Assembly: GCA_028047635.1 (NCBI GenBank)
Contig: JAOFXR010000009.1
Location: 14,902 to 78,901, forward strand
DNA from: Verrucomicrobiales bacterium
GTDB taxonomy: Bacteria > Verrucomicrobiota > Verrucomicrobiia > Verrucomicrobiales > DEV007
DNA length: 64,000 bases
Direction of reading: 5' to 3'
A program made the translations under genes and the position numbers. Positions 1-64,000 of the stretch are shown here, piece by piece. Under the pieces are notes generated by a model. It was not told the DNA's origin. It saw only the letters and a list, made by a program, of their open reading frames with translations, and did not search any database. Positions within the stretch are counted from its first letter, which is position 1. The number at the start of each line of letters is the position of its first letter.

Positions 1-41
1 AGAGGGCGCATCACCCTTTTAACATAGGCGACACCATCCAT
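1..41 (-). CDS. 5' end of next operon gene (runs off window), possibly a HAD-family phosphatase
   Basis: ATG at 41, 2 bp after the GT4 stop, reading MDGVAYVKRVMRP; product guessed only from gpgS context. Confidence 0.3.
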   Translation of the reverse strand, partial: MDGVAYVKRVMRP

Positions 42-43
42 CT

Positions 44-1510
44 TCAATGACGCAGCAAATTCAATCGGGCTGGATCGAGGAACTGATCAAGAACCCTCTT
101 GGGATTGAGGTTGCTTACCTTTCCTGCGTGTCCCGAAAGCGCTCCAAGATAGGTCTTCTCCAACCGATCGCCATACTGCGAAGGGCTGTAAATCTCACGA
201 ATAATCCGAGCCCGCGATTCAATCGCTTCTCCTGAATCAGGCTCAAGCGCAGGAAAATCGACGTCTTTGAGTAGACCGGGATCTGCCTTCAACTTTCTCA
301 AAGCGACGGTCTGAAAAGATTCGTTCAAAACTCCGAAATCGATCTTTCCTTTCCTTACCCACGCTTTCCACGTTTGCTTCAATGCGGACTTGGACATCTT
401 TACATCATAGGCAAGATAGGTCTGACGAAGCACGGACTCGATCTCCGCCTTTAGTTGCTCAACATCAAACCAATCGACGGGAACATCGATTCGCTCGTAG
501 AGATTCCCGAGATCAACACCCACCTTTTCAAAATCTTTCGTGATACCCGGAAGATCTCGACCAATGACTGCCTTACCCGAAACCCATGGCTCGAGAAACG
601 CGAGACCGAATCCCTCGGCGACACTGGTGGTAACGAAGAAATCAGCCCATCCGACGAGATCGAAGAATTCATATCGTTCCCCTTCAGATATCCCCAGATC
701 AACCGGTAGCTCAAGCTCTTCAATCAATGCGCTCCAGTGGTTATGCGCAGGCATCCACTCTGGATTCTCCGGATTTAATGTCGTCGCAAAATCGACCTTA
801 TCGCCATAGATCAGAGCAAGCAGCAGCAACTCACCGATATTCTTACGGCGAATCCCTCTTGTCGGATAAAGCGCAAAAAGCCTATCTTTCGAAAACGGTC
901 GATCCTCAGGCGTTGTTGAGAATGGGAATTCGGTAATCGCGTTCGGAAGGACATGCAGGTTATGCTTCGAAACTCCTGCGTTCTTAAGAAAATCAAAGTC
1001 CCGCTGATTAATCGTCGCGTAATGAATCTGCTTGGCGGTGGGATAAAGAGTTCCTTCAAACCCGGACTCAGAATCAAAAAAGGAACGCTGCTTACTGTAA
1101 TTCCCGGGACGGCCATCTTCCGCAAAATCGTGTAATTGAAGCACGATCCTGGCACCCTCTTCCGCAAGAATTCCGATCAGTGTGGGGAACATCACATTCT
1201 TCGCGAGAGTCGGATTGTGAAAATGCCACACATCCGGCTCAGAACCAAAATGCGCACGGGCCTCGGCCTTCAACGCTTCAGCCAGACTGTCGGCGATGAC
1301 CGGACTTCCTGTATTCCGATAATCAAGCGCCTCGAGAACCCGAACAGATCCTGACATCCCTTCAAAAGTAGCCGCCTCACCAGTGATCACTAGGACATCG
1401 TGCCCCCGCGCGATCAACGCGCGTTGCGCGGCATCAATGACACGACTCACCCCTCCACGGCGGAGGTGGTAGTGCACGATAACCACTTTCATTTTTGTCT
1501 TATCGACCAT
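44..1510 (-). CDS. GT-B (GT4-like) glycosyltransferase, candidate mannosylglucosyl-3-phosphoglycerate synthase
   Basis: HYHLRRGGV N-terminus, TRGIRRKN, EGFGLAFLE (EX7E) motif; overlaps gpgS. Confidence 0.8.
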   Translation of the reverse strand: MVDKTKMKVVIVHYHLRRGGVSRVIDAAQRALIARGHDVLVITGEAATFEGMSGSVRVLEALDYRNTGSPVIADSLAEALKAEARAHFGSEPDVWHFHNPTLAKNVMFPTLIGILAEEGARIVLQLHDFAEDGRPGNYSKQRSFFDSESGFEGTLYPTAKQIHYATINQRDFDFLKNAGVSKHNLHVLPNAITEFPFSTTPEDRPFSKDRLFALYPTRGIRRKNIGELLLLALIYGDKVDFATTLNPENPEWMPAHNHWSALIEELELPVDLGISEGERYEFFDLVGWADFFVTTSVAEGFGLAFLEPWVSGKAVIGRDLPGITKDFEKVGVDLGNLYERIDVPVDWFDVEQLKAEIESVLRQTYLAYDVKMSKSALKQTWKAWVRKGKIDFGVLNESFQTVALRKLKADPGLLKDVDFPALEPDSGEAIESRARIIREIYSPSQYGDRLEKTYLGALSGHAGKVSNLNPKRVLDQFLDPARLNLLRH

Positions 1511-2486
1511 GTTTCTTTAAATATTCAGGCAAAGAGATCATAGGAGGACGTTCCTCTTCGACAATCTCTTTTCTTGTCAGTTCGTAACGATGTCCCTCAG
1601 CAAGGAACTGGCGAAACTGACCGTGCAAATCGGGTAAATCCGAGACCATTCCGTTCGCTTGAATACGATTAAGGAAAGTCTGGAGAATGCCAAACGACAT
1701 TTTCCCCAAATCGACGGTCGATTGATTTCGGTGAACCCGCTTGTCCAAATCCACCTGAGCAAAAGCATCGAGCCCCCTATCCTGATAGAGATCGATGACG
1801 TGAGAAGTTTCAACGCCATAACCAATAGGAAAATGCAACGTCTCAAGGACCGAACGTCGCACCGCATACTCTCCTGAAAGTGGCTGCATCAATGCCGTCA
1901 ATTCAGGAAAAAACATGGAGAAAAGTGGCCGAACCATAATCTCAGTGACCCTTCCCCCACCGGAAGGGCGAAGCTCATCTGAAAGCGCCAGAGGCCTGTC
2001 GTAAAACGCTTTCACATATTCGACCTTAGGGCGGTAGATAAGAGGAGCTACGAGAGCGCTCGCGAACCTTGGATGAATATTTTTGATGTCGGCATCCACA
2101 TAACAAATGATGTCGCCCTTCAGCTGATAGATCGCCTTCCACAAGTTTTCTCCTTTCCCGGGCTTATCTCCGTGTTCCCGCAAAATATCGGATGAAAGGT
2201 AAGTGTCAGCGCCAAAGCTTGCCGCAATTTCGAGCGTCCTATCAGTAGATCCCGAATCAATTACGGCAAGCTCATCAATAAGCGGATACCGATCCATCAG
2301 TTCACTTTTAAAAACGATCACCTCTTTCCCAATCGTCGCCTCTTCATTCAACGTCGGGATACAAAGACTTATCGTGAGGCCTGCTGCCTCCTTCGCCTTT
2401 ACCAGCTCCTGAATGTCCCAGAAATCAGAATGGTGGTAGGTATTGGTCTTTAACCACTGATCCAGTCTTATGTCAATATCACTCAT
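1500..2486 (-). CDS. gpgS: Glucosyl-3-phosphoglycerate synthase (GT81)
   Basis: IPTLNEE, GKGENLW, DAD, GGGRVTE, QPLSGEYA, GYGVE, RVHRNQ motifs. Confidence 0.92.
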   Translation of the reverse strand: MSDIDIRLDQWLKTNTYHHSDFWDIQELVKAKEAAGLTISLCIPTLNEEATIGKEVIVFKSELMDRYPLIDELAVIDSGSTDRTLEIAASFGADTYLSSDILREHGDKPGKGENLWKAIYQLKGDIICYVDADIKNIHPRFASALVAPLIYRPKVEYVKAFYDRPLALSDELRPSGGGRVTEIMVRPLFSMFFPELTALMQPLSGEYAVRRSVLETLHFPIGYGVETSHVIDLYQDRGLDAFAQVDLDKRVHRNQSTVDLGKMSFGILQTFLNRIQANGMVSDLPDLHGQFRQFLAEGHRYELTRKEIVEEERPPMISLPEYLKKHGR

Positions 2487-3628
2487 TCGTCGAAAGAGAG
2501 TTCATTGGAATCCATGAACTCTATCATGGCGACAATCTGCGCCAACCCATCAAAAACAGGGTCGAGTTCAATCGATTCATTTTGAAGGTGCCTATGTTCA
2601 CCCCGTGTCACCCCTAGAGTCAGGGCGGGAATCTGATGACCCAAAAGTGGAGCCAATTCTGAAATACTGGGAGTCTCTCGCACACCGATTCCCAGAACCT
2701 CAAGAACTGAGCGGGCTTCGACCACCAACCGATGACTCGAATCTAAACCACCGGGGTGGCGGTGAGCCAACATCTCGACCTGAGCGCTCAAGGCCGAAGG
2801 AGAATCAAAGCGGGTCACCAGATCAATAATATGTTTTTCCAGATCCGAAACCCGTGCCTCATCTGAACTCCGGATCTCAAAGCGAAGGCACCCTTGCACC
2901 GGAGGAACATTGTAGCCCGAAACCGCTTCGATCGATCCAACCAGAAGTTGAGACAAATCTCCCGCCTCCTCGCCAATCTTCACCAACTCGGCCCCCACCC
3001 GAGACAGAACATCGATCACACCGGTCATTCCGGGATCTGCTCCATCAGGGATTTCTATCGTAATTTTCCCGCGCGCCATTCCGAGACATTCAAAACTCAA
3101 CCGCCCCAGCTGCATCCCTTCGACACAAAGCGCGGCATCAATCGCCCGCTCTGTATTATCTAGAAAGAAGCGTATTCCGTGCAAATTACCCCGCCCGAAA
3201 CTGCTGGTGGTGCCCAACAGAATGAGATTCGATTTCAGAGAAACCCCGAGCAACTCAAGCGCCAAAGGTAAGGTTGCGAGAACCGCCACGCCAAGACTGT
3301 TATCAGCGATACCGCGACCACTCATGGAACCTGCGTCCACCGAAACGGTATGATCATCCGTTTCATTCCAGACTTTATCTGTATGCGCTGCCACTAGAAT
3401 ATTTCGCTGCATCGATTGACCTGACATCACACCCGCCGCGTTCCCCGATTCGTCGAGAGAAATATTATCGAGTCCCCCCTCCGTAAACCGATGACACAGA
3501 AAATCAGTCAACCGATCTTCCTTTCCGGTCGGTGCAGGGAGCTCCGCCGCCATCACCATATTTGCAAAAAGGACTTCGCGAAGAGACTTCAACTTTTCAC
3601 GATAGATAAGCGCTCGTTTTCCACTCAT
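2483..3628 (-). CDS. M20/M25/M40 metallopeptidase-family protein with degenerate active site
   Basis: AAHTD, GRGIADNS and C-terminal His present; usual EE motif replaced by SSF. Confidence 0.75.
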   Translation of the reverse strand: MSGKRALIYREKLKSLREVLFANMVMAAELPAPTGKEDRLTDFLCHRFTEGGLDNISLDESGNAAGVMSGQSMQRNILVAAHTDKVWNETDDHTVSVDAGSMSGRGIADNSLGVAVLATLPLALELLGVSLKSNLILLGTTSSFGRGNLHGIRFFLDNTERAIDAALCVEGMQLGRLSFECLGMARGKITIEIPDGADPGMTGVIDVLSRVGAELVKIGEEAGDLSQLLVGSIEAVSGYNVPPVQGCLRFEIRSSDEARVSDLEKHIIDLVTRFDSPSALSAQVEMLAHRHPGGLDSSHRLVVEARSVLEVLGIGVRETPSISELAPLLGHQIPALTLGVTRGEHRHLQNESIELDPVFDGLAQIVAMIEFMDSNELSFDE

Positions 3629-4428
3629 TCCTCTTCCACCGCCGCCTTTTCTCCATCGACCTCTTCCACCGCCTCTTGATCTTCTTCCACGTTCTTATTC
3701 TTTTCGGGTTCTTTTTCCTCAGGATCAGGCGTCACATACTCATCGTAATAAGCGGTTGCGCCGAGAAAAGAAACCGGCTCCCCTGAAAAGGGCGTCGCAG
3801 TAATCACGGGCCTTCCTGCGAGGGGGAAAAGAAGCGCTTCGGTGACGACTTTCTGACTAATCATCGCTCGCTTCGGACGAGGCGTCTCATGAAGCCAGAC
3901 CCGTCCAGTAATCCCCCAATTCTCTTCGTCCTCCAAAACGGAGAGCTCAAAGTGATAGGCCTCGCCGGGCTTCAATTCGACAACCACTTCCTGCAACACT
4001 TCGCCACGCCGAACCAGCTGCAACGTGTCACTTACTTGCACGGCGCGAATCTGAAATCCGTTTTCCCCATACAGCCCCACCCCGAATCTGGATTGAAGCC
4101 GCCCCTCTCCGGGGCCGCGGACGAGCGCCGTCATCGTCGCCCCCTTTTCTCTAATCTCAGGACCAAACTCCATCCATCCCTCAACCAGCGGTGAAGCAAA
4201 TACCTTTAACTTCTTAGCCGCAGCATCCACTTCCCACGTTCCTTTTTTAGGCGTCGACCCAACGGGATAGGAACCATCCCCACTGTTCTTGATATCAAGA
4301 TTCCCGGCCACCTTCGGCACAACCGCCTTCTCTTCCGGCGCGGGCACACTCTCCTTTGGTTGAGTCTCCGCGGTAAGCGAATCAACCACCCCCACAAGAA
4401 AAATAAAAACTAGAGAAAAACGACGCAT
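3625..4428 (-). CDS. Secreted hypothetical protein with acidic C-terminal tail
   Basis: Likely start ATG 4428 (TAATG overlap with permease stop); signal peptide MRRFSLVFIFLVGVVDSLTA. Confidence 0.65.
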   Translation of the reverse strand: MRRFSLVFIFLVGVVDSLTAETQPKESVPAPEEKAVVPKVAGNLDIKNSGDGSYPVGSTPKKGTWEVDAAAKKLKVFASPLVEGWMEFGPEIREKGATMTALVRGPGEGRLQSRFGVGLYGENGFQIRAVQVSDTLQLVRRGEVLQEVVVELKPGEAYHFELSVLEDEENWGITGRVWLHETPRPKRAMISQKVVTEALLFPLAGRPVITATPFSGEPVSFLGATAYYDEYVTPDPEEKEPEKNKNVEEDQEAVEEVDGEKAAVEEE

Positions 4429-7400
4429 TATTCTCTGCGAATCGCCTCCATAAGATCTCCACGCAACACGATTCGTGCTGCGACCCAGCAAAACACTAAA
4501 CCACCAAGTAAAACAGCCCCGTTGATGCCGGCTAAAAGAAGCCACGGCAACGATGATAGTCCTTTCGCTAAAAGAGGCCACACGGCAATCAACGCAGCAA
4601 CAAATCCGACAAGAACACCTGACACATGCAAAAACCAATGTTCGGACAAAACCATACCTGCGAGATCCCTCCGCGTAAATCCCATCGCCTGCATCACCCC
4701 CAATTGCCCTTTGCGTTCGAGCACATTACGACTCACGATGACCGCCAGCCCTAACGTTCCGAGAAATATCCCGAGTCCACCAAGGGTTGAGAAGATGCTC
4801 AGATAAGTATTTTGCACGGCATTGAACTCATTGAGTTTTTGAAAAGTGGGGCGCATCTCAAGACCTCGATCTCCAAACATTCTCGTTAAGTGAGAGGCGA
4901 GCGGTTCCAAAATTTCCGGCGACTCCCCATCGATAAGAAACAGCTGGTACCCACCGGCATCAGGGAAAAATTGAATGAAATTTGCCTCGGAAACAATCAA
5001 GGACCCCTGAAGCACCGAAGTATCGAGAAAGCCCACAATCTCAACCTCAAACGCAGCGCCTGAAACGGTCTCATACGAAACACGGTCCCCCAATCCAATC
5101 TGCAAGGCATAGGTCGCCGTATTCTGATCGATCACTCCCGGGATAACAGGAGGCGCCCCATCCTCAACTTCGATCATTCGATCCAAAAGCTTCCAGGGCC
5201 GCTTTGCTGCTTCAGCATCGACCATCTTCATGAAGGAGAAAGGATTAATTTCAGCAATAAGATCCGTCTGAACTCCTAGAAGTCGAGGACGCTGTGCCCG
5301 GTTCAAATTCAAACAACTGGCATCATCTCCATCGCTGACACGGAACGACAACGCCGAGAACCCCACTTCAACATCGTTGATCCCATACTTCTCCCAGGCC
5401 TCGGTGGAGTTGAGATCTTCATAAATCGGAAGTGTCGACTCACCGAAATAAGCAAAGCCTCCCGTGCCTGCCCCCCGGCGCTCCGCTCCACTTTCGCCAT
5501 TCAGACGAAACGAATTGATCGCCGTAACCATAAAGACACCTGAAGCCATCAGACCAATCACCGCCAAACTGCGCCCATGCCGTCTCACGGTATGCTGTCG
5601 CCCAAGAGCCCCCAGGGAAGTCAACACGGCAGACGGCTTCAAAAACCGGCGAATGAGCAATGAAAAAAAAGCGACTCCGGCAACGGTGAAAAGAAACCCC
5701 GCACCAAAGAAAAGGCCCTGCTCCGCCATCGTCCCCTCAAGCTTTGGCGCAAAGAGACAACCAAAGCCTCCAGCGAGACCGACAATCAATGAGACCCAAT
5801 CCCAGCGCCATTTGCGCTTTTTATCTGAGCTAATGTCTTCGACTCCCGCGATTAGGAATCCCGGTTGAATCGCGGTAACCCGTCGGCTTGCGAGACATAC
5901 GACGACGAGAGAAATAACCACCGTGGAGGCGAAGGCGATCATCAGCGTTTCCGGTTTCAAGTGGTAAACAAATTTAATTCCCGCAGCAGCCTCTTTCCAC
6001 ACCCCTGACATTCCATAAAGCGCGAGCCTGGTATAAACATAACCCAACAGAAGCCCTAACAAAGCCCCTGCAATCGAAAGCAAGAGCGCTTCGAGCAGGA
6101 AAACGCCACGAACCTTTTTCTTTGTCAAACCGACCGCAAGAAGAAGCCCAATTTGAGAAGCGCGCTGTTCAATACCAAAGACGAAGACGAGACCGGCGAG
6201 CACCAGTGCAGCAATGATCAGAAAGAAGCTCATGCTGGCGAAGAGCGCTCCGAAGTCGAACGAATTCGCGACCGCAGAGGCGGACTCAGCGGGAAGGTCC
6301 CGAACCACTATTCCGAGATCGCTCAGCCGAAGGTGCTCTCTTAGAGAATCTTGAAGAGGCTCATCTCCCCCTTTCATCTCATACCTGACCGCGGTTACCT
6401 CACCAAAGCGGTTACCCCACATTTCCTGGGCTGCCGCGAGATTGACAAATGCCTTGGGAGTGGCGCGGTAATCATCCCAAAAGGCATCGTCTTTATCCCG
6501 AATGCGATCTCTATCGATTGGGATTCCCGGCTCCCACTCATCCAAATTATCGACATCAAAAATCCCCGGAAACGCAGGAGTCCATGATTGATCCCAGCCC
6601 TGTTCGCCAATGGGCAACACTTTCGCGACACGAAACATCCGCTCTTTTTCCTCGAGCGCTCTTCCTGTGCTCACCACATTGTAGGTCAACCCTACCTCAT
6701 CCCCAACCACGACACCGAGGTCCTCCGCGAGCCAATCAGATACAATGATTCCATCATCTTCCAATTCTTGGTCAACGATCGCATTCAACGCAGGCCCCAC
6801 CCCCGAGACCATTGAATACGGAGTTGCCTTCTCACCGTTTGAAATAGAAGTGCCGAGATACGTGAGCACAGGGGATTCAACCTCAGCCACCTCGCCCAAT
6901 GCCTTAACAATCACCTCGTTAAAAAAGACACGTGAACTCGCGAGTTGATTCACATCACCATTCTCAATCGCACTCACCGTGAGCTGCAGATCATCGAGGC
7001 CCCAACTCGCATTGGTCAGCGCCTCCAATTTCTCAGCGCCGACGCTTTCATCGGCGAGTATCAAATTGGACCTTCCCGGCTGCTCCAAAAACTGCTGCAG
7101 CTTTGCGAGCTTTACGAAAATCGTCGAAGGGGGCACCTGCTCCGCTCTCAGAGAATAAAGACCAAACTGATCAGGGCCCAGGACATTGTTCACCTCAATC
7201 GTAAACGGCGTCGTCTGTTCCGACTCTCCTGACAAAGGCGCATCTTTCGAGAGCGCTCCGGGGAGTTCTACTCTCACAATGAGCGTCTCCGCCACTTCCG
7301 CCGCAACTCGACTTCCCAGCGACTCGTTGATCCCGATCCAATTTTCGTCGGCAAAACCGTCAGGTGCTTTACCCGACGGAGACAGCTTCCAGAAATTTTC

Positions 7401-7742
7401 ATCCACGCCCAAAATTTGAACCTTATTCGCCCGCTGGCCGCTTTTACGGTTCAAAACCGTTCCCTCCACTTGAATAGCGGATGCCAAAGCCTCATTAATT
7501 CCGCCAGCAGCGGAGGCACGCTCCGCAAGAGAATCCGAAAAATAACGCTCTCCACCAAGAAGAACGGGGCCAATCCCAGCGGTTCGGGCCGCCGCATTCT
7601 GCCGCAGGCTCTCCTTCACCGAATCACCAACGACGAGAGCACCGCTCAGAATTGCAGAAGTTAGCGCGACTCCAGCAAGAACCGAGAGATTAATCCATCG
7701 GTAATGAAAAAGAGAACGAGTTGCCAGTTTGACGAAATTCAT
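4428..7742 (-). CDS. Large ABC transporter permease (duplicated MacB/FtsX type)
   Basis: 1104 aa, two FtsX-like TM blocks (EQRASQIGLLLAVG; ERKGQLGVMQAMG). Confidence 0.88.
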   Translation of the reverse strand: MNFVKLATRSLFHYRWINLSVLAGVALTSAILSGALVVGDSVKESLRQNAAARTAGIGPVLLGGERYFSDSLAERASAAGGINEALASAIQVEGTVLNRKSGQRANKVQILGVDENFWKLSPSGKAPDGFADENWIGINESLGSRVAAEVAETLIVRVELPGALSKDAPLSGESEQTTPFTIEVNNVLGPDQFGLYSLRAEQVPPSTIFVKLAKLQQFLEQPGRSNLILADESVGAEKLEALTNASWGLDDLQLTVSAIENGDVNQLASSRVFFNEVIVKALGEVAEVESPVLTYLGTSISNGEKATPYSMVSGVGPALNAIVDQELEDDGIIVSDWLAEDLGVVVGDEVGLTYNVVSTGRALEEKERMFRVAKVLPIGEQGWDQSWTPAFPGIFDVDNLDEWEPGIPIDRDRIRDKDDAFWDDYRATPKAFVNLAAAQEMWGNRFGEVTAVRYEMKGGDEPLQDSLREHLRLSDLGIVVRDLPAESASAVANSFDFGALFASMSFFLIIAALVLAGLVFVFGIEQRASQIGLLLAVGLTKKKVRGVFLLEALLLSIAGALLGLLLGYVYTRLALYGMSGVWKEAAAGIKFVYHLKPETLMIAFASTVVISLVVVCLASRRVTAIQPGFLIAGVEDISSDKKRKWRWDWVSLIVGLAGGFGCLFAPKLEGTMAEQGLFFGAGFLFTVAGVAFFSLLIRRFLKPSAVLTSLGALGRQHTVRRHGRSLAVIGLMASGVFMVTAINSFRLNGESGAERRGAGTGGFAYFGESTLPIYEDLNSTEAWEKYGINDVEVGFSALSFRVSDGDDASCLNLNRAQRPRLLGVQTDLIAEINPFSFMKMVDAEAAKRPWKLLDRMIEVEDGAPPVIPGVIDQNTATYALQIGLGDRVSYETVSGAAFEVEIVGFLDTSVLQGSLIVSEANFIQFFPDAGGYQLFLIDGESPEILEPLASHLTRMFGDRGLEMRPTFQKLNEFNAVQNTYLSIFSTLGGLGIFLGTLGLAVIVSRNVLERKGQLGVMQAMGFTRRDLAGMVLSEHWFLHVSGVLVGFVAALIAVWPLLAKGLSSLPWLLLAGINGAVLLGGLVFCWVAARIVLRGDLMEAIRRE

Positions 7743-8425
7743 GAAAGAGGAACAATTTTTCCGTTCTTCAACGTTCTCGTTTCACCCACTCTACCTGCTA
7801 CATCCATATCATGGGTAACCACGATCAATGAAAGCGCTTCGGTTTCGTTTAACTCAACTAACAAGTCAACCAGGCGGTGGGCATTGTCTTCATCGAGCGC
7901 TCCAGTCGGCTCATCCGCGAGCAATAACTTCGGACGGTTAATTAAGGAGCGAACCACCGCGACTCGTTGACGCTCGCCTCCGGAAAGTTGCCCCGGATTA
8001 CTCTCGACCTTGTCGCCCAGGCCCACTCGCTTGAGCAAATCAAAAGCTCTTTCCGAAGCCTCCACCGGATTCACTTCTTTACCCAAAGCCAAAGTGGGAA
8101 CGAGAACGTTCTCCAATGCGGTGCACTGCGGAAGCAGATGATGCATTTGAAAAATGAATCCAATCGTTCGCGCCCGGATTGCCGAGAGAGCCTTTTCACT
8201 CATCCCACCCGTGGCGACGCCGTTGAGAGTGACCGCACCCTCTGAAGGGGTGTCGAGTGTCCCCAGGATATTCAGCAAAGTGCTTTTGCCACATCCTGAC
8301 GGACCAACAATCGAGAATCGCTCACCCGTGTTAACCTGCAGATCCAGTCCTTCAAGAATTTTCCTCTCGGGATTAGATTCGTACCATTTGGAAATGTTCT
8401 TCAGTTCGAGAATTGAGTCGCTCAT
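7739..8425 (-). CDS. ABC transporter ATP-binding protein (LolD/MacB-like)
   Basis: GPSGCGKST, LSGGERQR, LLADEPTG, VTHD. Confidence 0.92.
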   Translation of the reverse strand: MSDSILELKNISKWYESNPERKILEGLDLQVNTGERFSIVGPSGCGKSTLLNILGTLDTPSEGAVTLNGVATGGMSEKALSAIRARTIGFIFQMHHLLPQCTALENVLVPTLALGKEVNPVEASERAFDLLKRVGLGDKVESNPGQLSGGERQRVAVVRSLINRPKLLLADEPTGALDEDNAHRLVDLLVELNETEALSLIVVTHDMDVAGRVGETRTLKNGKIVPLS

Positions 8426-8431
8426 AGAAAA

Positions 8432-9709
8432 TTACTGTTTCAGCCAGCGTTTGGATTTAAATTCGTATCGGGGTAGAGATCCCGGCTCCACGAGGCGCAC
8501 TGGAATTCTTAAGGTAAAAGCATCAGCCAACTCGCGCGCGACACGCTCAGCAAGGTCGCCCGTTTTGCTAGCTGCGTCCCTGGCTTCGAGAGTCACTTCG
8601 AGTTCAGCCATCGATTGGCGCATCGTCTGGACGACCTGAAATTCAATGACTTCAGGAAATCCACGAATGATCTTTTCAACGGCAGTAGGATAAATATTCA
8701 CTCCGCGAATCACCACCATCTCATCGACGCGGCCGAGAATGCCACCCTCCAGACAAAAAGAAGGTTCTCCTCCTGAGGAATCTTCGAGGAACGCCTTCTC
8801 AACGAGATCGCCCGTTCGGTAACGTAAGAGCGGACAGGCCTTTCGGGTCAATGTTGTGATAACAAGTTCGCCCTGTTCTCCGGGCGCGACCTCTTGGTGG
8901 GTTTCGCGGTCTATCACCTCCACATAGTAGGCATCCTCAATCACGCAAAGACTGAGCGGCTTGTCAGGATGCTCATACGTCACGGGGCCGACCTCAGTCA
9001 TTCCATGATGGTCAAAAATCGAAGCCCCTTTCCACAATTCAGAAAGCCGCTCACGAACCGCAGGAATACTTCCCCCCGGCTCACCTGCGACGATAATTTT
9101 CTTCAGTCGATACGATGACATCTCATCATTTTCGTGGGTCGCAAAGTGCTCACCCAGCCGCAAGGCATAGGTGGGTGTGCAGCAAAGAACACCCGCGTCA
9201 TGCGCCACCATCGCCTGCAGCCTTGCCTTGCTACTGAGCCCCCCGCCGGGAATCGAGAGATTGCCTCGTCGCGTCGCCGATTCGAACGCGGTCCAAAAGC
9301 CCAGAAAGGGTCCAAATGAAAAGGCGAAAAAAACCACTTCACTGGTCTCGACTTGAGCCGCTTCATAGACGCGATCCCAGCAATCAAGCATTGCAGACCA
9401 ACTTTCCGTGGTATCCAGTGAGGGCAGCGGACCACGCGTCGTCCCACTACTTTGACAAAAGCGGGAATAATCACTTTGGGGATAGGTCAGGTTGGATCCA
9501 TAAGGAGCAAATTCTTCCCGATCCCAGACGAGATCCATCTTCGAGGTAAACGGCATGAGGCGGGAGAATTCCGCCAGAGATCCAATCTTCGAGTCAACAC
9601 CCGCAGACCGAAGTCGTGAACGATAGAAATCATTCCCCTTCAACAACTCACCAATGAGCCCTTGAAGCTTTTTGAGCTGTTTTGACTCAATTCGGGAACG
9701 ATCTGCCAT
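8432..9709 (-). CDS. Phenylacetate-CoA ligase (PaaK)-family adenylating enzyme
   Basis: SSGTT, HGMTE, RYRTGD, GRVDEM..IRGVN motifs. Confidence 0.85.
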   Translation of the reverse strand: MADRSRIESKQLKKLQGLIGELLKGNDFYRSRLRSAGVDSKIGSLAEFSRLMPFTSKMDLVWDREEFAPYGSNLTYPQSDYSRFCQSSGTTRGPLPSLDTTESWSAMLDCWDRVYEAAQVETSEVVFFAFSFGPFLGFWTAFESATRRGNLSIPGGGLSSKARLQAMVAHDAGVLCCTPTYALRLGEHFATHENDEMSSYRLKKIIVAGEPGGSIPAVRERLSELWKGASIFDHHGMTEVGPVTYEHPDKPLSLCVIEDAYYVEVIDRETHQEVAPGEQGELVITTLTRKACPLLRYRTGDLVEKAFLEDSSGGEPSFCLEGGILGRVDEMVVIRGVNIYPTAVEKIIRGFPEVIEFQVVQTMRQSMAELEVTLEARDAASKTGDLAERVARELADAFTLRIPVRLVEPGSLPRYEFKSKRWLKQ

Positions 9710-9772
9710 GATCCCTAGGTTAAGCCAATATATCGCGTCGATTCAAGCGACGAGAATAGAAAGTCGCGCCAC

Positions 9773-10327
9773 TCAACTTTTCGAATCGGTGGCCACAGCC
9801 TCGACTTTCGCGTGGCCGGCTGGAGCAGGCTCTGGCTTAAATTTCACCACGAGGTAACCACCAAGCGCAGCCATGCAAATCCCGAGAACGAAAGGCCAGC
9901 GAATCCCGGCAAGACCACCTGCGGGCGGGTGCATCACCATGGAAACAATCGCATTCACAATCGGAGCTCCTGCAAAGATAATCGACATGACGATCGCCGG
10001 AGCACTCTTGTTCCCCTGAGCGAAAAGCGCACCGAGAGACATCAAAACGAAAAACGCTCCAATCGCTCCGAGAATCCCTGCAAGCAACGAAAGCCACATC
10101 CCTTTTCCAGGGAAATTCCAGTCAGATCCGCGTGCCACCAGAATCGCTAGCGGAGCGAGGACTGCGGTCAGGAAATAGGCGACGCCGACAAAGAGAAACG
10201 CCTTGTAACGACCATTTGCCGGATCGCTCATCCCGATCTGGCCCATATGAAGAAAAATTCCGTAGAGTCCCCAGGTAAGGACGGTTCCGAGGGCAAAAAT
10301 AAGCCAGGCGTAGCTGTTCATGGGCAT
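9773..10327 (-). CDS. Five-TM membrane protein (DMT/EamA-like)
   Basis: Hydrophobic helices, WGLYG and APIVNA motifs. Confidence 0.65.
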   Translation of the reverse strand: MPMNSYAWLIFALGTVLTWGLYGIFLHMGQIGMSDPANGRYKAFLFVGVAYFLTAVLAPLAILVARGSDWNFPGKGMWLSLLAGILGAIGAFFVLMSLGALFAQGNKSAPAIVMSIIFAGAPIVNAIVSMVMHPPAGGLAGIRWPFVLGICMAALGGYLVVKFKPEPAPAGHAKVEAVATDSKS

Positions 10328-10355
10328 AATATTCTAGTGGTTTAAGTGCGAAAAG

Positions 10356-10841
10356 TTAGCGTTTCACCGGCTCGGGGATTAGATCCGAAGGCGCAGCTGC
10401 CATTGTCTCGCGCCATTCATCCGGAATCGCAACCGCTTTCATTTTCCGTGAATCCGCATCAAACGATACGCACACCACCGTAAAACGGCCCGTCGCAGCG
10501 ATCACGCGCTCAGACTCCGAGTCGGGATTCTTCCAAAAATTGAAATAGTATCCCACCGTCTTGTTGCGGATCTCCTCCACCAGTAACTCGATTTCCACTT
10601 CCTCCTCAAAGTTCAGAGGAAGCCGGTAGTCCGCCGAAGCATGCACCCGTGGCCAGCCGACATTCGGGCCATCCGTGTCATTCTCCCCGTGCTTGAAAGG
10701 ATGAACCGAATACCCCATCGAGCGATAGAACGCATGCTCCGCCACTTCCATAAACCGGAAGAAATTTGAAAAGTGCATAATCCCCGCGACATCAGTGTCA
10801 GCAAATTCAACACGACGGCGGTAGGTGAAGCGATGAGTCAT
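10356..10841 (-). CDS. Acyl-CoA thioesterase (hotdog fold, 4HBT/YbgC family)
   Basis: RVEFADTDVAGIMHFSNFFRFME; start moved to ATG 10841 because the upstream ORF extension is a tandem repeat. Confidence 0.88.
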   Translation of the reverse strand: MTHRFTYRRRVEFADTDVAGIMHFSNFFRFMEVAEHAFYRSMGYSVHPFKHGENDTDGPNVGWPRVHASADYRLPLNFEEEVEIELLVEEIRNKTVGYYFNFWKNPDSESERVIAATGRFTVVCVSFDADSRKMKAVAIPDEWRETMAAAPSDLIPEPVKR

Positions 10842-10903
10842 GAGAGCACTTTCAGGCGTGAGCCGAAATTTGCAACCAGCAGAGAGCAGGTCCGGCGCAA
10901 AGT

Positions 10904-11066
10904 CTCGCACAAAGCCACGAAGCCACGAAGGCACGAAGGCACGAAGGCACGAAGGCACGAAGGCACGAAGGCACGAAGGCACGAAGGCACGAAGGCTCAA
11001 AGGCTCAATGTCATCTGAATCCAACGCTGCGAATGCCGCCTCTAAAACTTTGTGCCTTCGTGCGAG
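10904..11066. repeat. REP-like element: 8-bp tandem array inside an imperfect 19-bp inverted repeat
   Basis: AAGGCACG x8 perfect (10928-10991) plus 2 AAGCCACG and 2 AAGGCTCA; arms CTCGCACAAAGCCACGAAG (10904-10922) and CTTTGTGCCTTCGTGCGAG (11048-11066). Confidence 0.9.
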
Positions 11067-11212
11067 CACCTCCACTGACCAAGCGCATGATCTGAGACTC
11101 CTAAAAGAAGATTAGGATTAAGATTACGAAAAAGAAAAGGAGCAGTAGGAACGCGCTCGAGAGCTCATTCTTTACTCCTTTCAAAAAAAAGATCTTCCCC
11201 AAAAGCGTAACA

Positions 11213-11237
11213 GGTGTTACACATATACTGTAACACC
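11213..11237. promoter_or_regulatory. Palindromic operator for the GntR/YtrA repressor
   Basis: GGTGTTACA-N7-TGTAACACC immediately upstream of the GntR start. Confidence 0.75.
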
Positions 11238-11245
11238 AACTCACT

Positions 11246-11641
11246 GTGCTTCCGTTCTCCATACAACTCAAACCCGGAAAACCTGTTTTCGACCAACTCG
11301 TCCAGGCCTTCCATCGCGCCCTCGCGAGCGGACAGCTCAGGGATGGAGACGCCTTCCCTTCGGTGAGAGCAATGAGCCGCGAATTAAAGATCAGCCCGAC
11401 CACCGCGCATAAAGTCGTCGCGCACCTCAAGGACAGAGGTTTTCTAGTTTCCCTGCCCGGCGTCGGAATGCAGATCGCCGCGCCCAATCTTCCAGACAAA
11501 GAGGAGCGACTCAAACTCATCGAAGGCGATGCCACCGCCCTGATTCAACAGGCCCGCGACCTCAAACTTTCCACCGAAGATCTCGAAGCCCTTATCCGCC
11601 GCCTCGGAAACGGCGACCAATCAAACACAGGCAACGCATGA
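11246..11641 (+). CDS. GntR-family (YtrA subfamily) transcriptional regulator
   Basis: wHTH FPSVRAMSRELKISPTT, short C-terminus, precedes an ABC ATPase. Confidence 0.9.
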   Translation: MLPFSIQLKPGKPVFDQLVQAFHRALASGQLRDGDAFPSVRAMSRELKISPTTAHKVVAHLKDRGFLVSLPGVGMQIAAPNLPDKEERLKLIEGDATALIQQARDLKLSTEDLEALIRRLGNGDQSNTGNA

Positions 11642-12537
11642 GCCACCCCATCGAAGTTGAACATCTTACGAAACGATTCGGAAAACTGTCGCCGTCGATG
11701 ATCTCTCTTTCACGATTCCGGAAGGGCAAGTTACGGCTTTCCTTGGATCCAACGGAGCAGGCAAAACGACAACGATTCAGACGGTCCTAAATTTGCACCA
11801 CCCCACCGATGGCAATGCCCGACTCTTCGGGATCGACTCACGAAAATCCGGGCCGTCCGAGCTGCGGAAAATTGGCTACGTCTCGGAAAACATGGAACTG
11901 CCCCTCTGGATGACCGTTGAGCAGTATCACAAATACTGTCGACCGTTTTACCCGACCTGGGACGACGACTTTTGCGTCCAGCTCATGGAAGAGTTTCAGC
12001 TCCCCGCTGACAGAAAGCTACGCAATCTCTCACGCGGCATGCGGATGAAAGCAGCCCTCATCGGAGGAATCGCCTATCGCCCGAAACTCGTCATTCTCGA
12101 CGTACTTTTTTTCCGGACTCGATCCCCTCGTTCGCGATGAATTTATTCGCGGCCTCCTCCGCATGACTGGAGAGGAAGGTTGGACCGTCTTCCTCAGTTC
12201 TCATGACATCGAAGAAGTCGATCGGCTAGCCGATCGGGTCATTCTAATCGATTCAGGAAAAAAACGGCTCGACGAAACCGTTGAGGCTCTTCTCGGAAAA
12301 TGTCGAAGCGTCGAAGTCATCAGAGAAGAAACCGACACGCCATTCGAACACCCAAAAGAGTGGCTCGATTACCGCGAGGTCGGACGAACAATCAGCTTCA
12401 GCGTGGCCGAAGCGAGCGAAGCTCTCGAAGACGAAATCAAGCGCCTCATCCCCGGCGCCGACCACATTCACACGAGAGAAATGTCCCTCCGCGAAGTTTT
12501 TGTGATGATGGCGCAACGTTTTCGCATCGAGTCATGA
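11638..12537 (+). pseudogene. YtrB-like ABC ATPase, frameshifted
   Basis: MSHPIEVEHLTKRFGK / frameshift ~11685 / GSNGAGKTT...LSRGMRMK / frameshift at T-run ~12110, where DEPFSGLD has decayed. Confidence 0.85.
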
Positions 12538-13848
12538 AACTGGTCTGGCACGAATTTAAAACCTGACCCAGCAATGGAAGTGGCTCATTCCACTTTGGTG
12601 GTTGCTGGTACTGATTTATCTCGGATATCAATCCCATTGGTGGTGGGAAGGATCTCAAAGTTGGATCAGCTCCCACACTTCACATGAAACGGTCAGTATG
12701 CTGGTGCGGACGTTCATCTGGACAGGGCTCGGACTTTCAACCTTGATTGTTTTCCTCGGGATTTCCCCGGAGCAGCTAAAAACTGCAAGTCGCCTCCGCC
12801 CCATCTCAGCAAAGGGACGTCTCCTCTCACGGATGCTGTTTCTCACATCGTTCATTGGGATGCCTTGGTGGCTCCATGAGCTCTACTATCTCGCCGCCAC
12901 GGCGAGGCTACCTGCAGATCATATCGCCCTAGGAGTGTTTGAGAGCATGCTTTCGACAGCTGTATTTTGGTTCTTATGCGGTTGCCTCGGATGGGCCAGC
13001 GGAACATTCACCCGGGCGGCCCAACTGGCTGGAATCGGCTGGGTGATTCTCGTTGCCCTCGTGAAGATCGATGAACTCACAAACTGGCTCACTCCCCACA
13101 TCTTCGCCGCGCCTCAACATTCCTGGACGGACTGGAGTCGCTTTGGCAACTGGTCACATTTTGTCGCAGCCATCACGCTGGGGAGCGGGCTGCTTTTCTG
13201 GCTCTGGGGGAAAAACAATAAACCATCGCGCTCTAATTTCTCCAACTGGTTGGAATTCATCACTATTGTCACCGCTCCTACGACGGCATCAAGCAGGCAC
13301 CTCCAACTGAATTTCACCAAAACCATCCAAAATGCTCACGACGATGAATCCATCTCGAGACTAAAGTTACGGGGCGAAGCGCGCAAATGGCAGCTCGTAC
13401 ATGAGATGCCGCTCAAAGATGACAGCTTTCAATCGGATTCCAATATCAGCGGACGTCTCAAAATTGATGACACAAATGGTGACAAGGGAATGCGAACCTA
13501 CTTCCTAACACTCTACCAACTTCAACTTAGTTTTGCGACCGAACCATGAGCCACCACACCTATGGCTTGGGAGGAATAAATAATTCCATTGTCGTTATCT
13601 TCAATGAAACGCTAGGAGAGTGCCTTCTGCCGGGCTTCCTCGATGTCAGATCAGGATATGCTCCCAACATTTTCGGTTTAATTAACGAAAAGACCCGAAA
13701 ATTTGAAATTCCAACCAACGACGCATGGAAGGTTTTATGGCCCGATGGCAACGCGACTGAGAAATGGCTCGAAGGTGCCCGCTTGCAGATTTACACGACG
13801 AGATACATCGGCCGATTCGAAGATGAAATTCGAATCGCTGCAAACTAA
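12534..13848 (+). pseudogene. ABC permease-like membrane protein, disrupted
   Basis: MKLVWHEFKT* then multi-TM frame 12602-13549 and separate tail 13546-13848. Confidence 0.6.
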
Positions 13849-13861
13849 CGACAGCCTCCAC

Positions 13862-14941
13862 CTATGAACTCGCTTCGAGCTCTGCCAAGCGATCTTCCAT
13901 CTCGGTCGCCTGAAGTGTCTCGACGATCTCGGCAATGTCGCCGGTCATGATCTGATCGAGATTATACAAGGTCAAGTTCACGCGATGATCGGTGAGTCGA
14001 TTTTGTGGGAAATTGTAGGTGCGGATTTTCTCTTCACGCCCGCCTGAGCCGATGAGGCTTTTCCGTTGAGCCGAATATTTTTCATGCTCCTCACGAATTT
14101 TGGCCTCGAGAAGTTTCGCTCTCAAAATCTGAAGCGCTTTCTCTTTGTTCTTGCCCTGGCTCCGACCATCCTGACATTTAACCATAATTCCGGTCGGAAG
14201 GTGCGTGATCTGCACGGCTGAGTCAGTCGTATTAACGTGCTGACCTCCGGGACCTCCTGCGCGAGTTGCCTGGATATGAAGCTCATCAGGTTTGAGTTCC
14301 ACGTCGACCTCCTCCGCCTCGGGTAATACCGCTACGGTCGCAGTTGAAGTATGAATCCGGCCCTGGGTTTCCGTATCAGGAACCCGCTGAACGCGATGCA
14401 CACCGCTCTCGTATTTGAGGAAACGAAACACTTCGTCGCCGCTCACTTTGAAAACGACTTCCTTGAATCCACCGACGTCAGATGGACTCGCTTCGACTGA
14501 TTCGGTTTTCCATCCCTTCGCTTCAGCATAGCGCTGGTACATGCGGTAGAGATCCCCGGCAAAAAGCGACGCTTCATCTCCACCAGTTCCTCCACGGATT
14601 TCGATAATCGCATCACGGTCCTCGGTCGAATCGTGCGGGAGAAGTGCATACTGAACCGCTGCCTCGAGATCCTCGATATGTTTTTTGTTCGCAGGAATCT
14701 CCTCGGCGGCCATTTCAGCCATCTCAGGATCATCCGAGCGTGCCAGTTCGGTGTTTTCCTCGAGCGCCTCTTTCGTTTTGTGGAGATCTGCCCAATCATC
14801 GAGAAGCTTTTTCGTCCGTTGATACTCCTTCGTCATTTCTCCGGCCACTTTAGGGTCATCGAAAAATCCTTCCTGTGCCATGAATCCTTCGATTTCGGGA
14901 AGACGGAGTCGCTTTTTTTGGATGAGAGGTTCGTAGTCCAT
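13862..14941 (-). CDS. prfA: Peptide chain release factor 1
   Basis: GGQ motif, PxT (VPDTE) RF1 motif, RTYNFPQNR. Confidence 0.97.
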   Translation of the reverse strand: MDYEPLIQKKRLRLPEIEGFMAQEGFFDDPKVAGEMTKEYQRTKKLLDDWADLHKTKEALEENTELARSDDPEMAEMAAEEIPANKKHIEDLEAAVQYALLPHDSTEDRDAIIEIRGGTGGDEASLFAGDLYRMYQRYAEAKGWKTESVEASPSDVGGFKEVVFKVSGDEVFRFLKYESGVHRVQRVPDTETQGRIHTSTATVAVLPEAEEVDVELKPDELHIQATRAGGPGGQHVNTTDSAVQITHLPTGIMVKCQDGRSQGKNKEKALQILRAKLLEAKIREEHEKYSAQRKSLIGSGGREEKIRTYNFPQNRLTDHRVNLTLYNLDQIMTGDIAEIVETLQATEMEDRLAELEASS

Positions 14942-15027
14942 GATGTGAGTCCGTCGCTGCGGCAGCGACGTTAGGTTTAGAGTAAGATTAGGAAAAAGAA
15001 AAAGGCCTGGAAGAGAGATTTGGGCAC

Positions 15028-15066
15028 AAAAAACGGTGACGTCCCCTAACAGGAACCATCACCGTT
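15028..15066 (-). terminator. Intrinsic terminator after rpmE
   Basis: AACGGTGA...TCACCGTT stem followed by a T run on the minus strand. Confidence 0.55.
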
Positions 15067-15106
15067 GCGATTATCCCCGTCGATCTAGAGGACGGGAATG
15101 GATGAG

Positions 15107-15352
15107 CTAAGCGCTCAAATCAGAAAGCTTCGGCTTCTTGCGGCGTGCGCCACCTTTGTCACCAAAACGCTTCTGGAATTTATCGACACGACCTGCTGTA
15201 TCAACAAAACGTTGCTCACCAGTGAAAAACGGGTGGCAAGCCGAGCAAATACCGATATGCAAATCCTGCACTGTAGAGCGAGTCTGGATGACATTGCCGC
15301 AAGTGCACTGAATCGTTGCTTCGTTGTATTCTGGATGGATATCCGCTTTCAT
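15107..15352 (-). CDS. rpmE: 50S ribosomal protein L31 (Zn-binding form)
   Basis: [32 protein letters not shown]. Confidence 0.97.
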
Positions 15353-15491
15353 AGTCGTATCTGGAAAAAGTAAAAGGGGTGGAAACTAGTCGCGATGCCC
15401 CCGCAATCAAGCGGAATTTTACCACCTTTGAGAATCACCGGAAACTCAAAATAGCTTGAATTCCGGCTTCTCTCTTAAACGCTACACCTCG

Positions 15492-16406
15492 ATGAATCCT
15501 TACGAGACCGATTCTAAAACCCATTCACTTCGGTCATCGGGTGTTTTGCTGATTGCAGCAAACGTGATTCCGCTGATCGGCACCTTCTTTTTCGACTGGA
15601 ACGTGCTCGACATCGTTTTGGTTTATTGGTGTGAAACGATCATCGTGGGAATCTATACGATTCTACGAATTAACCTGGTCCAGAAGGATAGCCTTAAGTT
15701 CGGCGGAGTCGGAGGGAAAATATTCATTTCCTGCCTTTTTCTCCTTCACTACGGTGTTTTCTGCTTTGGCAATGGAGTCCTTTTGATGAACACATTGGCA
15801 CCTGAGATGAACGGCGCGCAGGAGGCATTTTTAATGCTAACAGCCAGTTTAAAGTGGACCTTGCTGGCGCTGATCATGAGCCACGGGTATTCCTTTTATC
15901 ACAACTATCTCGGCTCCGGAGAGAACACGCGCACGAAAGTCGCAGAGGAGATGTTTATTCCGTAACCTCGTCTCATCGTGCTTCATGTCGCAATTCTCAT
16001 TGGGGGCGTCGCAGTAGATGCCGCAGGGGAACCTCTCTATTTACTTCTCATTCTGGTGGCCGGAAAAACCTACTTTGATTGGAAGCTTCACGTGAAAGAG
16101 CACAGAAAGAGGGCCGAACTCGCGGTTAACGGTGGAGAGAACAAGCGCACCTCGCTATCTGTCGAAATGGCAGCCCTCTATCCCCGCATGCTGGCGCTCC
16201 ACATGGCAATCGTATTTGGTGGATTCGCCGTCAAGGCATTGGGACAGCCCATATTTCTGCTCATCATTTTAGTGATCGCCAAAACAATCGCGGATTGGAA
16301 ACTCCACCTCAAGGCCCACGAGAAAGCAGCGGATCTTTCCCTGACCACCAACCGTGATATTTTAGCCTCCGCTTCGCGGGAACGGGCGAAGCGTGGAAAG
16401 TCGTAA
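15492..16406 (+). pseudogene. DUF6498-like membrane protein with internal TAA and duplicated C-terminus
   Basis: In-frame TAA at 15963-15965 in P*PR; the internal repeat reads LYPR at the same position. Confidence 0.75.
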
Positions 16407-16477
16407 TTTTTCCCATCTTCGCATTTTCTGAACGATGGCGTAACAAAGGGAGAGTCAATTTGCGAACAGAGGGTTGA

Positions 16478-17041
16478 ATGACTGAGTCCCCCACCCCGAA
16501 TCCCGGTGAGCTAAGGCAGAAATTTTCTGCTCAGATGCGAGATCACCATCGCGAACTACTCGTCTTTGCTACCGCCGCATCAGGTTCACGTGAGTCGGCC
16601 AAGGATATCGTTCAGGAGTCTTTTGTTTCCGCCTGGAAAAGTTTCGAGCGATTCGATGAGTCACGGGACTTCGGGGCCTGGATGCGGGGAATCGTCCGCA
16701 ACAAAACGAAAGACTGGTTCCGACGCCAGCAACGGAATCCCATTTTCGACATGGAACTTCTCGACCGCGAAGTTGGCGCCTGGCAGACAGCAAAGGAGTC
16801 GGGCAGTTCGATTTTTGCCATCGTAACTGCCTGCGTTGGCAAACTCCCTACGAATTACCAATCAGCGGTTCAGGCATTCTACTTTGAAGAGCGGGAAGCC
16901 AATGAAGCCTCCGAATCGCTCGGAATATCACCCGCTAATTTACGAAAACGCCTCCAACGAGCCCGCGCTCTTCTCCACGACTGCATCGCGGCACAAACCC
17001 ACCCTCAAACAGAACTCCAAACCGAAAACGCTCATGTCTAA
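16478..17041 (+). CDS. ECF sigma-70 factor
   Basis: AKDIVQESF, FGAWMRGIVRN, region 4 LRKRLQRAR. Confidence 0.9.
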   Translation: MTESPTPNPGELRQKFSAQMRDHHRELLVFATAASGSRESAKDIVQESFVSAWKSFERFDESRDFGAWMRGIVRNKTKDWFRRQQRNPIFDMELLDREVGAWQTAKESGSSIFAIVTACVGKLPTNYQSAVQAFYFEEREANEASESLGISPANLRKRLQRARALLHDCIAAQTHPQTELQTENAHV

Positions 17042-19814
17042 TTTTCCCCCACTCGAATCAGACAGAAACGAAAGCGATGTGCCTGTCGATGCCTTGCTCA
17101 ATGAAGTCGCCGCGAATGAGAATGGCGATGATGAAACTTTTCTGGAGTCAATGGAGGCTGCGATTGATGAGGCTGATGTAATTCCTTTGCCCGCCGCTTC
17201 TTCGGGAAAATTTCGACCATTGTTGTTCTCAATAGCTATCGCTGCCTGTGCAGCGGCGGGCTTGTTCTACAGCCTCACGCTCACCCTATGGGAAGATCCG
17301 CCCATTCCTTTCACTGTTGGAATGAGTTCAAATACAAGAGATTTCATTGGCTGCGGCCCCGGCTTGAAACGCTTAGAAGTAAAACCAGACCGCGAAGCAA
17401 TTCCACTCGCGACCATTACGCCAAAAATCGATCCGGCTGTGACGCAACCGCTTGATACAACCGGCTCGCTAGCCTCAATTTCCTATGTTAGAAGGCTTCA
17501 AGAACAAGTAAAACTAGCAGACGGAGGAGCCCTGCGCGGCTCCAAACTCATGGCTGATGGAGACTATCAAGGCGCAATTGATCAATACAGGAATGCACTC
17601 GCTCTTTTGCCTGACGCCCCCATGACGAAACCGCGCCGCTTTGCCTACACAAAACAGTTCGCACGCGCCTCTGTGCTGTTCGGCAGAAACCGAGCCGATG
17701 AAGGCAGATACCCGGAGGCCATTGCCGCGGTTGAAGAAGTGCTCCAACCGAGCGTAGATCCCGACAGTATTGATGCGAAACGGTTGCTCGATCAATTGAA
17801 TGACCCTGACTATTATTCTCCCACATTGACGCCTTCTCATTTGCAAAGAGTGCGTCGTGTGAAATTAGCACTCAAAACCGGCCAGGGTTATATCGACCTT
17901 GGTGACTACGACCGAGCTGACCGCGAATACCACAAAGCGCTCTCGGACGACCCTTACAATGTGGCCGCGCGACGAGGACAGGAAAACATCGAACGCCATC
18001 GCATGCATTATTATGAAGCTGCCTACGATCACACGAGGCCGAAGATGCTTCGACAGGTCGCTGCTGGCTGGGAATCTCCGACGCCTTCCGACAATGCACC
18101 CGTTGCTGATGCGACAGGTAAAACGAACAGCATAATCTCCTCGACTGCCTTCTCAAACTTCAGCGTCCCCTCTTTGAGCGAGCCATCCGCTCCCGCAAGC
18201 CGCTCTGAAATTTCCTGGACAGGACTATCCGCCTCAAACGGACTCAGAGGCGACTCTATCGTAAGTCAGCACCTTCGCAGCAGCCCCATGACAGGTGCCG
18301 GCTCGATTGAGGAGATCGCTCGCTGGGGGACTGAACCTACATCAGAAGCCCCCTCCTCTAAATTAGCAATCTCCATCCCGATAGCCGAATCAATCTCCAA
18401 ATCCCAATATCCCGCCCTAGTCGACAATTCCTGGGCATCGCCTCTGACCGATCCACTCTCCACCTTCTCTACCGATGTGGACACCGCCTCATGGACGAAT
18501 CTTCGTGCCATGATCCGTGACGGCTCTGCGCTCAGGTTCATTCCCAAAGACGCGGTCCGTATCGAAGAAATGATCAACTACTTCGACTGGAACTACCCGA
18601 AGCCAAAAGGCGAAGATCCGTTTTCCATCCAACTGGAAGCAGCACCCTGCCCGTGGAACGACAAACACCAACTCTTGAGAATCGGTCTACAAGGCAAAGA
18701 AATACCCCGTATCGATCGTCCACCCGCGAACCTCATTTTTCTCATAGATGTTTCAGGCTCGATGAATGAGCCGAACAAACTTCCCCTTTTAAAAGAAGCC
18801 ATCGCCATTCTCGTCGAAGAACTCAGTAGCGAAGACAAGGTCGCCATCGTTGTTTACGCCGGATCAGAAGGCGTTTCCCTACCACCCACTTCCGGCCGAG
18901 ATCGGGAGACGATTCTCGGAGCACTCGAAAACCTGAAATCAGGCGGCTCCACGAACGGAGGAGCCGGAATCAAACTCGCCTACCGTCTCGCCAAGGAACA
19001 GTTTATTAAAAAGGGAATCAATCGAGTCATTCTCTGCACTGATGAAGATTTCAACGTCGGGCTCACTGGAACGAAAGAACCCGTCAACCTCGTCGAGAAT
19101 GAGGCGAAAGCGGGAACCTATCTGAGCGTGCTCGGATTCGGACAAGGTAACTTGAACGACGCAATGCTCGAAGAAGTGACCAATCGTGGAAATGGAAATT
19201 ACTTCCATATCAACGGTCTCAAAGAAGCTAGAAAGGTGCTCTTGAGCGATCTCATGGGGACACTGGTGACCATCGCCAAAGACGTCAAAATCCAGGTAGA
19301 GTTCAATCCCGCTCACGTCGCGAAGTACCGACTCATCGGATACGCCAACCGAAAACTTGCTCCGGAGGACTTCGCGAATGATAAAATCGACGCTGGAGGA
19401 ATTGGTTCAGGCCATACCGTGACAGCCCTTTACGAGATCGTTCCCGGCAAGGCACAACCAGCTCCCCCTGAACTTCGATATCAAAGCGACGGCACTCCAA
19501 CTGAAACGAAGGAACTGATTCCAAGCGAAGAACTCGCTCTCATCAAACTTCGCTATAAAAAACCGCAGGAAGACATCTCAATTCTAATGACCGAAACAAT
19601 TCTTCCTCCTAACATGGTCGACTCGCTCACTTCCCGCGACTACCCCTTCGCCGCAGCTGTTGCGCTCTTCGGAATGATTTTACGAAATCATGAAGACGTC
19701 AAAGACGCCACCTTGCAGGAAGTGATCGCACTCGCAGAACCATCCATCGGACCTGATCATCTTGGCTATCGAGCCGAGTTTCTTGAGCTGGTCAAAGAAC
19801 TTTCCCAAAACTGA
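17034..19814 (+). CDS. Membrane-anchored TPR + YfbK-type vWA (DUF3520) protein, putative anti-sigma partner
   Basis: ATG 17034 overlaps the sigma gene end; acidic N-terminus, one TM, TPRs, STFSTDVDTAS, VRIEEMINYF, DVSGSM MIDAS, TIAKDVKIQVEFNP. Confidence 0.85.
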   Translation: MSNFPPLESDRNESDVPVDALLNEVAANENGDDETFLESMEAAIDEADVIPLPAASSGKFRPLLFSIAIAACAAAGLFYSLTLTLWEDPPIPFTVGMSSNTRDFIGCGPGLKRLEVKPDREAIPLATITPKIDPAVTQPLDTTGSLASISYVRRLQEQVKLADGGALRGSKLMADGDYQGAIDQYRNALALLPDAPMTKPRRFAYTKQFARASVLFGRNRADEGRYPEAIAAVEEVLQPSVDPDSIDAKRLLDQLNDPDYYSPTLTPSHLQRVRRVKLALKTGQGYIDLGDYDRADREYHKALSDDPYNVAARRGQENIERHRMHYYEAAYDHTRPKMLRQVAAGWESPTPSDNAPVADATGKTNSIISSTAFSNFSVPSLSEPSAPASRSEISWTGLSASNGLRGDSIVSQHLRSSPMTGAGSIEEIARWGTEPTSEAPSSKLAISIPIAESISKSQYPALVDNSWASPLTDPLSTFSTDVDTASWTNLRAMIRDGSALRFIPKDAVRIEEMINYFDWNYPKPKGEDPFSIQLEAAPCPWNDKHQLLRIGLQGKEIPRIDRPPANLIFLIDVSGSMNEPNKLPLLKEAIAILVEELSSEDKVAIVVYAGSEGVSLPPTSGRDRETILGALENLKSGGSTNGGAGIKLAYRLAKEQFIKKGINRVILCTDEDFNVGLTGTKEPVNLVENEAKAGTYLSVLGFGQGNLNDAMLEEVTNRGNGNYFHINGLKEARKVLLSDLMGTLVTIAKDVKIQVEFNPAHVAKYRLIGYANRKLAPEDFANDKIDAGGIGSGHTVTALYEIVPGKAQPAPPELRYQSDGTPTETKELIPSEELALIKLRYKKPQEDISILMTETILPPNMVDSLTSRDYPFAAAVALFGMILRNHEDVKDATLQEVIALAEPSIGPDHLGYRAEFLELVKELSQN

Positions 19815-20305
19815 TTTCGCGAAAACGGCCTTCAAAAAGCTCGATGGGGAACGAGGATTGATAGAACGGCGCTAAAGAGATCGTATTGATCCCGGCAGCG
19901 CCTATTTTTGGGTCAATATCGTCCATTTTTGGTTGCGTGCTCACCTCGGAATAAATGCAAACTATTTTCTTGCTTAAAAAGTTGAAAGTCCATAAACATG
20001 AAGGAATGAAAGCCGTTTAACTATATTTGTTATATTTTTATTGAACAGATCTAAGGAGCGACAAACAAATATGAGACGTGTTTGAAGAGAAATCGAGGCA
20101 TTAATCAATCGGCAATAACGTTACTAAAAAGATAAAAAGTTCCCTTACTCAGGGAGTAAGACCTCTGCCCACGCCATCCTCATTTTTCTCCGAGCCGGCT
20201 CAACTGCACATTCAAACGAGGATAGCAAAAGACATGGAACGTCTTTTGCTATGACTGATCAGAGAAGCAGGTAACGACGACTCTCTCAACTTTAGAAGAC
20301 TACCA

Positions 20306-21214
20306 ATGGCAAATTTGGAAATGGATGGCGGCATTAAGATCTACCTTCGGGAGATTGGAAAAACCGCTCTGCTCACTCGCGAAGAAGAGGTGCAGCTTGC
20401 TGATCGTATTAAGAATGGCGACAAGGAAGCCCGCGCTCACATGATCAAGGCGAACCTTCGTCTCGTTGTCAAAATCGCACAAGACTACGCTAACTACGGG
20501 TTACCTCTCCTCGACCTTATTTCCGAAGGAAACATCGGACTGATGAAGGCAGTTGAGCGTTTCGATCCGAACAAGGGGGGTAAGCTTTCTACGTATGCGG
20601 CCTGGTGGATCAAACAGTCTATCAAACGCGCTCTTGCGAACCAAAGTAAGACAATTCGTCTTCCGGTTCACATGGTAGACAAGATTTCGAAAATGCGCCG
20701 TGTCGCAATGGTTCTTTCCGAAGAACTCGGACGCGAGCCCACCGACGAAGAGTTGGCTGAGGAAATCGGTATCGACCGCGCCAAGCTTTCGCATCTGAAG
20801 TCTGCGGCTCTTCGCCCTGCTTCACTTGATGCTCCCATCAGCGACGACGATAACACCGAATTCGGTGAGATCATCGGCGATGAAAAGGCACAAACGCCTC
20901 TCGAACTTCTGAGCCACAAAAACATGCATATGCAACTCGACGACCTTCTTGAGGTCCTCGATGAGCGTGAGCGTAAGATCATCGACGCCCGTTTCGGACT
21001 CGCTGGACAAAAGCCGAAGACTCTCGAAGAAGTCGGCCAGGAATTCGGCGTGACTCGTGAGCGGATTCGTCAGCTACAGAACATCGCCCTGAAAAAGCTC
21101 CGCCGGGCACTTCAGAAGAAAGAGGATCCCGGTCCCCGCCCTCTTCGCAAGCCCGGCGACACCAGCGACGACGACTTCTTCCGCGACGAAGAGGAAGCGG
21201 CCCTCGCGATTTAA
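20306..21214 (+). CDS. RpoD/RpoS-family (group 2-like) sigma-70 factor lacking region 1.1
   Basis: YLREIG, NLRLVV, DLISEGNIGL, STYAAWWIKQ, VTRERIRQ. Confidence 0.93.
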   Translation: MANLEMDGGIKIYLREIGKTALLTREEEVQLADRIKNGDKEARAHMIKANLRLVVKIAQDYANYGLPLLDLISEGNIGLMKAVERFDPNKGGKLSTYAAWWIKQSIKRALANQSKTIRLPVHMVDKISKMRRVAMVLSEELGREPTDEELAEEIGIDRAKLSHLKSAALRPASLDAPISDDDNTEFGEIIGDEKAQTPLELLSHKNMHMQLDDLLEVLDERERKIIDARFGLAGQKPKTLEEVGQEFGVTRERIRQLQNIALKKLRRALQKKEDPGPRPLRKPGDTSDDDFFRDEEEAALAI

Positions 21215-21246
21215 AGCCTTCCTGTGCTAAATTAACGTTCGAAGAA

Positions 21247-21274
21247 GTGGCTTCCCATAAAGGCCGCGTTTTTT
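21247..21274 (+). terminator. Probable intrinsic terminator of the sigma gene
   Basis: GTGGCTT...AGGCCGC stem plus T6. Confidence 0.45.
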
Positions 21275-21410
21275 GTGCCTAAACAAATTTCAGAAATTTC
21301 CGGCGGAAGCCTAAAGATACGCAGCGCTCGAGACGACAGTTGATTACTCTCGCGCCATTCCAGATCGGGACACCACCAAGCAGCGATTCCAGCCCGGGAA
21401 CAGACCGGTA

Positions 21411-22658
21411 TCAGCCTTCAAACCGCTCAACCAGCAGTGAGGCGTTATGGCCACCGAATCCAAAGGAGTTGGTCAACGCGCGATCCACTTTCATCTCACG
21501 CGCCGTGTGCGGCACGTAATCAAGATCACACTGAGGATCAGGATTATCGAGATTGATCGTCGGGGGAGCAATCCCCTCGTTGATCGCTTTCACGCACACC
21601 GCAAGCTCCACGCCCCCGGCGGCACCAAGAAGGTGGCCTGTCATCGATTTTGTTGAGCTCACAACAAGCCCGTCTTTAGCATACGGACCAAAAACTGATT
21701 TGATCGCTTTTGTCTCGCCAATGTCTCCCAAACCGGTCGAGGTTCCATGAGCATTGACGTAGTCTACCTGCTCAGGATTCAACTTGGAATGCCGAAGCGC
21801 CATCTCCATGCAGCGACGAGCGCCGTCACCATCAGGGTGCGGTGATGTGAGATGATGGGCGTCTGAAGAAATGCCATAGCCGGTGAGTTCCGCATAGATA
21901 CGTGCTCCACGCGCTTTCGCGTGCTCGAGCTCTTCGATTACACAAACACCTGCCCCTTCTCCCATAACGAAACCATCCCGGTCTACGTCAAACGGACGGG
22001 AAGCCCGCTCCGGATCATCATTACGCATACTGAGCGCTTTCATGTTTCCGAACCCGGCAAGCCCCATTGGGCAAATTGTTGACTCAGAACCGCCGGCCAC
22101 AAAGGCGTCGGCATCACCGAATTTAATCATCCTCCAAGCTTCCCCGATGCTATGCGTTGCGGTCGCACAGGCGGTGACGATACACATATTTGGACCGCGG
22201 AGATCAAACTCAATTGACACCATACCGCTGGCGATGTTCGCAATCATCATCGGAATGGTGAACGGAGAAACGCGCGACGGAGATTTTTCAAGCAGGTTCA
22301 CGTGCTGATCTTCAAGGGTTCCGAGCCCCCCGATACCACTTCCGACCATACAACCGAAGCGATCCTTGTTAACCTTGTCAAAATCGATTCCTGAATCCTC
22401 AATTGCCATCACCGAGGCCGCCATTCCCAGTTGGGCAAAGCGATCAGCACGACGCGCATCCTTGTATTCTTTGAAATAAGGCTTCGCATCAAAATCTTTC
22501 ACCATGCCCGCAATCTGACAGTCGTGTGGCTCTAGTTTCGGAGTGTTGAGATTCGTAATCCCACTCTTTCCGGCGGCCAGATTTGCCCAGAAGTCTTCCA
22601 CGTTGTTTCCAACCGGAGAGACAACACCCATTCCTGTAATAACGACACGACGATCCAT
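21411..22658 (-). CDS. fabF: 3-oxoacyl-ACP synthase II
   Basis: RRVVITG, TACAT catalytic Cys, NAHGTST, KSMTGHLLG, NSFGFGGHN. Confidence 0.96.
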   Translation of the reverse strand: MDRRVVITGMGVVSPVGNNVEDFWANLAAGKSGITNLNTPKLEPHDCQIAGMVKDFDAKPYFKEYKDARRADRFAQLGMAASVMAIEDSGIDFDKVNKDRFGCMVGSGIGGLGTLEDQHVNLLEKSPSRVSPFTIPMMIANIASGMVSIEFDLRGPNMCIVTACATATHSIGEAWRMIKFGDADAFVAGGSESTICPMGLAGFGNMKALSMRNDDPERASRPFDVDRDGFVMGEGAGVCVIEELEHAKARGARIYAELTGYGISSDAHHLTSPHPDGDGARRCMEMALRHSKLNPEQVDYVNAHGTSTGLGDIGETKAIKSVFGPYAKDGLVVSSTKSMTGHLLGAAGGVELAVCVKAINEGIAPPTINLDNPDPQCDLDYVPHTAREMKVDRALTNSFGFGGHNASLLVERFEG

Positions 22659-22721
22659 TTATGCTGTGATTTTGAATGTCTAAACTCAACTGGCATGAGT
22701 TTCAATGCAAGACGATTTCGC

Positions 22722-22961
22722 CTATATCTCAATGATCCGCTCTCTCTCGTTCATCGCCCCACAACGCGGACATTCTGCCAAATCACGCTCCGAAAGATCC
22801 TCAAAAACATGATCGCAAATACCACAAATCACGAAGTGCTTCCGTCTCCTGTTCTCTCGGCCTTTCCGAAAGATTTCAGCAGCCACCCACGCAAAGAAAA
22901 GAGCGCACAGTATCACCACTAAATACACGGCAATCATGCCATCTAACGTCACGTGAAACAT
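22722..22961 (-). CDS. Small TM + Zn-ribbon protein
   Basis: N-terminal TM, basic patch, CGIC...CPRC. Confidence 0.7.
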   Translation of the reverse strand: MFHVTLDGMIAVYLVVILCALFFAWVAAEIFRKGRENRRRKHFVICGICDHVFEDLSERDLAECPRCGAMNERERIIEI

Positions 22962-23038
22962 CGTAATTAAAAATCCGCAGCCCCCGCATCTTTCCAGGGT
23001 CCACTTTCAAGCCACTCTCCAACCACGAAGAGCAAAAA

Positions 23039-23761
23039 TCAACCTTCGACAAAGATCTCCATCGACCCCGTTTCCGACTCGCTTCCCGGATTAAATCGCA
23101 AGGTAGACTCAACGAGCGCTCTGAGTTCCTCCTCCTCTGCCTTCTCCAGCTCGGATTCGATGCCGGTGATCTTCACATTACCTTCCGGTGAAACGGTCAC
23201 TTCGAAATGAAGACTTGGGAATGCATCAGCCATCTCAAAGTAGTCCTTCATGATCGACCAGGGGGCTATTCCACGAACCCTCAGGGTATCACTGAGCCGA
23301 ACCGTTAGATTTCCGGAAACCGGCTTACCACCAACAGTGTTACCTGTGCCAATCTCCTCAAGAGGTGAAATGGCTCCGGGAATCGTCCAGCGATACCGCA
23401 ATGGCACGAGGGGAATCACGGTCTCCTGAAATGCAGGAGTAAACCTTACCGGACTATCCTTGAGACGAATTCTCACGTCTGCAGACGCAGAAGCCGGTTT
23501 GAGGTAAATTGTCCGGTCACTGACCCGCTGAAGAATAGTTCTCACCGACGGGTTCGATGGGTCGAGAAGACTGATTCGTTCAGGATCGGTATCTGTCCGA
23601 ACGGGATCCGGATAGTCTACTTGGAAAAGGTAGAATCCGGATCCGTGAATGAGGATCGATACGATAAGAAAGGCGAGAACATACAACCAGAGCCCCTTTT
23701 CCCGGTCCCAATTAAAAACCCGCCCCCTTTCGTCTTCTTCGTCCCCCGGTTCGATCGCCAT
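23039..23761 (-). CDS. TonB/TolA-like single-pass energy transducer
   Basis: TM with SILIH (SxxxH-type) motif, C-terminal VTVSPEGNV...LRFNP resembling TonB_C; follows exbD. Confidence 0.6.
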   Translation of the reverse strand: MAIEPGDEEDERGRVFNWDREKGLWLYVLAFLIVSILIHGSGFYLFQVDYPDPVRTDTDPERISLLDPSNPSVRTILQRVSDRTIYLKPASASADVRIRLKDSPVRFTPAFQETVIPLVPLRYRWTIPGAISPLEEIGTGNTVGGKPVSGNLTVRLSDTLRVRGIAPWSIMKDYFEMADAFPSLHFEVTVSPEGNVKITGIESELEKAEEEELRALVESTLRFNPGSESETGSMEIFVEG

Positions 23762-23787
23762 ATCTGTATCCCTGATGAGGTTTTACG

Positions 23788-24192
23788 TTAAGGAATTTCC
23801 TGCTGGGTTGCGAAAGAGAGCTCAAATCCCTGCTGTATAACCAAATTTGCGATCTTCATCACGGAACCGTAATCGACTTCTTCATCACCCAAAAGAATAA
23901 CCTCTTTCGAACGCTGCATCGAATCATCCAGCGCGGCCGGCAACTGTTCAAGAGTGATCCACTGGTCGTTAAAGTAAAACTTAGACATCTCGCCGGGGAT
24001 TACCGTAATGATGTGCGCATCCTCAGCGGAAGGAAGCGACGCAGTTGAAGTCGGTAGTTTCACTTCGAAACCCGATTTCAAAACCAGATTGGAGCCAAAA
24101 AGAAAGAAGATGATCAGCATCAGGATCACATCAATCAGCGGAGCGGTATAAAGCGCGCCGCCTCGATCACTCAATGTGGATTCCAGTTTCAA
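23788..24192 (-). CDS. exbD: ExbD/TolR-family protein
   Basis: APLIDVILMLIIFFL with conserved Asp; GDEEVDYGSVMKI. Confidence 0.88.
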   Translation of the reverse strand: MKLESTLSDRGGALYTAPLIDVILMLIIFFLFGSNLVLKSGFEVKLPTSTASLPSAEDAHIITVIPGEMSKFYFNDQWITLEQLPAALDDSMQRSKEVILLGDEEVDYGSVMKIANLVIQQGFELSFATQQEIP

Positions 24193-24215
24193 GTCTCGGC
24201 TTCGATTGGATTTAC

Positions 24216-24908
24216 CTACTTATCGTCCTGATTCGAAGAAGACTCATCGTCCCCCTCTTCCCGCGGCGCCTCGGGACGCATCGAAATAATATCGCCTGTA
24301 TGAGTCCGAAGATCACAAATCGTATTCACGATCTCAATACCGGCACTCTCCATGTCGTGCATCAAATTTTTAGCGTATGCCTTGAGATGAGAGTAGAAAA
24401 CAAAAGAGGGAATTGCGACCATAAGGCCGGCCGCAGAAGTAATAAGCGCTTCGTATACCCCCTGGGATATCTCGGCCACGCGAACAAAGCCACCGACTGC
24501 GCTGATCTGCACAAAGGTATCGACCAGACCAAGAACCGAGCCAAGCAATCCAATCAGCGGAGCGATGTAGGCAACCGTGAGTAATACCGAAAGGTGCTTT
24601 TCAAGCTTGGGAACTTCCAGTTGCCCACTCTCCTGGACAATTTCTTTAAGCTCACTGCGTGGCATTGAATATCGCCGAATCGCAGACTGAATAACCCGCG
24701 CTGCAGGGCCGGGCGTTGAGACACACTCTGACAGGGCTTCCGAATAGGCCTTATTCTTGATGAGGTTTCGCAATCCGAAAAGCAAGTCACCGACGTCGAT
24801 TCGCGCTCTATGAAAATAGAACAATCGCTCTAGAAAAATGGCAATAGCAATCACCGAACAGCCTAAAAGAAGCCACATGAGCGGCCCGCCTTTTGTAATA
24901 AGATCCAT
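24216..24908 (-). CDS. exbB: MotA/TolQ/ExbB proton channel protein
   Basis: KGGPLMW, APLIGLLGSV, EALITSAAGLMVAIPS; start placed at ATG 24908. Confidence 0.88.
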   Translation of the reverse strand: MDLITKGGPLMWLLLGCSVIAIAIFLERLFYFHRARIDVGDLLFGLRNLIKNKAYSEALSECVSTPGPAARVIQSAIRRYSMPRSELKEIVQESGQLEVPKLEKHLSVLLTVAYIAPLIGLLGSVLGLVDTFVQISAVGGFVRVAEISQGVYEALITSAAGLMVAIPSFVFYSHLKAYAKNLMHDMESAGIEIVNTICDLRTHTGDIISMRPEAPREEGDDESSSNQDDK

Positions 24909-24999
24909 AGAAAATAAGACGGAGCTATCTTCCCCGAAGCCCAATCATAAGCACAATCCAGCCAACGGGCAAAGAGATTCCCCCACTTGAGAGAAGAGG

Positions 25000-26352
25000 T
25001 TAAAAGTAAAACGGGCCGGCTGCCCTGCCTTCGGATTCGTCGTCGATATCGTCATCTTCAGATTCCTCGACGTCGACAGGAGCCGGTTCAGCCTCGTCCT
25101 CCTCTTCCTCGTCGATCTCAAAAGCAATTGAAGGAGAATCACTCTCATCTTCCGCGCCTCCGGCTTCCGATTCAACAAATTCGAAAACCGTGCCTTCGTC
25201 TTCATCCTCTTCATCAGAAACGTCTTCTGAAGAGTCAGGGTCCATTTCAAACACAATCTCAGACGCCTCGTCAGCTTCGACCTCAAAGACACCGGCTGCT
25301 GCATTTGAATCGACCACGACTTCGCGATCAACCTCCACATGTTCAGGCGCCGTTGCGTTGAAATCGACCTCTTCGAATGGACTCTTTTTGAGACTTGGCT
25401 GCTCAATAATAATTTCAGTATCCCCGAAATCCAGAGGTTCAAGAATTTCTTTAGGTTCAGGTTCCCCAATCACTTCAGGTTCCTCGTCTTCCTCGTCTTC
25501 CTCGTCCTCTTCAATCGCTTCAAAGATCGACTCCGGAACCACTTCCTCCGCTACAATTGGCTCAGGCGCTTCAACTGCCGCTACCCCATCTTCTTCGAGA
25601 GTCTCCTCAATGAAAACTTCCTCCACCTCTTCAGGCTCCACTTCCGCGATCGGTTCCAACTCTATCGTTGATTCTTCGATTGCTGCCTCTTCTGCTGCCG
25701 CCGCCTCAATCGGTTCAGGTTCAACACGAACTGGAGGCTCCTCAGCCTTCCCAACGATCTCAACGGGTGTCTCAGGAATCTCATTTTCCTCGAGAAAGAT
25801 CGCCGGCGCTAAAAGTCGGTTCGCAGTGCGCTTAAGCGACATTGAACGAAGCGACTTTATCGGAGCGAGTTCGTTTTCCGCCTTGGGCGGATCCGAAGGC
25901 TTGATGCCTGAAAGGATATCCTGCAACGCATCGCTTACTTTGGACGCTTCCTCCCGCACAATCCCTGCAGGCGTCGAACAATCAGAAACACCCACAAGGA
26001 TAAAACGATTGATCATTTCGCGAAGATAAAGCAACCGATCGCCCCCTTGGTGAAGGCTCTCGATGTTCCCTGTCTCCCCTAGTTCTTTCACGAGCGCGCG
26101 CATCGCCCCGCTGGCTCCTGCAACGAGAGCGGAAATCACATCAATGGTAACCTCCGCTTCTGAAGAAATACCCGCAACCAGCGCTCCGCTGCGATCCACC
26201 ACGAGCGCCGTCTCAAGTCCCGCTTCTTCCGCAAAACGGCGCAACAGGTCGTCCGCTTGCGCGGCTATTGCACTGCTGATTTCGAGAGTCTGCGCCGGAC
26301 TGAAATCCTCGCCTTCTCCATTTGATGTTTCACTCGTTTCACTCATTAACAT
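25000..26352 (-). CDS. MglB-like roadblock/LC7 protein with ~290-aa low-complexity, mostly acidic tail
   Basis: ALVVDRSGALVA...ISALVAGASGAMRALVKELGE...LHQGG matches MglB; directly after mglA. Confidence 0.82.
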   Translation of the reverse strand: MLMSETSETSNGEGEDFSPAQTLEISSAIAAQADDLLRRFAEEAGLETALVVDRSGALVAGISSEAEVTIDVISALVAGASGAMRALVKELGETGNIESLHQGGDRLLYLREMINRFILVGVSDCSTPAGIVREEASKVSDALQDILSGIKPSDPPKAENELAPIKSLRSMSLKRTANRLLAPAIFLEENEIPETPVEIVGKAEEPPVRVEPEPIEAAAAEEAAIEESTIELEPIAEVEPEEVEEVFIEETLEEDGVAAVEAPEPIVAEEVVPESIFEAIEEDEEDEEDEEPEVIGEPEPKEILEPLDFGDTEIIIEQPSLKKSPFEEVDFNATAPEHVEVDREVVVDSNAAAGVFEVEADEASEIVFEMDPDSSEDVSDEEDEDEGTVFEFVESEAGGAEDESDSPSIAFEIDEEEEDEAEPAPVDVEESEDDDIDDESEGRAAGPFYF

Positions 26353-26422
26353 TCATTAACACTCAGATATCCCTCTGGTAGAACTTGCGACAACCTTACC
26401 CTTCCTCACAAAAAATCGATTT

Positions 26423-27073
26423 CTAACTCTTAAGGGCAACCGCTACCTCAGACTCTCGCCTCGAAACACCCCGTCCTCGCTCTTTCCTAATGGTTTGGGA
26501 ATGAAATCCTTTGATGACTTGCTTTGTCAGATCATCAAGAGTGGCAAAGACCTGATATCCAGAGGTTGCACAGGCGAAAAATGAAGCACGCTTCACTCCA
26601 AACATTTGATCCATCACATCCGGACTCGTTGCATCCGCAAGATCACGCTTGTTATACTGGAAAGAAAAAGGAAGGCGGTCCGGATCAATGCGGTTCTCCT
26701 CGAGCGCGTTCCGACAATTCTCGTAAGCATTCAGATTCGAGTCCATCCTCGAAGTCGTCGAATCAGCCACGAACACAATGCCATCAGCTCCAGCGAGGAC
26801 ATTTTTGCGTGTCTCCGAAAGAACATCCTGACCGGGAACAGTATAAAGTTGGAAGCGGGTCTGATACCCCTCAATTTCCGTGGTGTGAATGGGAAGAAAA
26901 TCAAAGCTGATCGTTCGATTCTGATCCGTGGCTACCGAGATCAAATCACCACGCAAGTATGAGTCAAGACGACGATGAATGTAATGGAGGTTCGTTGTTT
27001 TCCCACCTTCAGGAGGTCCGCAATATACCAGCTTGAACTGAACTTCCCGGGTGTCATATCGAACGAGTGCCAT
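26423..27073 (-). CDS. mglA: MglA-family small Ras-like GTPase
   Basis: KLVYCGPPEGGKTTNL, RTISFDFLP, LYTVPGQ, DGIVFVADS, YNKRDL. Confidence 0.92.
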   Translation of the reverse strand: MALVRYDTREVQFKLVYCGPPEGGKTTNLHYIHRRLDSYLRGDLISVATDQNRTISFDFLPIHTTEIEGYQTRFQLYTVPGQDVLSETRKNVLAGADGIVFVADSTTSRMDSNLNAYENCRNALEENRIDPDRLPFSFQYNKRDLADATSPDVMDQMFGVKRASFFACATSGYQVFATLDDLTKQVIKGFHSQTIRKERGRGVSRRESEVAVALKS

Positions 27074-27079
27074 AGGTTC

Positions 27080-29104
27080 CTATTTTTCGAGTTTCTCCAA
27101 ATTTCGGGAAATAAGAATCAATTTCTCACGTGTCCCCGGTTCAAACTCCAGAGACTCATGATGAACAGTGAGGCAGCATTCACCATCAAGAAAAAGACTT
27201 ACAATCCCCTTGTCAGTATGCAGAGTGAACGATTGAGCATCGGGCAGTCCAGTCAGTTTTGCTAAATTACGAATCGTTTGAACCATCTCTTTCGCTTCAT
27301 CTCCGATTCGGCTTTCCTCATTCCGGGAGGCTTGGACAAGACGCCCCGGCGTAGCAAGCGCGCAACTGGCAATCCCCGGCAAGGCAACCACTCTTCGGGC
27401 GACTGATCGCAAGGTAAACGAATCGCTGGTGGAGAAAATGGCTCTCAGCTCAAGATCTCGAATTTCACCTGACAGGGAAAGACCGGGAATTGCAGCCGGG
27501 GCTGGAGCGGCCGGCGCTTCAGTCGCGCGCTCCTGCTTCACAACCGGCGCGGGAGCAGTCTCAGGCTCGACAGATACCGTTGAAGGGAGGGGTTGGAGGG
27601 GCTTTAGCGAAGCGGCAGGGCTTCCCGAAAAAGCAGATCCAGTTGCATTTACTGAAGGAGAAGGAGTAAGTGTAGCCGCAGCATCGGGTAAAACCAGAGT
27701 CTCCGGTTTGGATTCAACCGCTTCAGGCTGGGGAGTCGGCGCTTGGGCAGCTGGCTCTTCTTTGACTTCTGAAAATCCTTGTGGAGCTGGCGGTGCGGCA
27801 GGCTCGAATCCAAATGAAGGAGGGCTCGCTTCTTCTTTAACCGAGGGCTCAGCCTCATCGCTCTCAAAAATGTCAGCGGAAGGCGAATCCACTTGAAACG
27901 CCGCGGGCAGTTCGTGTTCCTCATCTAAAGGAGGCAGAAACAGCCCGTAGTCATCTTCGTCATCGCTGTGATCAGCAGGACTCCCAAAAGCGCTCCCTCC
28001 CGCAGGCTTGGGAGCAGCACCAACACTCTTAGGAATAAGATTTCCGATACTTTCAAAACCATTACTCCCGTCCTCGGATTCGGATTCCGGCTCAGCCTTC
28101 GCATCGAACATCGTCCCCCAGGTTACCTCGGTAGCCTTTTCCGGCTGAGGAGCCGCTCCTTTAGGTGAATTGGATGCCGGAGAGGGAAAGGGAATTTCAG
28201 AATCCTCTTCGGCCTGAGTCGGAAAAAGCGTCGAATATCCCCCTTCACTTTCAAAAGGATTACCGGAAAACTGAGAACCAGGTGAAGACACCGCCTCCTT
28301 TGGGCTTTCTTTTCCAGGAGCAGCCATTTGTTCAAACGGATTGGCCCCCGCGGGACTCGGTGCAGAGAATCCATTCTGAACCGGGTCCGGAGCCTGAGGC
28401 GCCGGCCCATCCGCCCTACCCGTGGCCGGGTTGAAAGAGGGGGGAGAAGGACTCTTCTCCTGAGAAGTTTCAATGCCTCCCAATCCTTGCGGTGGTTTGC
28501 TCTCCGAACTGCTTGAGGCGGCTCGCGGTTGGGAGTGTGACTCGCTCATATTACTTGGGGGCTGCTGTGGGGTGCCAGGTGCCTCGTCACCATCGTCAGG
28601 TGACCAGAAAGGGTTCGATTTTTCAGAAACAGGCGCCGCTGGAGAGGCCTTGGATGCAGGCGCCGCTGCTGAAGCGGCCATTCCCGGAGGCTTCAAAAAA
28701 CCATTTCCGGAAACCAAAGGAGATTTCGCTTGAGACGCTGGATTCGGAATATTGCCCAATTTAGCCGGCAAAGTTACCGTAGATTCGTTCAATGGAGTAA
28801 TTTCCGCTGCGAACAATTCAGGACAGACCTGATAAATAGTAGAGAGCAACACATCGTTGAACCCATCCGGCGAAAGGGGAATATCAACTTCCTTCGTCAT
28901 CGGTATCCCCGCCTCTGCCGCAATAGCGGGCGGAATGAACGGTAACAGCTCACTCACCTGAAATACCTGACTTCGAATGGGCTTACCAGCACCTTCTTCC
29001 GGAGAAAACGGCGCCTGATGCCTCGTATCGCCACCCGCTGGAGCGGCGGCGCCTTCGGAATCCCCGTCCTCGGGGTTGAAGATATTTCGAAATGAGAATG
29101 TCAT
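27080..29104 (-). CDS. Pro/Ser/Ala-rich scaffold with N-terminal folded domain and C-terminal roadblock-like domain
   Basis: 674 aa, long low-complexity middle; C-terminal VALPGIASCALAT...SFTLHTDKGIVSLF pattern. Confidence 0.7.
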   Translation of the reverse strand: MTFSFRNIFNPEDGDSEGAAAPAGGDTRHQAPFSPEEGAGKPIRSQVFQVSELLPFIPPAIAAEAGIPMTKEVDIPLSPDGFNDVLLSTIYQVCPELFAAEITPLNESTVTLPAKLGNIPNPASQAKSPLVSGNGFLKPPGMAASAAAPASKASPAAPVSEKSNPFWSPDDGDEAPGTPQQPPSNMSESHSQPRAASSSSESKPPQGLGGIETSQEKSPSPPSFNPATGRADGPAPQAPDPVQNGFSAPSPAGANPFEQMAAPGKESPKEAVSSPGSQFSGNPFESEGGYSTLFPTQAEEDSEIPFPSPASNSPKGAAPQPEKATEVTWGTMFDAKAEPESESEDGSNGFESIGNLIPKSVGAAPKPAGGSAFGSPADHSDDEDDYGLFLPPLDEEHELPAAFQVDSPSADIFESDEAEPSVKEEASPPSFGFEPAAPPAPQGFSEVKEEPAAQAPTPQPEAVESKPETLVLPDAAATLTPSPSVNATGSAFSGSPAASLKPLQPLPSTVSVEPETAPAPVVKQERATEAPAAPAPAAIPGLSLSGEIRDLELRAIFSTSDSFTLRSVARRVVALPGIASCALATPGRLVQASRNEESRIGDEAKEMVQTIRNLAKLTGLPDAQSFTLHTDKGIVSLFLDGECCLTVHHESLEFEPGTREKLILISRNLEKLEK

Positions 29105-29339
29105 GACGTCAGTTGAAGGAGTGAGAGGATTTTTACAAATGAACTCACTCTCAAAAAAAGCAAAACCGATGGAACCACCCTAAAAGTATGAATATTTTAG
29201 TAAATTGAGATTAAAGTGGTAAAAACCAAATTATCAAGATGTTTTTACTATTAAGATAATTTAATTAAAATTCTATTTCTCCCCATAGAATATAACGACT
29301 GCTTACCTCACTAAACCGGCAAAAAAACCGGTGGCACAC

Positions 29340-30728
29340 TCAAAGGACCGCCCAAAGGGCAAATACGAGGACCCCGTTGTTGATGGCATGAGCAACCATC
29401 GGAGCAATCAAAGAATCTCTCCATTCTCGAATCAACGCAAAACCAACCCCCATCGAAGCAAGCGCCGGCACCGCATAGACCCCCTGTGGATGGAGCACTG
29501 CGAAAATCAGCCCTCCTATTAACGCCGCGATCAGAAACGAGAATCGTCCTCGTAAATGGCGGTGGAACATTCCGCGAAAGAAGGTCTCCTCAAAGAAAGG
29601 GGCAAAAACAGACGCGAGAAAAAGACAAGCCAACTTAGCAGAAAGGCTCCCTTCAAATATCCAGCCCACAATAGGGTGGGGCTCAGGCCCGACGGCTGCG
29701 GCATCATCGGCGAACCGCGTCGAAATATAGATTAAAATCCCGGTGAGCGTTATCCCGATAGAAGCAATCGAAAGCACACCAAAATAACCAATAATTCCTG
29801 CCCCGATTTCCCTGAAAATGCCCTTTCCTCGGTGCCATCCAATATGGGTTCGGAATTCCGACCAGCTTACCTTTCGAATGAAAGGCCAAATAAATGGCAA
29901 AATGACCGCTCCAACGGAAGCCACGATCGCTACAGAGAAGTGGAAGAAATCAGCCACAACTACACCAATTGACATCAATCCCAAATACAGAGCAAAACAC
30001 TCGAGGTAGACCCCATTCTGAGGGCCTGCTACAGACAGTGCATTCACCTTCAAGCCGCTGCGCATTCGAGTCCCATGGATAATCACCAAAACGGCTCCGG
30101 CAACGAGTCCGGCGAAAGCACAGAGAAACAAAATCGAACCGACCAGAAAAATCGCAATGGAACGCGAGCGAATCAAAACGGCTTCGGGTGACTCGGTCCC
30201 CCCTTCCCCCGGAGGAAGTCCCGCAAACCATTCACCAAAAATGCCCTGAAGTTGAACTCGCTCCTCATCACTGAGGCCAGAGCTAATCGCCTTTTCAACT
30301 AACCCGGCCGTCACCGGCATTTTATCAGCAGGGAGCTTTTTGAAAGTCTCACCGGCGCGATCACTTTCCGGTAGAACAAAATTTTCGATCAACGCTAAAG
30401 CAGCCATAGCGCCCGGAGAAGATGCCATTTTTGAAAGGTCGTCGAGCATCAACTCAACCGTGTCAGGCTCAAATCGCTGCGATGCTATCACGACCTGCCC
30501 CTGCATTTTAAGCATCGCGAGCTCAGCCGGATTCACGGCCGCCCCCGTTTCAGAGTCCGTTACCTCATCCACTCCATGCACGTTTCCCAGTATCCATCCC
30601 AAAGGGATGATCGAAAACAAGATTAACGGCCAACACCATCGGCCTGCGGAACGAGGCTTGCTCTCCGAAACCGCCAAAGACTCCTCTTGCGGCTCACCGG
30701 CAGCTTCCATTCGTTTCGACAAACCCAA
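29340..30728 (-). CDS. CPBP (Abi/CAAX) intramembrane metalloprotease
   Basis: EETFFRG, FAVLH, HAINN motifs. Confidence 0.9.
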   Translation of the reverse strand: MGLSKRMEAAGEPQEESLAVSESKPRSAGRWCWPLILFSIIPLGWILGNVHGVDEVTDSETGAAVNPAELAMLKMQGQVVIASQRFEPDTVELMLDDLSKMASSPGAMAALALIENFVLPESDRAGETFKKLPADKMPVTAGLVEKAISSGLSDEERVQLQGIFGEWFAGLPPGEGGTESPEAVLIRSRSIAIFLVGSILFLCAFAGLVAGAVLVIIHGTRMRSGLKVNALSVAGPQNGVYLECFALYLGLMSIGVVVADFFHFSVAIVASVGAVILPFIWPFIRKVSWSEFRTHIGWHRGKGIFREIGAGIIGYFGVLSIASIGITLTGILIYISTRFADDAAAVGPEPHPIVGWIFEGSLSAKLACLFLASVFAPFFEETFFRGMFHRHLRGRFSFLIAALIGGLIFAVLHPQGVYAVPALASMGVGFALIREWRDSLIAPMVAHAINNGVLVFALWAVL

Positions 30729-30789
30729 CAGGGTAGAATCAGTGGCCTAACCCTGTTGAATTGATTAATGAGAGAGAGCAATTTATCGC

Positions 30790-32232
30790 TTACTTCCCGC
30801 TGACGTCGTAAGCAACGATATACTCCTGATCACGAAGAAAGAGTTTCCCGCCGATCACGAGCGGATGCGTCCAGACCTTACCTTTCGGATTTCGGTTCGA
30901 ACTTTGCGGATCCAGAGTGAACTGGCCTTTCTGAGTAAAACCATCCGGAGAAACCTCGACGAGAAGTAGCGTTCCGTCCTGCTCATTCAACGCATACAAA
31001 TGATTGTCGGCCACGTGCACGGAACCCTTTGACGTAAACTGACCTTTCTCATTCCAAACCATTTCACCCGTGCTCCACTCCTGACAAATCAAGCCGGCAC
31101 CATCGGAAAAACCGTAAAGGTAATCACCCACTTTCACGACTCCGCCGTGGTGGTTTTTCATCTCCTTGTTTACCCAGACATCGTCCGTGGTCCCATCTGA
31201 GTTTACCTTCACAAGCTTACAACCGACACCGTATCCAGAGGTCACGTAAATTTCATCGCCATCGACGATAGGCGTTGGAATCACAGCCGTCTTGCCGTCC
31301 CAGGCAGAACGCCAGAGAACCTCACCGTCCTCTGCGGAAACCCCGACGAGCTCTTTTTCGAAAAGCCGCACATACTGCTTTTTTCCATGAATCTCTGTCG
31401 GGATAATTGTGGCATACTCCGCCTTGCCCGGCTTTAGATCGTCAGCCTTCCAGATTGCTTTTCCGGTCAACTTATCAAGAGCAACCATACCGGCCTCTTC
31501 ACCACCCGGAGCAAGAATAAGATGCGGCCCATCGACCAATGGTGAAGCCGAAAATCCCCAGCCTCCCATCTTACCGCCAAAATCATCGACGAGATGCTTT
31601 GACCAGACCTTGCTTCCGGAGTCAGCACTTAAACAGGCGAAATTACCTTTCGGTCCCAGCGCATAAATATGGCCATCTGAGAAAGTTGGCGTGCTTCGCG
31701 GGCCGTGTCCCCAGCCTGCACTGTAGCCCTTTTGATCATCCTCACCAATCTTCGTTGACCATAGTTTTTTACCCGTCGCAGTATCAACGGCAGTCACCGT
31801 GACGTCCTCGCCTTGAGTGCCCATTGTGTAGAGAATTCCGCCGGCGATGCTAAAACCGGAATATCCCATTCCAGCCTCTTCAAAAACCCAGAGTTTTTCA
31901 GGCCCACCTTCAGGCCATTTGTCGAGCAATCCAGTATCAGGGGAAATATCATCTCCATTCGCGCCACGGAAAGCAGGCCATTCGGCACCTCCTGATGCAG
32001 CAGACGTTTTCTCGAGGCCGGAAATAAACTCCTGATCTTCCAAACTTAGCGAAATGACATCCACTTGGCCCACGCCACCATTGGGCAGTTTTAAGTGAGC
32101 CACACCGCCCTCGACCTTAATCAAATCTGCTTCGATTTTCTTTCCCGAGCCTGCCTGAGTCCAGGTTCTTGCCGCAGCAAAATGACTCAGCCCAAAAACG
32201 GCAACCAAAGCGATCAAGAAATGTCTCATCAT
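30790..32232 (-). CDS. Secreted SHD1 + PQQ-like beta-propeller protein
   Basis: Signal peptide, RTWTQ...LSLEDQEFI (SHD1), WPAFRG and repeated W-box blades. Confidence 0.85.
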   Translation of the reverse strand: MMRHFLIALVAVFGLSHFAAARTWTQAGSGKKIEADLIKVEGGVAHLKLPNGGVGQVDVISLSLEDQEFISGLEKTSAASGGAEWPAFRGANGDDISPDTGLLDKWPEGGPEKLWVFEEAGMGYSGFSIAGGILYTMGTQGEDVTVTAVDTATGKKLWSTKIGEDDQKGYSAGWGHGPRSTPTFSDGHIYALGPKGNFACLSADSGSKVWSKHLVDDFGGKMGGWGFSASPLVDGPHLILAPGGEEAGMVALDKLTGKAIWKADDLKPGKAEYATIIPTEIHGKKQYVRLFEKELVGVSAEDGEVLWRSAWDGKTAVIPTPIVDGDEIYVTSGYGVGCKLVKVNSDGTTDDVWVNKEMKNHHGGVVKVGDYLYGFSDGAGLICQEWSTGEMVWNEKGQFTSKGSVHVADNHLYALNEQDGTLLLVEVSPDGFTQKGQFTLDPQSSNRNPKGKVWTHPLVIGGKLFLRDQEYIVAYDVSGK

Positions 32233-32310
32233 GACGTAAAGTTCGATCAAATGTTCAAAAAAGGCAAGTCCCGTAAAGCGTGAGAAATACTTCCTGAAAC
32301 CCGCTGTCCG

Positions 32311-32347
32311 AAAAACAAATAGCCGAACGGTTTCCCGTCCGGCTATT
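32311..32347 (-). terminator. Intrinsic terminator
   Basis: AATAGCCG...CGGCTATT stem plus T-rich tail. Confidence 0.55.
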
Positions 32348-32370
32348 GAGGTTTTATTAAAAAAGGTAAT

Positions 32371-33076
32371 TTAGAAGTGAAAACGTGCACCGAGTGTCAG
32401 TGCCGAGTCATCCCCGTCAAATTCTCCGGCGATCTGAAAACCGATACGCTCGTTGAGATGAAGAATCACACCGGGAGTAAAAATCCAGTTAGCATCGTAA
32501 GCATGCTCAAGATAAACACTGTCCTCGGAAAGATACTGCTGACGCTTGTCGCCTTCGCGATCCGTGTAGAGAGCCTTGGCAAAGAACTCAAAGCGTCCGG
32601 CACGGGCACGAATACCAGGCCCGAAGTAATAGGCCCAGGAATCAAAATCACGATCCGTGTAACCGCGACCATACTCTGCATCCAAATGATCAAATCCACC
32701 TTCAAAAGTAAGATCAACACACCTTGCTATCTGATGACGAACCCCAAGGCCCATGAGATAGCGTCGTGTATCAACACCTACTGAGTTACCGGCCCAATTC
32801 TAATCAAAACTGCCTGCGTTAATCCCACCATTGAGGAAGAACAACGACCCGAGAGATTTCGAGAAGCCCAGTTCATAGGAATCCCCGTTATCAATGAGGC
32901 GGCTTCCGAAGTCGTTGAACGTGTAATCCAGATCGACGAAGTCGTAGGAGAGGCATGACCCTGAAATCGGGGCGGCAAGAGCGGCAAGACCCTTAGCCGG
33001 ACAGCTCCAATCTCCAGCCTCTGCCATTCCCGCTACGAGGAACGACGCAATAACTTATGTAAGCAATGTTTTTCAT
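32371..33076 (-). pseudogene. Outer-membrane beta-barrel protein, disrupted
   Basis: Frameshift after ATG, TAA at 33055-33057, in-frame TAG at 32800-32802; LSYDFVDLDY and C-terminal GARFHF beta-signal. Confidence 0.75.
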
Positions 33077-33204
33077 AAGTTTGTTGGCAGTTTTTGAGAA
33101 ACCGAGAAACTGAGGGGCCTCAGAATCAGTAAGTTTTTTAAAATTTTATCAAGCTTCGACTGGAAAGAGCACCTAAAAACTGGTTTGGTTGAAGTCTGAT
33201 ACTC

Positions 33205-34089
33205 ATGATAAACTGTCGAATGCGAATTGCTGCCCTTTTTCTTTCTGTCTCCGTTCATCTGGCCCTTACACCGGTCCAGGCACAAACCGCTCAACCCGCC
33301 CCCAGGCTGCGAGTTACCCTCGAGAACGCCTATGAAAATTGGAAAACGGCGATGGTCACGGGCGACATCAAAAAATGGGAAGCCACGACCGCGTTCTCAC
33401 GGCAGCGCGAGATTCAAAATCGCATCGTCTCTCAGCGCCGCCCTTTCCCGAATACCTTGTTTGAAGATCCCATGAGTTCGCCTCAATTAGCCGGCCTCGT
33501 TTCACTCGGAGTGCTGAGCAATGGATTCGCGGCCACTTCGACCTATTTCGGACGCGCCAACTTCGGAAACGCCACCGGTACCGAAATCCCTGATAACCTT
33601 CTCGTGCTGCATTTTTTAAGAGAAGACGGCGTCTGGAAATTCGACAATCTTCGCCTCGTTCGTATCGGCAATGATGGTGAAATTTTACTTCAAATCAGAA
33701 ACAGTGATTTTTCGTTTCTTCAAGGGGCCGAGTTTCAACCTGCTGAGCAGCTTCCGCCTATCCAGCAACCGGTATCGATGCCCGATATGATTGCGGAAGT
33801 CTGGGTCGACGCGACCGGCTACGAAGTAAAAATTTACGTTAACAACCGCCTCACCGGAACATTTTCGAATCTGAAGATCACTGAGCTCGTCAATGGCGGA
33901 GTGAACAAAGGACAGAACATGATTCGGATTGAAACGAAGCCGCTCGCAGAAGCAAACTCCGCCCCCCCGAAAGTAGAAGTCGCCGTCTATGCAGCCCCTG
34001 ATGCAGAGAGCAAAGCAAATCGTGTGTTTCACTATCGTCCCGCCGGTAAACCGGAGCCGAGTGCGACTCACGGATTTGACGTGCAGTGA
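33205..34089 (+). CDS. Secreted hypothetical protein (NTF2-like N-domain + beta domain)
   Basis: Signal peptide ending VQA; FLREDGVWKF; start uncertain. Confidence 0.65.
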   Translation: MINCRMRIAALFLSVSVHLALTPVQAQTAQPAPRLRVTLENAYENWKTAMVTGDIKKWEATTAFSRQREIQNRIVSQRRPFPNTLFEDPMSSPQLAGLVSLGVLSNGFAATSTYFGRANFGNATGTEIPDNLLVLHFLREDGVWKFDNLRLVRIGNDGEILLQIRNSDFSFLQGAEFQPAEQLPPIQQPVSMPDMIAEVWVDATGYEVKIYVNNRLTGTFSNLKITELVNGGVNKGQNMIRIETKPLAEANSAPPKVEVAVYAAPDAESKANRVFHYRPAGKPEPSATHGFDVQ

Positions 34090-34093
34090 GCCG

Positions 34094-36181
34094 CTAGCGG
34101 GATCTCATGAGGACGACCCGAAAGCCAACATCATAACGATCTTTCGCCGATGGTCCCGCACCCATGCGGTTGCCGACCTTCAGATCGAACTGAGACGATC
34201 GGTTCCAGGCGCCGCCACGCAGCACCTTGCGATCGGTTCCAACCCAACTTTCATTAGGGGTGGCATCTTCTTTACGCATACGGCTCACGATGGTTTGTGA
34301 ATACCAGTCGCCGACCCACTCCCAGACGTTGCCTCGAACATCATAAAGCCCGAATTCATTCGCCGCGAGAGAACCCACCGGTGCGGTTGATTTTTGACGC
34401 TCAAAAAGACTGGAGACGGCACCATCCAACTTCTGAACGCCGACAAAATGGCTCCACTCCTGATCCGAAGGAAGCCGGTAACGATACCCCTGCGGAAGCG
34501 TCCCGCGGGCACTTTCCTCTCCGGTCAATGCTTCGCAGAACTTCATCGCATCATACCAGGTGACACTGTCGACGGGATGCTTCGGCGATTTAAAATAACT
34601 GGGATTCGCTCCTGTCGTTCTCTCAAAAAGCTCCTGGGTCACCTCGCGCGCTCCCACCCAGCCATCGAGGCGGCCGAACCAAACCATTTCCTGGCCGATT
34701 CCATTCTTGAAATTCCGGGTCATCACCGGGGTCACATCAAACTTCAAAGACGCGGAAAAATCCAAAGAACCGCCGGGTTCGACGACACCGGAAACTCTCG
34801 TGCTCCGATGCTGCGCCTTAGTTAGCTCATAAGTGTAACTCCCGGGAGGAACCACCGAAAGCGTTAGTGGCGTGCGCCCAAGCGGAACTCCACCCGAGAT
34901 AACCGCAGCCTCGGCTGGATCGCTTTCGATAAATACCTTGCCGTAATCAAACTCAAAGTTCACCACGTTTGATCCGGCTTCCGAATCGATATAAGCCGCT
35001 GAATTGACTTCACTTAAACGATCAAACCTTGAGGCAAACTGATATTCGCCCTCGGGCATCTCAACTGCAAAAGGCGTTACCTGACTTCCATTCCCCAGTC
35101 TTCGCCCCCCCTGAAATACCTCTGCTCCCGGAGGATCACTCACGAATTGCACGAGCGCGCGCTCCCAGGCAAATTCGAGATCCTGAGTCACACCGTCGCG
35201 CACCTCAACGGTTCGGCGTATTGGCTCCCAATCAGCATTTCGCAACTCGATAGTGTGCTTTCCGACAGGCAAATCAGGCATACTCATCGGGGTCGAACCC
35301 GCCTTCCTCGCATTTCCATCTCCACTTTGAATCCACAGCTCAGCCCCGTTCGGATCGCTCGTTACATTGAGTCCCCCTTTGGCGAAAACAGCAGAAACCG
35401 ATGCATTCCGATTATTCTCGATCCGAACCATCTTGGAATATTCAGGCCAACCTTCCACTGCCATCAAAATCTGATACTCACCGGGATCGAGCTTTTCAAT
35501 TCGTGCCGGCGTCTTTCCAACCTCAATCAGCTCCTTTCGCTCATCCCCAGCTCTTTTGATTAATTTAAAATCGGCCCCAACAGGCTCGCTAACCACATCA
35601 ATCCCCCCCGAAGTTTTGCGCAGTTCAACCGACACAAGATCGATCACCTCCTCATTCTCAACATTCACGGTGCGCTCCACCGTCTCAAAACCTTCTTTTT
35701 TAATTCTGACGAGGTGCTTACCCATGGGAATTCCAGCAAAGCGTGCCGGAGAAGTCTGTTCATCAATCCCCTTCAATTCGATCACCGCACCGGACGGCAC
35801 CGTGCTCACTGAAATAATGCCTTTTGCCTCGTCGAGATGTCTATCAATCAAGGGAAGTGAAGCAATAGCGATAGGATTCTCTTGATCGATTTCAATCACG
35901 TCCTGAAAATGACGTCGGGCCTCAAGCCATTCGCCTCGGGCGACCGCTTCACGGGCCTGCACAATGAGCGGCGTTACTTTGGACGAATCCACTCCCGATG
36001 GGAGATTTGACTGCTTAGGGAGAGAACTCGCTTTCTGCTTCCCGAAGTAGAGACCGCCACCGATTCCGACTGAGAGAGAGAACAACACGAGAACAATCCA
36101 GCCCCACCGTGGAACCTTAGTTCCCGGTCGAATGCTTCGCCTCGGCGGCAAATCAATATTGGTTGTATGGCGTTCCATCAC
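34094..36181 (-). CDS. TM-TPR-multi-PEGA-FGE/SUMF1-domain protein
   Basis: SxPxGA PEGA repeats, YRLPS, GLYDVRGNVWEW, RGGAW, GFRVV. Confidence 0.85.
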   Translation of the reverse strand: MMERHTTNIDLPPRRSIRPGTKVPRWGWIVLVLFSLSVGIGGGLYFGKQKASSLPKQSNLPSGVDSSKVTPLIVQAREAVARGEWLEARRHFQDVIEIDQENPIAIASLPLIDRHLDEAKGIISVSTVPSGAVIELKGIDEQTSPARFAGIPMGKHLVRIKKEGFETVERTVNVENEEVIDLVSVELRKTSGGIDVVSEPVGADFKLIKRAGDERKELIEVGKTPARIEKLDPGEYQILMAVEGWPEYSKMVRIENNRNASVSAVFAKGGLNVTSDPNGAELWIQSGDGNARKAGSTPMSMPDLPVGKHTIELRNADWEPIRRTVEVRDGVTQDLEFAWERALVQFVSDPPGAEVFQGGRRLGNGSQVTPFAVEMPEGEYQFASRFDRLSEVNSAAYIDSEAGSNVVNFEFDYGKVFIESDPAEAAVISGGVPLGRTPLTLSVVPPGSYTYELTKAQHRSTRVSGVVEPGGSLDFSASLKFDVTPVMTRNFKNGIGQEMVWFGRLDGWVGAREVTQELFERTTGANPSYFKSPKHPVDSVTWYDAMKFCEALTGEESARGTLPQGYRYRLPSDQEWSHFVGVQKLDGAVSSLFERQKSTAPVGSLAANEFGLYDVRGNVWEWVGDWYSQTIVSRMRKEDATPNESWVGTDRKVLRGGAWNRSSQFDLKVGNRMGAGPSAKDRYDVGFRVVLMRSR

Positions 36182-36290
36182 TTGTTCAAAGACGGACGGC
36201 TTGACGGCAGTCGTCTATTCTATACACGATTTAGCGCCAATCCCCCACCCTCTATTTTCACGAGACCAGTTTTTGTGACGAATTATCACA

Positions 36291-36322
36291 AAAAAAGGGG
36301 CAGAGAATTAACTCTGCCCCTT
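36291..36322 (-). terminator. rpsA intrinsic terminator
   Basis: AAGGGGCAGAG-AATTAA-CTCTGCCCCTT stem with T run. Confidence 0.85.
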
Positions 36323-36374
36323 CTTAAAAATGGGTCAGCGACATATCATGTCGCTGCCTGTGTGGAGAAAATGA

Positions 36375-38126
36375 TCAGTCTTCTGACTTCTCTGCCTCTG
36401 CCTCTGCCTCTGCCTCTGCCTCTGCCTCTTCGCTTCCGCCCGGACTCCAGTCTTCGGTCGCAAGATTGAAAGCCTGCTCCAGTCCAACGAGGTCGGAACT
36501 CGGACGAAGGGCATCGAATGCCGCAGTTTCCTTCTTGAGCTGCTCTTCTGAGTATTCAGCTGCCTTGATTGAAAGACCGATACGGCGCTCGACTTTGTCG
36601 ACCTTGATAACACGAGCCTCAACGTCGTCGCCAACTTTGATGACGTCTTTCACCTTGGCAACGTGATCTTCGCTAAGCTGCGAGATGTGAACGAGGCCGT
36701 CGATGTCGTCTTCAAGCTGGATGAAAGCACCGAAGCTTGCGATCTTAGCGACCGTTCCTTTAACAAGGTCACCAACCGTGAAGCGGGTATCAATCTCGCT
36801 CCAAGGGTCACCCTCAAGTTGCTTAACACCAAGACTGATTCGCTGATTCGTCTTGTCGATCTCGAGAACGATTGCTTCGGTCTCTTCGCCCTTCTTAACG
36901 ACTTCGCTAGGATGATTGATCTTACGGGTCCAACTAAGGTCGGAAACGTGAATCATACCATCGATACCATCTTCAAGCTCAACAAACGCACCGTAGGGGG
37001 TGAGATTGCGGATCTCGCCTTTGATCGTTGTACCGATTGGGTAACGTGATTCGACTTCGTCCCAGGGATTGGGCTCGAGCTGGCGAACACCGAGAGAGAT
37101 CTTCTGCTCCTCTTTGTTAATGCCGAGAACAACCGCTTTCACTTCCTGCTCAAGTTCAAGCACATCGCTCGGACGAGTGATTCGCTTGGTCCATGAAAGC
37201 TCGGAAACGTGGATAAGTCCTTCTACGCCGCGCTCAATTTCAACGAATGCTCCATAAGGAACCAACTTCGTGATTTTTCCTGCCACTTCGGTTCCAATTG
37301 CGTATTTGGCTTCGATTGCTTCCCAGGGGTTGTCTTGGAGTTGCTTAAGACCAAGTGAAACACGCTCTTTGTCCTTGTCGACGTCGAGAATGATAACGTG
37401 AACGGTCTGACCAATCGCAAGCATTTCGCTTGGGTGATTGATGCGGCCCCAGCTCATGTCGGTGATGTGGAGAAGTCCGTCCATGCCCTGAAGGTCAACA
37501 AACGCACCAAAGTCGGTGATGTTCTTGACGACTCCATCGACCTTGTCGCCGACTTTAACGGACTCAAGGAACTCAGCACGCTGCTCAGCACGCTCAGCTT
37601 CAATAACTTCACGACGGCTCAGAACGATGTTCTTGCGGATGTCGTTAACTTTAACGATTTTAAATTCGTAAACCTTACCAACGTATTCGTTGAGGTCTTT
37701 CGGTGGAATGATGTCGATCTGTGATCCGGGAAGGAACGCTTCAACACCCACGTTGACCATGAGGCCACCTTTAACAACGGATTTGACCTTACCTTTAACA
37801 AGGCCGCCATCTTCGTATACCTGGACGATTTTGTCCCAGTTCTGCTTGTGAGCTGCTTTCTCTTTCGAGAGGACAACCATGCCCTCGTCGTTTTCGAGCT
37901 TCTCAAGAAGCACTTCGATTTCATCGCCTACAGCGAATTCTTCGTCTTCAAATTCTGAAATCGGGATAATTCCCTCGGATTTCGCGCTAATATCGACGAC
38001 GACCACCTGCGGGCGCACCTCGATAATGGTTCCATGCACGATCGAATTCTCGCGATGGGTTGGGAAATTCTTCTCAATCAGAGCCATGAGCTCGGGATTG
38101 GAAGAGGTTGCTGTATCTACTGACAT
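36375..38126 (-). CDS. rpsA: 30S ribosomal protein S1
   Basis: Six S1 repeats (FLPGSQID, GLLHITDMSW, GLIHVSELSW). Confidence 0.97.
   Translation of the reverse strand: MSVDTATSSNPELMALIEKNFPTHRENSIVHGTIIEVRPQVVVVDISAKSEGIIPISEFEDEEFAVGDEIEVLLEKLENDEGMVVLSKEKAAHKQNWDKIVQVYEDGGLVKGKVKSVVKGGLMVNVGVEAFLPGSQIDIIPPKDLNEYVGKVYEFKIVKVNDIRKNIVLSRREVIEAERAEQRAEFLESVKVGDKVDGVVKNITDFGAFVDLQGMDGLLHITDMSWGRINHPSEMLAIGQTVHVIILDVDKDKERVSLGLKQLQDNPWEAIEAKYAIGTEVAGKITKLVPYGAFVEIERGVEGLIHVSELSWTKRITRPSDVLELEQEVKAVVLGINKEEQKISLGVRQLEPNPWDEVESRYPIGTTIKGEIRNLTPYGAFVELEDGIDGMIHVSDLSWTRKINHPSEVVKKGEETEAIVLEIDKTNQRISLGVKQLEGDPWSEIDTRFTVGDLVKGTVAKIASFGAFIQLEDDIDGLVHISQLSEDHVAKVKDVIKVGDDVEARVIKVDKVERRIGLSIKAAEYSEEQLKKETAAFDALRPSSDLVGLEQAFNLATEDWSPGGSEEAEAEAEAEAEAEKSED
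36391..36429. repeat. (TCTGCC)6 microsatellite encoding the (EA)n tail of S1
   Basis: Six perfect hexamers 36391-36426. Confidence 0.9.
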
Positions 38127-38360
38127 ATTGGTTGGGTTTAAGTGAGTTACCTGGTTAATTAGGACGACCTACATTGCTCCATTTTTAAACTTCGCATGCC
38201 CGTGGAGCACCTGCGGCAGGCGAAGGGCGGCAAATCTAGGTGAATTAACCGATATGACAAAGGGTTTTTCCGCCCAAAACCGTGATATTTCCTCAAAGGT
38301 GGTGGTAAACCAAACGCTGCCATTTACCCTATTGCCGGCGTTTAGCGCCCCAATCCCCTC

Positions 38361-38543
38361 ATGGAAACCGACGACGTGATCTGCCCGACCTGTTTTGAAA
38401 GCTTCAGCGTACCCCTTCCCGGGATCGCTGAAGTGCCCGCCGAAGTCGACTACGACTGCGAAATTTGCTGCCGCCCCATGATCGTGAGCTTCGAATCAGA
38501 TGGTGAGGAAATCTATGCCAGTGCGCGTGGAATCCATGATTAA
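38361..38543 (+). CDS. CPXCG-motif cysteine-rich small protein
   Basis: CPTC...DCEICCRP. Confidence 0.8.
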   Translation: METDDVICPTCFESFSVPLPGIAEVPAEVDYDCEICCRPMIVSFESDGEEIYASARGIHD

Positions 38544-38587
38544 TTGAGCATTGCTCTCACAGGCACTCTTCCCATAAAATCAGTGCC

Positions 38588-39658
38588 GTGAAGTTGCTCT
38601 TGATTCATGTCGCCTGCCTCTGCCTCTGCCTCTGCCTCACGGCCAGCTCATCCCTGGCTCAGTCCACTTCTATCCGGGACTGGACCACTTCGGACTTTCG
38701 AAGTCGCGGCCACATTGAAATCCATCCGCCCGGCGAACACTCTGCTGAGTTCAAGTTTTGGAAATGGCCGGGAGACAACACCATGCTCGACCTCAGAGGA
38801 TCCGTATTTTTTGCCCATGAAAACGGATCCTTCACCGAAGAGAATATTCCCCGACCGGGAGCTTCGCTTTCAGGTTTTCGGGAATGCGTTTCTTCCGAGA
38901 AGTATCCTCTCTCCATTCGCGGTCGCGGTTCGAAGAACATCCTCGTCTCGGGGGGGGGGGGGGCGGAGTTATCGGTGTCCAACCTCGCGCGCTCCCGTGG
39001 CGCGCCATGAAAAGCTTTTATGATGGAGACGGCATCCGGATCAAAGCCCCCGGCGAAAAAAATTGTCGATGAAATCTACATGGACAATGTGCAGGACGGA
39101 TTCAGCCCGCGAAGAGGAGGCACCTGGACCCTACACAATTCTCATCTCAAATATGTGCGTGACGATTTTGTGGAGAATGACCGGCTGCTCTCCGGCGAAA
39201 TTCATAATTGCTTTGCCGACGGGGTATTTGTTTTTCTCTCGGCGCGACCGGGGAAAAAGAGCAATCGCGAGATGCTTGACGCCCGGACACCGCCTCTCGT
39301 GAAAATTACTGATACGCTCGTTCACCTCGAAGCACAGCCCTTCGATGGAGACATGAAACTCCATGACCAACGTTATATCATTGATGGCAAAGCCTGTGGA
39401 CAACTTTTCAAATGGAGTCAGTGGGCAGGAACCGTTGAAGTAAAAAACTGTATTTTCCGCTGGGACGAGATGACCTCGTCCGGCCCGACACTGATGACCT
39501 TTCCGAAAGGAACTTACGAAAAGGTAACCCTCATCTGGCTCGGCGAGGGCGACTACCCGAAACCGCTTCCTGAGGGAGTCACACTGAGCCGTGACCTCAA
39601 CATCTGGGAATCAGCGAAAGCAGAGTGGCTTACCCGACATTCACAACAAAGCCGGTAA
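38588..39658 (+). pseudogene. Secreted beta-helix-like protein split by G14 and A7 tracts
   Basis: Coding sense passes through three ORFs, switching at 38950-38963 and 39056-39062. Confidence 0.65.
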
Positions 39659-39696
39659 TACGCGGATGATTGGCAGGAGCCCCGATGACCTAGGGG

Positions 39697-40473
39697 TCAG
39701 AGCCCGGCCACTTCCTCTGCAATCGCCCCATTGAGCATTTTCTCCAGTTCCTCCAAAACCTGAGCAATATACCAGCCGTCCATGAGGCGATGATCATAAG
39801 CGATCGTGACGCGGCATTTACCGCTCTCATCAAACGGGCCGTAGGTCATCGTCGAGGTCAGCATACCGGGAGGATCTTGAATCACGGTCCCCCTGCTCCC
39901 CACCGTGGTGATGCCAAAAGTGCCCATCTTGCGGGCCCGGCGATCGCCCATCCAATTCAACCAAATCCACATCAGTGATCGCCTCAACCAGGTAGGAAGG
40001 TGCGCCGCTTTGTAGTGCCATCGAAAGACCTGCTCGACAGGCTCATCACGATAATTCTCCAGGCGATTCTGAAGCACCACAAGCTCCTTAGCTTCAGGCT
40101 TATCAAATGAAGCAAAAAACAGCCACTCCTCGTCCTCGTAGCTTCGCTTCACACTGAGCATTGCAACACTATGAGGGTGTTGATAAATGAAGGGCCTCGG
40201 AAACCGCATCCAACTTTGGCGTAGCGCCGGATGCTTAGCCGCTACCGTTGCATAGGCTTTAATGAACAAAACCGGCCACGCAATTTTCTCCGCGGCCTCG
40301 TCACGACATTGCTTGAGACGACCGAGATCAAACTCGCGAAAATGGGAAACGGTGGGGAGTGATTTCTCAAGCTGGAGCAAATCACAAACGAGAACTCGAC
40401 TGCGGGGAATTGAGAAACGACGACAATCAGGATTCGACTTTTCTTCTTCCTGAGATTTTTGAACTGAGCGCAC
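39697..40473 (-). CDS. Stand-alone 2-oxoacid dehydrogenase E2-like acyltransferase catalytic domain
   Basis: GTFGITTVG, YDHRLMDG (HxxxDG); no lipoyl domain. Confidence 0.75.
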   Translation of the reverse strand: MRSVQKSQEEEKSNPDCRRFSIPRSRVLVCDLLQLEKSLPTVSHFREFDLGRLKQCRDEAAEKIAWPVLFIKAYATVAAKHPALRQSWMRFPRPFIYQHPHSVAMLSVKRSYEDEEWLFFASFDKPEAKELVVLQNRLENYRDEPVEQVFRWHYKAAHLPTWLRRSLMWIWLNWMGDRRARKMGTFGITTVGSRGTVIQDPPGMLTSTMTYGPFDESGKCRVTIAYDHRLMDGWYIAQVLEELEKMLNGAIAEEVAGL

Positions 40474-40499
40474 GGGATACAGTGTTCAGTTACCAATCA

Positions 40500-42734
40500 C
40501 TACTCCCCGGAAGTTGGAGCCACTGCCGGATCGACTTCCGGCTCTGAATTAGCCGCTGGCGGAGTAGCTGCATCGTCTACTTTCTTCTTCTCCCCCTTAT
40601 CTTTCCACTTTCCTTTCGGCTTACCATTCTTCGGCTTGGCCTTTTCAGCACCACGCACCGGGTTCTCTACCTCGGAGACAATACGAAATCCGGTCAGGAA
40701 ATTCTTTTCATTCGCTGACTCAGCTGCGCGGCGCGCCGTCAGCTCGAAACCGGAAGTGGTCGCAAATGAAGCACCTCGCTTCAACGGCACCTGCTTATCG
40801 GGCTGGTCGGGGTGAGCGACCCACGTTCCGGTCCACTCACTGACATTTCCAGCGAGGCCAAATACGCCGTAACGACTCTCATCAGCCGCGATCGCATCAA
40901 CCGGACACCAATATTTGTAACCATCAATGGAGCCTGCTTCCGTCCCGTCTTTGGACTCATGATCAATACCGCTGTTAAAATTGGCATTCACCTTCTCGTC
41001 CCCCCAGGGAAATTTACTGCCGGCCCGACCACGTGCCGCTTTCTCCCACTCCTGTTCAACAGGAAGACGACCTCCGCGCCATTTGGCGTAGGCGTGTGCG
41101 TCCCACCAATCGACGCCAACGACCGGGCAATTCATGTCAATTTCGCCACCGTGGAAAGTCCCCTCCCTTTTTGCATCCTTCAGCACTTCGGCCCAGCGTT
41201 CAGGCTCATAAGTTAACTTCGTTTCCGGCTGATCAGAGTGGCGCAGCGAAACGATTTTATTCGGGTGAGCATTAATGTCGTCGAGGAATTCGGCGTAGTC
41301 CGCGATCGTGACTTCATACTGCCCAATCCAGAACTCAGGCAGCTCAATCTCCTCACCATCCTGAAAAGGAAACACGCCGGAAGGAATCTTGGTAAGCCCA
41401 TTCAACTTTCGAATGTTCGGTTCTGACCCGAGAAACAGAAAAGCAGCCAGCCCGGCGAGAATAAGAACTCCCACAAGAGTTCCCACGATTAGCGCATTCT
41501 GATTCGACTTTTTTTCGGTCATCACCGCGATATCGCGATCTGAGAGTTCCTGTTCGCCTGAGGCTTCAATGGCAGACTGCAAAGCCTTGATCGAATTAAT
41601 TCCGTCAATTCGATCCGTCCCGAGACGGTCCACTAGAGAAAAAAGATTCCTGTCGATGCCCGGCTTCTGCACAAACGGCGCAAGCGCTTCACCGAGGAGT
41701 TCCATCTGCTCGCGCTCTTCCTGCGGGGTAATAACGACACCCACACCCTTGACCGGATTGGCGATACGAGGCTCAGCCCCTTTCACGACAAGAATACTCT
41801 GCGCTGTGAAAAGCCGATGCGACATCACATTTTCGCGGAGGTAATTCAAGGCATCGGCACAAGACTCCAATACCTTCCAAATCACACCTTCCTCCAGATC
41901 ACTGCGACGACGCGCGAGATCGCTCAAGCTCGGAGCATCGACCAGTTCCAGGGTATAAAAATTAACACCCAACTCCTGGTCGCACTCATACACAAGCGAA
42001 ATGGCCGGATGATTCACCGAGGCTCGCGCACTCGCCTCATTCACAAATCCTTGAACCCAATTGATGTCTTTGCGATGCTTTCGGTAGAGTGTCTTCAACG
42101 CCACTCGGCGACCAATTGAGGTTTGCTCTGCTTCATAGAGAGCAAAATTATCGTCCTCTTGAATCTCGCGAAGCAATTTGTAGTCACCAAGACGCATCCC
42201 CACGGGAAGGGCAGCCTCAGGAAGTGAGACCGCTACCGAATCCACTTGAGGAAGCGGTTCGGCGGGAGGCTCGCCACTTGGCGCCGTTTCAATCTCCGGC
42301 GGAGGAGACCCTACAGGCTCCTGCGTGCTTGCTGTACAACCTTCCCGGGCCTCGCCATCAGCGGCCGTTTGATTCACACTTTGCTCGAACCACTCAATGA
42401 GAGCGCCTCGATTCACCGGCTTGAAAAACAAACGCTCATTCTTAAAGACGCGCTCATAAAACTCGGTCATATCGCCATGACTGCAAAAGACACAGGGAAA
42501 CAGACCCATCTCTCCCTGCAAATGATCTCTAAAATCAAGAATATCAACGCCCACCTCTGCTGAGAGACCTGCGATCATAGAAGAAACCCGCCCGATATCA
42601 CGCGTCAGATCCCAGGCTTCGGCCGCATTATTTGCCTCAATAAAACGATCAACTCGTTCATCGAGCACTGATCGCACCGCAGCGCGATCTTCAGGTGAAG
42701 CATCAATAATTAAAACAATTGTCTCTGTCGACAT
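40500..42734 (-). CDS. Pseudo-receiver + pseudokinase + TM + FGE/SUMF1-domain protein
   Basis: REC-like N-terminus, RRVALK but HRL and no DFG, TM, RLPVEQEWEKAARG, GNVSEW. Confidence 0.8.
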   Translation of the reverse strand: MSTETIVLIIDASPEDRAAVRSVLDERVDRFIEANNAAEAWDLTRDIGRVSSMIAGLSAEVGVDILDFRDHLQGEMGLFPCVFCSHGDMTEFYERVFKNERLFFKPVNRGALIEWFEQSVNQTAADGEAREGCTASTQEPVGSPPPEIETAPSGEPPAEPLPQVDSVAVSLPEAALPVGMRLGDYKLLREIQEDDNFALYEAEQTSIGRRVALKTLYRKHRKDINWVQGFVNEASARASVNHPAISLVYECDQELGVNFYTLELVDAPSLSDLARRRSDLEEGVIWKVLESCADALNYLRENVMSHRLFTAQSILVVKGAEPRIANPVKGVGVVITPQEEREQMELLGEALAPFVQKPGIDRNLFSLVDRLGTDRIDGINSIKALQSAIEASGEQELSDRDIAVMTEKKSNQNALIVGTLVGVLILAGLAAFLFLGSEPNIRKLNGLTKIPSGVFPFQDGEEIELPEFWIGQYEVTIADYAEFLDDINAHPNKIVSLRHSDQPETKLTYEPERWAEVLKDAKREGTFHGGEIDMNCPVVGVDWWDAHAYAKWRGGRLPVEQEWEKAARGRAGSKFPWGDEKVNANFNSGIDHESKDGTEAGSIDGYKYWCPVDAIAADESRYGVFGLAGNVSEWTGTWVAHPDQPDKQVPLKRGASFATTSGFELTARRAAESANEKNFLTGFRIVSEVENPVRGAEKAKPKNGKPKGKWKDKGEKKKVDDAATPPAANSEPEVDPAVAPTSGE

Positions 42735-42742
42735 AAAGCGAT

Positions 42743-44017
42743 TCAAGGGGTAAGCGGATCCGGAAACAAGGCATTATCAGGTCCAAGGAAAACTGGCGCT
42801 TTCTCTTCCTGATCAGGAGACTCCTGAATTCTGAGAGCGGCAATCTCTTCGGGCATGGTAACTTTATCCTGCAATTGGTCACGGTAATAAAGTTCAATTG
42901 CGTATCCATAATAGCGCCGCTCACCAAGTTCTCTAGCCTGTTCTTCAGAAAACACCGGTTGATGATAATTTACCACAATTTCCTCCGTTCCATCAACAGC
43001 CCAATCGTACGGCTCCGTGGGATAAAGCTTTGAGGTATCTGCCGTCGAAGCCTCGATTGTCTGACCATCGACAATATCGTAAAAATATACCGCCAGAGCT
43101 AAATCAGCTCCCGAAGGAGAACTGGAAGCACTCGCATCCACAATCACCCGCAGTGACACTTTCTGCCCTTGCTCATCAGGCTTTGCCTCGTTGACGATTA
43201 CTTCTCCTATTTTCATCTGCTGCACGGTCGATCCCGCAAGCGGCACTTGATCACCTTCGAGAACACCATTCGCGATTCGATAATAATCGCCGGAAGCGAC
43301 CGGCCCCAAATCGACAATGCGAGCCCAATGGACTAGGGCATCCGCTTCGCGACCGAGTTGATTGTAGGTCGCAGCCAACTCTCCTAACACGCGGGGATGA
43401 TTGGGAAGCGCCCCTTCAACTTGCTTAAACGCATCGAGAGCGCCCATCGGATTGCCTCCTGCGCACAACTCTTCCCCTGCAGCCATGAGTCGATCAAGAA
43501 CAGGGTCATCAATTTTTTCGACCGTAAGTTGAGCCGCCGCCAGCGATTCACTGAGAGACTGATCATTGCTCTGACCGCCGGAGAATGGGGGCTCAGGCAA
43601 AATGGAGGCCTTCGAAAAAGGTCGAACTTCAATCCCCGAACTGGAAAACTCCCCCCCGACGTTCGAACCGCCAATATTTCCGGGAAGCCCCGGTCCCAAC
43701 CCGCGGGAGGAATTCGTAAAAGCCTCAGATTCGGAAGCAATACTCCCCCCTCCAGTTCCCTCAGGCACCTTTCCATTCTCAACGAAAACGGCAGCAGGAT
43801 CCATGAAATTGCCAGTCGAATCAGCCCCTCCAACGGTCGCCGGGCCGGATGTCGACGCGACGCCGTCGCCGCCAGGCTGGAACCTTTTCGCCGGGCGGCG
43901 CAACATTTCGAGCGCAGACGCGAAAAAAAGCGTCGCGGCAAGCGTGCCTACCACCCACATCACCGAATTGAAGGTCTGACCATAATCGGCCCGATCTGAT
44001 AACAGGTTATCCGCCAT
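42743..44017 (-). CDS. Membrane-anchored TPR protein
   Basis: N-terminal TM, Gly/Ser linker, TPR helices, beta-rich C-domain. Confidence 0.65.
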   Translation of the reverse strand: MADNLLSDRADYGQTFNSVMWVVGTLAATLFFASALEMLRRPAKRFQPGGDGVASTSGPATVGGADSTGNFMDPAAVFVENGKVPEGTGGGSIASESEAFTNSSRGLGPGLPGNIGGSNVGGEFSSSGIEVRPFSKASILPEPPFSGGQSNDQSLSESLAAAQLTVEKIDDPVLDRLMAAGEELCAGGNPMGALDAFKQVEGALPNHPRVLGELAATYNQLGREADALVHWARIVDLGPVASGDYYRIANGVLEGDQVPLAGSTVQQMKIGEVIVNEAKPDEQGQKVSLRVIVDASASSSPSGADLALAVYFYDIVDGQTIEASTADTSKLYPTEPYDWAVDGTEEIVVNYHQPVFSEEQARELGERRYYGYAIELYYRDQLQDKVTMPEEIAALRIQESPDQEEKAPVFLGPDNALFPDPLTP

Positions 44018-44271
44018 ACACTTTGAAACACAAATTGATCCCTAAACTTTCCGGACCATCTAAAATACCTCGCCCAATATAGTAGGCGAATCGATGAATT
44101 TCAACCAAACGCAGCCGCCCTGAACCGCGTGGAAAAGGAAAATTCCCCAGAAATTGAAAAAAAAGTCTCAACAGTCAGCTGATTTCACGTTACCGTTCTA
44201 ACATAAGTAAACAGCCGGACATCAACGCTTCGCCTGTTCCACTCAACCAAACGATTAACCAATTTCATACC

Positions 44272-44589
44272 GTGAGCAGTCATTTATCCAGCGACATCCA
44301 GATTGAAGGCGACCTTAACTGTTCGACCGACCTCATCTTTGATGGTTCCATTAAAGGAAATATTAACTCCAAAGGAAGCCTGACGATTGGTCAGAACGCC
44401 TCCGTCTCAGGAGACCTCGAAGCCGACAAGGCAATCATCGAAGGAAAAGTTGCCGGCAACGGGGATTTCAATTCATGTCGCCTTTCCCCCACTTCCATCA
44501 TCACTGGTTCCGTAAGCACGGTCAGTCTCCAGATGGAAGAAGGTGCATCACTCGAAGGCCAGTGCAAAGTGGGTAAGGCCAAAGCCTGA
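44272..44589 (+). CDS. Bactofilin (polymer-forming cytoskeletal protein)
   Basis: IEGDL..DGSIKGNI..LTIG..VSGDL..IIEGKV..LQMEEGASLEG beta-helix pattern. Confidence 0.92.
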   Translation: MSSHLSSDIQIEGDLNCSTDLIFDGSIKGNINSKGSLTIGQNASVSGDLEADKAIIEGKVAGNGDFNSCRLSPTSIITGSVSTVSLQMEEGASLEGQCKVGKAKA

Positions 44590-44634
44590 TCAACCGAATC
44601 AATTCTCATTTCCTTCAGCAGGAAAAATCAATAG

Positions 44635-44664
44635 AGCGACTCGCGTTACGCGGTCGCTTTTTTT
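44635..44664 (+). terminator. Intrinsic terminator after bactofilin
   Basis: AGCGAC-TCGCGTTACGCG-GTCGCT plus T run. Confidence 0.8.
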
Positions 44665-44764
44665 GTGCCCGCTCATCAACCAGTCGATAGCCAACAGGGT
44701 TATGCCATCGATCCACCCCTCTATAGCCGTGACATCAGTGAAGGAATCATGACACTCTCAGATA

Positions 44765-46060
44765 ATGAGCATTCTACGTATTCTAGTCATCGCGACGCTC
44801 GCAATTCCGTTGCCAAACTTGCAGTCTGAGGAACTGAATAAAACCAACATCAAAGTCGTCGATTTCCTTCCTGAGGATTTCATCCGTGACGGCTCAATCA
44901 GTTATCAGGCTAATTTGCAGGAAGCGATCAATGCCGTTCCTGAAACGGGAGGCACTCTCATTTTCCCGGCGGCCACTTTTCTCCTCGATAATCTCAGGGG
45001 GCTAGAATTGCGCTCCCATTTTACCCTTGAAATGCACGGGGCAACCTTCCTCGCCAGCGACCAGCACACGGAAGACGGGCAACTCTTTCGGGGCAAAGAC
45101 ATCTCAGGTCTTTCGTTACATGGCGGCAAGATCGTCGGTCGAAATGACAAATGGTCCGACGGAGTGAATATCCGCGGCATTTATCTCACTGGACCATGCC
45201 ATAACATCCGAATTACCGGGATGGAGATCCGCGACCTGTCCAGCAACGGCATCGGTATCTTCGCTGAAGACGAAGAACATCCCGCAAACGATATTTGGGT
45301 GACCGATACAATAATCGACAATTGCTCCAATAAATACGGAGACTACCGCGCACCCCAAGGCGAGCGCCGCGGCCCCGAAAAGGGTTCCACACGAGAAGAT
45401 CAGGGCGTGATCGCTTTCTATCATGTGCACGACTTTACGATTCGAGGATGCCGTTTTGAAGATTCGCGCTCCGACGGAACGCACTTCTTTTTCTGCCGAC
45501 GCGGACAAATCACCGACTGTAAAATCTACCGGGCAAAAATGGGAGGCTACTTCCTCGAAAGCTGTCACCACATTCTCGCGACAGGGAATGTGATTCGGGA
45601 CAATGGCTCGCGCGGAGTCACGATCGAGCGGGGAAGCCAATTTTGCACCCTGACCGGGAACACGATTCAAGGAAGCGGCCGCGAGGGGCTTTGGATTCCT
45701 GATTCGCTCCGATGCATTGTGACCGGGAATATTTTCTCACTCAATGGACGCAAAGAAAACGGCGACACTCTAAATACAATTTGGAACGCTAACATTACCA
45801 TTAACCAGGCTCGCGGCGACAAGTTCAACACACCGACCGCATACTACCTCATCGCGAATAACATGATCGAGACCGATAACAACCAGGTCGCCGCCATTCG
45901 CGTCGATACCCGCACCGAAACCGAAGACATCACCATTTCCGGCAACACGCTCATCGGAGCCAATCGAAAAATCATCGTCGAAGGCCCCGATCAAAAGGCC
46001 GTCACCATTAGCGAAAACAGCGGCGCCGAAGTGGCGCGAGTCGAGGCGGTTCCTGAATGA
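44765..46060 (+). CDS. Secreted right-handed parallel beta-helix protein (pectate lyase superfamily)
   Basis: LQEAIN...GGTLIFPA, repeated ITGN/GN motifs. Confidence 0.8.
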   Translation: MSILRILVIATLAIPLPNLQSEELNKTNIKVVDFLPEDFIRDGSISYQANLQEAINAVPETGGTLIFPAATFLLDNLRGLELRSHFTLEMHGATFLASDQHTEDGQLFRGKDISGLSLHGGKIVGRNDKWSDGVNIRGIYLTGPCHNIRITGMEIRDLSSNGIGIFAEDEEHPANDIWVTDTIIDNCSNKYGDYRAPQGERRGPEKGSTREDQGVIAFYHVHDFTIRGCRFEDSRSDGTHFFFCRRGQITDCKIYRAKMGGYFLESCHHILATGNVIRDNGSRGVTIERGSQFCTLTGNTIQGSGREGLWIPDSLRCIVTGNIFSLNGRKENGDTLNTIWNANITINQARGDKFNTPTAYYLIANNMIETDNNQVAAIRVDTRTETEDITISGNTLIGANRKIIVEGPDQKAVTISENSGAEVARVEAVPE

Positions 46061-46088
46061 TAAAACAGCAAAGGGCAAAGGCGAAACG

Positions 46089-47870
46089 CTACTCAGCCTC
46101 AGCGACGGCGTCTTCCAATCGCTTGATGTGCTCCCCGGGACCTTTCGTTCCCGGGCCAGTAACTGATATCCCATTGGGACAACAATCAGGGAAAACAACG
46201 CCGACAACGCAACGCCGAATAAAATCACGACTCCGATGAAAATGCGGGTTTCAGCCCCTGCGCCGGAGGTGATCACAAGTGGCACCGCCCCCATCACCGT
46301 AGTAAGACCCGTCATAATAATAGGGCGCAACCGCCGAACCCAACCATCGAGCACCGCAGAGTCAAAATAATTAAGCGCCTCACCCAGGCTGTAACCATCT
46401 GCAAGGCTCGCTTCAATCGTTATCGAGCGAATCCGGTTGTAGCGATTCAAGACGCCTGAATTAGCTACTTCCTCAAGCGATACCAGATTAGAGAGCGGCA
46501 CCAACTCCTCAGTGACCTCTGATCGAACGTAAATGTTCGTCAGATCAGCCGGAGTTCGTTTGCGATCATAATCGCTCTCAACAATGACATCGTATTCTTC
46601 GCCGCGCTCAACAAAGGTAGTCACCGTTCGAGATCCTAACAAACTCTCTAAAGCCCGACCGATATTCTGAATCGATACTCCGAGATCACCTGCCCGGTTT
46701 TGATTAATATTAACCCGCAGTTGCGGCTTCGTTTCTTTGTAATCGTAATCAACGCCAATGATCTTCGGGTTCTTCCGAATCTCTGTCAGCATCGCATCGC
46801 GCCAAACGGCCAACTCCTCGTATTCAGGTCCTCCGATCACAAACTGAACCGGTTTCTGTAAGCCACGAGTCAGTCCCTGCCGCATCACCAGCGCATTTTT
46901 CACTCCCGGAATATCGGAAACCCGCTCACGCACCTCGTCCATTATCTCCCACCCGTTACGCCGATCCGCCCAGTCGTCGAGAACCACAATCGTCACCCCT
47001 TGATTGAAGCTCGCAATATTCCCAAAGCCACGCGGAGCCCTGACCGACACCCACATCGCCTCGCCGCTCTCATTTAGATAAAGAAGACGCTTCTCCACTT
47101 CCTCAACCGTCTCGACGATCGAACCGTAACTGGTTCCCTCCGGCGCAGTGGTAATGACAAAGAAGACTCCCCAGTCCTCCTTCGGTGTGAACTCCCGAGG
47201 TAATTCGTTATAGAGATAACAGCCACCAGCACCAAACCCCGCAATGAGCAAGACAAGTAGCACACGCATCTTCAACGCCCTCGATAGGATTCGGCGATAG
47301 ATCGTTTCAACTTTCTGAAACACCCGATTCACCAATCGAGTCAACCAATTGCCTCTCGAAGTTTCAGCCTTTCAGGACCTTGGATGCGATCATGGGTGAC
47401 AACGTCAACGCCACAAAACTGGAAAAACACACGGCGACGGCAAGGGTGATCGCAAACTCAGTAAACAGTTTCCCCAGATCGCCATCGAGGAAAGAAATGG
47501 GAACGAAAACAGCCACTAAAACCAAAGTCGTGGCAATGACGGCAAAAGCGACCTGACGCGTTCCCAGGAATGCGGCCGCGAGGGGATCTCCACCGTTTTC
47601 AATGCGGTGATAAACGTTTTCCAGAACGACAATGGCATCATCAACAACCAGCCCAATCGCGAGAATGAGGGCCAACAAAGTCAATAGGTTGATCGAGAAA
47701 CCGAGCGCATTCAGAACAATGAACGCACTGATCAGAGAGACCGGGACTGTCACCGCGGGGATTAAGGTGGCGCGCGCCGACCCCAGAAATAAATAAATTA
47801 CCGCGATCACCAATCCAACCGAAATGAACAGCGTCGCAGCGACTTGTTTGAGCGATTCAGCAATAAAGAT
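46089..47870 (-). pseudogene. RND (AcrB/MdtB-family) efflux permease remnant
   Basis: GLVVDDAIVVLEN, RLRPIIMT; N-terminus missing, frameshift ~47360, internal deletion ~46365. Confidence 0.85.
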
Positions 47871-47967
47871 TTCGCTCTTTCCCTCCCAGATAAACAGACC
47901 AGTCAACATCCTGAGCGATCGCCGAACCCGCCAAAAGAAAAAGCGCCATGTGAGTCGCCAGTTTCAT
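47857..47967 (-). pseudogene. 5' remnant of a secreted quinoprotein (PQQ glucose dehydrogenase-like)
   Basis: MKLATHMALFLLAGSAIA-QDVDWSVYLGGKERNLY, then fused into RND sequence. Confidence 0.55.
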
Positions 47968-47976
47968 AGCCACAAC

Positions 47977-48372
47977 CTAATCATAGGCAATCGCGATGGC
48001 ATTTGCCGCCGCATGGTTATCCGCATGACTGAGGCTGATCTGAATTTCGACGATTCCATTTCGCTCCATAAAAGCCTTACCCGCACCTGTCAGTTGCGCA
48101 CTTGGCTTTCCTTTTTCATTGCGAAGAATCTCCATATCCGTCCACGCCAGGTCAGCGCCGATTCCGGTTCCCAACGCCTTCGCGATGGCCTCCTTCGCCG
48201 CAAAACGCGCCGCATAGTTCCTCTCAGCATTGCTCATCGCGCTGCAGTAGGCTTTCTCTGGCGCCGTAAAAATACGGTCGAGAAACCGATCTCCAAAACG
48301 TTCAATGGAATCCTGAATTCTCGCGGTGTCGACAATGTCGATTCCGATTCCGTGGATGCGCATATTTCCCAT
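47977..48372 (-). CDS. acpS: Holo-ACP synthase
   Basis: GIGIDIV, RFAAKEA, ISLSH. Confidence 0.95.
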   Translation of the reverse strand: MGNMRIHGIGIDIVDTARIQDSIERFGDRFLDRIFTAPEKAYCSAMSNAERNYAARFAAKEAIAKALGTGIGADLAWTDMEILRNEKGKPSAQLTGAGKAFMERNGIVEIQISLSHADNHAAANAIAIAYD

Positions 48373-48373
48373 C

Positions 48374-48994
48374 TTAAGAAATTCCCTCCGCAATCAACGA
48401 AATCCAGATCACCATCAGCGTACCCCAGCCCGCGATCCAGAGAATGGACAGAATCAATGCGATCCACCAGGTCGCGCCGGTGCGGGGAACAAAACCTGAG
48501 CGATCTTTCCGGTGCCGCAGCAAAAGAAACAGTGCCAACGGCGCCGTGAACAAAGTGAGCGGAGCGAGCAAGGTCACAAGAGCGAGCGCCCGCTTGTCAT
48601 AGAGCTTCGAACTTGCCTTAAAATCAGACGAAGGCTCTTCTTCACGGAGACGATACAAACAGGGAAGACAATACTTCTTCTCACTCCAATGGATCGTGGC
48701 ACGCTCTGACATAAAGCTGCCGCAAGCATCACAAATATTCTCTGCCTTCAGATCAGGATAAAACGTGCAAATAGCATCATCCCCCTCGGAAGGTTGAGAA
48801 ACGCTCTCCAATGAAACCGCCCGGAAGAGACGCTGATAAACCGAGAGGGACACTTCTGCCTGACAAACGGGGCAGTTCTCATCCACATTCAGATTCCCAT
48901 CCTGAATCATAAAAACACCACGGCATCGAGGGCACTGTAGCGTAGCCGAGTGCGCATCAACTGCTGAGTCCATAGAGGAAGTCGTATCAGCCAT
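48374..48994 (-). CDS. Multi-Cys Zn-finger membrane protein
   Basis: CPRC, CPVC, C..CDAC..CLPC, two C-terminal TMs. Confidence 0.7.
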   Translation of the reverse strand: MADTTSSMDSAVDAHSATLQCPRCRGVFMIQDGNLNVDENCPVCQAEVSLSVYQRLFRAVSLESVSQPSEGDDAICTFYPDLKAENICDACGSFMSERATIHWSEKKYCLPCLYRLREEEPSSDFKASSKLYDKRALALVTLLAPLTLFTAPLALFLLLRHRKDRSGFVPRTGATWWIALILSILWIAGWGTLMVIWISLIAEGIS

Positions 48995-49006
48995 CGTTAT
49001 AAATAA

Positions 49007-49960
49007 TTATTTTCGAACCACCCGGGTTCCGATCAGACGATCATGAAAGGCACGACGTTCGGGATCAAATGCCGCCATCCAGTAGATGCCGGCACAGAGC
49101 CCGAGGAGCGCCACGTAAACAAACATTCCCGTGACCATCGCCAGCACGAAAGCGGAAGCGTCTTCATCGCCACCTAAATCGAGCGCGGCAAGCCCTCCCA
49201 CCACGGCAGCAAATCCCAGCGTCGAGGGGAGAAAGAGAATCAGATAGTTCAGGGGCTTCTTCACGAGCCATCGTAAAAAAGCTCTCTTATAGGTGAGCTT
49301 CGAACCATCCGGATTGACCACTTTGGCACCGATAATCAGCTTTCCGAGCGTACCCTGATATTTCCCCACCATCCAGGTTTCGTAAAAGATGCTCACCGCA
49401 AGGATCGCGAGTAATCCCAACCCATAGCAGACACCCATGATCACACTCCATCCGGCAAAGATATCTTCAGGATCATCACCTCCCACAGACATGCCTCCGG
49501 AAAAAGCGGCCACGTAGTAGGGAATCATGCAAATCCACGAAGGGATCATTTTGATCATGTAATCGAGAACCGAAGACAGAACCCGCCACCAGAACCCCAC
49601 GTAATCGAACCTTTTCGCCGTCGCATCCTGAACCTTAATCGTTCCGGATTCCATCAAGGTTTGAACAAAGCCCTCTTTATGCTCAGGCCCAACCAAAGCT
49701 TCGCCGTAGGGAATCATTTCCGAGACCGAATACACCTGTTCCGAGTGCGCACACACTCCAATTTCTAGTGGGACACCAGATTCAGTATCTCGATAGAACC
49801 CCTGAGCCACCGAACGAAAACTCACCCATTCAGCGAAACCTTCCTGCCATACCAGAGACTTGGCATTGATATCACCGTTCAGATTCAGCTCGAGCAGAGA
49901 TGAATCATCAATCGGCCCCTGTTGGATTGCCTCTTTGTCTGTGTAAAACCAACTAGCCAT
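49007..49960 (-). CDS. GYF_2 + RDD-family membrane protein
   Basis: WFY...QQGP...LVWQEGF.EW (GYF_2); GFWWR...D, TLGK, HDRLIGTRVV (RDD). Confidence 0.85.
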   Translation of the reverse strand: MASWFYTDKEAIQQGPIDDSSLLELNLNGDINAKSLVWQEGFAEWVSFRSVAQGFYRDTESGVPLEIGVCAHSEQVYSVSEMIPYGEALVGPEHKEGFVQTLMESGTIKVQDATAKRFDYVGFWWRVLSSVLDYMIKMIPSWICMIPYYVAAFSGGMSVGGDDPEDIFAGWSVIMGVCYGLGLLAILAVSIFYETWMVGKYQGTLGKLIIGAKVVNPDGSKLTYKRAFLRWLVKKPLNYLILFLPSTLGFAAVVGGLAALDLGGDEDASAFVLAMVTGMFVYVALLGLCAGIYWMAAFDPERRAFHDRLIGTRVVRK

Positions 49961-50038
49961 TTAGTGGGAACAAGGTGCAAAAAAATAGTGTCTCTGTAAA
50001 CGTAAAATTGAGAAATGACGGATTCAAAGGCCTCAGAC

Positions 50039-50287
50039 TTAACCACCTTGAACCGGAGGCATCAGTGCGACTTCATCCCCGTCTTTGATTACCTCATTAC
50101 GAGCCGAATACTCGCAGTTCACTGCTACCAGCATTTTGGCATCCCACTCCTTCATTGCCGGGAACTTTTGATAAACGGATTCCAAAAACGTCGAGACGAG
50201 CACCTCGGATCCCTCAAACGAGAATCCCAGTTCATCGCTCCCGCAGATATCACGGAACAGGGAAAAAAGTAATACTTTAATCTTCAT
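50039..50287 (-). CDS. moaD: MoaD/ThiS sulfur carrier protein
   Basis: VAVN...DGDEVALMPPVQGG C-terminal GG. Confidence 0.85.
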   Translation of the reverse strand: MKIKVLLFSLFRDICGSDELGFSFEGSEVLVSTFLESVYQKFPAMKEWDAKMLVAVNCEYSARNEVIKDGDEVALMPPVQGG

Positions 50288-50300
50288 GCGCAGCTTCGAT

Positions 50301-50867
50301 CTAAATTTCCCCAATCCATTCTTCCTTCAGTATCCCGATCATGGGCAAATTTCGATACTCTTCCTGATAGTCGAGGCCATAGCCTACCACAAACTCATTT
50401 CCGATCTCAAAACCCACATAATCAGCCTCGAACTCAACGGATCGCTCGATCTTCTTGGAAAGCAAAACGGCTGTTCGAATTGACTTGGGGTTACACTCCT
50501 TCTGAAAACGACTACAAATCGCAGAAAGGGTTCGCCCCGTATCGAGAATATCGTCCACCACGAGTACGTTCCGCCCTTCAATATTCGGCAGTTGTTCCTG
50601 GAGAAAGGTCACCGTCCCTGAACTTTCGGTTCCCCCGTGATAGCTCGAAACCGAAACCGCATCGATCCGGAGCGGAAGATGAATTTCACGTATCAAATCC
50701 GCCATAAACAAGGCCCCACCCTGGAGCACCGCAACAATCGTCAGCGGCTCTCCGTCGAAATCGCGTGCGATCTGCTCGCCCATTCCGGCGATGCACTCGC
50801 GAATCGTGCCCTGGTCGTAAAGCACCCGCTCGAGCCGCTCTCCGAGAATTGGTTCCTTTTGCCCCAT
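50301..50867 (-). CDS. hpt: Hypoxanthine phosphoribosyltransferase
   Basis: VLVVDDILDTGRTL, FVVGYGLDY..YRNLP. Confidence 0.93.
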   Translation of the reverse strand: MGQKEPILGERLERVLYDQGTIRECIAGMGEQIARDFDGEPLTIVAVLQGGALFMADLIREIHLPLRIDAVSVSSYHGGTESSGTVTFLQEQLPNIEGRNVLVVDDILDTGRTLSAICSRFQKECNPKSIRTAVLLSKKIERSVEFEADYVGFEIGNEFVVGYGLDYQEEYRNLPMIGILKEEWIGEI

Positions 50868-50971
50868 GCCCAAGCAGACATCGAACGTCACCATCGGGCA
50901 ACTGAATATTTTTTGCACGATCGCCTCTGTGCGTCGTAATTAATTTAGGCGAGCACCCGAACACCTTTCAC

Positions 50972-51640
50972 ATGAGCAACTCTATCAATCAAAAAATCAG
51001 CGAGCTGAGACAGGAATACCGTAAAGGCAGCCTCCTAAGGGAAAATTTAGATCCCAATCCTTTCGCTCTCTTCGAACAGTGGTTCGACGAGGCCGTCAAC
51101 GCTGCCATTCCCGACGCCAATGCAATGACACTGGCGACGGTCGGGCTCGATGGAGTTCCCAACGCCCGAACCGTGCTCATGAAAGAGTTCACCGACCACG
51201 GCGTCACCCTTTTTACAAATCGCCACAGCAACAAAGGAAAAGAACTCGCCGCTGCCCCCGTCGCCGGACTGCTGTTTCACTGGAAAGAGTTGGAACGCCA
51301 GGTCCATGTCCGCGGGAAGGTCGCGCAAACCTCTCACGAAGAGTCACAAGCTTACTTTTTCTCACGCCCCTACGACGCCCGCATCGGAGCGTGGGCCTCA
51401 CTTCAGAGCGAAGAAATCCCGGAGCGTGAATGGCTCTCGGAACGCGTCCGTGAATTTGAGGCGAAGTATCCCGACAACGGAAAACCTGACTGCGTTCCAT
51501 TGCCTGAGCACTGGGGAGGCTACCGGGTCATTCCGCAGTCGATCGAATTTTGGCAAGGCCAGCCCGGGCGGAAACATGATCGATTTCTCTACACCTGCGC
51601 CGAAGACGGCGAGTGGGAAGCAAAGCGATTGAGCCCTTAA
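50972..51640 (+). CDS. pdxH: Pyridoxamine 5'-phosphate oxidase
   Basis: AMTLAT, RTVLMK, YFFSRP, WGGYR, EFWQG..HDR. Confidence 0.95.
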   Translation: MSNSINQKISELRQEYRKGSLLRENLDPNPFALFEQWFDEAVNAAIPDANAMTLATVGLDGVPNARTVLMKEFTDHGVTLFTNRHSNKGKELAAAPVAGLLFHWKELERQVHVRGKVAQTSHEESQAYFFSRPYDARIGAWASLQSEEIPEREWLSERVREFEAKYPDNGKPDCVPLPEHWGGYRVIPQSIEFWQGQPGRKHDRFLYTCAEDGEWEAKRLSP

Positions 51641-51776
51641 TGATGAGAATTTACGGGGTAAAGTGTCGAACCTTTTCACCATAGGTTTCCGGATCGCTCC
51701 CGCAGTTCCGGTTGTAAAATGACCAATCCCACGTAGCAGGTAGATCTGTCATTCGAATCTGGAAACTTCAGTCCTC

Positions 51777-52538
51777 ATGCAAGAACTCACTCCCCAAGGT
51801 CAGGATATCATCAATGATATCGCAGCTCGCTATAACCTCAGCGTCAATTCGGCGATTGATATGCTGTCGGCCGTTAATCGCGGTGGTGGAACGATGGCCC
51901 AGTTCAGTTGTCCGGAGCTTGGCAGCGGTCAATGGATGCGAGGCGGTATGACAATGGTCGGCGACTTGTTCAACCACGGCCTCAAAGCGACGGTCAATAA
52001 TCTGTGCGGCGAACTTTCGAATGCGCTGGCAAACAATCAAATGTTCCCGCCGCCGAAAACCGGTTCAGGAGGCAACAATTGGTGGCCGGGTGATCTGGGA
52101 AGTCCTTCGAGCAGCGGTGGCCAGAACAACGTCCGTTACGCCTATTTTCCTAAGGCGCGTCGCCTTGCCGTCCAGCGGGACTGTCAGGTATCGCTCTTCG
52201 ACACGAAAGACCACCAAATCGGCGGCGTCAGTCAGCAGCAAGGCGGAGGAAGTTCGCTCACTTTTTCGAGTTAGTTCGGGACCGTTTCAACAATCGATCT
52301 CCCACTCATTTCGGGACCTTCTCTTCAGACAGTTTCCAAGCCAACTAATTTTGCAGAACCACCTCCTGCCGTTGCTCCTAATCCAACTCCCGCTCAGGAA
52401 GCACCGACGACAGAAACGACTGGAAATTCAGATGAGATTTTCGCTCTTCTGGATAAACTGGGAAGCTTGCATGAAAACGGCGTTCTCACGGATCAGGAAT
52501 TCGACACGAAGAAAGCGGAGCTGCTGGAGCGAATCTAG
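51777..52538 (+). pseudogene. SHOCT-domain protein with internal TAG
   Basis: In-frame TAG at 52272-52274; read-through gives LDKLGSLHENGVLTDQEFDTKKAELLERI. Confidence 0.8.
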
Positions 52539-52609
52539 ATAGACCTGCGGGCGTCGATGGTTACTAAAGCAGCCAGTTCTGCTTTTGCGGCGGTTTTACT
52601 CACCGCATG

Positions 52610-52885
52610 TTACTCACGCTCCCACACCCTGACATAATCGACCTCCATCGAAGTAGGAAATCCTTCGCTCGTTGCCGCGCCGGGAATCGGTTTGATGTCC
52701 TGCCCCTTCCATCCAATATGGGGGTATCGTAATCCGAGCGATAGAGTGATGTTCATCGGCTCGTGCCAGTAGGAATTTTCCTTCTGCGCGACTTCTTCAC
52801 CGTCGATAAACCAGGTGATCAACTCGGGTGTCACATCGCATCCGTAGATGTGAAAATCTTCGCGCGTTTAAAGCGAAAGTTGGAA
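52610..52885 (-). pseudogene. C-terminal remnant of a GH16 kappa-carrageenase-like glycoside hydrolase
   Basis: REDFHIYG..ITWFIDG..YWH..NITLSLGLR..EGFPTSMEVDYVRVW; catalytic part absent. Confidence 0.75.
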
Positions 52886-52916
52886 GTGGAAGAATAGGTC
52901 GGGCGCTAGCCAGCCT

Positions 52917-54512
52917 CTATTCTTGATCAGCATTGCTTCCACGCTCAAAAAGAACGCGAAAGCCGATAATATTCTTCCTCTCGTAACTGTTAATCCATCG
53001 GCGCCCTGCTGATAAGATTTGACTGCCATTGCTGGATCCAAAAGAACCACCGCGCACCGTCTTCTCATCGACTATATCATCGTCCCAATGGGTCTCACAC
53101 CATTCCCAAACATTGCCGCCGAGATCTTTGATCCCCCCAATGGCTGCGAGGAAATGATCCGACGGGCGCTGCTTCGATATGAGCATCCGAAAGGAAGGGC
53201 TCAACATTTCGCCCTTCAGTCTCGGGTCCATCATAGTTGCCAAGAACCGTTGCAGGTGGCCAGTCAAGCCCCCACGGATAAACTTCACGCAGCCCATTGT
53301 GTTTGCGTTTCGGCGGGAGAGTCGAATCTTCGATATGCCCGCGACCGGCGAGCGTAGTTCGTGGGAGATCGCTGAAATCAGATTTGATTGTCGGTTTGCG
53401 AGGGATAACTGGGCCTCCATCGTTCTCCACTTACTCCAAATCCCAAAGCCGAGACAGATCATGACGAGGACGAGAAAGGCCCCATAGTTAGCGGCCGCTA
53501 CGCGAATCGCAAAGGGAGTATCTGTGCCAATTGCAGCTAGCTCCTTTCCACTTTGCCTATGAGCGATTGGACTGAAACCGTTCACTTCGAAGCGTTTCTG
53601 CCGGCTGGCGCTGCTGTTGAATGGCGCAGGATTGATCTGCTCTCTCTCAAAGTGGAGACGGAAAGCGAGTGGGTGAGGAAGGTGGGCGTTTTCACTGATA
53701 TTATTTTCCAGTGCCTTTCCAGCCAAGCCTTCCAGTTCTGTTTTGGAAAGAACAACCACCTCATTATTTTCACGGAATACCCTGATGTAACGTTCATCGC
53801 CATCAATGAACCATTGATACGGTGAGCCAAAGCGGTCCAGATAGTCCTCATTCTGATACAGAAGCTTCCGTGTCGCGGATTTCGCATCGAAGCTCTCGAC
53901 CCAATGCTTCAGGTCAATTGACTTCGTAAGCTCCTGTTCCTCGACGATTGTGATAACGCGCTTCAGAAGCACTTCAGAAATCATTGAAGGTTGATTGACT
54001 ACGATCGAATTCAATAACGCCTCTAGCATCAAAGTTGCCTCGCCGATCTCTTGTTCGTCCAGATAAAGCTGCGCGAGTTGAAATTGAGCAATCGGTAATG
54101 AGGGGAGCCCTGATGGTGTTTTGTTCTGCCTGAAGTCGGCAAGTTTTTCTCTCAGCTTTTCAGCCTGCCCCGACTGCAACAAGGATTCGTAAATGAGGTA
54201 ATTCTCGCGATCAGATTTTGAAATCGCTAGCGAAGGCATCTCAAACTGTTTTCTTGAACCTTGCGCCACCTTACGGAGGCTTACCGCTTCGCTATTGAGG
54301 TAGCTTTTAAATTCCTTACCGAGTTGATCGGAAATAGCAGAAGTATAGCGCTCCCCGGTGCGAACGAGTTCCTCTTCTTCAATCACCGTTTCGTAGCGGA
54401 GATAGCTAATGCCAACGATGCTCAAAATTACCGCAGGCAATGTCGCGAGAACCAGGGAAATCCGGGCACGACGATGGTTACGATAATTGATTGATTCCGA
54501 CATGGGAGCCAT
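52917..54512 (-). pseudogene. Truncated sensor histidine kinase fused to an FGE-domain fragment
   Basis: Two TMs + ISHELRSP H-box, no HATPase; FGE motifs in two frames. Confidence 0.7.
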
Positions 54513-54702
54513 AGTGGCTCATTAGCATTGGAACGTTGTTGCCACGTAATGCCAATCCCAAAGATGTCGGGATTTTGTAAAAATTGGAAACTCGTCCTAT
54601 AGATTTGTGTATCGATTCCCCCTCGCACTCAACTTAACGAGAAAATCATCTGTATGATGACGAATGCTATTAAAAGCACCCCCAGACGAGAACACAAAGC
54701 AC

Positions 54703-54738
54703 AAAAAAACGCCCACGTCGTTAGACGAGAGCGTTTTT
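54703..54738 (-). terminator. Probable terminator downstream of marR
   Basis: AAAAAAACGC...GCGTTTTT with inner CGTC/GACG stem. Confidence 0.5.
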
Positions 54739-54847
54739 AAAAAATCGCGTGGAGGTGATTTGTAGCTGTGTTCTCGAGGGTTGCCTGAATAGTGCGTTTC
54801 GTGTGAGCGGGGTCAATTCTCAAAGAATCAACTCAAGCAACGACCCT

Positions 54848-55306
54848 TTAAACAGAAGCTAAGAATTCACGCAGTTGCGTGTAAATAGGTTGGATCGCTT
54901 CGTCATCACCACTCTCTTGAGCAACCATTACCTGCGAAATGCTATCGGCGATGATGTTACGGAGACGACTGACGAGCTCGATACCTTTACGAGTGATCTG
55001 GACCATGACCTTGCGGCGGTCGTCAGCAGCATGAAGGCGCTGAACGTAACCGAGCTTTTCAAGGCGATCGACCAGACCTGTGGCTGCTGCCGTTGAATGA
55101 CCCATCTTCTTAGAGATGTCAGTCATTGTCAGGTAGTCCTCATTGGCAAGGTAGCCGAGTAGGAAAAATTGGGCGTAGGAAATGCTCCCCTGATTCAATT
55201 CCTTCGATAAATCGAGTAGGAAAGAACGTTGGGCGAACATAATGAAGTCGGCCAGCCTGTCGGCATTTGGTTCGACGTCAACAACTTTGTCTTCTTGTGT
55301 TTGCAT
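54848..55306 (-). CDS. MarR-family transcriptional regulator
   Basis: TGLVDRLEKLGYV.R..DDRR wHTH; start at ATG 55306. Confidence 0.9.
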   Translation of the reverse strand: MQTQEDKVVDVEPNADRLADFIMFAQRSFLLDLSKELNQGSISYAQFFLLGYLANEDYLTMTDISKKMGHSTAAATGLVDRLEKLGYVQRLHAADDRRKVMVQITRKGIELVSRLRNIIADSISQVMVAQESGDDEAIQPIYTQLREFLASV

Positions 55307-55720
55307 AGTAATAAACCTCCGTGCGATTTTTTTGTTAATTTTTAGGAAGTAAAGATAGGTTAAACCCATTCAGGGTCTTTTTGCAAGCAATTTATTATAA
55401 ATTTCATAAAATTCATACAAATAAGTGCTTCGGACCACATAAATATACTAAACACTTCGCATTCTTTTTCTAATTTCGCAATCTTAAATTGTAAATCTGC
55501 GTTGATTTTCAAAAATGCAACACTTTACGGCACCTGATGAGACTATTCGATGACGGAGTTAACCGGTGCATATTTTCGGTGGAGTCTCGTAAAGCTTCCT
55601 TTAGATTTAATTATCAAGAAGTCTGACAAAACTCCGACCAAACAAGTTAAAGAGAACTTTGAGATATAGGTTTCCTGGACTTCAGTGCTTTCATAGCTCA
55701 AAAAAGCTATCTTAATAACG

Positions 55721-56293
55721 ATGAGATTTATACTAGCGGAAGAATCCTGGATCCTTGATGCGCTGTCACCGACAGAGTGGCAGCTCATTTCTGAGATTCC
55801 CCTCATCGCTTCCGGTATACACTTTACCGAAAAGACTCGCGAACGCCTTTTCCCCTCTCCGCTCGCCAATGACGCACTCGCTGACGAAGAAACGATCACC
55901 CAGTTGGAGGACTGGGACGAGCTGATCAAGCCTGACTTGATGGAGGCGTTCGAAATGTCGCGGGACACCGTCCAGTCAGATCTGGATAAAGTGGAAACCG
56001 TGCCGGTAGAGCAAGTGCTGCCCCCCGAAGAAGCAGACCACAACTTTGCGATCGATAACTTCTACCGGCTTGAGGTTAAGATTGAAAATACAGAACTCTG
56101 GTACAGTGCCTTGAATCAAGCCCGTCTTCTCTTGAACGAAGAGTATGATCTCGCCGATTCCGGTGATCGTCTTCTCATTCAAATGGAAGGACCCGATGCC
56201 GTCGACGAGAACCGACTTCTCCTTCTCGCTCAATATGAGATTTACAGCGTGATACAAAACATTCTCATCGAGAGTGTCATGGAGGGGCAATAA
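55721..56293 (+). CDS. Hypothetical protein, DUF2017-like
   Basis: RERLFPSP, DWDELIKPDL, WYSALNQARL. Confidence 0.6.
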   Translation: MRFILAEESWILDALSPTEWQLISEIPLIASGIHFTEKTRERLFPSPLANDALADEETITQLEDWDELIKPDLMEAFEMSRDTVQSDLDKVETVPVEQVLPPEEADHNFAIDNFYRLEVKIENTELWYSALNQARLLLNEEYDLADSGDRLLIQMEGPDAVDENRLLLLAQYEIYSVIQNILIESVMEGQ

Positions 56294-56325
56294 GTGATGC
56301 CATTTTTTAGATTAGCCCGTTTATC

Positions 56326-56823
56326 ATGCCTCCCATTCTTGAAACCGCTTCGGCCCGTTGGAACCTGGTCTCATCAGAAACACCGCTAGATCAATTTCCG
56401 GAGCCGAACCTGTTCGAATCACTCATGCGAGAGGCGCGTTACGCTCAAGACAATGCGTATGCCCCCTATTCGGAGTTCCAGGTAGGTGCCGCTCTCGTGA
56501 TCGGAGGAAGGATCTATCGCGGAGCCAATGTTGAGAATGCCAGCTACGGAGCGACAATGTGTGCCGAGCGCACCGCACTCTTTAACGGAGTCAGCGATGG
56601 AGAACGCCAACTAACCCTCCTTGCCATCACTACATCAGCGGAGCCCCTTTCGCCGATCGAATCGAGATCCCCCTGCGGGCTTTGCCGTCAGGTCATGAGT
56701 GAATTTACCACCTCTGATGCACTTGTGCTTCTTGATGCCGGGGATGAAAACGGCCAACTCGTCGGGGACATCATCCCTTTCAGCGTGCTCTTTCCTTTTC
56801 AATTCAAGCTTGGAGGAGAGTGA
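56326..56823 (+). CDS. cdd: Cytidine deaminase
   Basis: AYAPYS.F.VGAA, NVENASY, CAE, PCGLCRQ. Confidence 0.93.
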   Translation: MPPILETASARWNLVSSETPLDQFPEPNLFESLMREARYAQDNAYAPYSEFQVGAALVIGGRIYRGANVENASYGATMCAERTALFNGVSDGERQLTLLAITTSAEPLSPIESRSPCGLCRQVMSEFTTSDALVLLDAGDENGQLVGDIIPFSVLFPFQFKLGGE

Positions 56824-56829
56824 TCTCGC

Positions 56830-57597
56830 TCACTTTTTAGCTTTGGCGGCTTGCCTCGACGCCTCTTCGCGCCTCTTGGCAATTGCTTCGACCTTCTTCT
56901 TTTCAGCGGCGAGCACTTCTTCGCCGAGAGCAACCGGCGCAACATCTCCCGCCACGACCACTTCGTCCTGCGGAATCTCGCGGATACGAATGTTTCGATA
57001 CCAGACGGGATCGCCGTGATCCTGCAGGCTCAGGTTCGCTCCCCGGGCTTCTAAATTCCCTCCACGCTTCGTCAAGAGGCCGACCTGTTCTTTCCATTTG
57101 GCGTCATCGTAATCGAATGAAATCACGGCCTGCCCGTTGAGCCAGTGCTGAACCACAGAGCCCTTCGCAACAATCTTCCCGACATTCCATTCTCCGACCG
57201 GTTTCGTCAGATCGCAGCAGGGAGCCATACAAAAATAAAGCGACGCAGCAGAGGTTCGTGGATTTTTACCATCGGGATGCGTCTTGTTATCCAGAATCTG
57301 ATATTCGTATTGAGTCGGGCGATAATAAACACCGCTATTCGTTCTTTCGGCGACCTTCCATTCAAACTGGAGTTCGAAGTCATCCGGCACCTTCGCCGCG
57401 CTATAACTGATTCCCCCACCTTTCTCCTTCCGAAAAAGTGAGCCGTCCTCGGCAATCACCCAGTTGCCGGATTGCTTCCACCCTTCCAGTGAAGAGCCAT
57501 CAAAGAGAGTCGTAAACGTCTCATCATCTGCCTGCACAAAGAAATACGAAGGCAGGGCTGCAAATAAAACGAGGAGGAAATGGCAGGGCTTGATCAT
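56830..57597 (-). CDS. DUF1080 (3-keto-disaccharide hydrolase) family secreted protein
   Basis: LFDG..L.GW, NSGV, EYQILD, GEWN, LQDHG..VWYRNIRI. Confidence 0.88.
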   Translation of the reverse strand: MIKPCHFLLVLFAALPSYFFVQADDETFTTLFDGSSLEGWKQSGNWVIAEDGSLFRKEKGGGISYSAAKVPDDFELQFEWKVAERTNSGVYYRPTQYEYQILDNKTHPDGKNPRTSAASLYFCMAPCCDLTKPVGEWNVGKIVAKGSVVQHWLNGQAVISFDYDDAKWKEQVGLLTKRGGNLEARGANLSLQDHGDPVWYRNIRIREIPQDEVVVAGDVAPVALGEEVLAAEKKKVEAIAKRREEASRQAAKAKK

Positions 57598-57720
57598 GTT
57601 GCCTCCATTATATGGCGAAGCGCGATAGTCTTCAACAAGCGTTTAGACACGATCTCAGCTAAAACCGCAAATGAAGATTCTCCCTGCCAGAGATCTCATG
57701 GAGCGAACCAGCTACTTTCA

Positions 57721-58557
57721 CTAAGCTTCGCCAAGCCCTTTCGCGCTTTCATCGTCACCGTCGATATCAGCAAATTCAACAGCAGTTCGTGCCTGATCAG
57801 ATCGCCCGACTTTCACCAGTTCGCTATCCCCCACTTTATCGAGCTTCGTGTAGCCAGGGTGATGGGATTCTTTATAAGGGTCATTCGATGCCGCATTGTA
57901 ACAGCAAATCATAGCCCAACGGGAATTCTCGGAATGATTCGCGCCTGAACAATGCAAGGTGTTGGAATGAAAGAAGACCGCGTCTCCGGCCTCCATTTCA
58001 GCATGAATAAGCACGAGACGCTTTTCCGCCTCGCTAACACGCTCTCGATCAGCGCCCGCCTGCTCCCCGGAAAGAACGTGATTAATGCGACCCATCTTGT
58101 GTGAGCTTTTTAATAGCTGAAGGCAGCCATTCTCTTTCGTTGCTGCGTCGACCGCGATCATGACGCTGCAGAGATCAGGGAAAAGAAGTCCGTTTTGATA
58201 CCAGTAGCCATAATCCTGATGCCAGGCCCAGGCACCTCCGGTAAGCGCGTCTTTGAGAATCATCTTCGAATGATAATGATAAACCTCTCCGCCAATCAAC
58301 TGCTCAACCGAATCGACGATTCGTTCTGATCGGGCCACCATCCCGTATACGCCGTCTCCCGGATGATTCCACAGCGACAGGCGCACCGCATTGCCTTCTC
58401 CGTCATCAAGAGCAGACGCCGCCTCATCGAGCGCATGATCACTTCGCGCGACGTCTCCGACCATCGAGATTTCCTCCCTGCTGAAGAGACCGCGGCAAAT
58501 GAGGTAACCCTCTTCGTGATAACGGGTGATCTCCGCGGCGCTGAATCTTCCACTCAT
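57721..58557 (-). CDS. Phytanoyl-CoA dioxygenase (PhyH) family Fe/2OG enzyme
   Basis: WHQD, ENGCL, GDAVFFH..TLH..N...R. Confidence 0.9.
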   Translation of the reverse strand: MSGRFSAAEITRYHEEGYLICRGLFSREEISMVGDVARSDHALDEAASALDDGEGNAVRLSLWNHPGDGVYGMVARSERIVDSVEQLIGGEVYHYHSKMILKDALTGGAWAWHQDYGYWYQNGLLFPDLCSVMIAVDAATKENGCLQLLKSSHKMGRINHVLSGEQAGADRERVSEAEKRLVLIHAEMEAGDAVFFHSNTLHCSGANHSENSRWAMICCYNAASNDPYKESHHPGYTKLDKVGDSELVKVGRSDQARTAVEFADIDGDDESAKGLGEA

Positions 58558-58684
58558 TTGGCTACCATCCCAAAGCCACGTTCGCTTGTAAATCCGCGTT
58601 TTTTCCAAATTTTGAGAATTTCTGAGAAAAATTCCTTTCAAACTTGCAATCCTCCTCAGAACGTATCACTAATTACGGAAATTA

Positions 58685-60082
58685 TTGAATTTACCGATAA
58701 TTTCGGCCATAACTACTCTTCTATCCCAAAATCTACTCTTCGTGTTATCGCTGTTAGTCGGAGTGGCTTGCTATGTGGGAACGAAGAATATCGCCACGAA
58801 CAAGCAGTTCGCTGCTGAGTTGCCACTAATGAGTGAAAGCGAAGTGATTCGTGATTCGTTCGTTCTCAATGCGACGCCTCATCTCCTTGCACGAACCAAC
58901 ACCCCCGTGCACATAGCGAGTGACGTTCTCGGTAACTTCTACGTGTTGCAGAAAAACGGAGAAATCATCCGAATCACTCCCACGGAGTCAGGAATGACGG
59001 TTTCGACGAGCTATGCGAAACTTGCCGTGGAAAATACGGCTACCGGCATTGGATTTTCAGCGATCTCACTTCACCCTCACTTTCATGTGAAAGAGTCGCC
59101 CGGTTACGGCAAATTCTACGTCGTCAGCGCAGAGACAGCAGGGAGTGGCGCACCGGATTTCTCTCCGGAGTTTGGAAATGACAGCGAGCACCATCAGGAT
59201 GTTATCCATGAACATAAGACGATCGAGCCTCTCCTCGGAAATTTTAGGGGTAACAGCCGCGAAGTGGTGCGATTCAGCCAACCGGGCGCAGAAAACAATG
59301 TCGAAAGCATCGCCTTTGACCATCTCGGCCAGCTTTACATCGGAGTTGGAGATGGTTCCAGCAGTGAGGTCACCCACAAAAGCCCTTCTAAAAATGCGTC
59401 ATCACTCACTTCAGCCTAAGGGAAAATTCTGTGCATCGATCCTCTCGGAGAAAACTCAGACAGCGGAGAATACGGCATCCCTGAGACGAATCCCTTCTGC
59501 TGGGTTTCTGATTCTGTCCCAGAACTCTGGGCATTTGGCCTTCGCAATCCGCACAGCCTTCACTTCGACCCTTTCCTCGGCAGCCTGAACATCGCTGATT
59601 CAGGAATAGACGGAAAAGAAGAAATCAACGTGAGCCGCATCGGAGGTGAACATTTCGGATGGGATTTGTCCCAAAAGAACGCTCTTTTTGACCGCAGCCT
59701 CAGAGCGCAGTTGAAAGAGATCGTTACCGTTCCTGCCCTCGAAACGAAGACAGGCCAGGCCAATGGGAACGTCATCTATCGCGGTGAGAATTTCCCCGCA
59801 CTCGCCGGCCGCATCATCATGACGAATACGAATGGACAAGTCCTCTGCGGCAATTCGAAGAGCGGCGCGATGAATGACACCTCTGTTTCGCTGGTGAAAG
59901 TTCCCGGACTCGGTGACCGCCCGCTTACTGGGTTAAAAACAACACTCGACAGTGAACTCATCGTCCTCTGTGAAGACGGCAGTATTTTTGAAATCCGGAA
60001 GGCCGCTTCTCTCGGAACCGAAAAACGTCGCAACCGTCAGCTTTTCTGTCAACTCGACGAGACAGTTTCCACCCGCGGCTAA
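58685..60082 (+). pseudogene. Glucose/sorbosone dehydrogenase-like propeller protein with internal TAA
   Basis: In-frame TAA at 59417-59419 (SA*GKILCIDP); downstream GLRNP motif in the same frame. Confidence 0.8.
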
Positions 60083-61446
60083 AACTCCGCTGATCCCGGC
60101 GTCCTTGGAAAAGGGATCACATCACGAATATTCGCGACGCCAGTCACGAACATCAAGAGGCGCTCAAAGCCAAGGCCGAATCCTGCATGAGGAACGGAAC
60201 CGTGACGGCGGAGATCAACATACCAGGAGTATGTCTCCTCGCTCAATTCGTGTTCAGCAAAATTAGCCTCGAGAACATCAAGACGCTCCTCGCGCTGACT
60301 TCCTCCGACGATTTCTCCGATCCCCGGAACCAGTAAATCCATCGCAGCGACCGTCTTACCGTCGTCGTTCTTGCGCATGTAGAACGGCTTGATCTCTTTG
60401 GGATAGTTATAAACTGTAGTCGGGCATTTAAAATGCTCCTCCGTGAGATAACGCTCATGCTCCGACTGGAGGTTGTGTCCGTACTCAACCGGATACTCGA
60501 ACTTCTTCCCGCTCGCCTGTAGCAACTCAACCGCATCCGTATAAGTGATTCGCTCAAAGGTGCGGTCCCGCACAAACTGGAGCCTATCGACGAGCCCTTT
60601 GTCCACAAACTGATTGAAGAAAGCCAAGTCATCCGCGCAGGTCTCGAGTGCGTCATTGACCAGGTATTTAATCATTTCTTCAGCAAGGTTCATGTCCCCT
60701 TCGAGATCACAGAACGCAATCTCAGGCTCGACCATCCAGAATTCGGAAGCATGGCGGGAAGTGTGTGAGTTCTCAGCGCGAAACGTCGGCCCAAAAGTAT
60801 AAATATTGGAAAGGGCACACGCAAAAGTTTCTCCTTCGAGCTGACCGCTCACGGTGAGGTAAGCCGGCTTCTGGAAAAACTCCTCTTCACCGGTTTTCAC
60901 TTCTTCACCATCCATCGTCACGACCCGAAACATTTCTCCTGCCCCCTCGCAGTCTGACGAAGTGATAATCGGCGTGTGAACATAGAAAAATCCCCGCTCC
61001 TGAAAAAACTGGTGGATCGCGTAAGCCATCCGACTGCGAACGCGAAAGACAGCCCCGAAGAGATTGGACCGCGGACGCAAATGGGCGATCGAGCGCATGA
61101 ACTCCATCGAGTGCCCCTTTTTCTGAAGCGGGTAGTCCTCTTCTGCCGCACCAAGCATCTCGACAGAGCTTGCCTGGATTTCCCATTGCTGCCCCTTGCC
61201 CTGGGAACGAACCACTTTACCATTCAAAGTCAGCGATGCGCCTGTCTTCAGCGGAACGACATTTTCTTCGTATCCTGCGAGCGTCGCATCAGCAATCACC
61301 TGAATATTGGCGAGACAGCTACCATCGTTCACTTCGATGAAGGAGAAGGCCTTGGAATCCCGCTTCGTTCGAACCCAGCCGTTGACGGTGACATCTCCGG
61401 GTTCGGATTCGCTTTTGAGGATATCGACAATTCGGGAAAAGGACAT
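60079..61446 (-). CDS. asnS: Asparagine--tRNA ligase
   Basis: [35 protein letters not shown]. Confidence 0.96.
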
Positions 61447-61711
61447 GCCACAGTATCGAAATCGCAGCCCTAATATCAACCGGATTTAAAGCGGTTCCCA
61501 AAGATAAAACACAACAGCATTCTTGCCGCGCACCCCTTGCACTCCGCACACCCAAGAGGATTGAGCGTGAAAAGTCATTCGCCGGGCAAATGCGGGAGTC
61601 TCCGTGATTCTCCCGGAGATAGAATCCTACGTCGTCGTCACTCGCCGAGTGAGGTTCGCAGCCTTCGCCCCGATAGACTCCACAATTATACCTGCTACTT
61701 CAGGACCGACG

Positions 61712-64000
61712 CTATTCGTCAGGCCGGCCCGTATCTTCCAACACATAGCGGAACCCGTAGTAGGATTCATTGACGCCATCAGGAACTACGTTCCGATAAC
61801 TCCATTTTAACATCGTCCCATCGTAGGTATTCCAACCACCGCCGCGCAGAACCCGGTAATTACTGGCATCGCCATCGTAACGATCCGTAACCCACTCCCA
61901 AACGTTTCCTCCAAGATCGTAAAGACCACTTTTAGTCGGAGCAAAAGAGCCAACCGGCGAAGTCCTCTCATAGTGATCATTGTAACCTTCGATCACGCCC
62001 CCTCCGAATGAGTTCGCCGCCGCTTCGTCAGAGTAATTGCCCGCACCTTCAGGCGGAGGCCATGCTGTGCCCCACGGATATCCCGGCACGACTTGAAAAC
62101 TGCGTTCCTCCGGAGTCGATCCCGTCTCCCCGGTTACCCCCGCCAATTGGCTCCATTCGATATCGGTCGGAAGTCGATAACGCTGCCAGGGACGAATCAA
62201 GCTCAGCGCCCGCTCCTTCTCGGTGAGCCATTCGCAAAATGCGATCGCCCCGGCAAGATCAATCGCCTGCGGGTGATCCATCGTACGGCCCACTATGGGA
62301 ACGAAAGGGATACCATTTTCGACTCCTGAGCGGAATTCACGAAAATCACTGATCCGCGTTTCAAAGGCAGCAACCATCAGCTTTCCGACCGGAACCAATT
62401 TCATCTCCTGACTGTTCTTCCAGGGCTCTCCGTAAATGATCGACGCATCGCGAACTAATTCGATTATTTTTGCGATTGGCTCCTGAACATCGACCTCCCC
62501 CGAAACCGTAGCCACTTCGTAGCCCGGCAAAAACACATCGACCGCGTAAAGCCCCCGCCGCATTTCGCTGTAGACCAGTGGCGTCACGCCGAGATGTTTT
62601 TCACCGAGTAAAACAGCAGCGCCTTCAGGAACTGAATTTAAAATGAGAACCCCGGCGTCATTATCGAGATAACAGCGAAAAGAGTGATCCAACTCACTCT
62701 CACTTTTCTGCGGCCGGTAATACCACCCCTCTTTGAGGAATCCAACTTGCCGATCCTTTTCCGTCATCCACTCGCAAAAAGCCTGACGAATCAAATAGTC
62801 TGAAACGAAAGCAATCTCATTCGTTGAGGTTCTCGGATACTGCCTCTCAACCTCCTCAGCAAATTGATCAAAAAGAGCGACTGAGACCAACCCGGTCGAA
62901 AGGTAATGGCCACTTTCACCCTCGGGGATAAATGGCATCCCAAGGGAATTGACCCACGGCTCTCCCGGTATCGGACTGCGATCCTGAACCAACTTAGATA
63001 AAATCACCTGAAAACCCTCCTTCACCGTCCAGGTATCTTTCCAGTCGAGATAACCCTCTTTTTTCACAACCACATCCACATCACCGACATCCAGACTGAA
63101 AAGACGCGTCTCCGTTCGACCCTGGTCTTCCCCGTCGATAAAGACGCTCGCATTGCTTGGTTGGCTCATAATTTTCACCTGCCCCTGCGAAACGCTTTCT
63201 TCAATCGGCACCACAGTAGCAACCGTTTCGGTATCTCCCTTAGCGCCTTTGCTCTTGTCCTTCCCGGAATCCGACGGCCGATCAGTGATAATGATACCCG
63301 TCTCAATAGGGTCATCGCCGGGGAATTCAACGATCCCTGACTCGCCCGTCTCACCATCAGGCCCAACAACAACAACCTCCTCAATGACACGAGGATCATC
63401 TCCCTTGTCCTTGCCTTGATTACTGAACACAAAACTTCCACCATTCGTGGCCAGAAATGAGGCATTATCCTTCCAGAGCCAGTATCCTCCATAGCCAATC
63501 CCAACCAGAAAAGTGACCATGAACATCGCGATCACGAACTTCTTACCCGCGCTGGCACCGCTTCGACGGGACTGCCCGCCGTCCAGTCCCGTCACTGAGG
63601 CAAGAGCTTTGGCAAACACATGCGCCGACTCGAAGCGCTTTCGAGGGTCCGGAGATCCGGCCCTGCAAATGGCGGCATTGAGTGATCGCCATTCATCCCG
63701 ATTGACCGTCGGAGGAATCTCGAGGTTGGTCGGTAGTTCGGGAAAATCGAGCCGGTCTTTCCCCGTGTGCATTTCGTAGAGCACCATCGCAAGAGAATAG
63801 AGATCGGCAGAACTCGTTCCCGGGCCTTCCGGCGGCACATAACCCTCGGTTCCCACATAGGTGCGCTGCCCACTGGCAGCAACCAAACCTACATCAGCCA
63901 GCTTAGGTTTCCCTTTCACAAAAATAATGTTCGAGGGTTTCACGTCTCGATGGGTGAGCCCCGCCTGATGCAAGTGCCCCAGTGCCCCCGCCAGTGAAAC
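61712..64000 (-). CDS. Ser/Thr kinase-TM-PEGA-FGE/SUMF1 protein (5' end beyond window)
   Basis: HRDVKPSN, LADVG, GTEGYVPPE, PEGA repeats, GLYDLGGNVWEW. Confidence 0.88.
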   Translation of the reverse strand, partial: VSLAGALGHLHQAGLTHRDVKPSNIIFVKGKPKLADVGLVAASGQRTYVGTEGYVPPEGPGTSSADLYSLAMVLYEMHTGKDRLDFPELPTNLEIPPTVNRDEWRSLNAAICRAGSPDPRKRFESAHVFAKALASVTGLDGGQSRRSGASAGKKFVIAMFMVTFLVGIGYGGYWLWKDNASFLATNGGSFVFSNQGKDKGDDPRVIEEVVVVGPDGETGESGIVEFPGDDPIETGIIITDRPSDSGKDKSKGAKGDTETVATVVPIEESVSQGQVKIMSQPSNASVFIDGEDQGRTETRLFSLDVGDVDVVVKKEGYLDWKDTWTVKEGFQVILSKLVQDRSPIPGEPWVNSLGMPFIPEGESGHYLSTGLVSVALFDQFAEEVERQYPRTSTNEIAFVSDYLIRQAFCEWMTEKDRQVGFLKEGWYYRPQKSESELDHSFRCYLDNDAGVLILNSVPEGAAVLLGEKHLGVTPLVYSEMRRGLYAVDVFLPGYEVATVSGEVDVQEPIAKIIELVRDASIIYGEPWKNSQEMKLVPVGKLMVAAFETRISDFREFRSGVENGIPFVPIVGRTMDHPQAIDLAGAIAFCEWLTEKERALSLIRPWQRYRLPTDIEWSQLAGVTGETGSTPEERSFQVVPGYPWGTAWPPPEGAGNYSDEAAANSFGGGVIEGYNDHYERTSPVGSFAPTKSGLYDLGGNVWEWVTDRYDGDASNYRVLRGGGWNTYDGTMLKWSYRNVVPDGVNESYYGFRYVLEDTGRPDE

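Follow-up and report, generated by a model that had tools for sequence, protein, structure and literature searches.

A phylum-wide ExbB-ExbD-TonB-like block beside a likely pilus-regulating MglA switch in Verrucomicrobiota

Group-1 MglA GTPases are defined in the published classification by a P-loop, an Arg finger beside the G2 Thr, TVPGQ and NKxD (excerpt of PMC4316618; Wuichet and Sogaard-Andersen 2014); the same excerpt describes a 1:2 MglA:MglB arrangement for a small subset of the group and lists the Verrucomicrobia under group 5 only. In Myxococcus xanthus, the control of type IV pili by MglA-GTP, SgmX and PilB is known (excerpt of PMC7519303), and the Agl-Glt gliding machine has among its part types a group-1 MglA, MglB, an ExbB/D motor, a TonB-like transmembrane protein and a zinc ribbon (excerpts of PMC3169522 and PMC11135422). 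We analysed a window of 64,000 nucleotides from a Verrucomicrobiales bacterium, in which open, co-oriented reading frames for the same types of part occupy 22722-29104 of the minus strand:

29105-29339, minus strand: AT-rich intergenic region, likely promoter of A-mglA-mglB, with sigma70-like sites at 29223-29194
27080-29104, minus strand: gene A, 674 aa, with a conserved small N-domain, a long Pro/acidic linker and a predicted C-terminal roadblock; putative scaffold or second MglB-like protein
26423-27073, minus strand: mglA, group-1 MglA-family small GTPase, single copy in the genome
25000-26352, minus strand: mglB-like, roadblock protein ending in an acidic tail of 290 aa (37% D/E)
24909-24999, minus strand: mglB-exbB spacer, with a hairpin at 24995-24978 and a sigma70-like TTGCCC-17-TATGAT at 24972-24944
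24216-24908, minus strand: exbB, ExbB/TolQ-family motor subunit, ATG at 24908
23788-24192, minus strand: exbD, ExbD/TolR-family subunit, Asp21 present
23039-23761, minus strand: gene F, predicted TonB/TolA-like transducer
22722-22961, minus strand: gene G, 79 aa, a transmembrane (TM) segment and a CxxC...CxxC zinc ribbon predicted to be cytoplasmic; marker across the phylum
21411-22658, minus strand: fabF, housekeeping neighbour outside the system, used as gene-order control

The seven genes are intact and closely spaced, as the original prediction had described them, with gaps from A to G of 6, 70, 91, 23, 26 and 77 nt; fabF, which follows G after 63 nt, brings the co-oriented genes to eight. 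Their assigned identities hold as well: Pfam recovers MglA (Arf/Ras-like, 2.2e-05), the MglB-like protein (Robl_LC7 PF03259, 4.9e-07), ExbB (MotA_ExbB PF01618, 2.5e-27) and ExbD (PF02472, 4.2e-18), and matches no family in A and F, for which roadblock and TonB/TolA-like folds are predicted. The ExbB N-terminus of relatives, MDLITKGG, matches the start chosen for exbB. Decay of this copy was rejected, every reading frame being open and conserved in a relative (G009), as was a horizontal island, since the GC content of the locus resembles that of the window and the ExbB clade looks vertical. The claim that many accessory genes in the window decay was borne out in part: one ABC ATPase and one RND gene are split.

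The MglA carries all the group-1 motifs (P-loop GPPEGGKTT, Arg53 finger in NRT, TVPGQ and NKRD), and a roadblock homologue above the PF03259 cut-off, by a profile that recovers canonical MglBs at about 1e-27, lies within four genes of it. The MglB-like protein reaches 2.6e-12 and 47.1 bits against the MglB equivalog NF052242, below the curated cut-off of 200; judged from its sequence, it is a divergent roadblock homologue. Its relatives outside the genus measure about 160 aa, the acidic tail being found in the window's genus. The C-terminal 135 aa of A (AF2 model, pLDDT 92) are predicted to adopt a roadblock fold, Foldseek placing roadblocks and the M. xanthus MglB at the top (E 3e-04); the N-domain resembles only hypothetical proteins of Verrucomicrobiota (score 0.87, a lead only), and an ESM Atlas search with it gave nothing firm.

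In the motor block, F has a short cytoplasmic N-terminus, a TM helix with S35xxxH39, a linker and a TonB/TolA-CTD-like domain. Two fold comparisons of this domain gave weak scores, the top 10 matches all being TonB in the first (E 0.04-0.4) and the top 9 TonB, TolA, HasB or FusB in the second (Z 3.2-4.6), with TonB (4.6) and TolA (4.2) tied; one scanned F orthologue has a weak TonB_C Pfam match. G weakly resembles an FmdB-type zinc ribbon (8e-04, below cut-off), its four Cys are invariant among 21 sequences, and ESM Atlas named it no more closely than hypothetical or, automatically, 'HypA family'. Seven K/R follow its TM segment and none precede it, and the prediction puts its ribbon on the cytoplasmic side.

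Gene content, losses and linkage were counted directly, over related genomes that are not independent draws. G was found in 160/200 genomes of the phylum versus 11/200 for MglA, and an ExbB orthologue in 40/41 and 119/121 genomes of two sets, the latter versus 55/121 for MglA. The ExbB clade is single-copy and phylum-wide (34 members, support 100/96); among 20 regions drawn from a range of families, 15 have exbB-exbD adjoining G, every orthologous locus examined has one exbD, and the neighbours of the block are housekeeping genes (guaB, guaA, fabF, hisD, recA), with a large TPR gene upstream of exbB in other classes of Verrucomicrobiota. The proposed survey of synteny did find the linkage of switch and motor in relatives. 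Among 24 members of the genus, 11 have an intact mglA linked to the motor, three are linked with mglA lost or broken (deleted in G014 and G022, frameshifted in G019, the motor genes kept), nine have the two apart and one is ambiguous, and fabF adjoins G in 23 of the 24, oftener than the switch is linked to the motor. Elsewhere in the order 2 of 10 MglA-bearing genomes show the linkage, and in the sister order the switch precedes exbB in 20 of 55 (in 23 of the 55, mglA and exbB are on separate contigs, for some owing to breaks in the assembly), with pilB-scaffold-mglA-mglB-exbB-exbD-tonB-like-Zn-guaB-fabF as the longest gene order. Its occurrence in two orders indicates that the linkage is old. 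Independent losses of mglA and of mglB are seen with the motor genes intact, and seven genomes of one family have the block inverted, the break falling between mglB and exbB. Median identity within the genus is 91% for G, 86% for ExbB and 61% for MglA.

A second association of the switch is with pilB. The ATPase gene upstream of A is PilB-like in all 10 such genes scanned, MglA accompanies this PilB orthologue in 39 of 42 genomes, and pilB precedes mglA in 28 of these 39 (in the other 11 the two genes sit on separate contigs, partly where an assembly is broken); 23 genomes retain pilB beside the switch but not exbB. The linked PilB was not found in the window's genus, and with the linked PilB of G026 as reference, 45% identity is not exceeded in 30 of 31 MglA-bearing relatives. 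In one family (f58), 10 of 12 genomes have the order A-mglA-exbB, with mglA immediately upstream of exbB, although the linked pilB was found in 0/12, PilT in 0/12 (among 15 candidates scored for each genome) and MglB in 0/4 tested. PilT was rejected as a predictor of MglA, occurring in 99/121 and 39/41 genomes regardless of MglA. Pili are therefore not the full account of why MglA is retained.

As originally predicted, the region upstream of A is AT-rich (29105-29339, 32.8% GC versus about 50% in the window). A generic promoter/terminator scan by consensus stayed at chance level, with 8 sigma70-like sites versus 5.0 +/- 2.2 in shuffles, making it weak evidence by itself. A promoter-like motif precedes exbB in 19 of 25 genus loci (10/15 linked, 9/10 apart), versus a mean of 0.14 and a maximum of 2 in shuffles and 0 matches before seven other genes, by a strict pattern derived from the sequences on which it was counted; the window copy, one base different, is not matched by it. 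From these motifs, the mglB-exbB spacer is likely exbB's own promoter. The original prediction counted separate transcription of exbBD against a single system, and the transcription units that we infer from the motif before exbB would indeed be separate.

We judge it probable that the locus consists of two genetically separable modules: a motor block that is likely a housekeeping envelope complex, and a switch that is likely a polar type IV pilus regulator. With the motor block phylum-wide, MglA patchy and the modules separable, their pairing likely stems from an ancestral gene order; control of the motor by the GTPase is possible. By analogy with the Ton and Tol families, the ExbB/ExbD motor would grip F through its SxxxH helix, the TonB/TolA-like domain of F would act on a periplasmic or outer-membrane partner, and G may be a membrane-anchored cytoplasmic zinc-ribbon accessory subunit. 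As in M. xanthus, MglA-GTP would position or activate PilB and be turned off by MglB. Many relatives carry pilB immediately upstream; in the window's genus, where this PilB was not found, the switch is eroding.

The alternative that survives best, though we consider it doubtful, is a facultative coupling in which the roadblock of A (or MglB) binds the zinc ribbon of G, so that MglA gates or positions an otherwise autonomous motor, perhaps together with polar pili. The zinc ribbon of the M. xanthus GltJ binds MglB (excerpt of PMC11135422), and the predicted cytoplasmic side of the G ribbon and the A-mglA-exbB order of f58 would suit such a contact. A is also kept in 42 of 66 MglA-less genomes, directly before exbB in 16 of the 42 (four families), and A and mglB remain after the deletion of mglA in G014 and G022, which points to a partner other than MglA, perhaps the motor. 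However, deletion of mglA-mglB from A-mglA-mglB-exbB automatically puts A beside exbB; where the cluster splits (f15, f56, f62 and f19), A goes with pilB/mglA and not with exbB; and conservation of G is not reduced in genomes that have lost mglA. No A was recovered, moreover, from 25 of 121 genomes, almost all of which carry an ExbB orthologue, or from 4/5 and 5/5 further genomes, among them four MglA-less genomes of the order and two genomes of other classes bearing exbB-exbD-G. We rate as unlikely a fuller version, in which a phylum-wide Ton/Tol-type machine docks the roadblock scaffold through its zinc-ribbon subunit, a PilB-controlling MglA gates the machine where present, and the zinc ribbon-MglB link arose independently of GltJ.

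That the block is an ordinary energiser, either an ExbBD-TonB whose receptors are encoded elsewhere or the TolQRA part of a Tol-Pal system with scattered genes, seems improbable. The window copy does have the parts of a Ton system, namely ExbB, ExbD with its Asp, and F with SxxxH and a predicted TonB-CTD-like fold (weak fold scores), and tonB is often apart from its partner genes (excerpt of PMC12204202). Relatives hold two to three TonB-dependent receptors, and one without a receptor (G126) has a broken F. Against this, the single-copy, vertical-looking ExbB clade is placed apart from receptor-linked uptake ExbBs, and a tree joining it with three of these, a group named after the tree was seen, was rejected (p-AU 0.0012). 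This answers the uptake part of the originally proposed phylogeny; the AglR part was run without a verified AglR, because the three Myxococcota exbB-exbD-exbD loci taken as AglRQS candidates proved to be linked to TonB-dependent receptors. In this tree, from which ExbB reading frames shorter than 190 aa or truncated at the end of a locus were left out, the sister of the clade is one Nannocystis ExbB, and the adjoining region holds TPR-linked paralogues. In line with the original prediction, no receptor or tolB/pal was found on the contig or beside the block among the neighbours scanned; the window's 63%-complete genome yielded no TonB-dependent receptor, and OmpA-family and weak TolB-like matches on other contigs. 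G126 and G150 keep tolB-pal, elsewhere in the genome in G126, and another exbBD pair, G150 having no such motor module. The key Asp of ExbD, moreover, is replaced in 25/76 orthologues (kept in 51/76), often by Asn, versus 0/42 paralogues, and SxxxH is kept in 43/77 F orthologues, the His missing in 16/77. With these proton-coupling residues, intact here, eroded in about a third of orthologues, the family may partly serve as a scaffold or sensor.

A gliding or surface-motility machine of the Agl-Glt kind steered by MglA, which the part types had suggested, is very improbable, given that the motor block occurs without MglA in most of the phylum, including a 0.9-Mb genome, that mglA and mglB are lost separately and the switch is oftener with pilB, that GltD, E, G and C and an outer-membrane partner were not found at the locus, that 0/70 mglA loci outside Verrucomicrobiota have exbB/exbD within up to 6 kb, and that the G profile matches nothing in five Myxococcota/Bdellovibrionota genomes (a weak negative); the single GTPase-steered polarity or motility system of the original prediction is accordingly not supported.

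We therefore regard exbB-exbD-F-G as a phylum-wide envelope module that seems not to have been described before, next to a switch that likely regulates pili. A partial literature search, covering texts without supplements, found neither the block nor the pilB-roadblock-mglA-mglB order in print, and no transposon-essentiality data on the block. A single-copy block kept in most of the phylum, lacking a receptor or Tol-Pal partner and with an often replaced Asp, points to an unrecognised envelope function, testable in cultured Verrucomicrobiota, and the pilB-roadblock-mglA-mglB order offers an initial clue to what group-1 MglA does in these bacteria.

Compared with known systems, the switch shares with the group-1 MglAs of M. 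xanthus and T. thermophilus the Arg finger, TVPGQ, NKxD and an adjacent MglB homologue, with two coupled roadblock proteins. It departs from the group-1 norm in the long linker and own N-domain of A, the acidic tail of the genus MglB and a variable P-loop, and its order is roadblock-mglA-mglB, whereas most loci examined outside Verrucomicrobiota have mglB before mglA. The tie of MglA/MglB to PilB recalls MglA-SgmX-PilB of M. xanthus, here as a genomic link through pilB upstream in relatives. Agl-Glt has AglR and two TolR-like subunits (AglQ and AglS) where orthologous loci here have one exbD; its GltJ is ordered ZnR-GYF-TM-TonB_C (excerpt of PMC11135422), whereas G is a TM segment followed by a zinc ribbon and F has neither ZnR nor GYF. 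With ExbB-ExbD-TonB and TolQ-TolR-TolA the block shares homologous motor subunits, the SxxxH helix and a predicted TonB/TolA-type C-terminal fold, but it differs in its extra TM zinc-ribbon gene, its frequent Asp-to-Asn change, its housekeeping neighbours and its lack of receptor or tolB/pal linkage. The TPR-TolQ-TolR-TolR-vWA force transducers of the PVC bacteria (excerpt of PMC12204202) are likewise orphan PMF motors, with a TPR gene as also seen before exbB in other classes; the block described here differs from them in having one ExbD, a TonB-like instead of a vWA C-terminal domain, and a zinc-ribbon subunit.

All seven open reading frames of the locus (A, mglA, mglB-like, exbB, exbD, F and G, in this order) are open on the minus strand, at the coordinates given for them, with a spacing of 6-91 nt, as the original prediction of intact, co-oriented genes with short gaps had it, and fabF follows on the same strand 63 nt beyond them. 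The upstream spacer has a GC content of 32.8%, in agreement with the AT-rich region described before the cluster. Family searches at the locus gave matches to Ras/Arf-like GTPases, roadblock, MotA/TolQ/ExbB and ExbD/TolR proteins, and the GTPase carries the group-1 MglA motifs as defined in the available part of PMC4316618, bearing out its identity. A is predicted to end in a C-terminal roadblock domain; for the C-terminal domain of F the prediction is a TonB/TolA-like one (only this family appears among the top 10 Foldseek rows and the top 9 VIA rows, every score being weak), and G consists of a transmembrane helix, basic residues and a four-cysteine ribbon. The genome (63% complete) encodes a single mglA and six clear ExbB-family genes. 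Searches for TonB-dependent receptors, TolB and OmpA found no match on the locus contig, so that the proposed lack of a receptor or tolB/pal nearby holds.

We lean towards reading the switch (A-mglA-mglB) and the motor (exbB-exbD-F-G) as separate modules; gene content, counts and losses were observed directly. Among 24 relatives in the genus, the gene order is intact in 11 and the modules lie apart in 9, with 1 unresolved; G014 and G022 encode A and mglB without mglA, and mglA is frameshifted in G019. G is adjoined by fabF in 23 of the 24. In other families of the same order the modules are linked in 2/10 MglA-bearing genomes. In the sister order, probably the Chthoniobacterales (121 genomes), 55 encode MglA, with the modules linked in line in 20, convergent in 7 (an inversion with its break between mglB and exbB), far apart in 5 and on different contigs in 23, this last class being due in some cases to assembly breaks. 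No exbB or exbD was found near MglA in 8 loci from other classes or in 70 from other phyla; a small roadblock, extended MglA and MglB, in the gene order seen here, also occur in Zixiibacteriota and Ignavibacteriales loci (L202, L236, L237). A sigma70-like motif precedes exbB in 19/25 genus loci, with modules linked or apart (shuffles, 0.14; before seven other genes, 0), the pattern having been derived from the sequences on which it was counted; the window's copy is a one-base variant, separately detected by a promoter consensus scan. Because MglA has a median identity of 61% in the genus, with three losses, we infer relaxed constraint on the switch there.

A facultative coupling of motor and switch through a roadblock seems rather unlikely to us. 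In its favour, the A roadblock is encoded by 96/121 genomes of the sister order, including 42 of the 66 without MglA, and directly precedes exbB in 16 of these 42; in family f58, A-mglA precedes exbB in 10/12 with mglB gone, and in Myxococcus xanthus the GltJ zinc ribbon binds MglB (PMC11135422, in part). However, deletion within the locus would by itself place A next to exbB, and A was not found in 9/10 further genomes, 6 of which have the motor block beside G.

For the switch, the neighbourhood suggests a connection to pili. The longest arrangement in the sister order is pilB-A-mglA-mglB-exbB-exbD-F-G-guaB-fabF; orthologues of the linked PilB occur in 42/121 genomes (E<=1e-230), 39 of them with MglA, pilB lies directly before A-mglA in 28 of these 39, and pilB stays where exbB does not in 23 genomes. 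Second mglA copies in f58 lie beside a PilB/GspE-family ATPase fragment in 4/4 genomes checked, with a pilin-like gene in 2/2 loci scanned. The f58 loci with a second mglA are L298 (G240:C2:586472), L299 (G306:C1:493931), G266:C2:633975 and G278:C3:163741; the family has several extra A-type roadblocks, and PilT was looked for there and not found. By extension from M. xanthus, in which MglA control of PilB is established (PMC7519303, in the part available), the switch may act on polar pili. Against a purely pilus role, PilT presence does not track MglA, in the window's genome and 39/40 relatives nothing matches the linked PilB above 46%, and f58 keeps mglA without it.

The motor is widespread across the phylum Verrucomicrobiota. 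A G profile matches 160/200 genomes of the phylum, almost always once each, versus 11/200 for MglA (every match 1e-41 or better), these being unlike queries, a profile and a single protein. ExbB orthologues occur in 40/41 relatives and 119/121 sister-order genomes. Among 20 regions around G from diverse families, exbB-exbD lies immediately upstream in 15 and is separate in 5, as in some f4 and f5 genomes; the neighbours are either of housekeeping type or a large TPR gene. In f11, f12 and f21 the zinc-ribbon gene sits away from exbBD, between an upstream rplQ or smc and a downstream guaA (L139, L140, L141, L153). The ExbD aspartate is retained in 51/76 orthologues (Asn in 18, another residue in 7) and 42/42 paralogues; the F transmembrane helix has SxxxH in 43 of 77, the histidine alone in 18 and neither in 16. 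The 0.9-Mb genome G126 (L138), which has no receptors, retains exbB, exbD and G; its F is broken and its ExbD aspartate replaced. The module was not found in its 0.9-Mb sister G150; the two represent stages of its loss. By analogy with Ton/Tol biology (PMC12204202, in part), ExbB/ExbD would engage F via the SxxxH helix, F would act on a periplasmic or outer-membrane partner and G would be an accessory subunit, with envelope housekeeping the most likely function. An ordinary Ton/Tol energiser is improbable: 34 ExbB orthologues form a single clade (support 100/96) whose sister is one Nannocystis ExbB, and a tree joining them with three receptor-linked ExbBs was rejected (p-AU 0.0012). The sister sequence (99/92) is from Nannocystis radixulma (L261/L304), with an ExbD gene after it.

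Other features of the window (domain scan unless indicated)
11793-12537, +, split ABC-ATPase gene (pseudogene or assembly error)
16836-19814, +, YfbK-like protein carrying a hydrophobic segment as well as TPR and vWA domains
34094-36181, 40500-42746, 52917-54512 and 61712-64000, -, four FGE-sulfatase-domain proteins, two with kinase and two with PEGA domains
44272-44589, +, bactofilin
45770-47909, -, split AcrB-family RND gene (pseudogene or assembly error)
48374-48994, -, small Cys-motif protein, after the GYF_2 + RDD gene
49007-49960, -, GYF_2 + RDD protein

In M. xanthus GltJ the cytoplasmic portion is made up of GYF and zinc-ribbon domains; the GYF_2 + RDD and Cys-motif pair (48374-49960) lies about 20 kb from the locus. 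vWA proteins have been proposed as motor-linked transducers in PVC bacteria (PMC12204202, in part).

No description of the four-gene block or the pilB link was found in the literature searched; the supplementary gene neighbourhoods of PMC4316618 and transducer lists of PMC12204202 may bear on novelty, and PMC12505986 (in part) yielded nothing specific. The parts of the locus belong to known families. The Agl-Glt core has been placed in other phyla (PMC3169522, in part), and that the locus here drives Agl-Glt-like motility is highly improbable.
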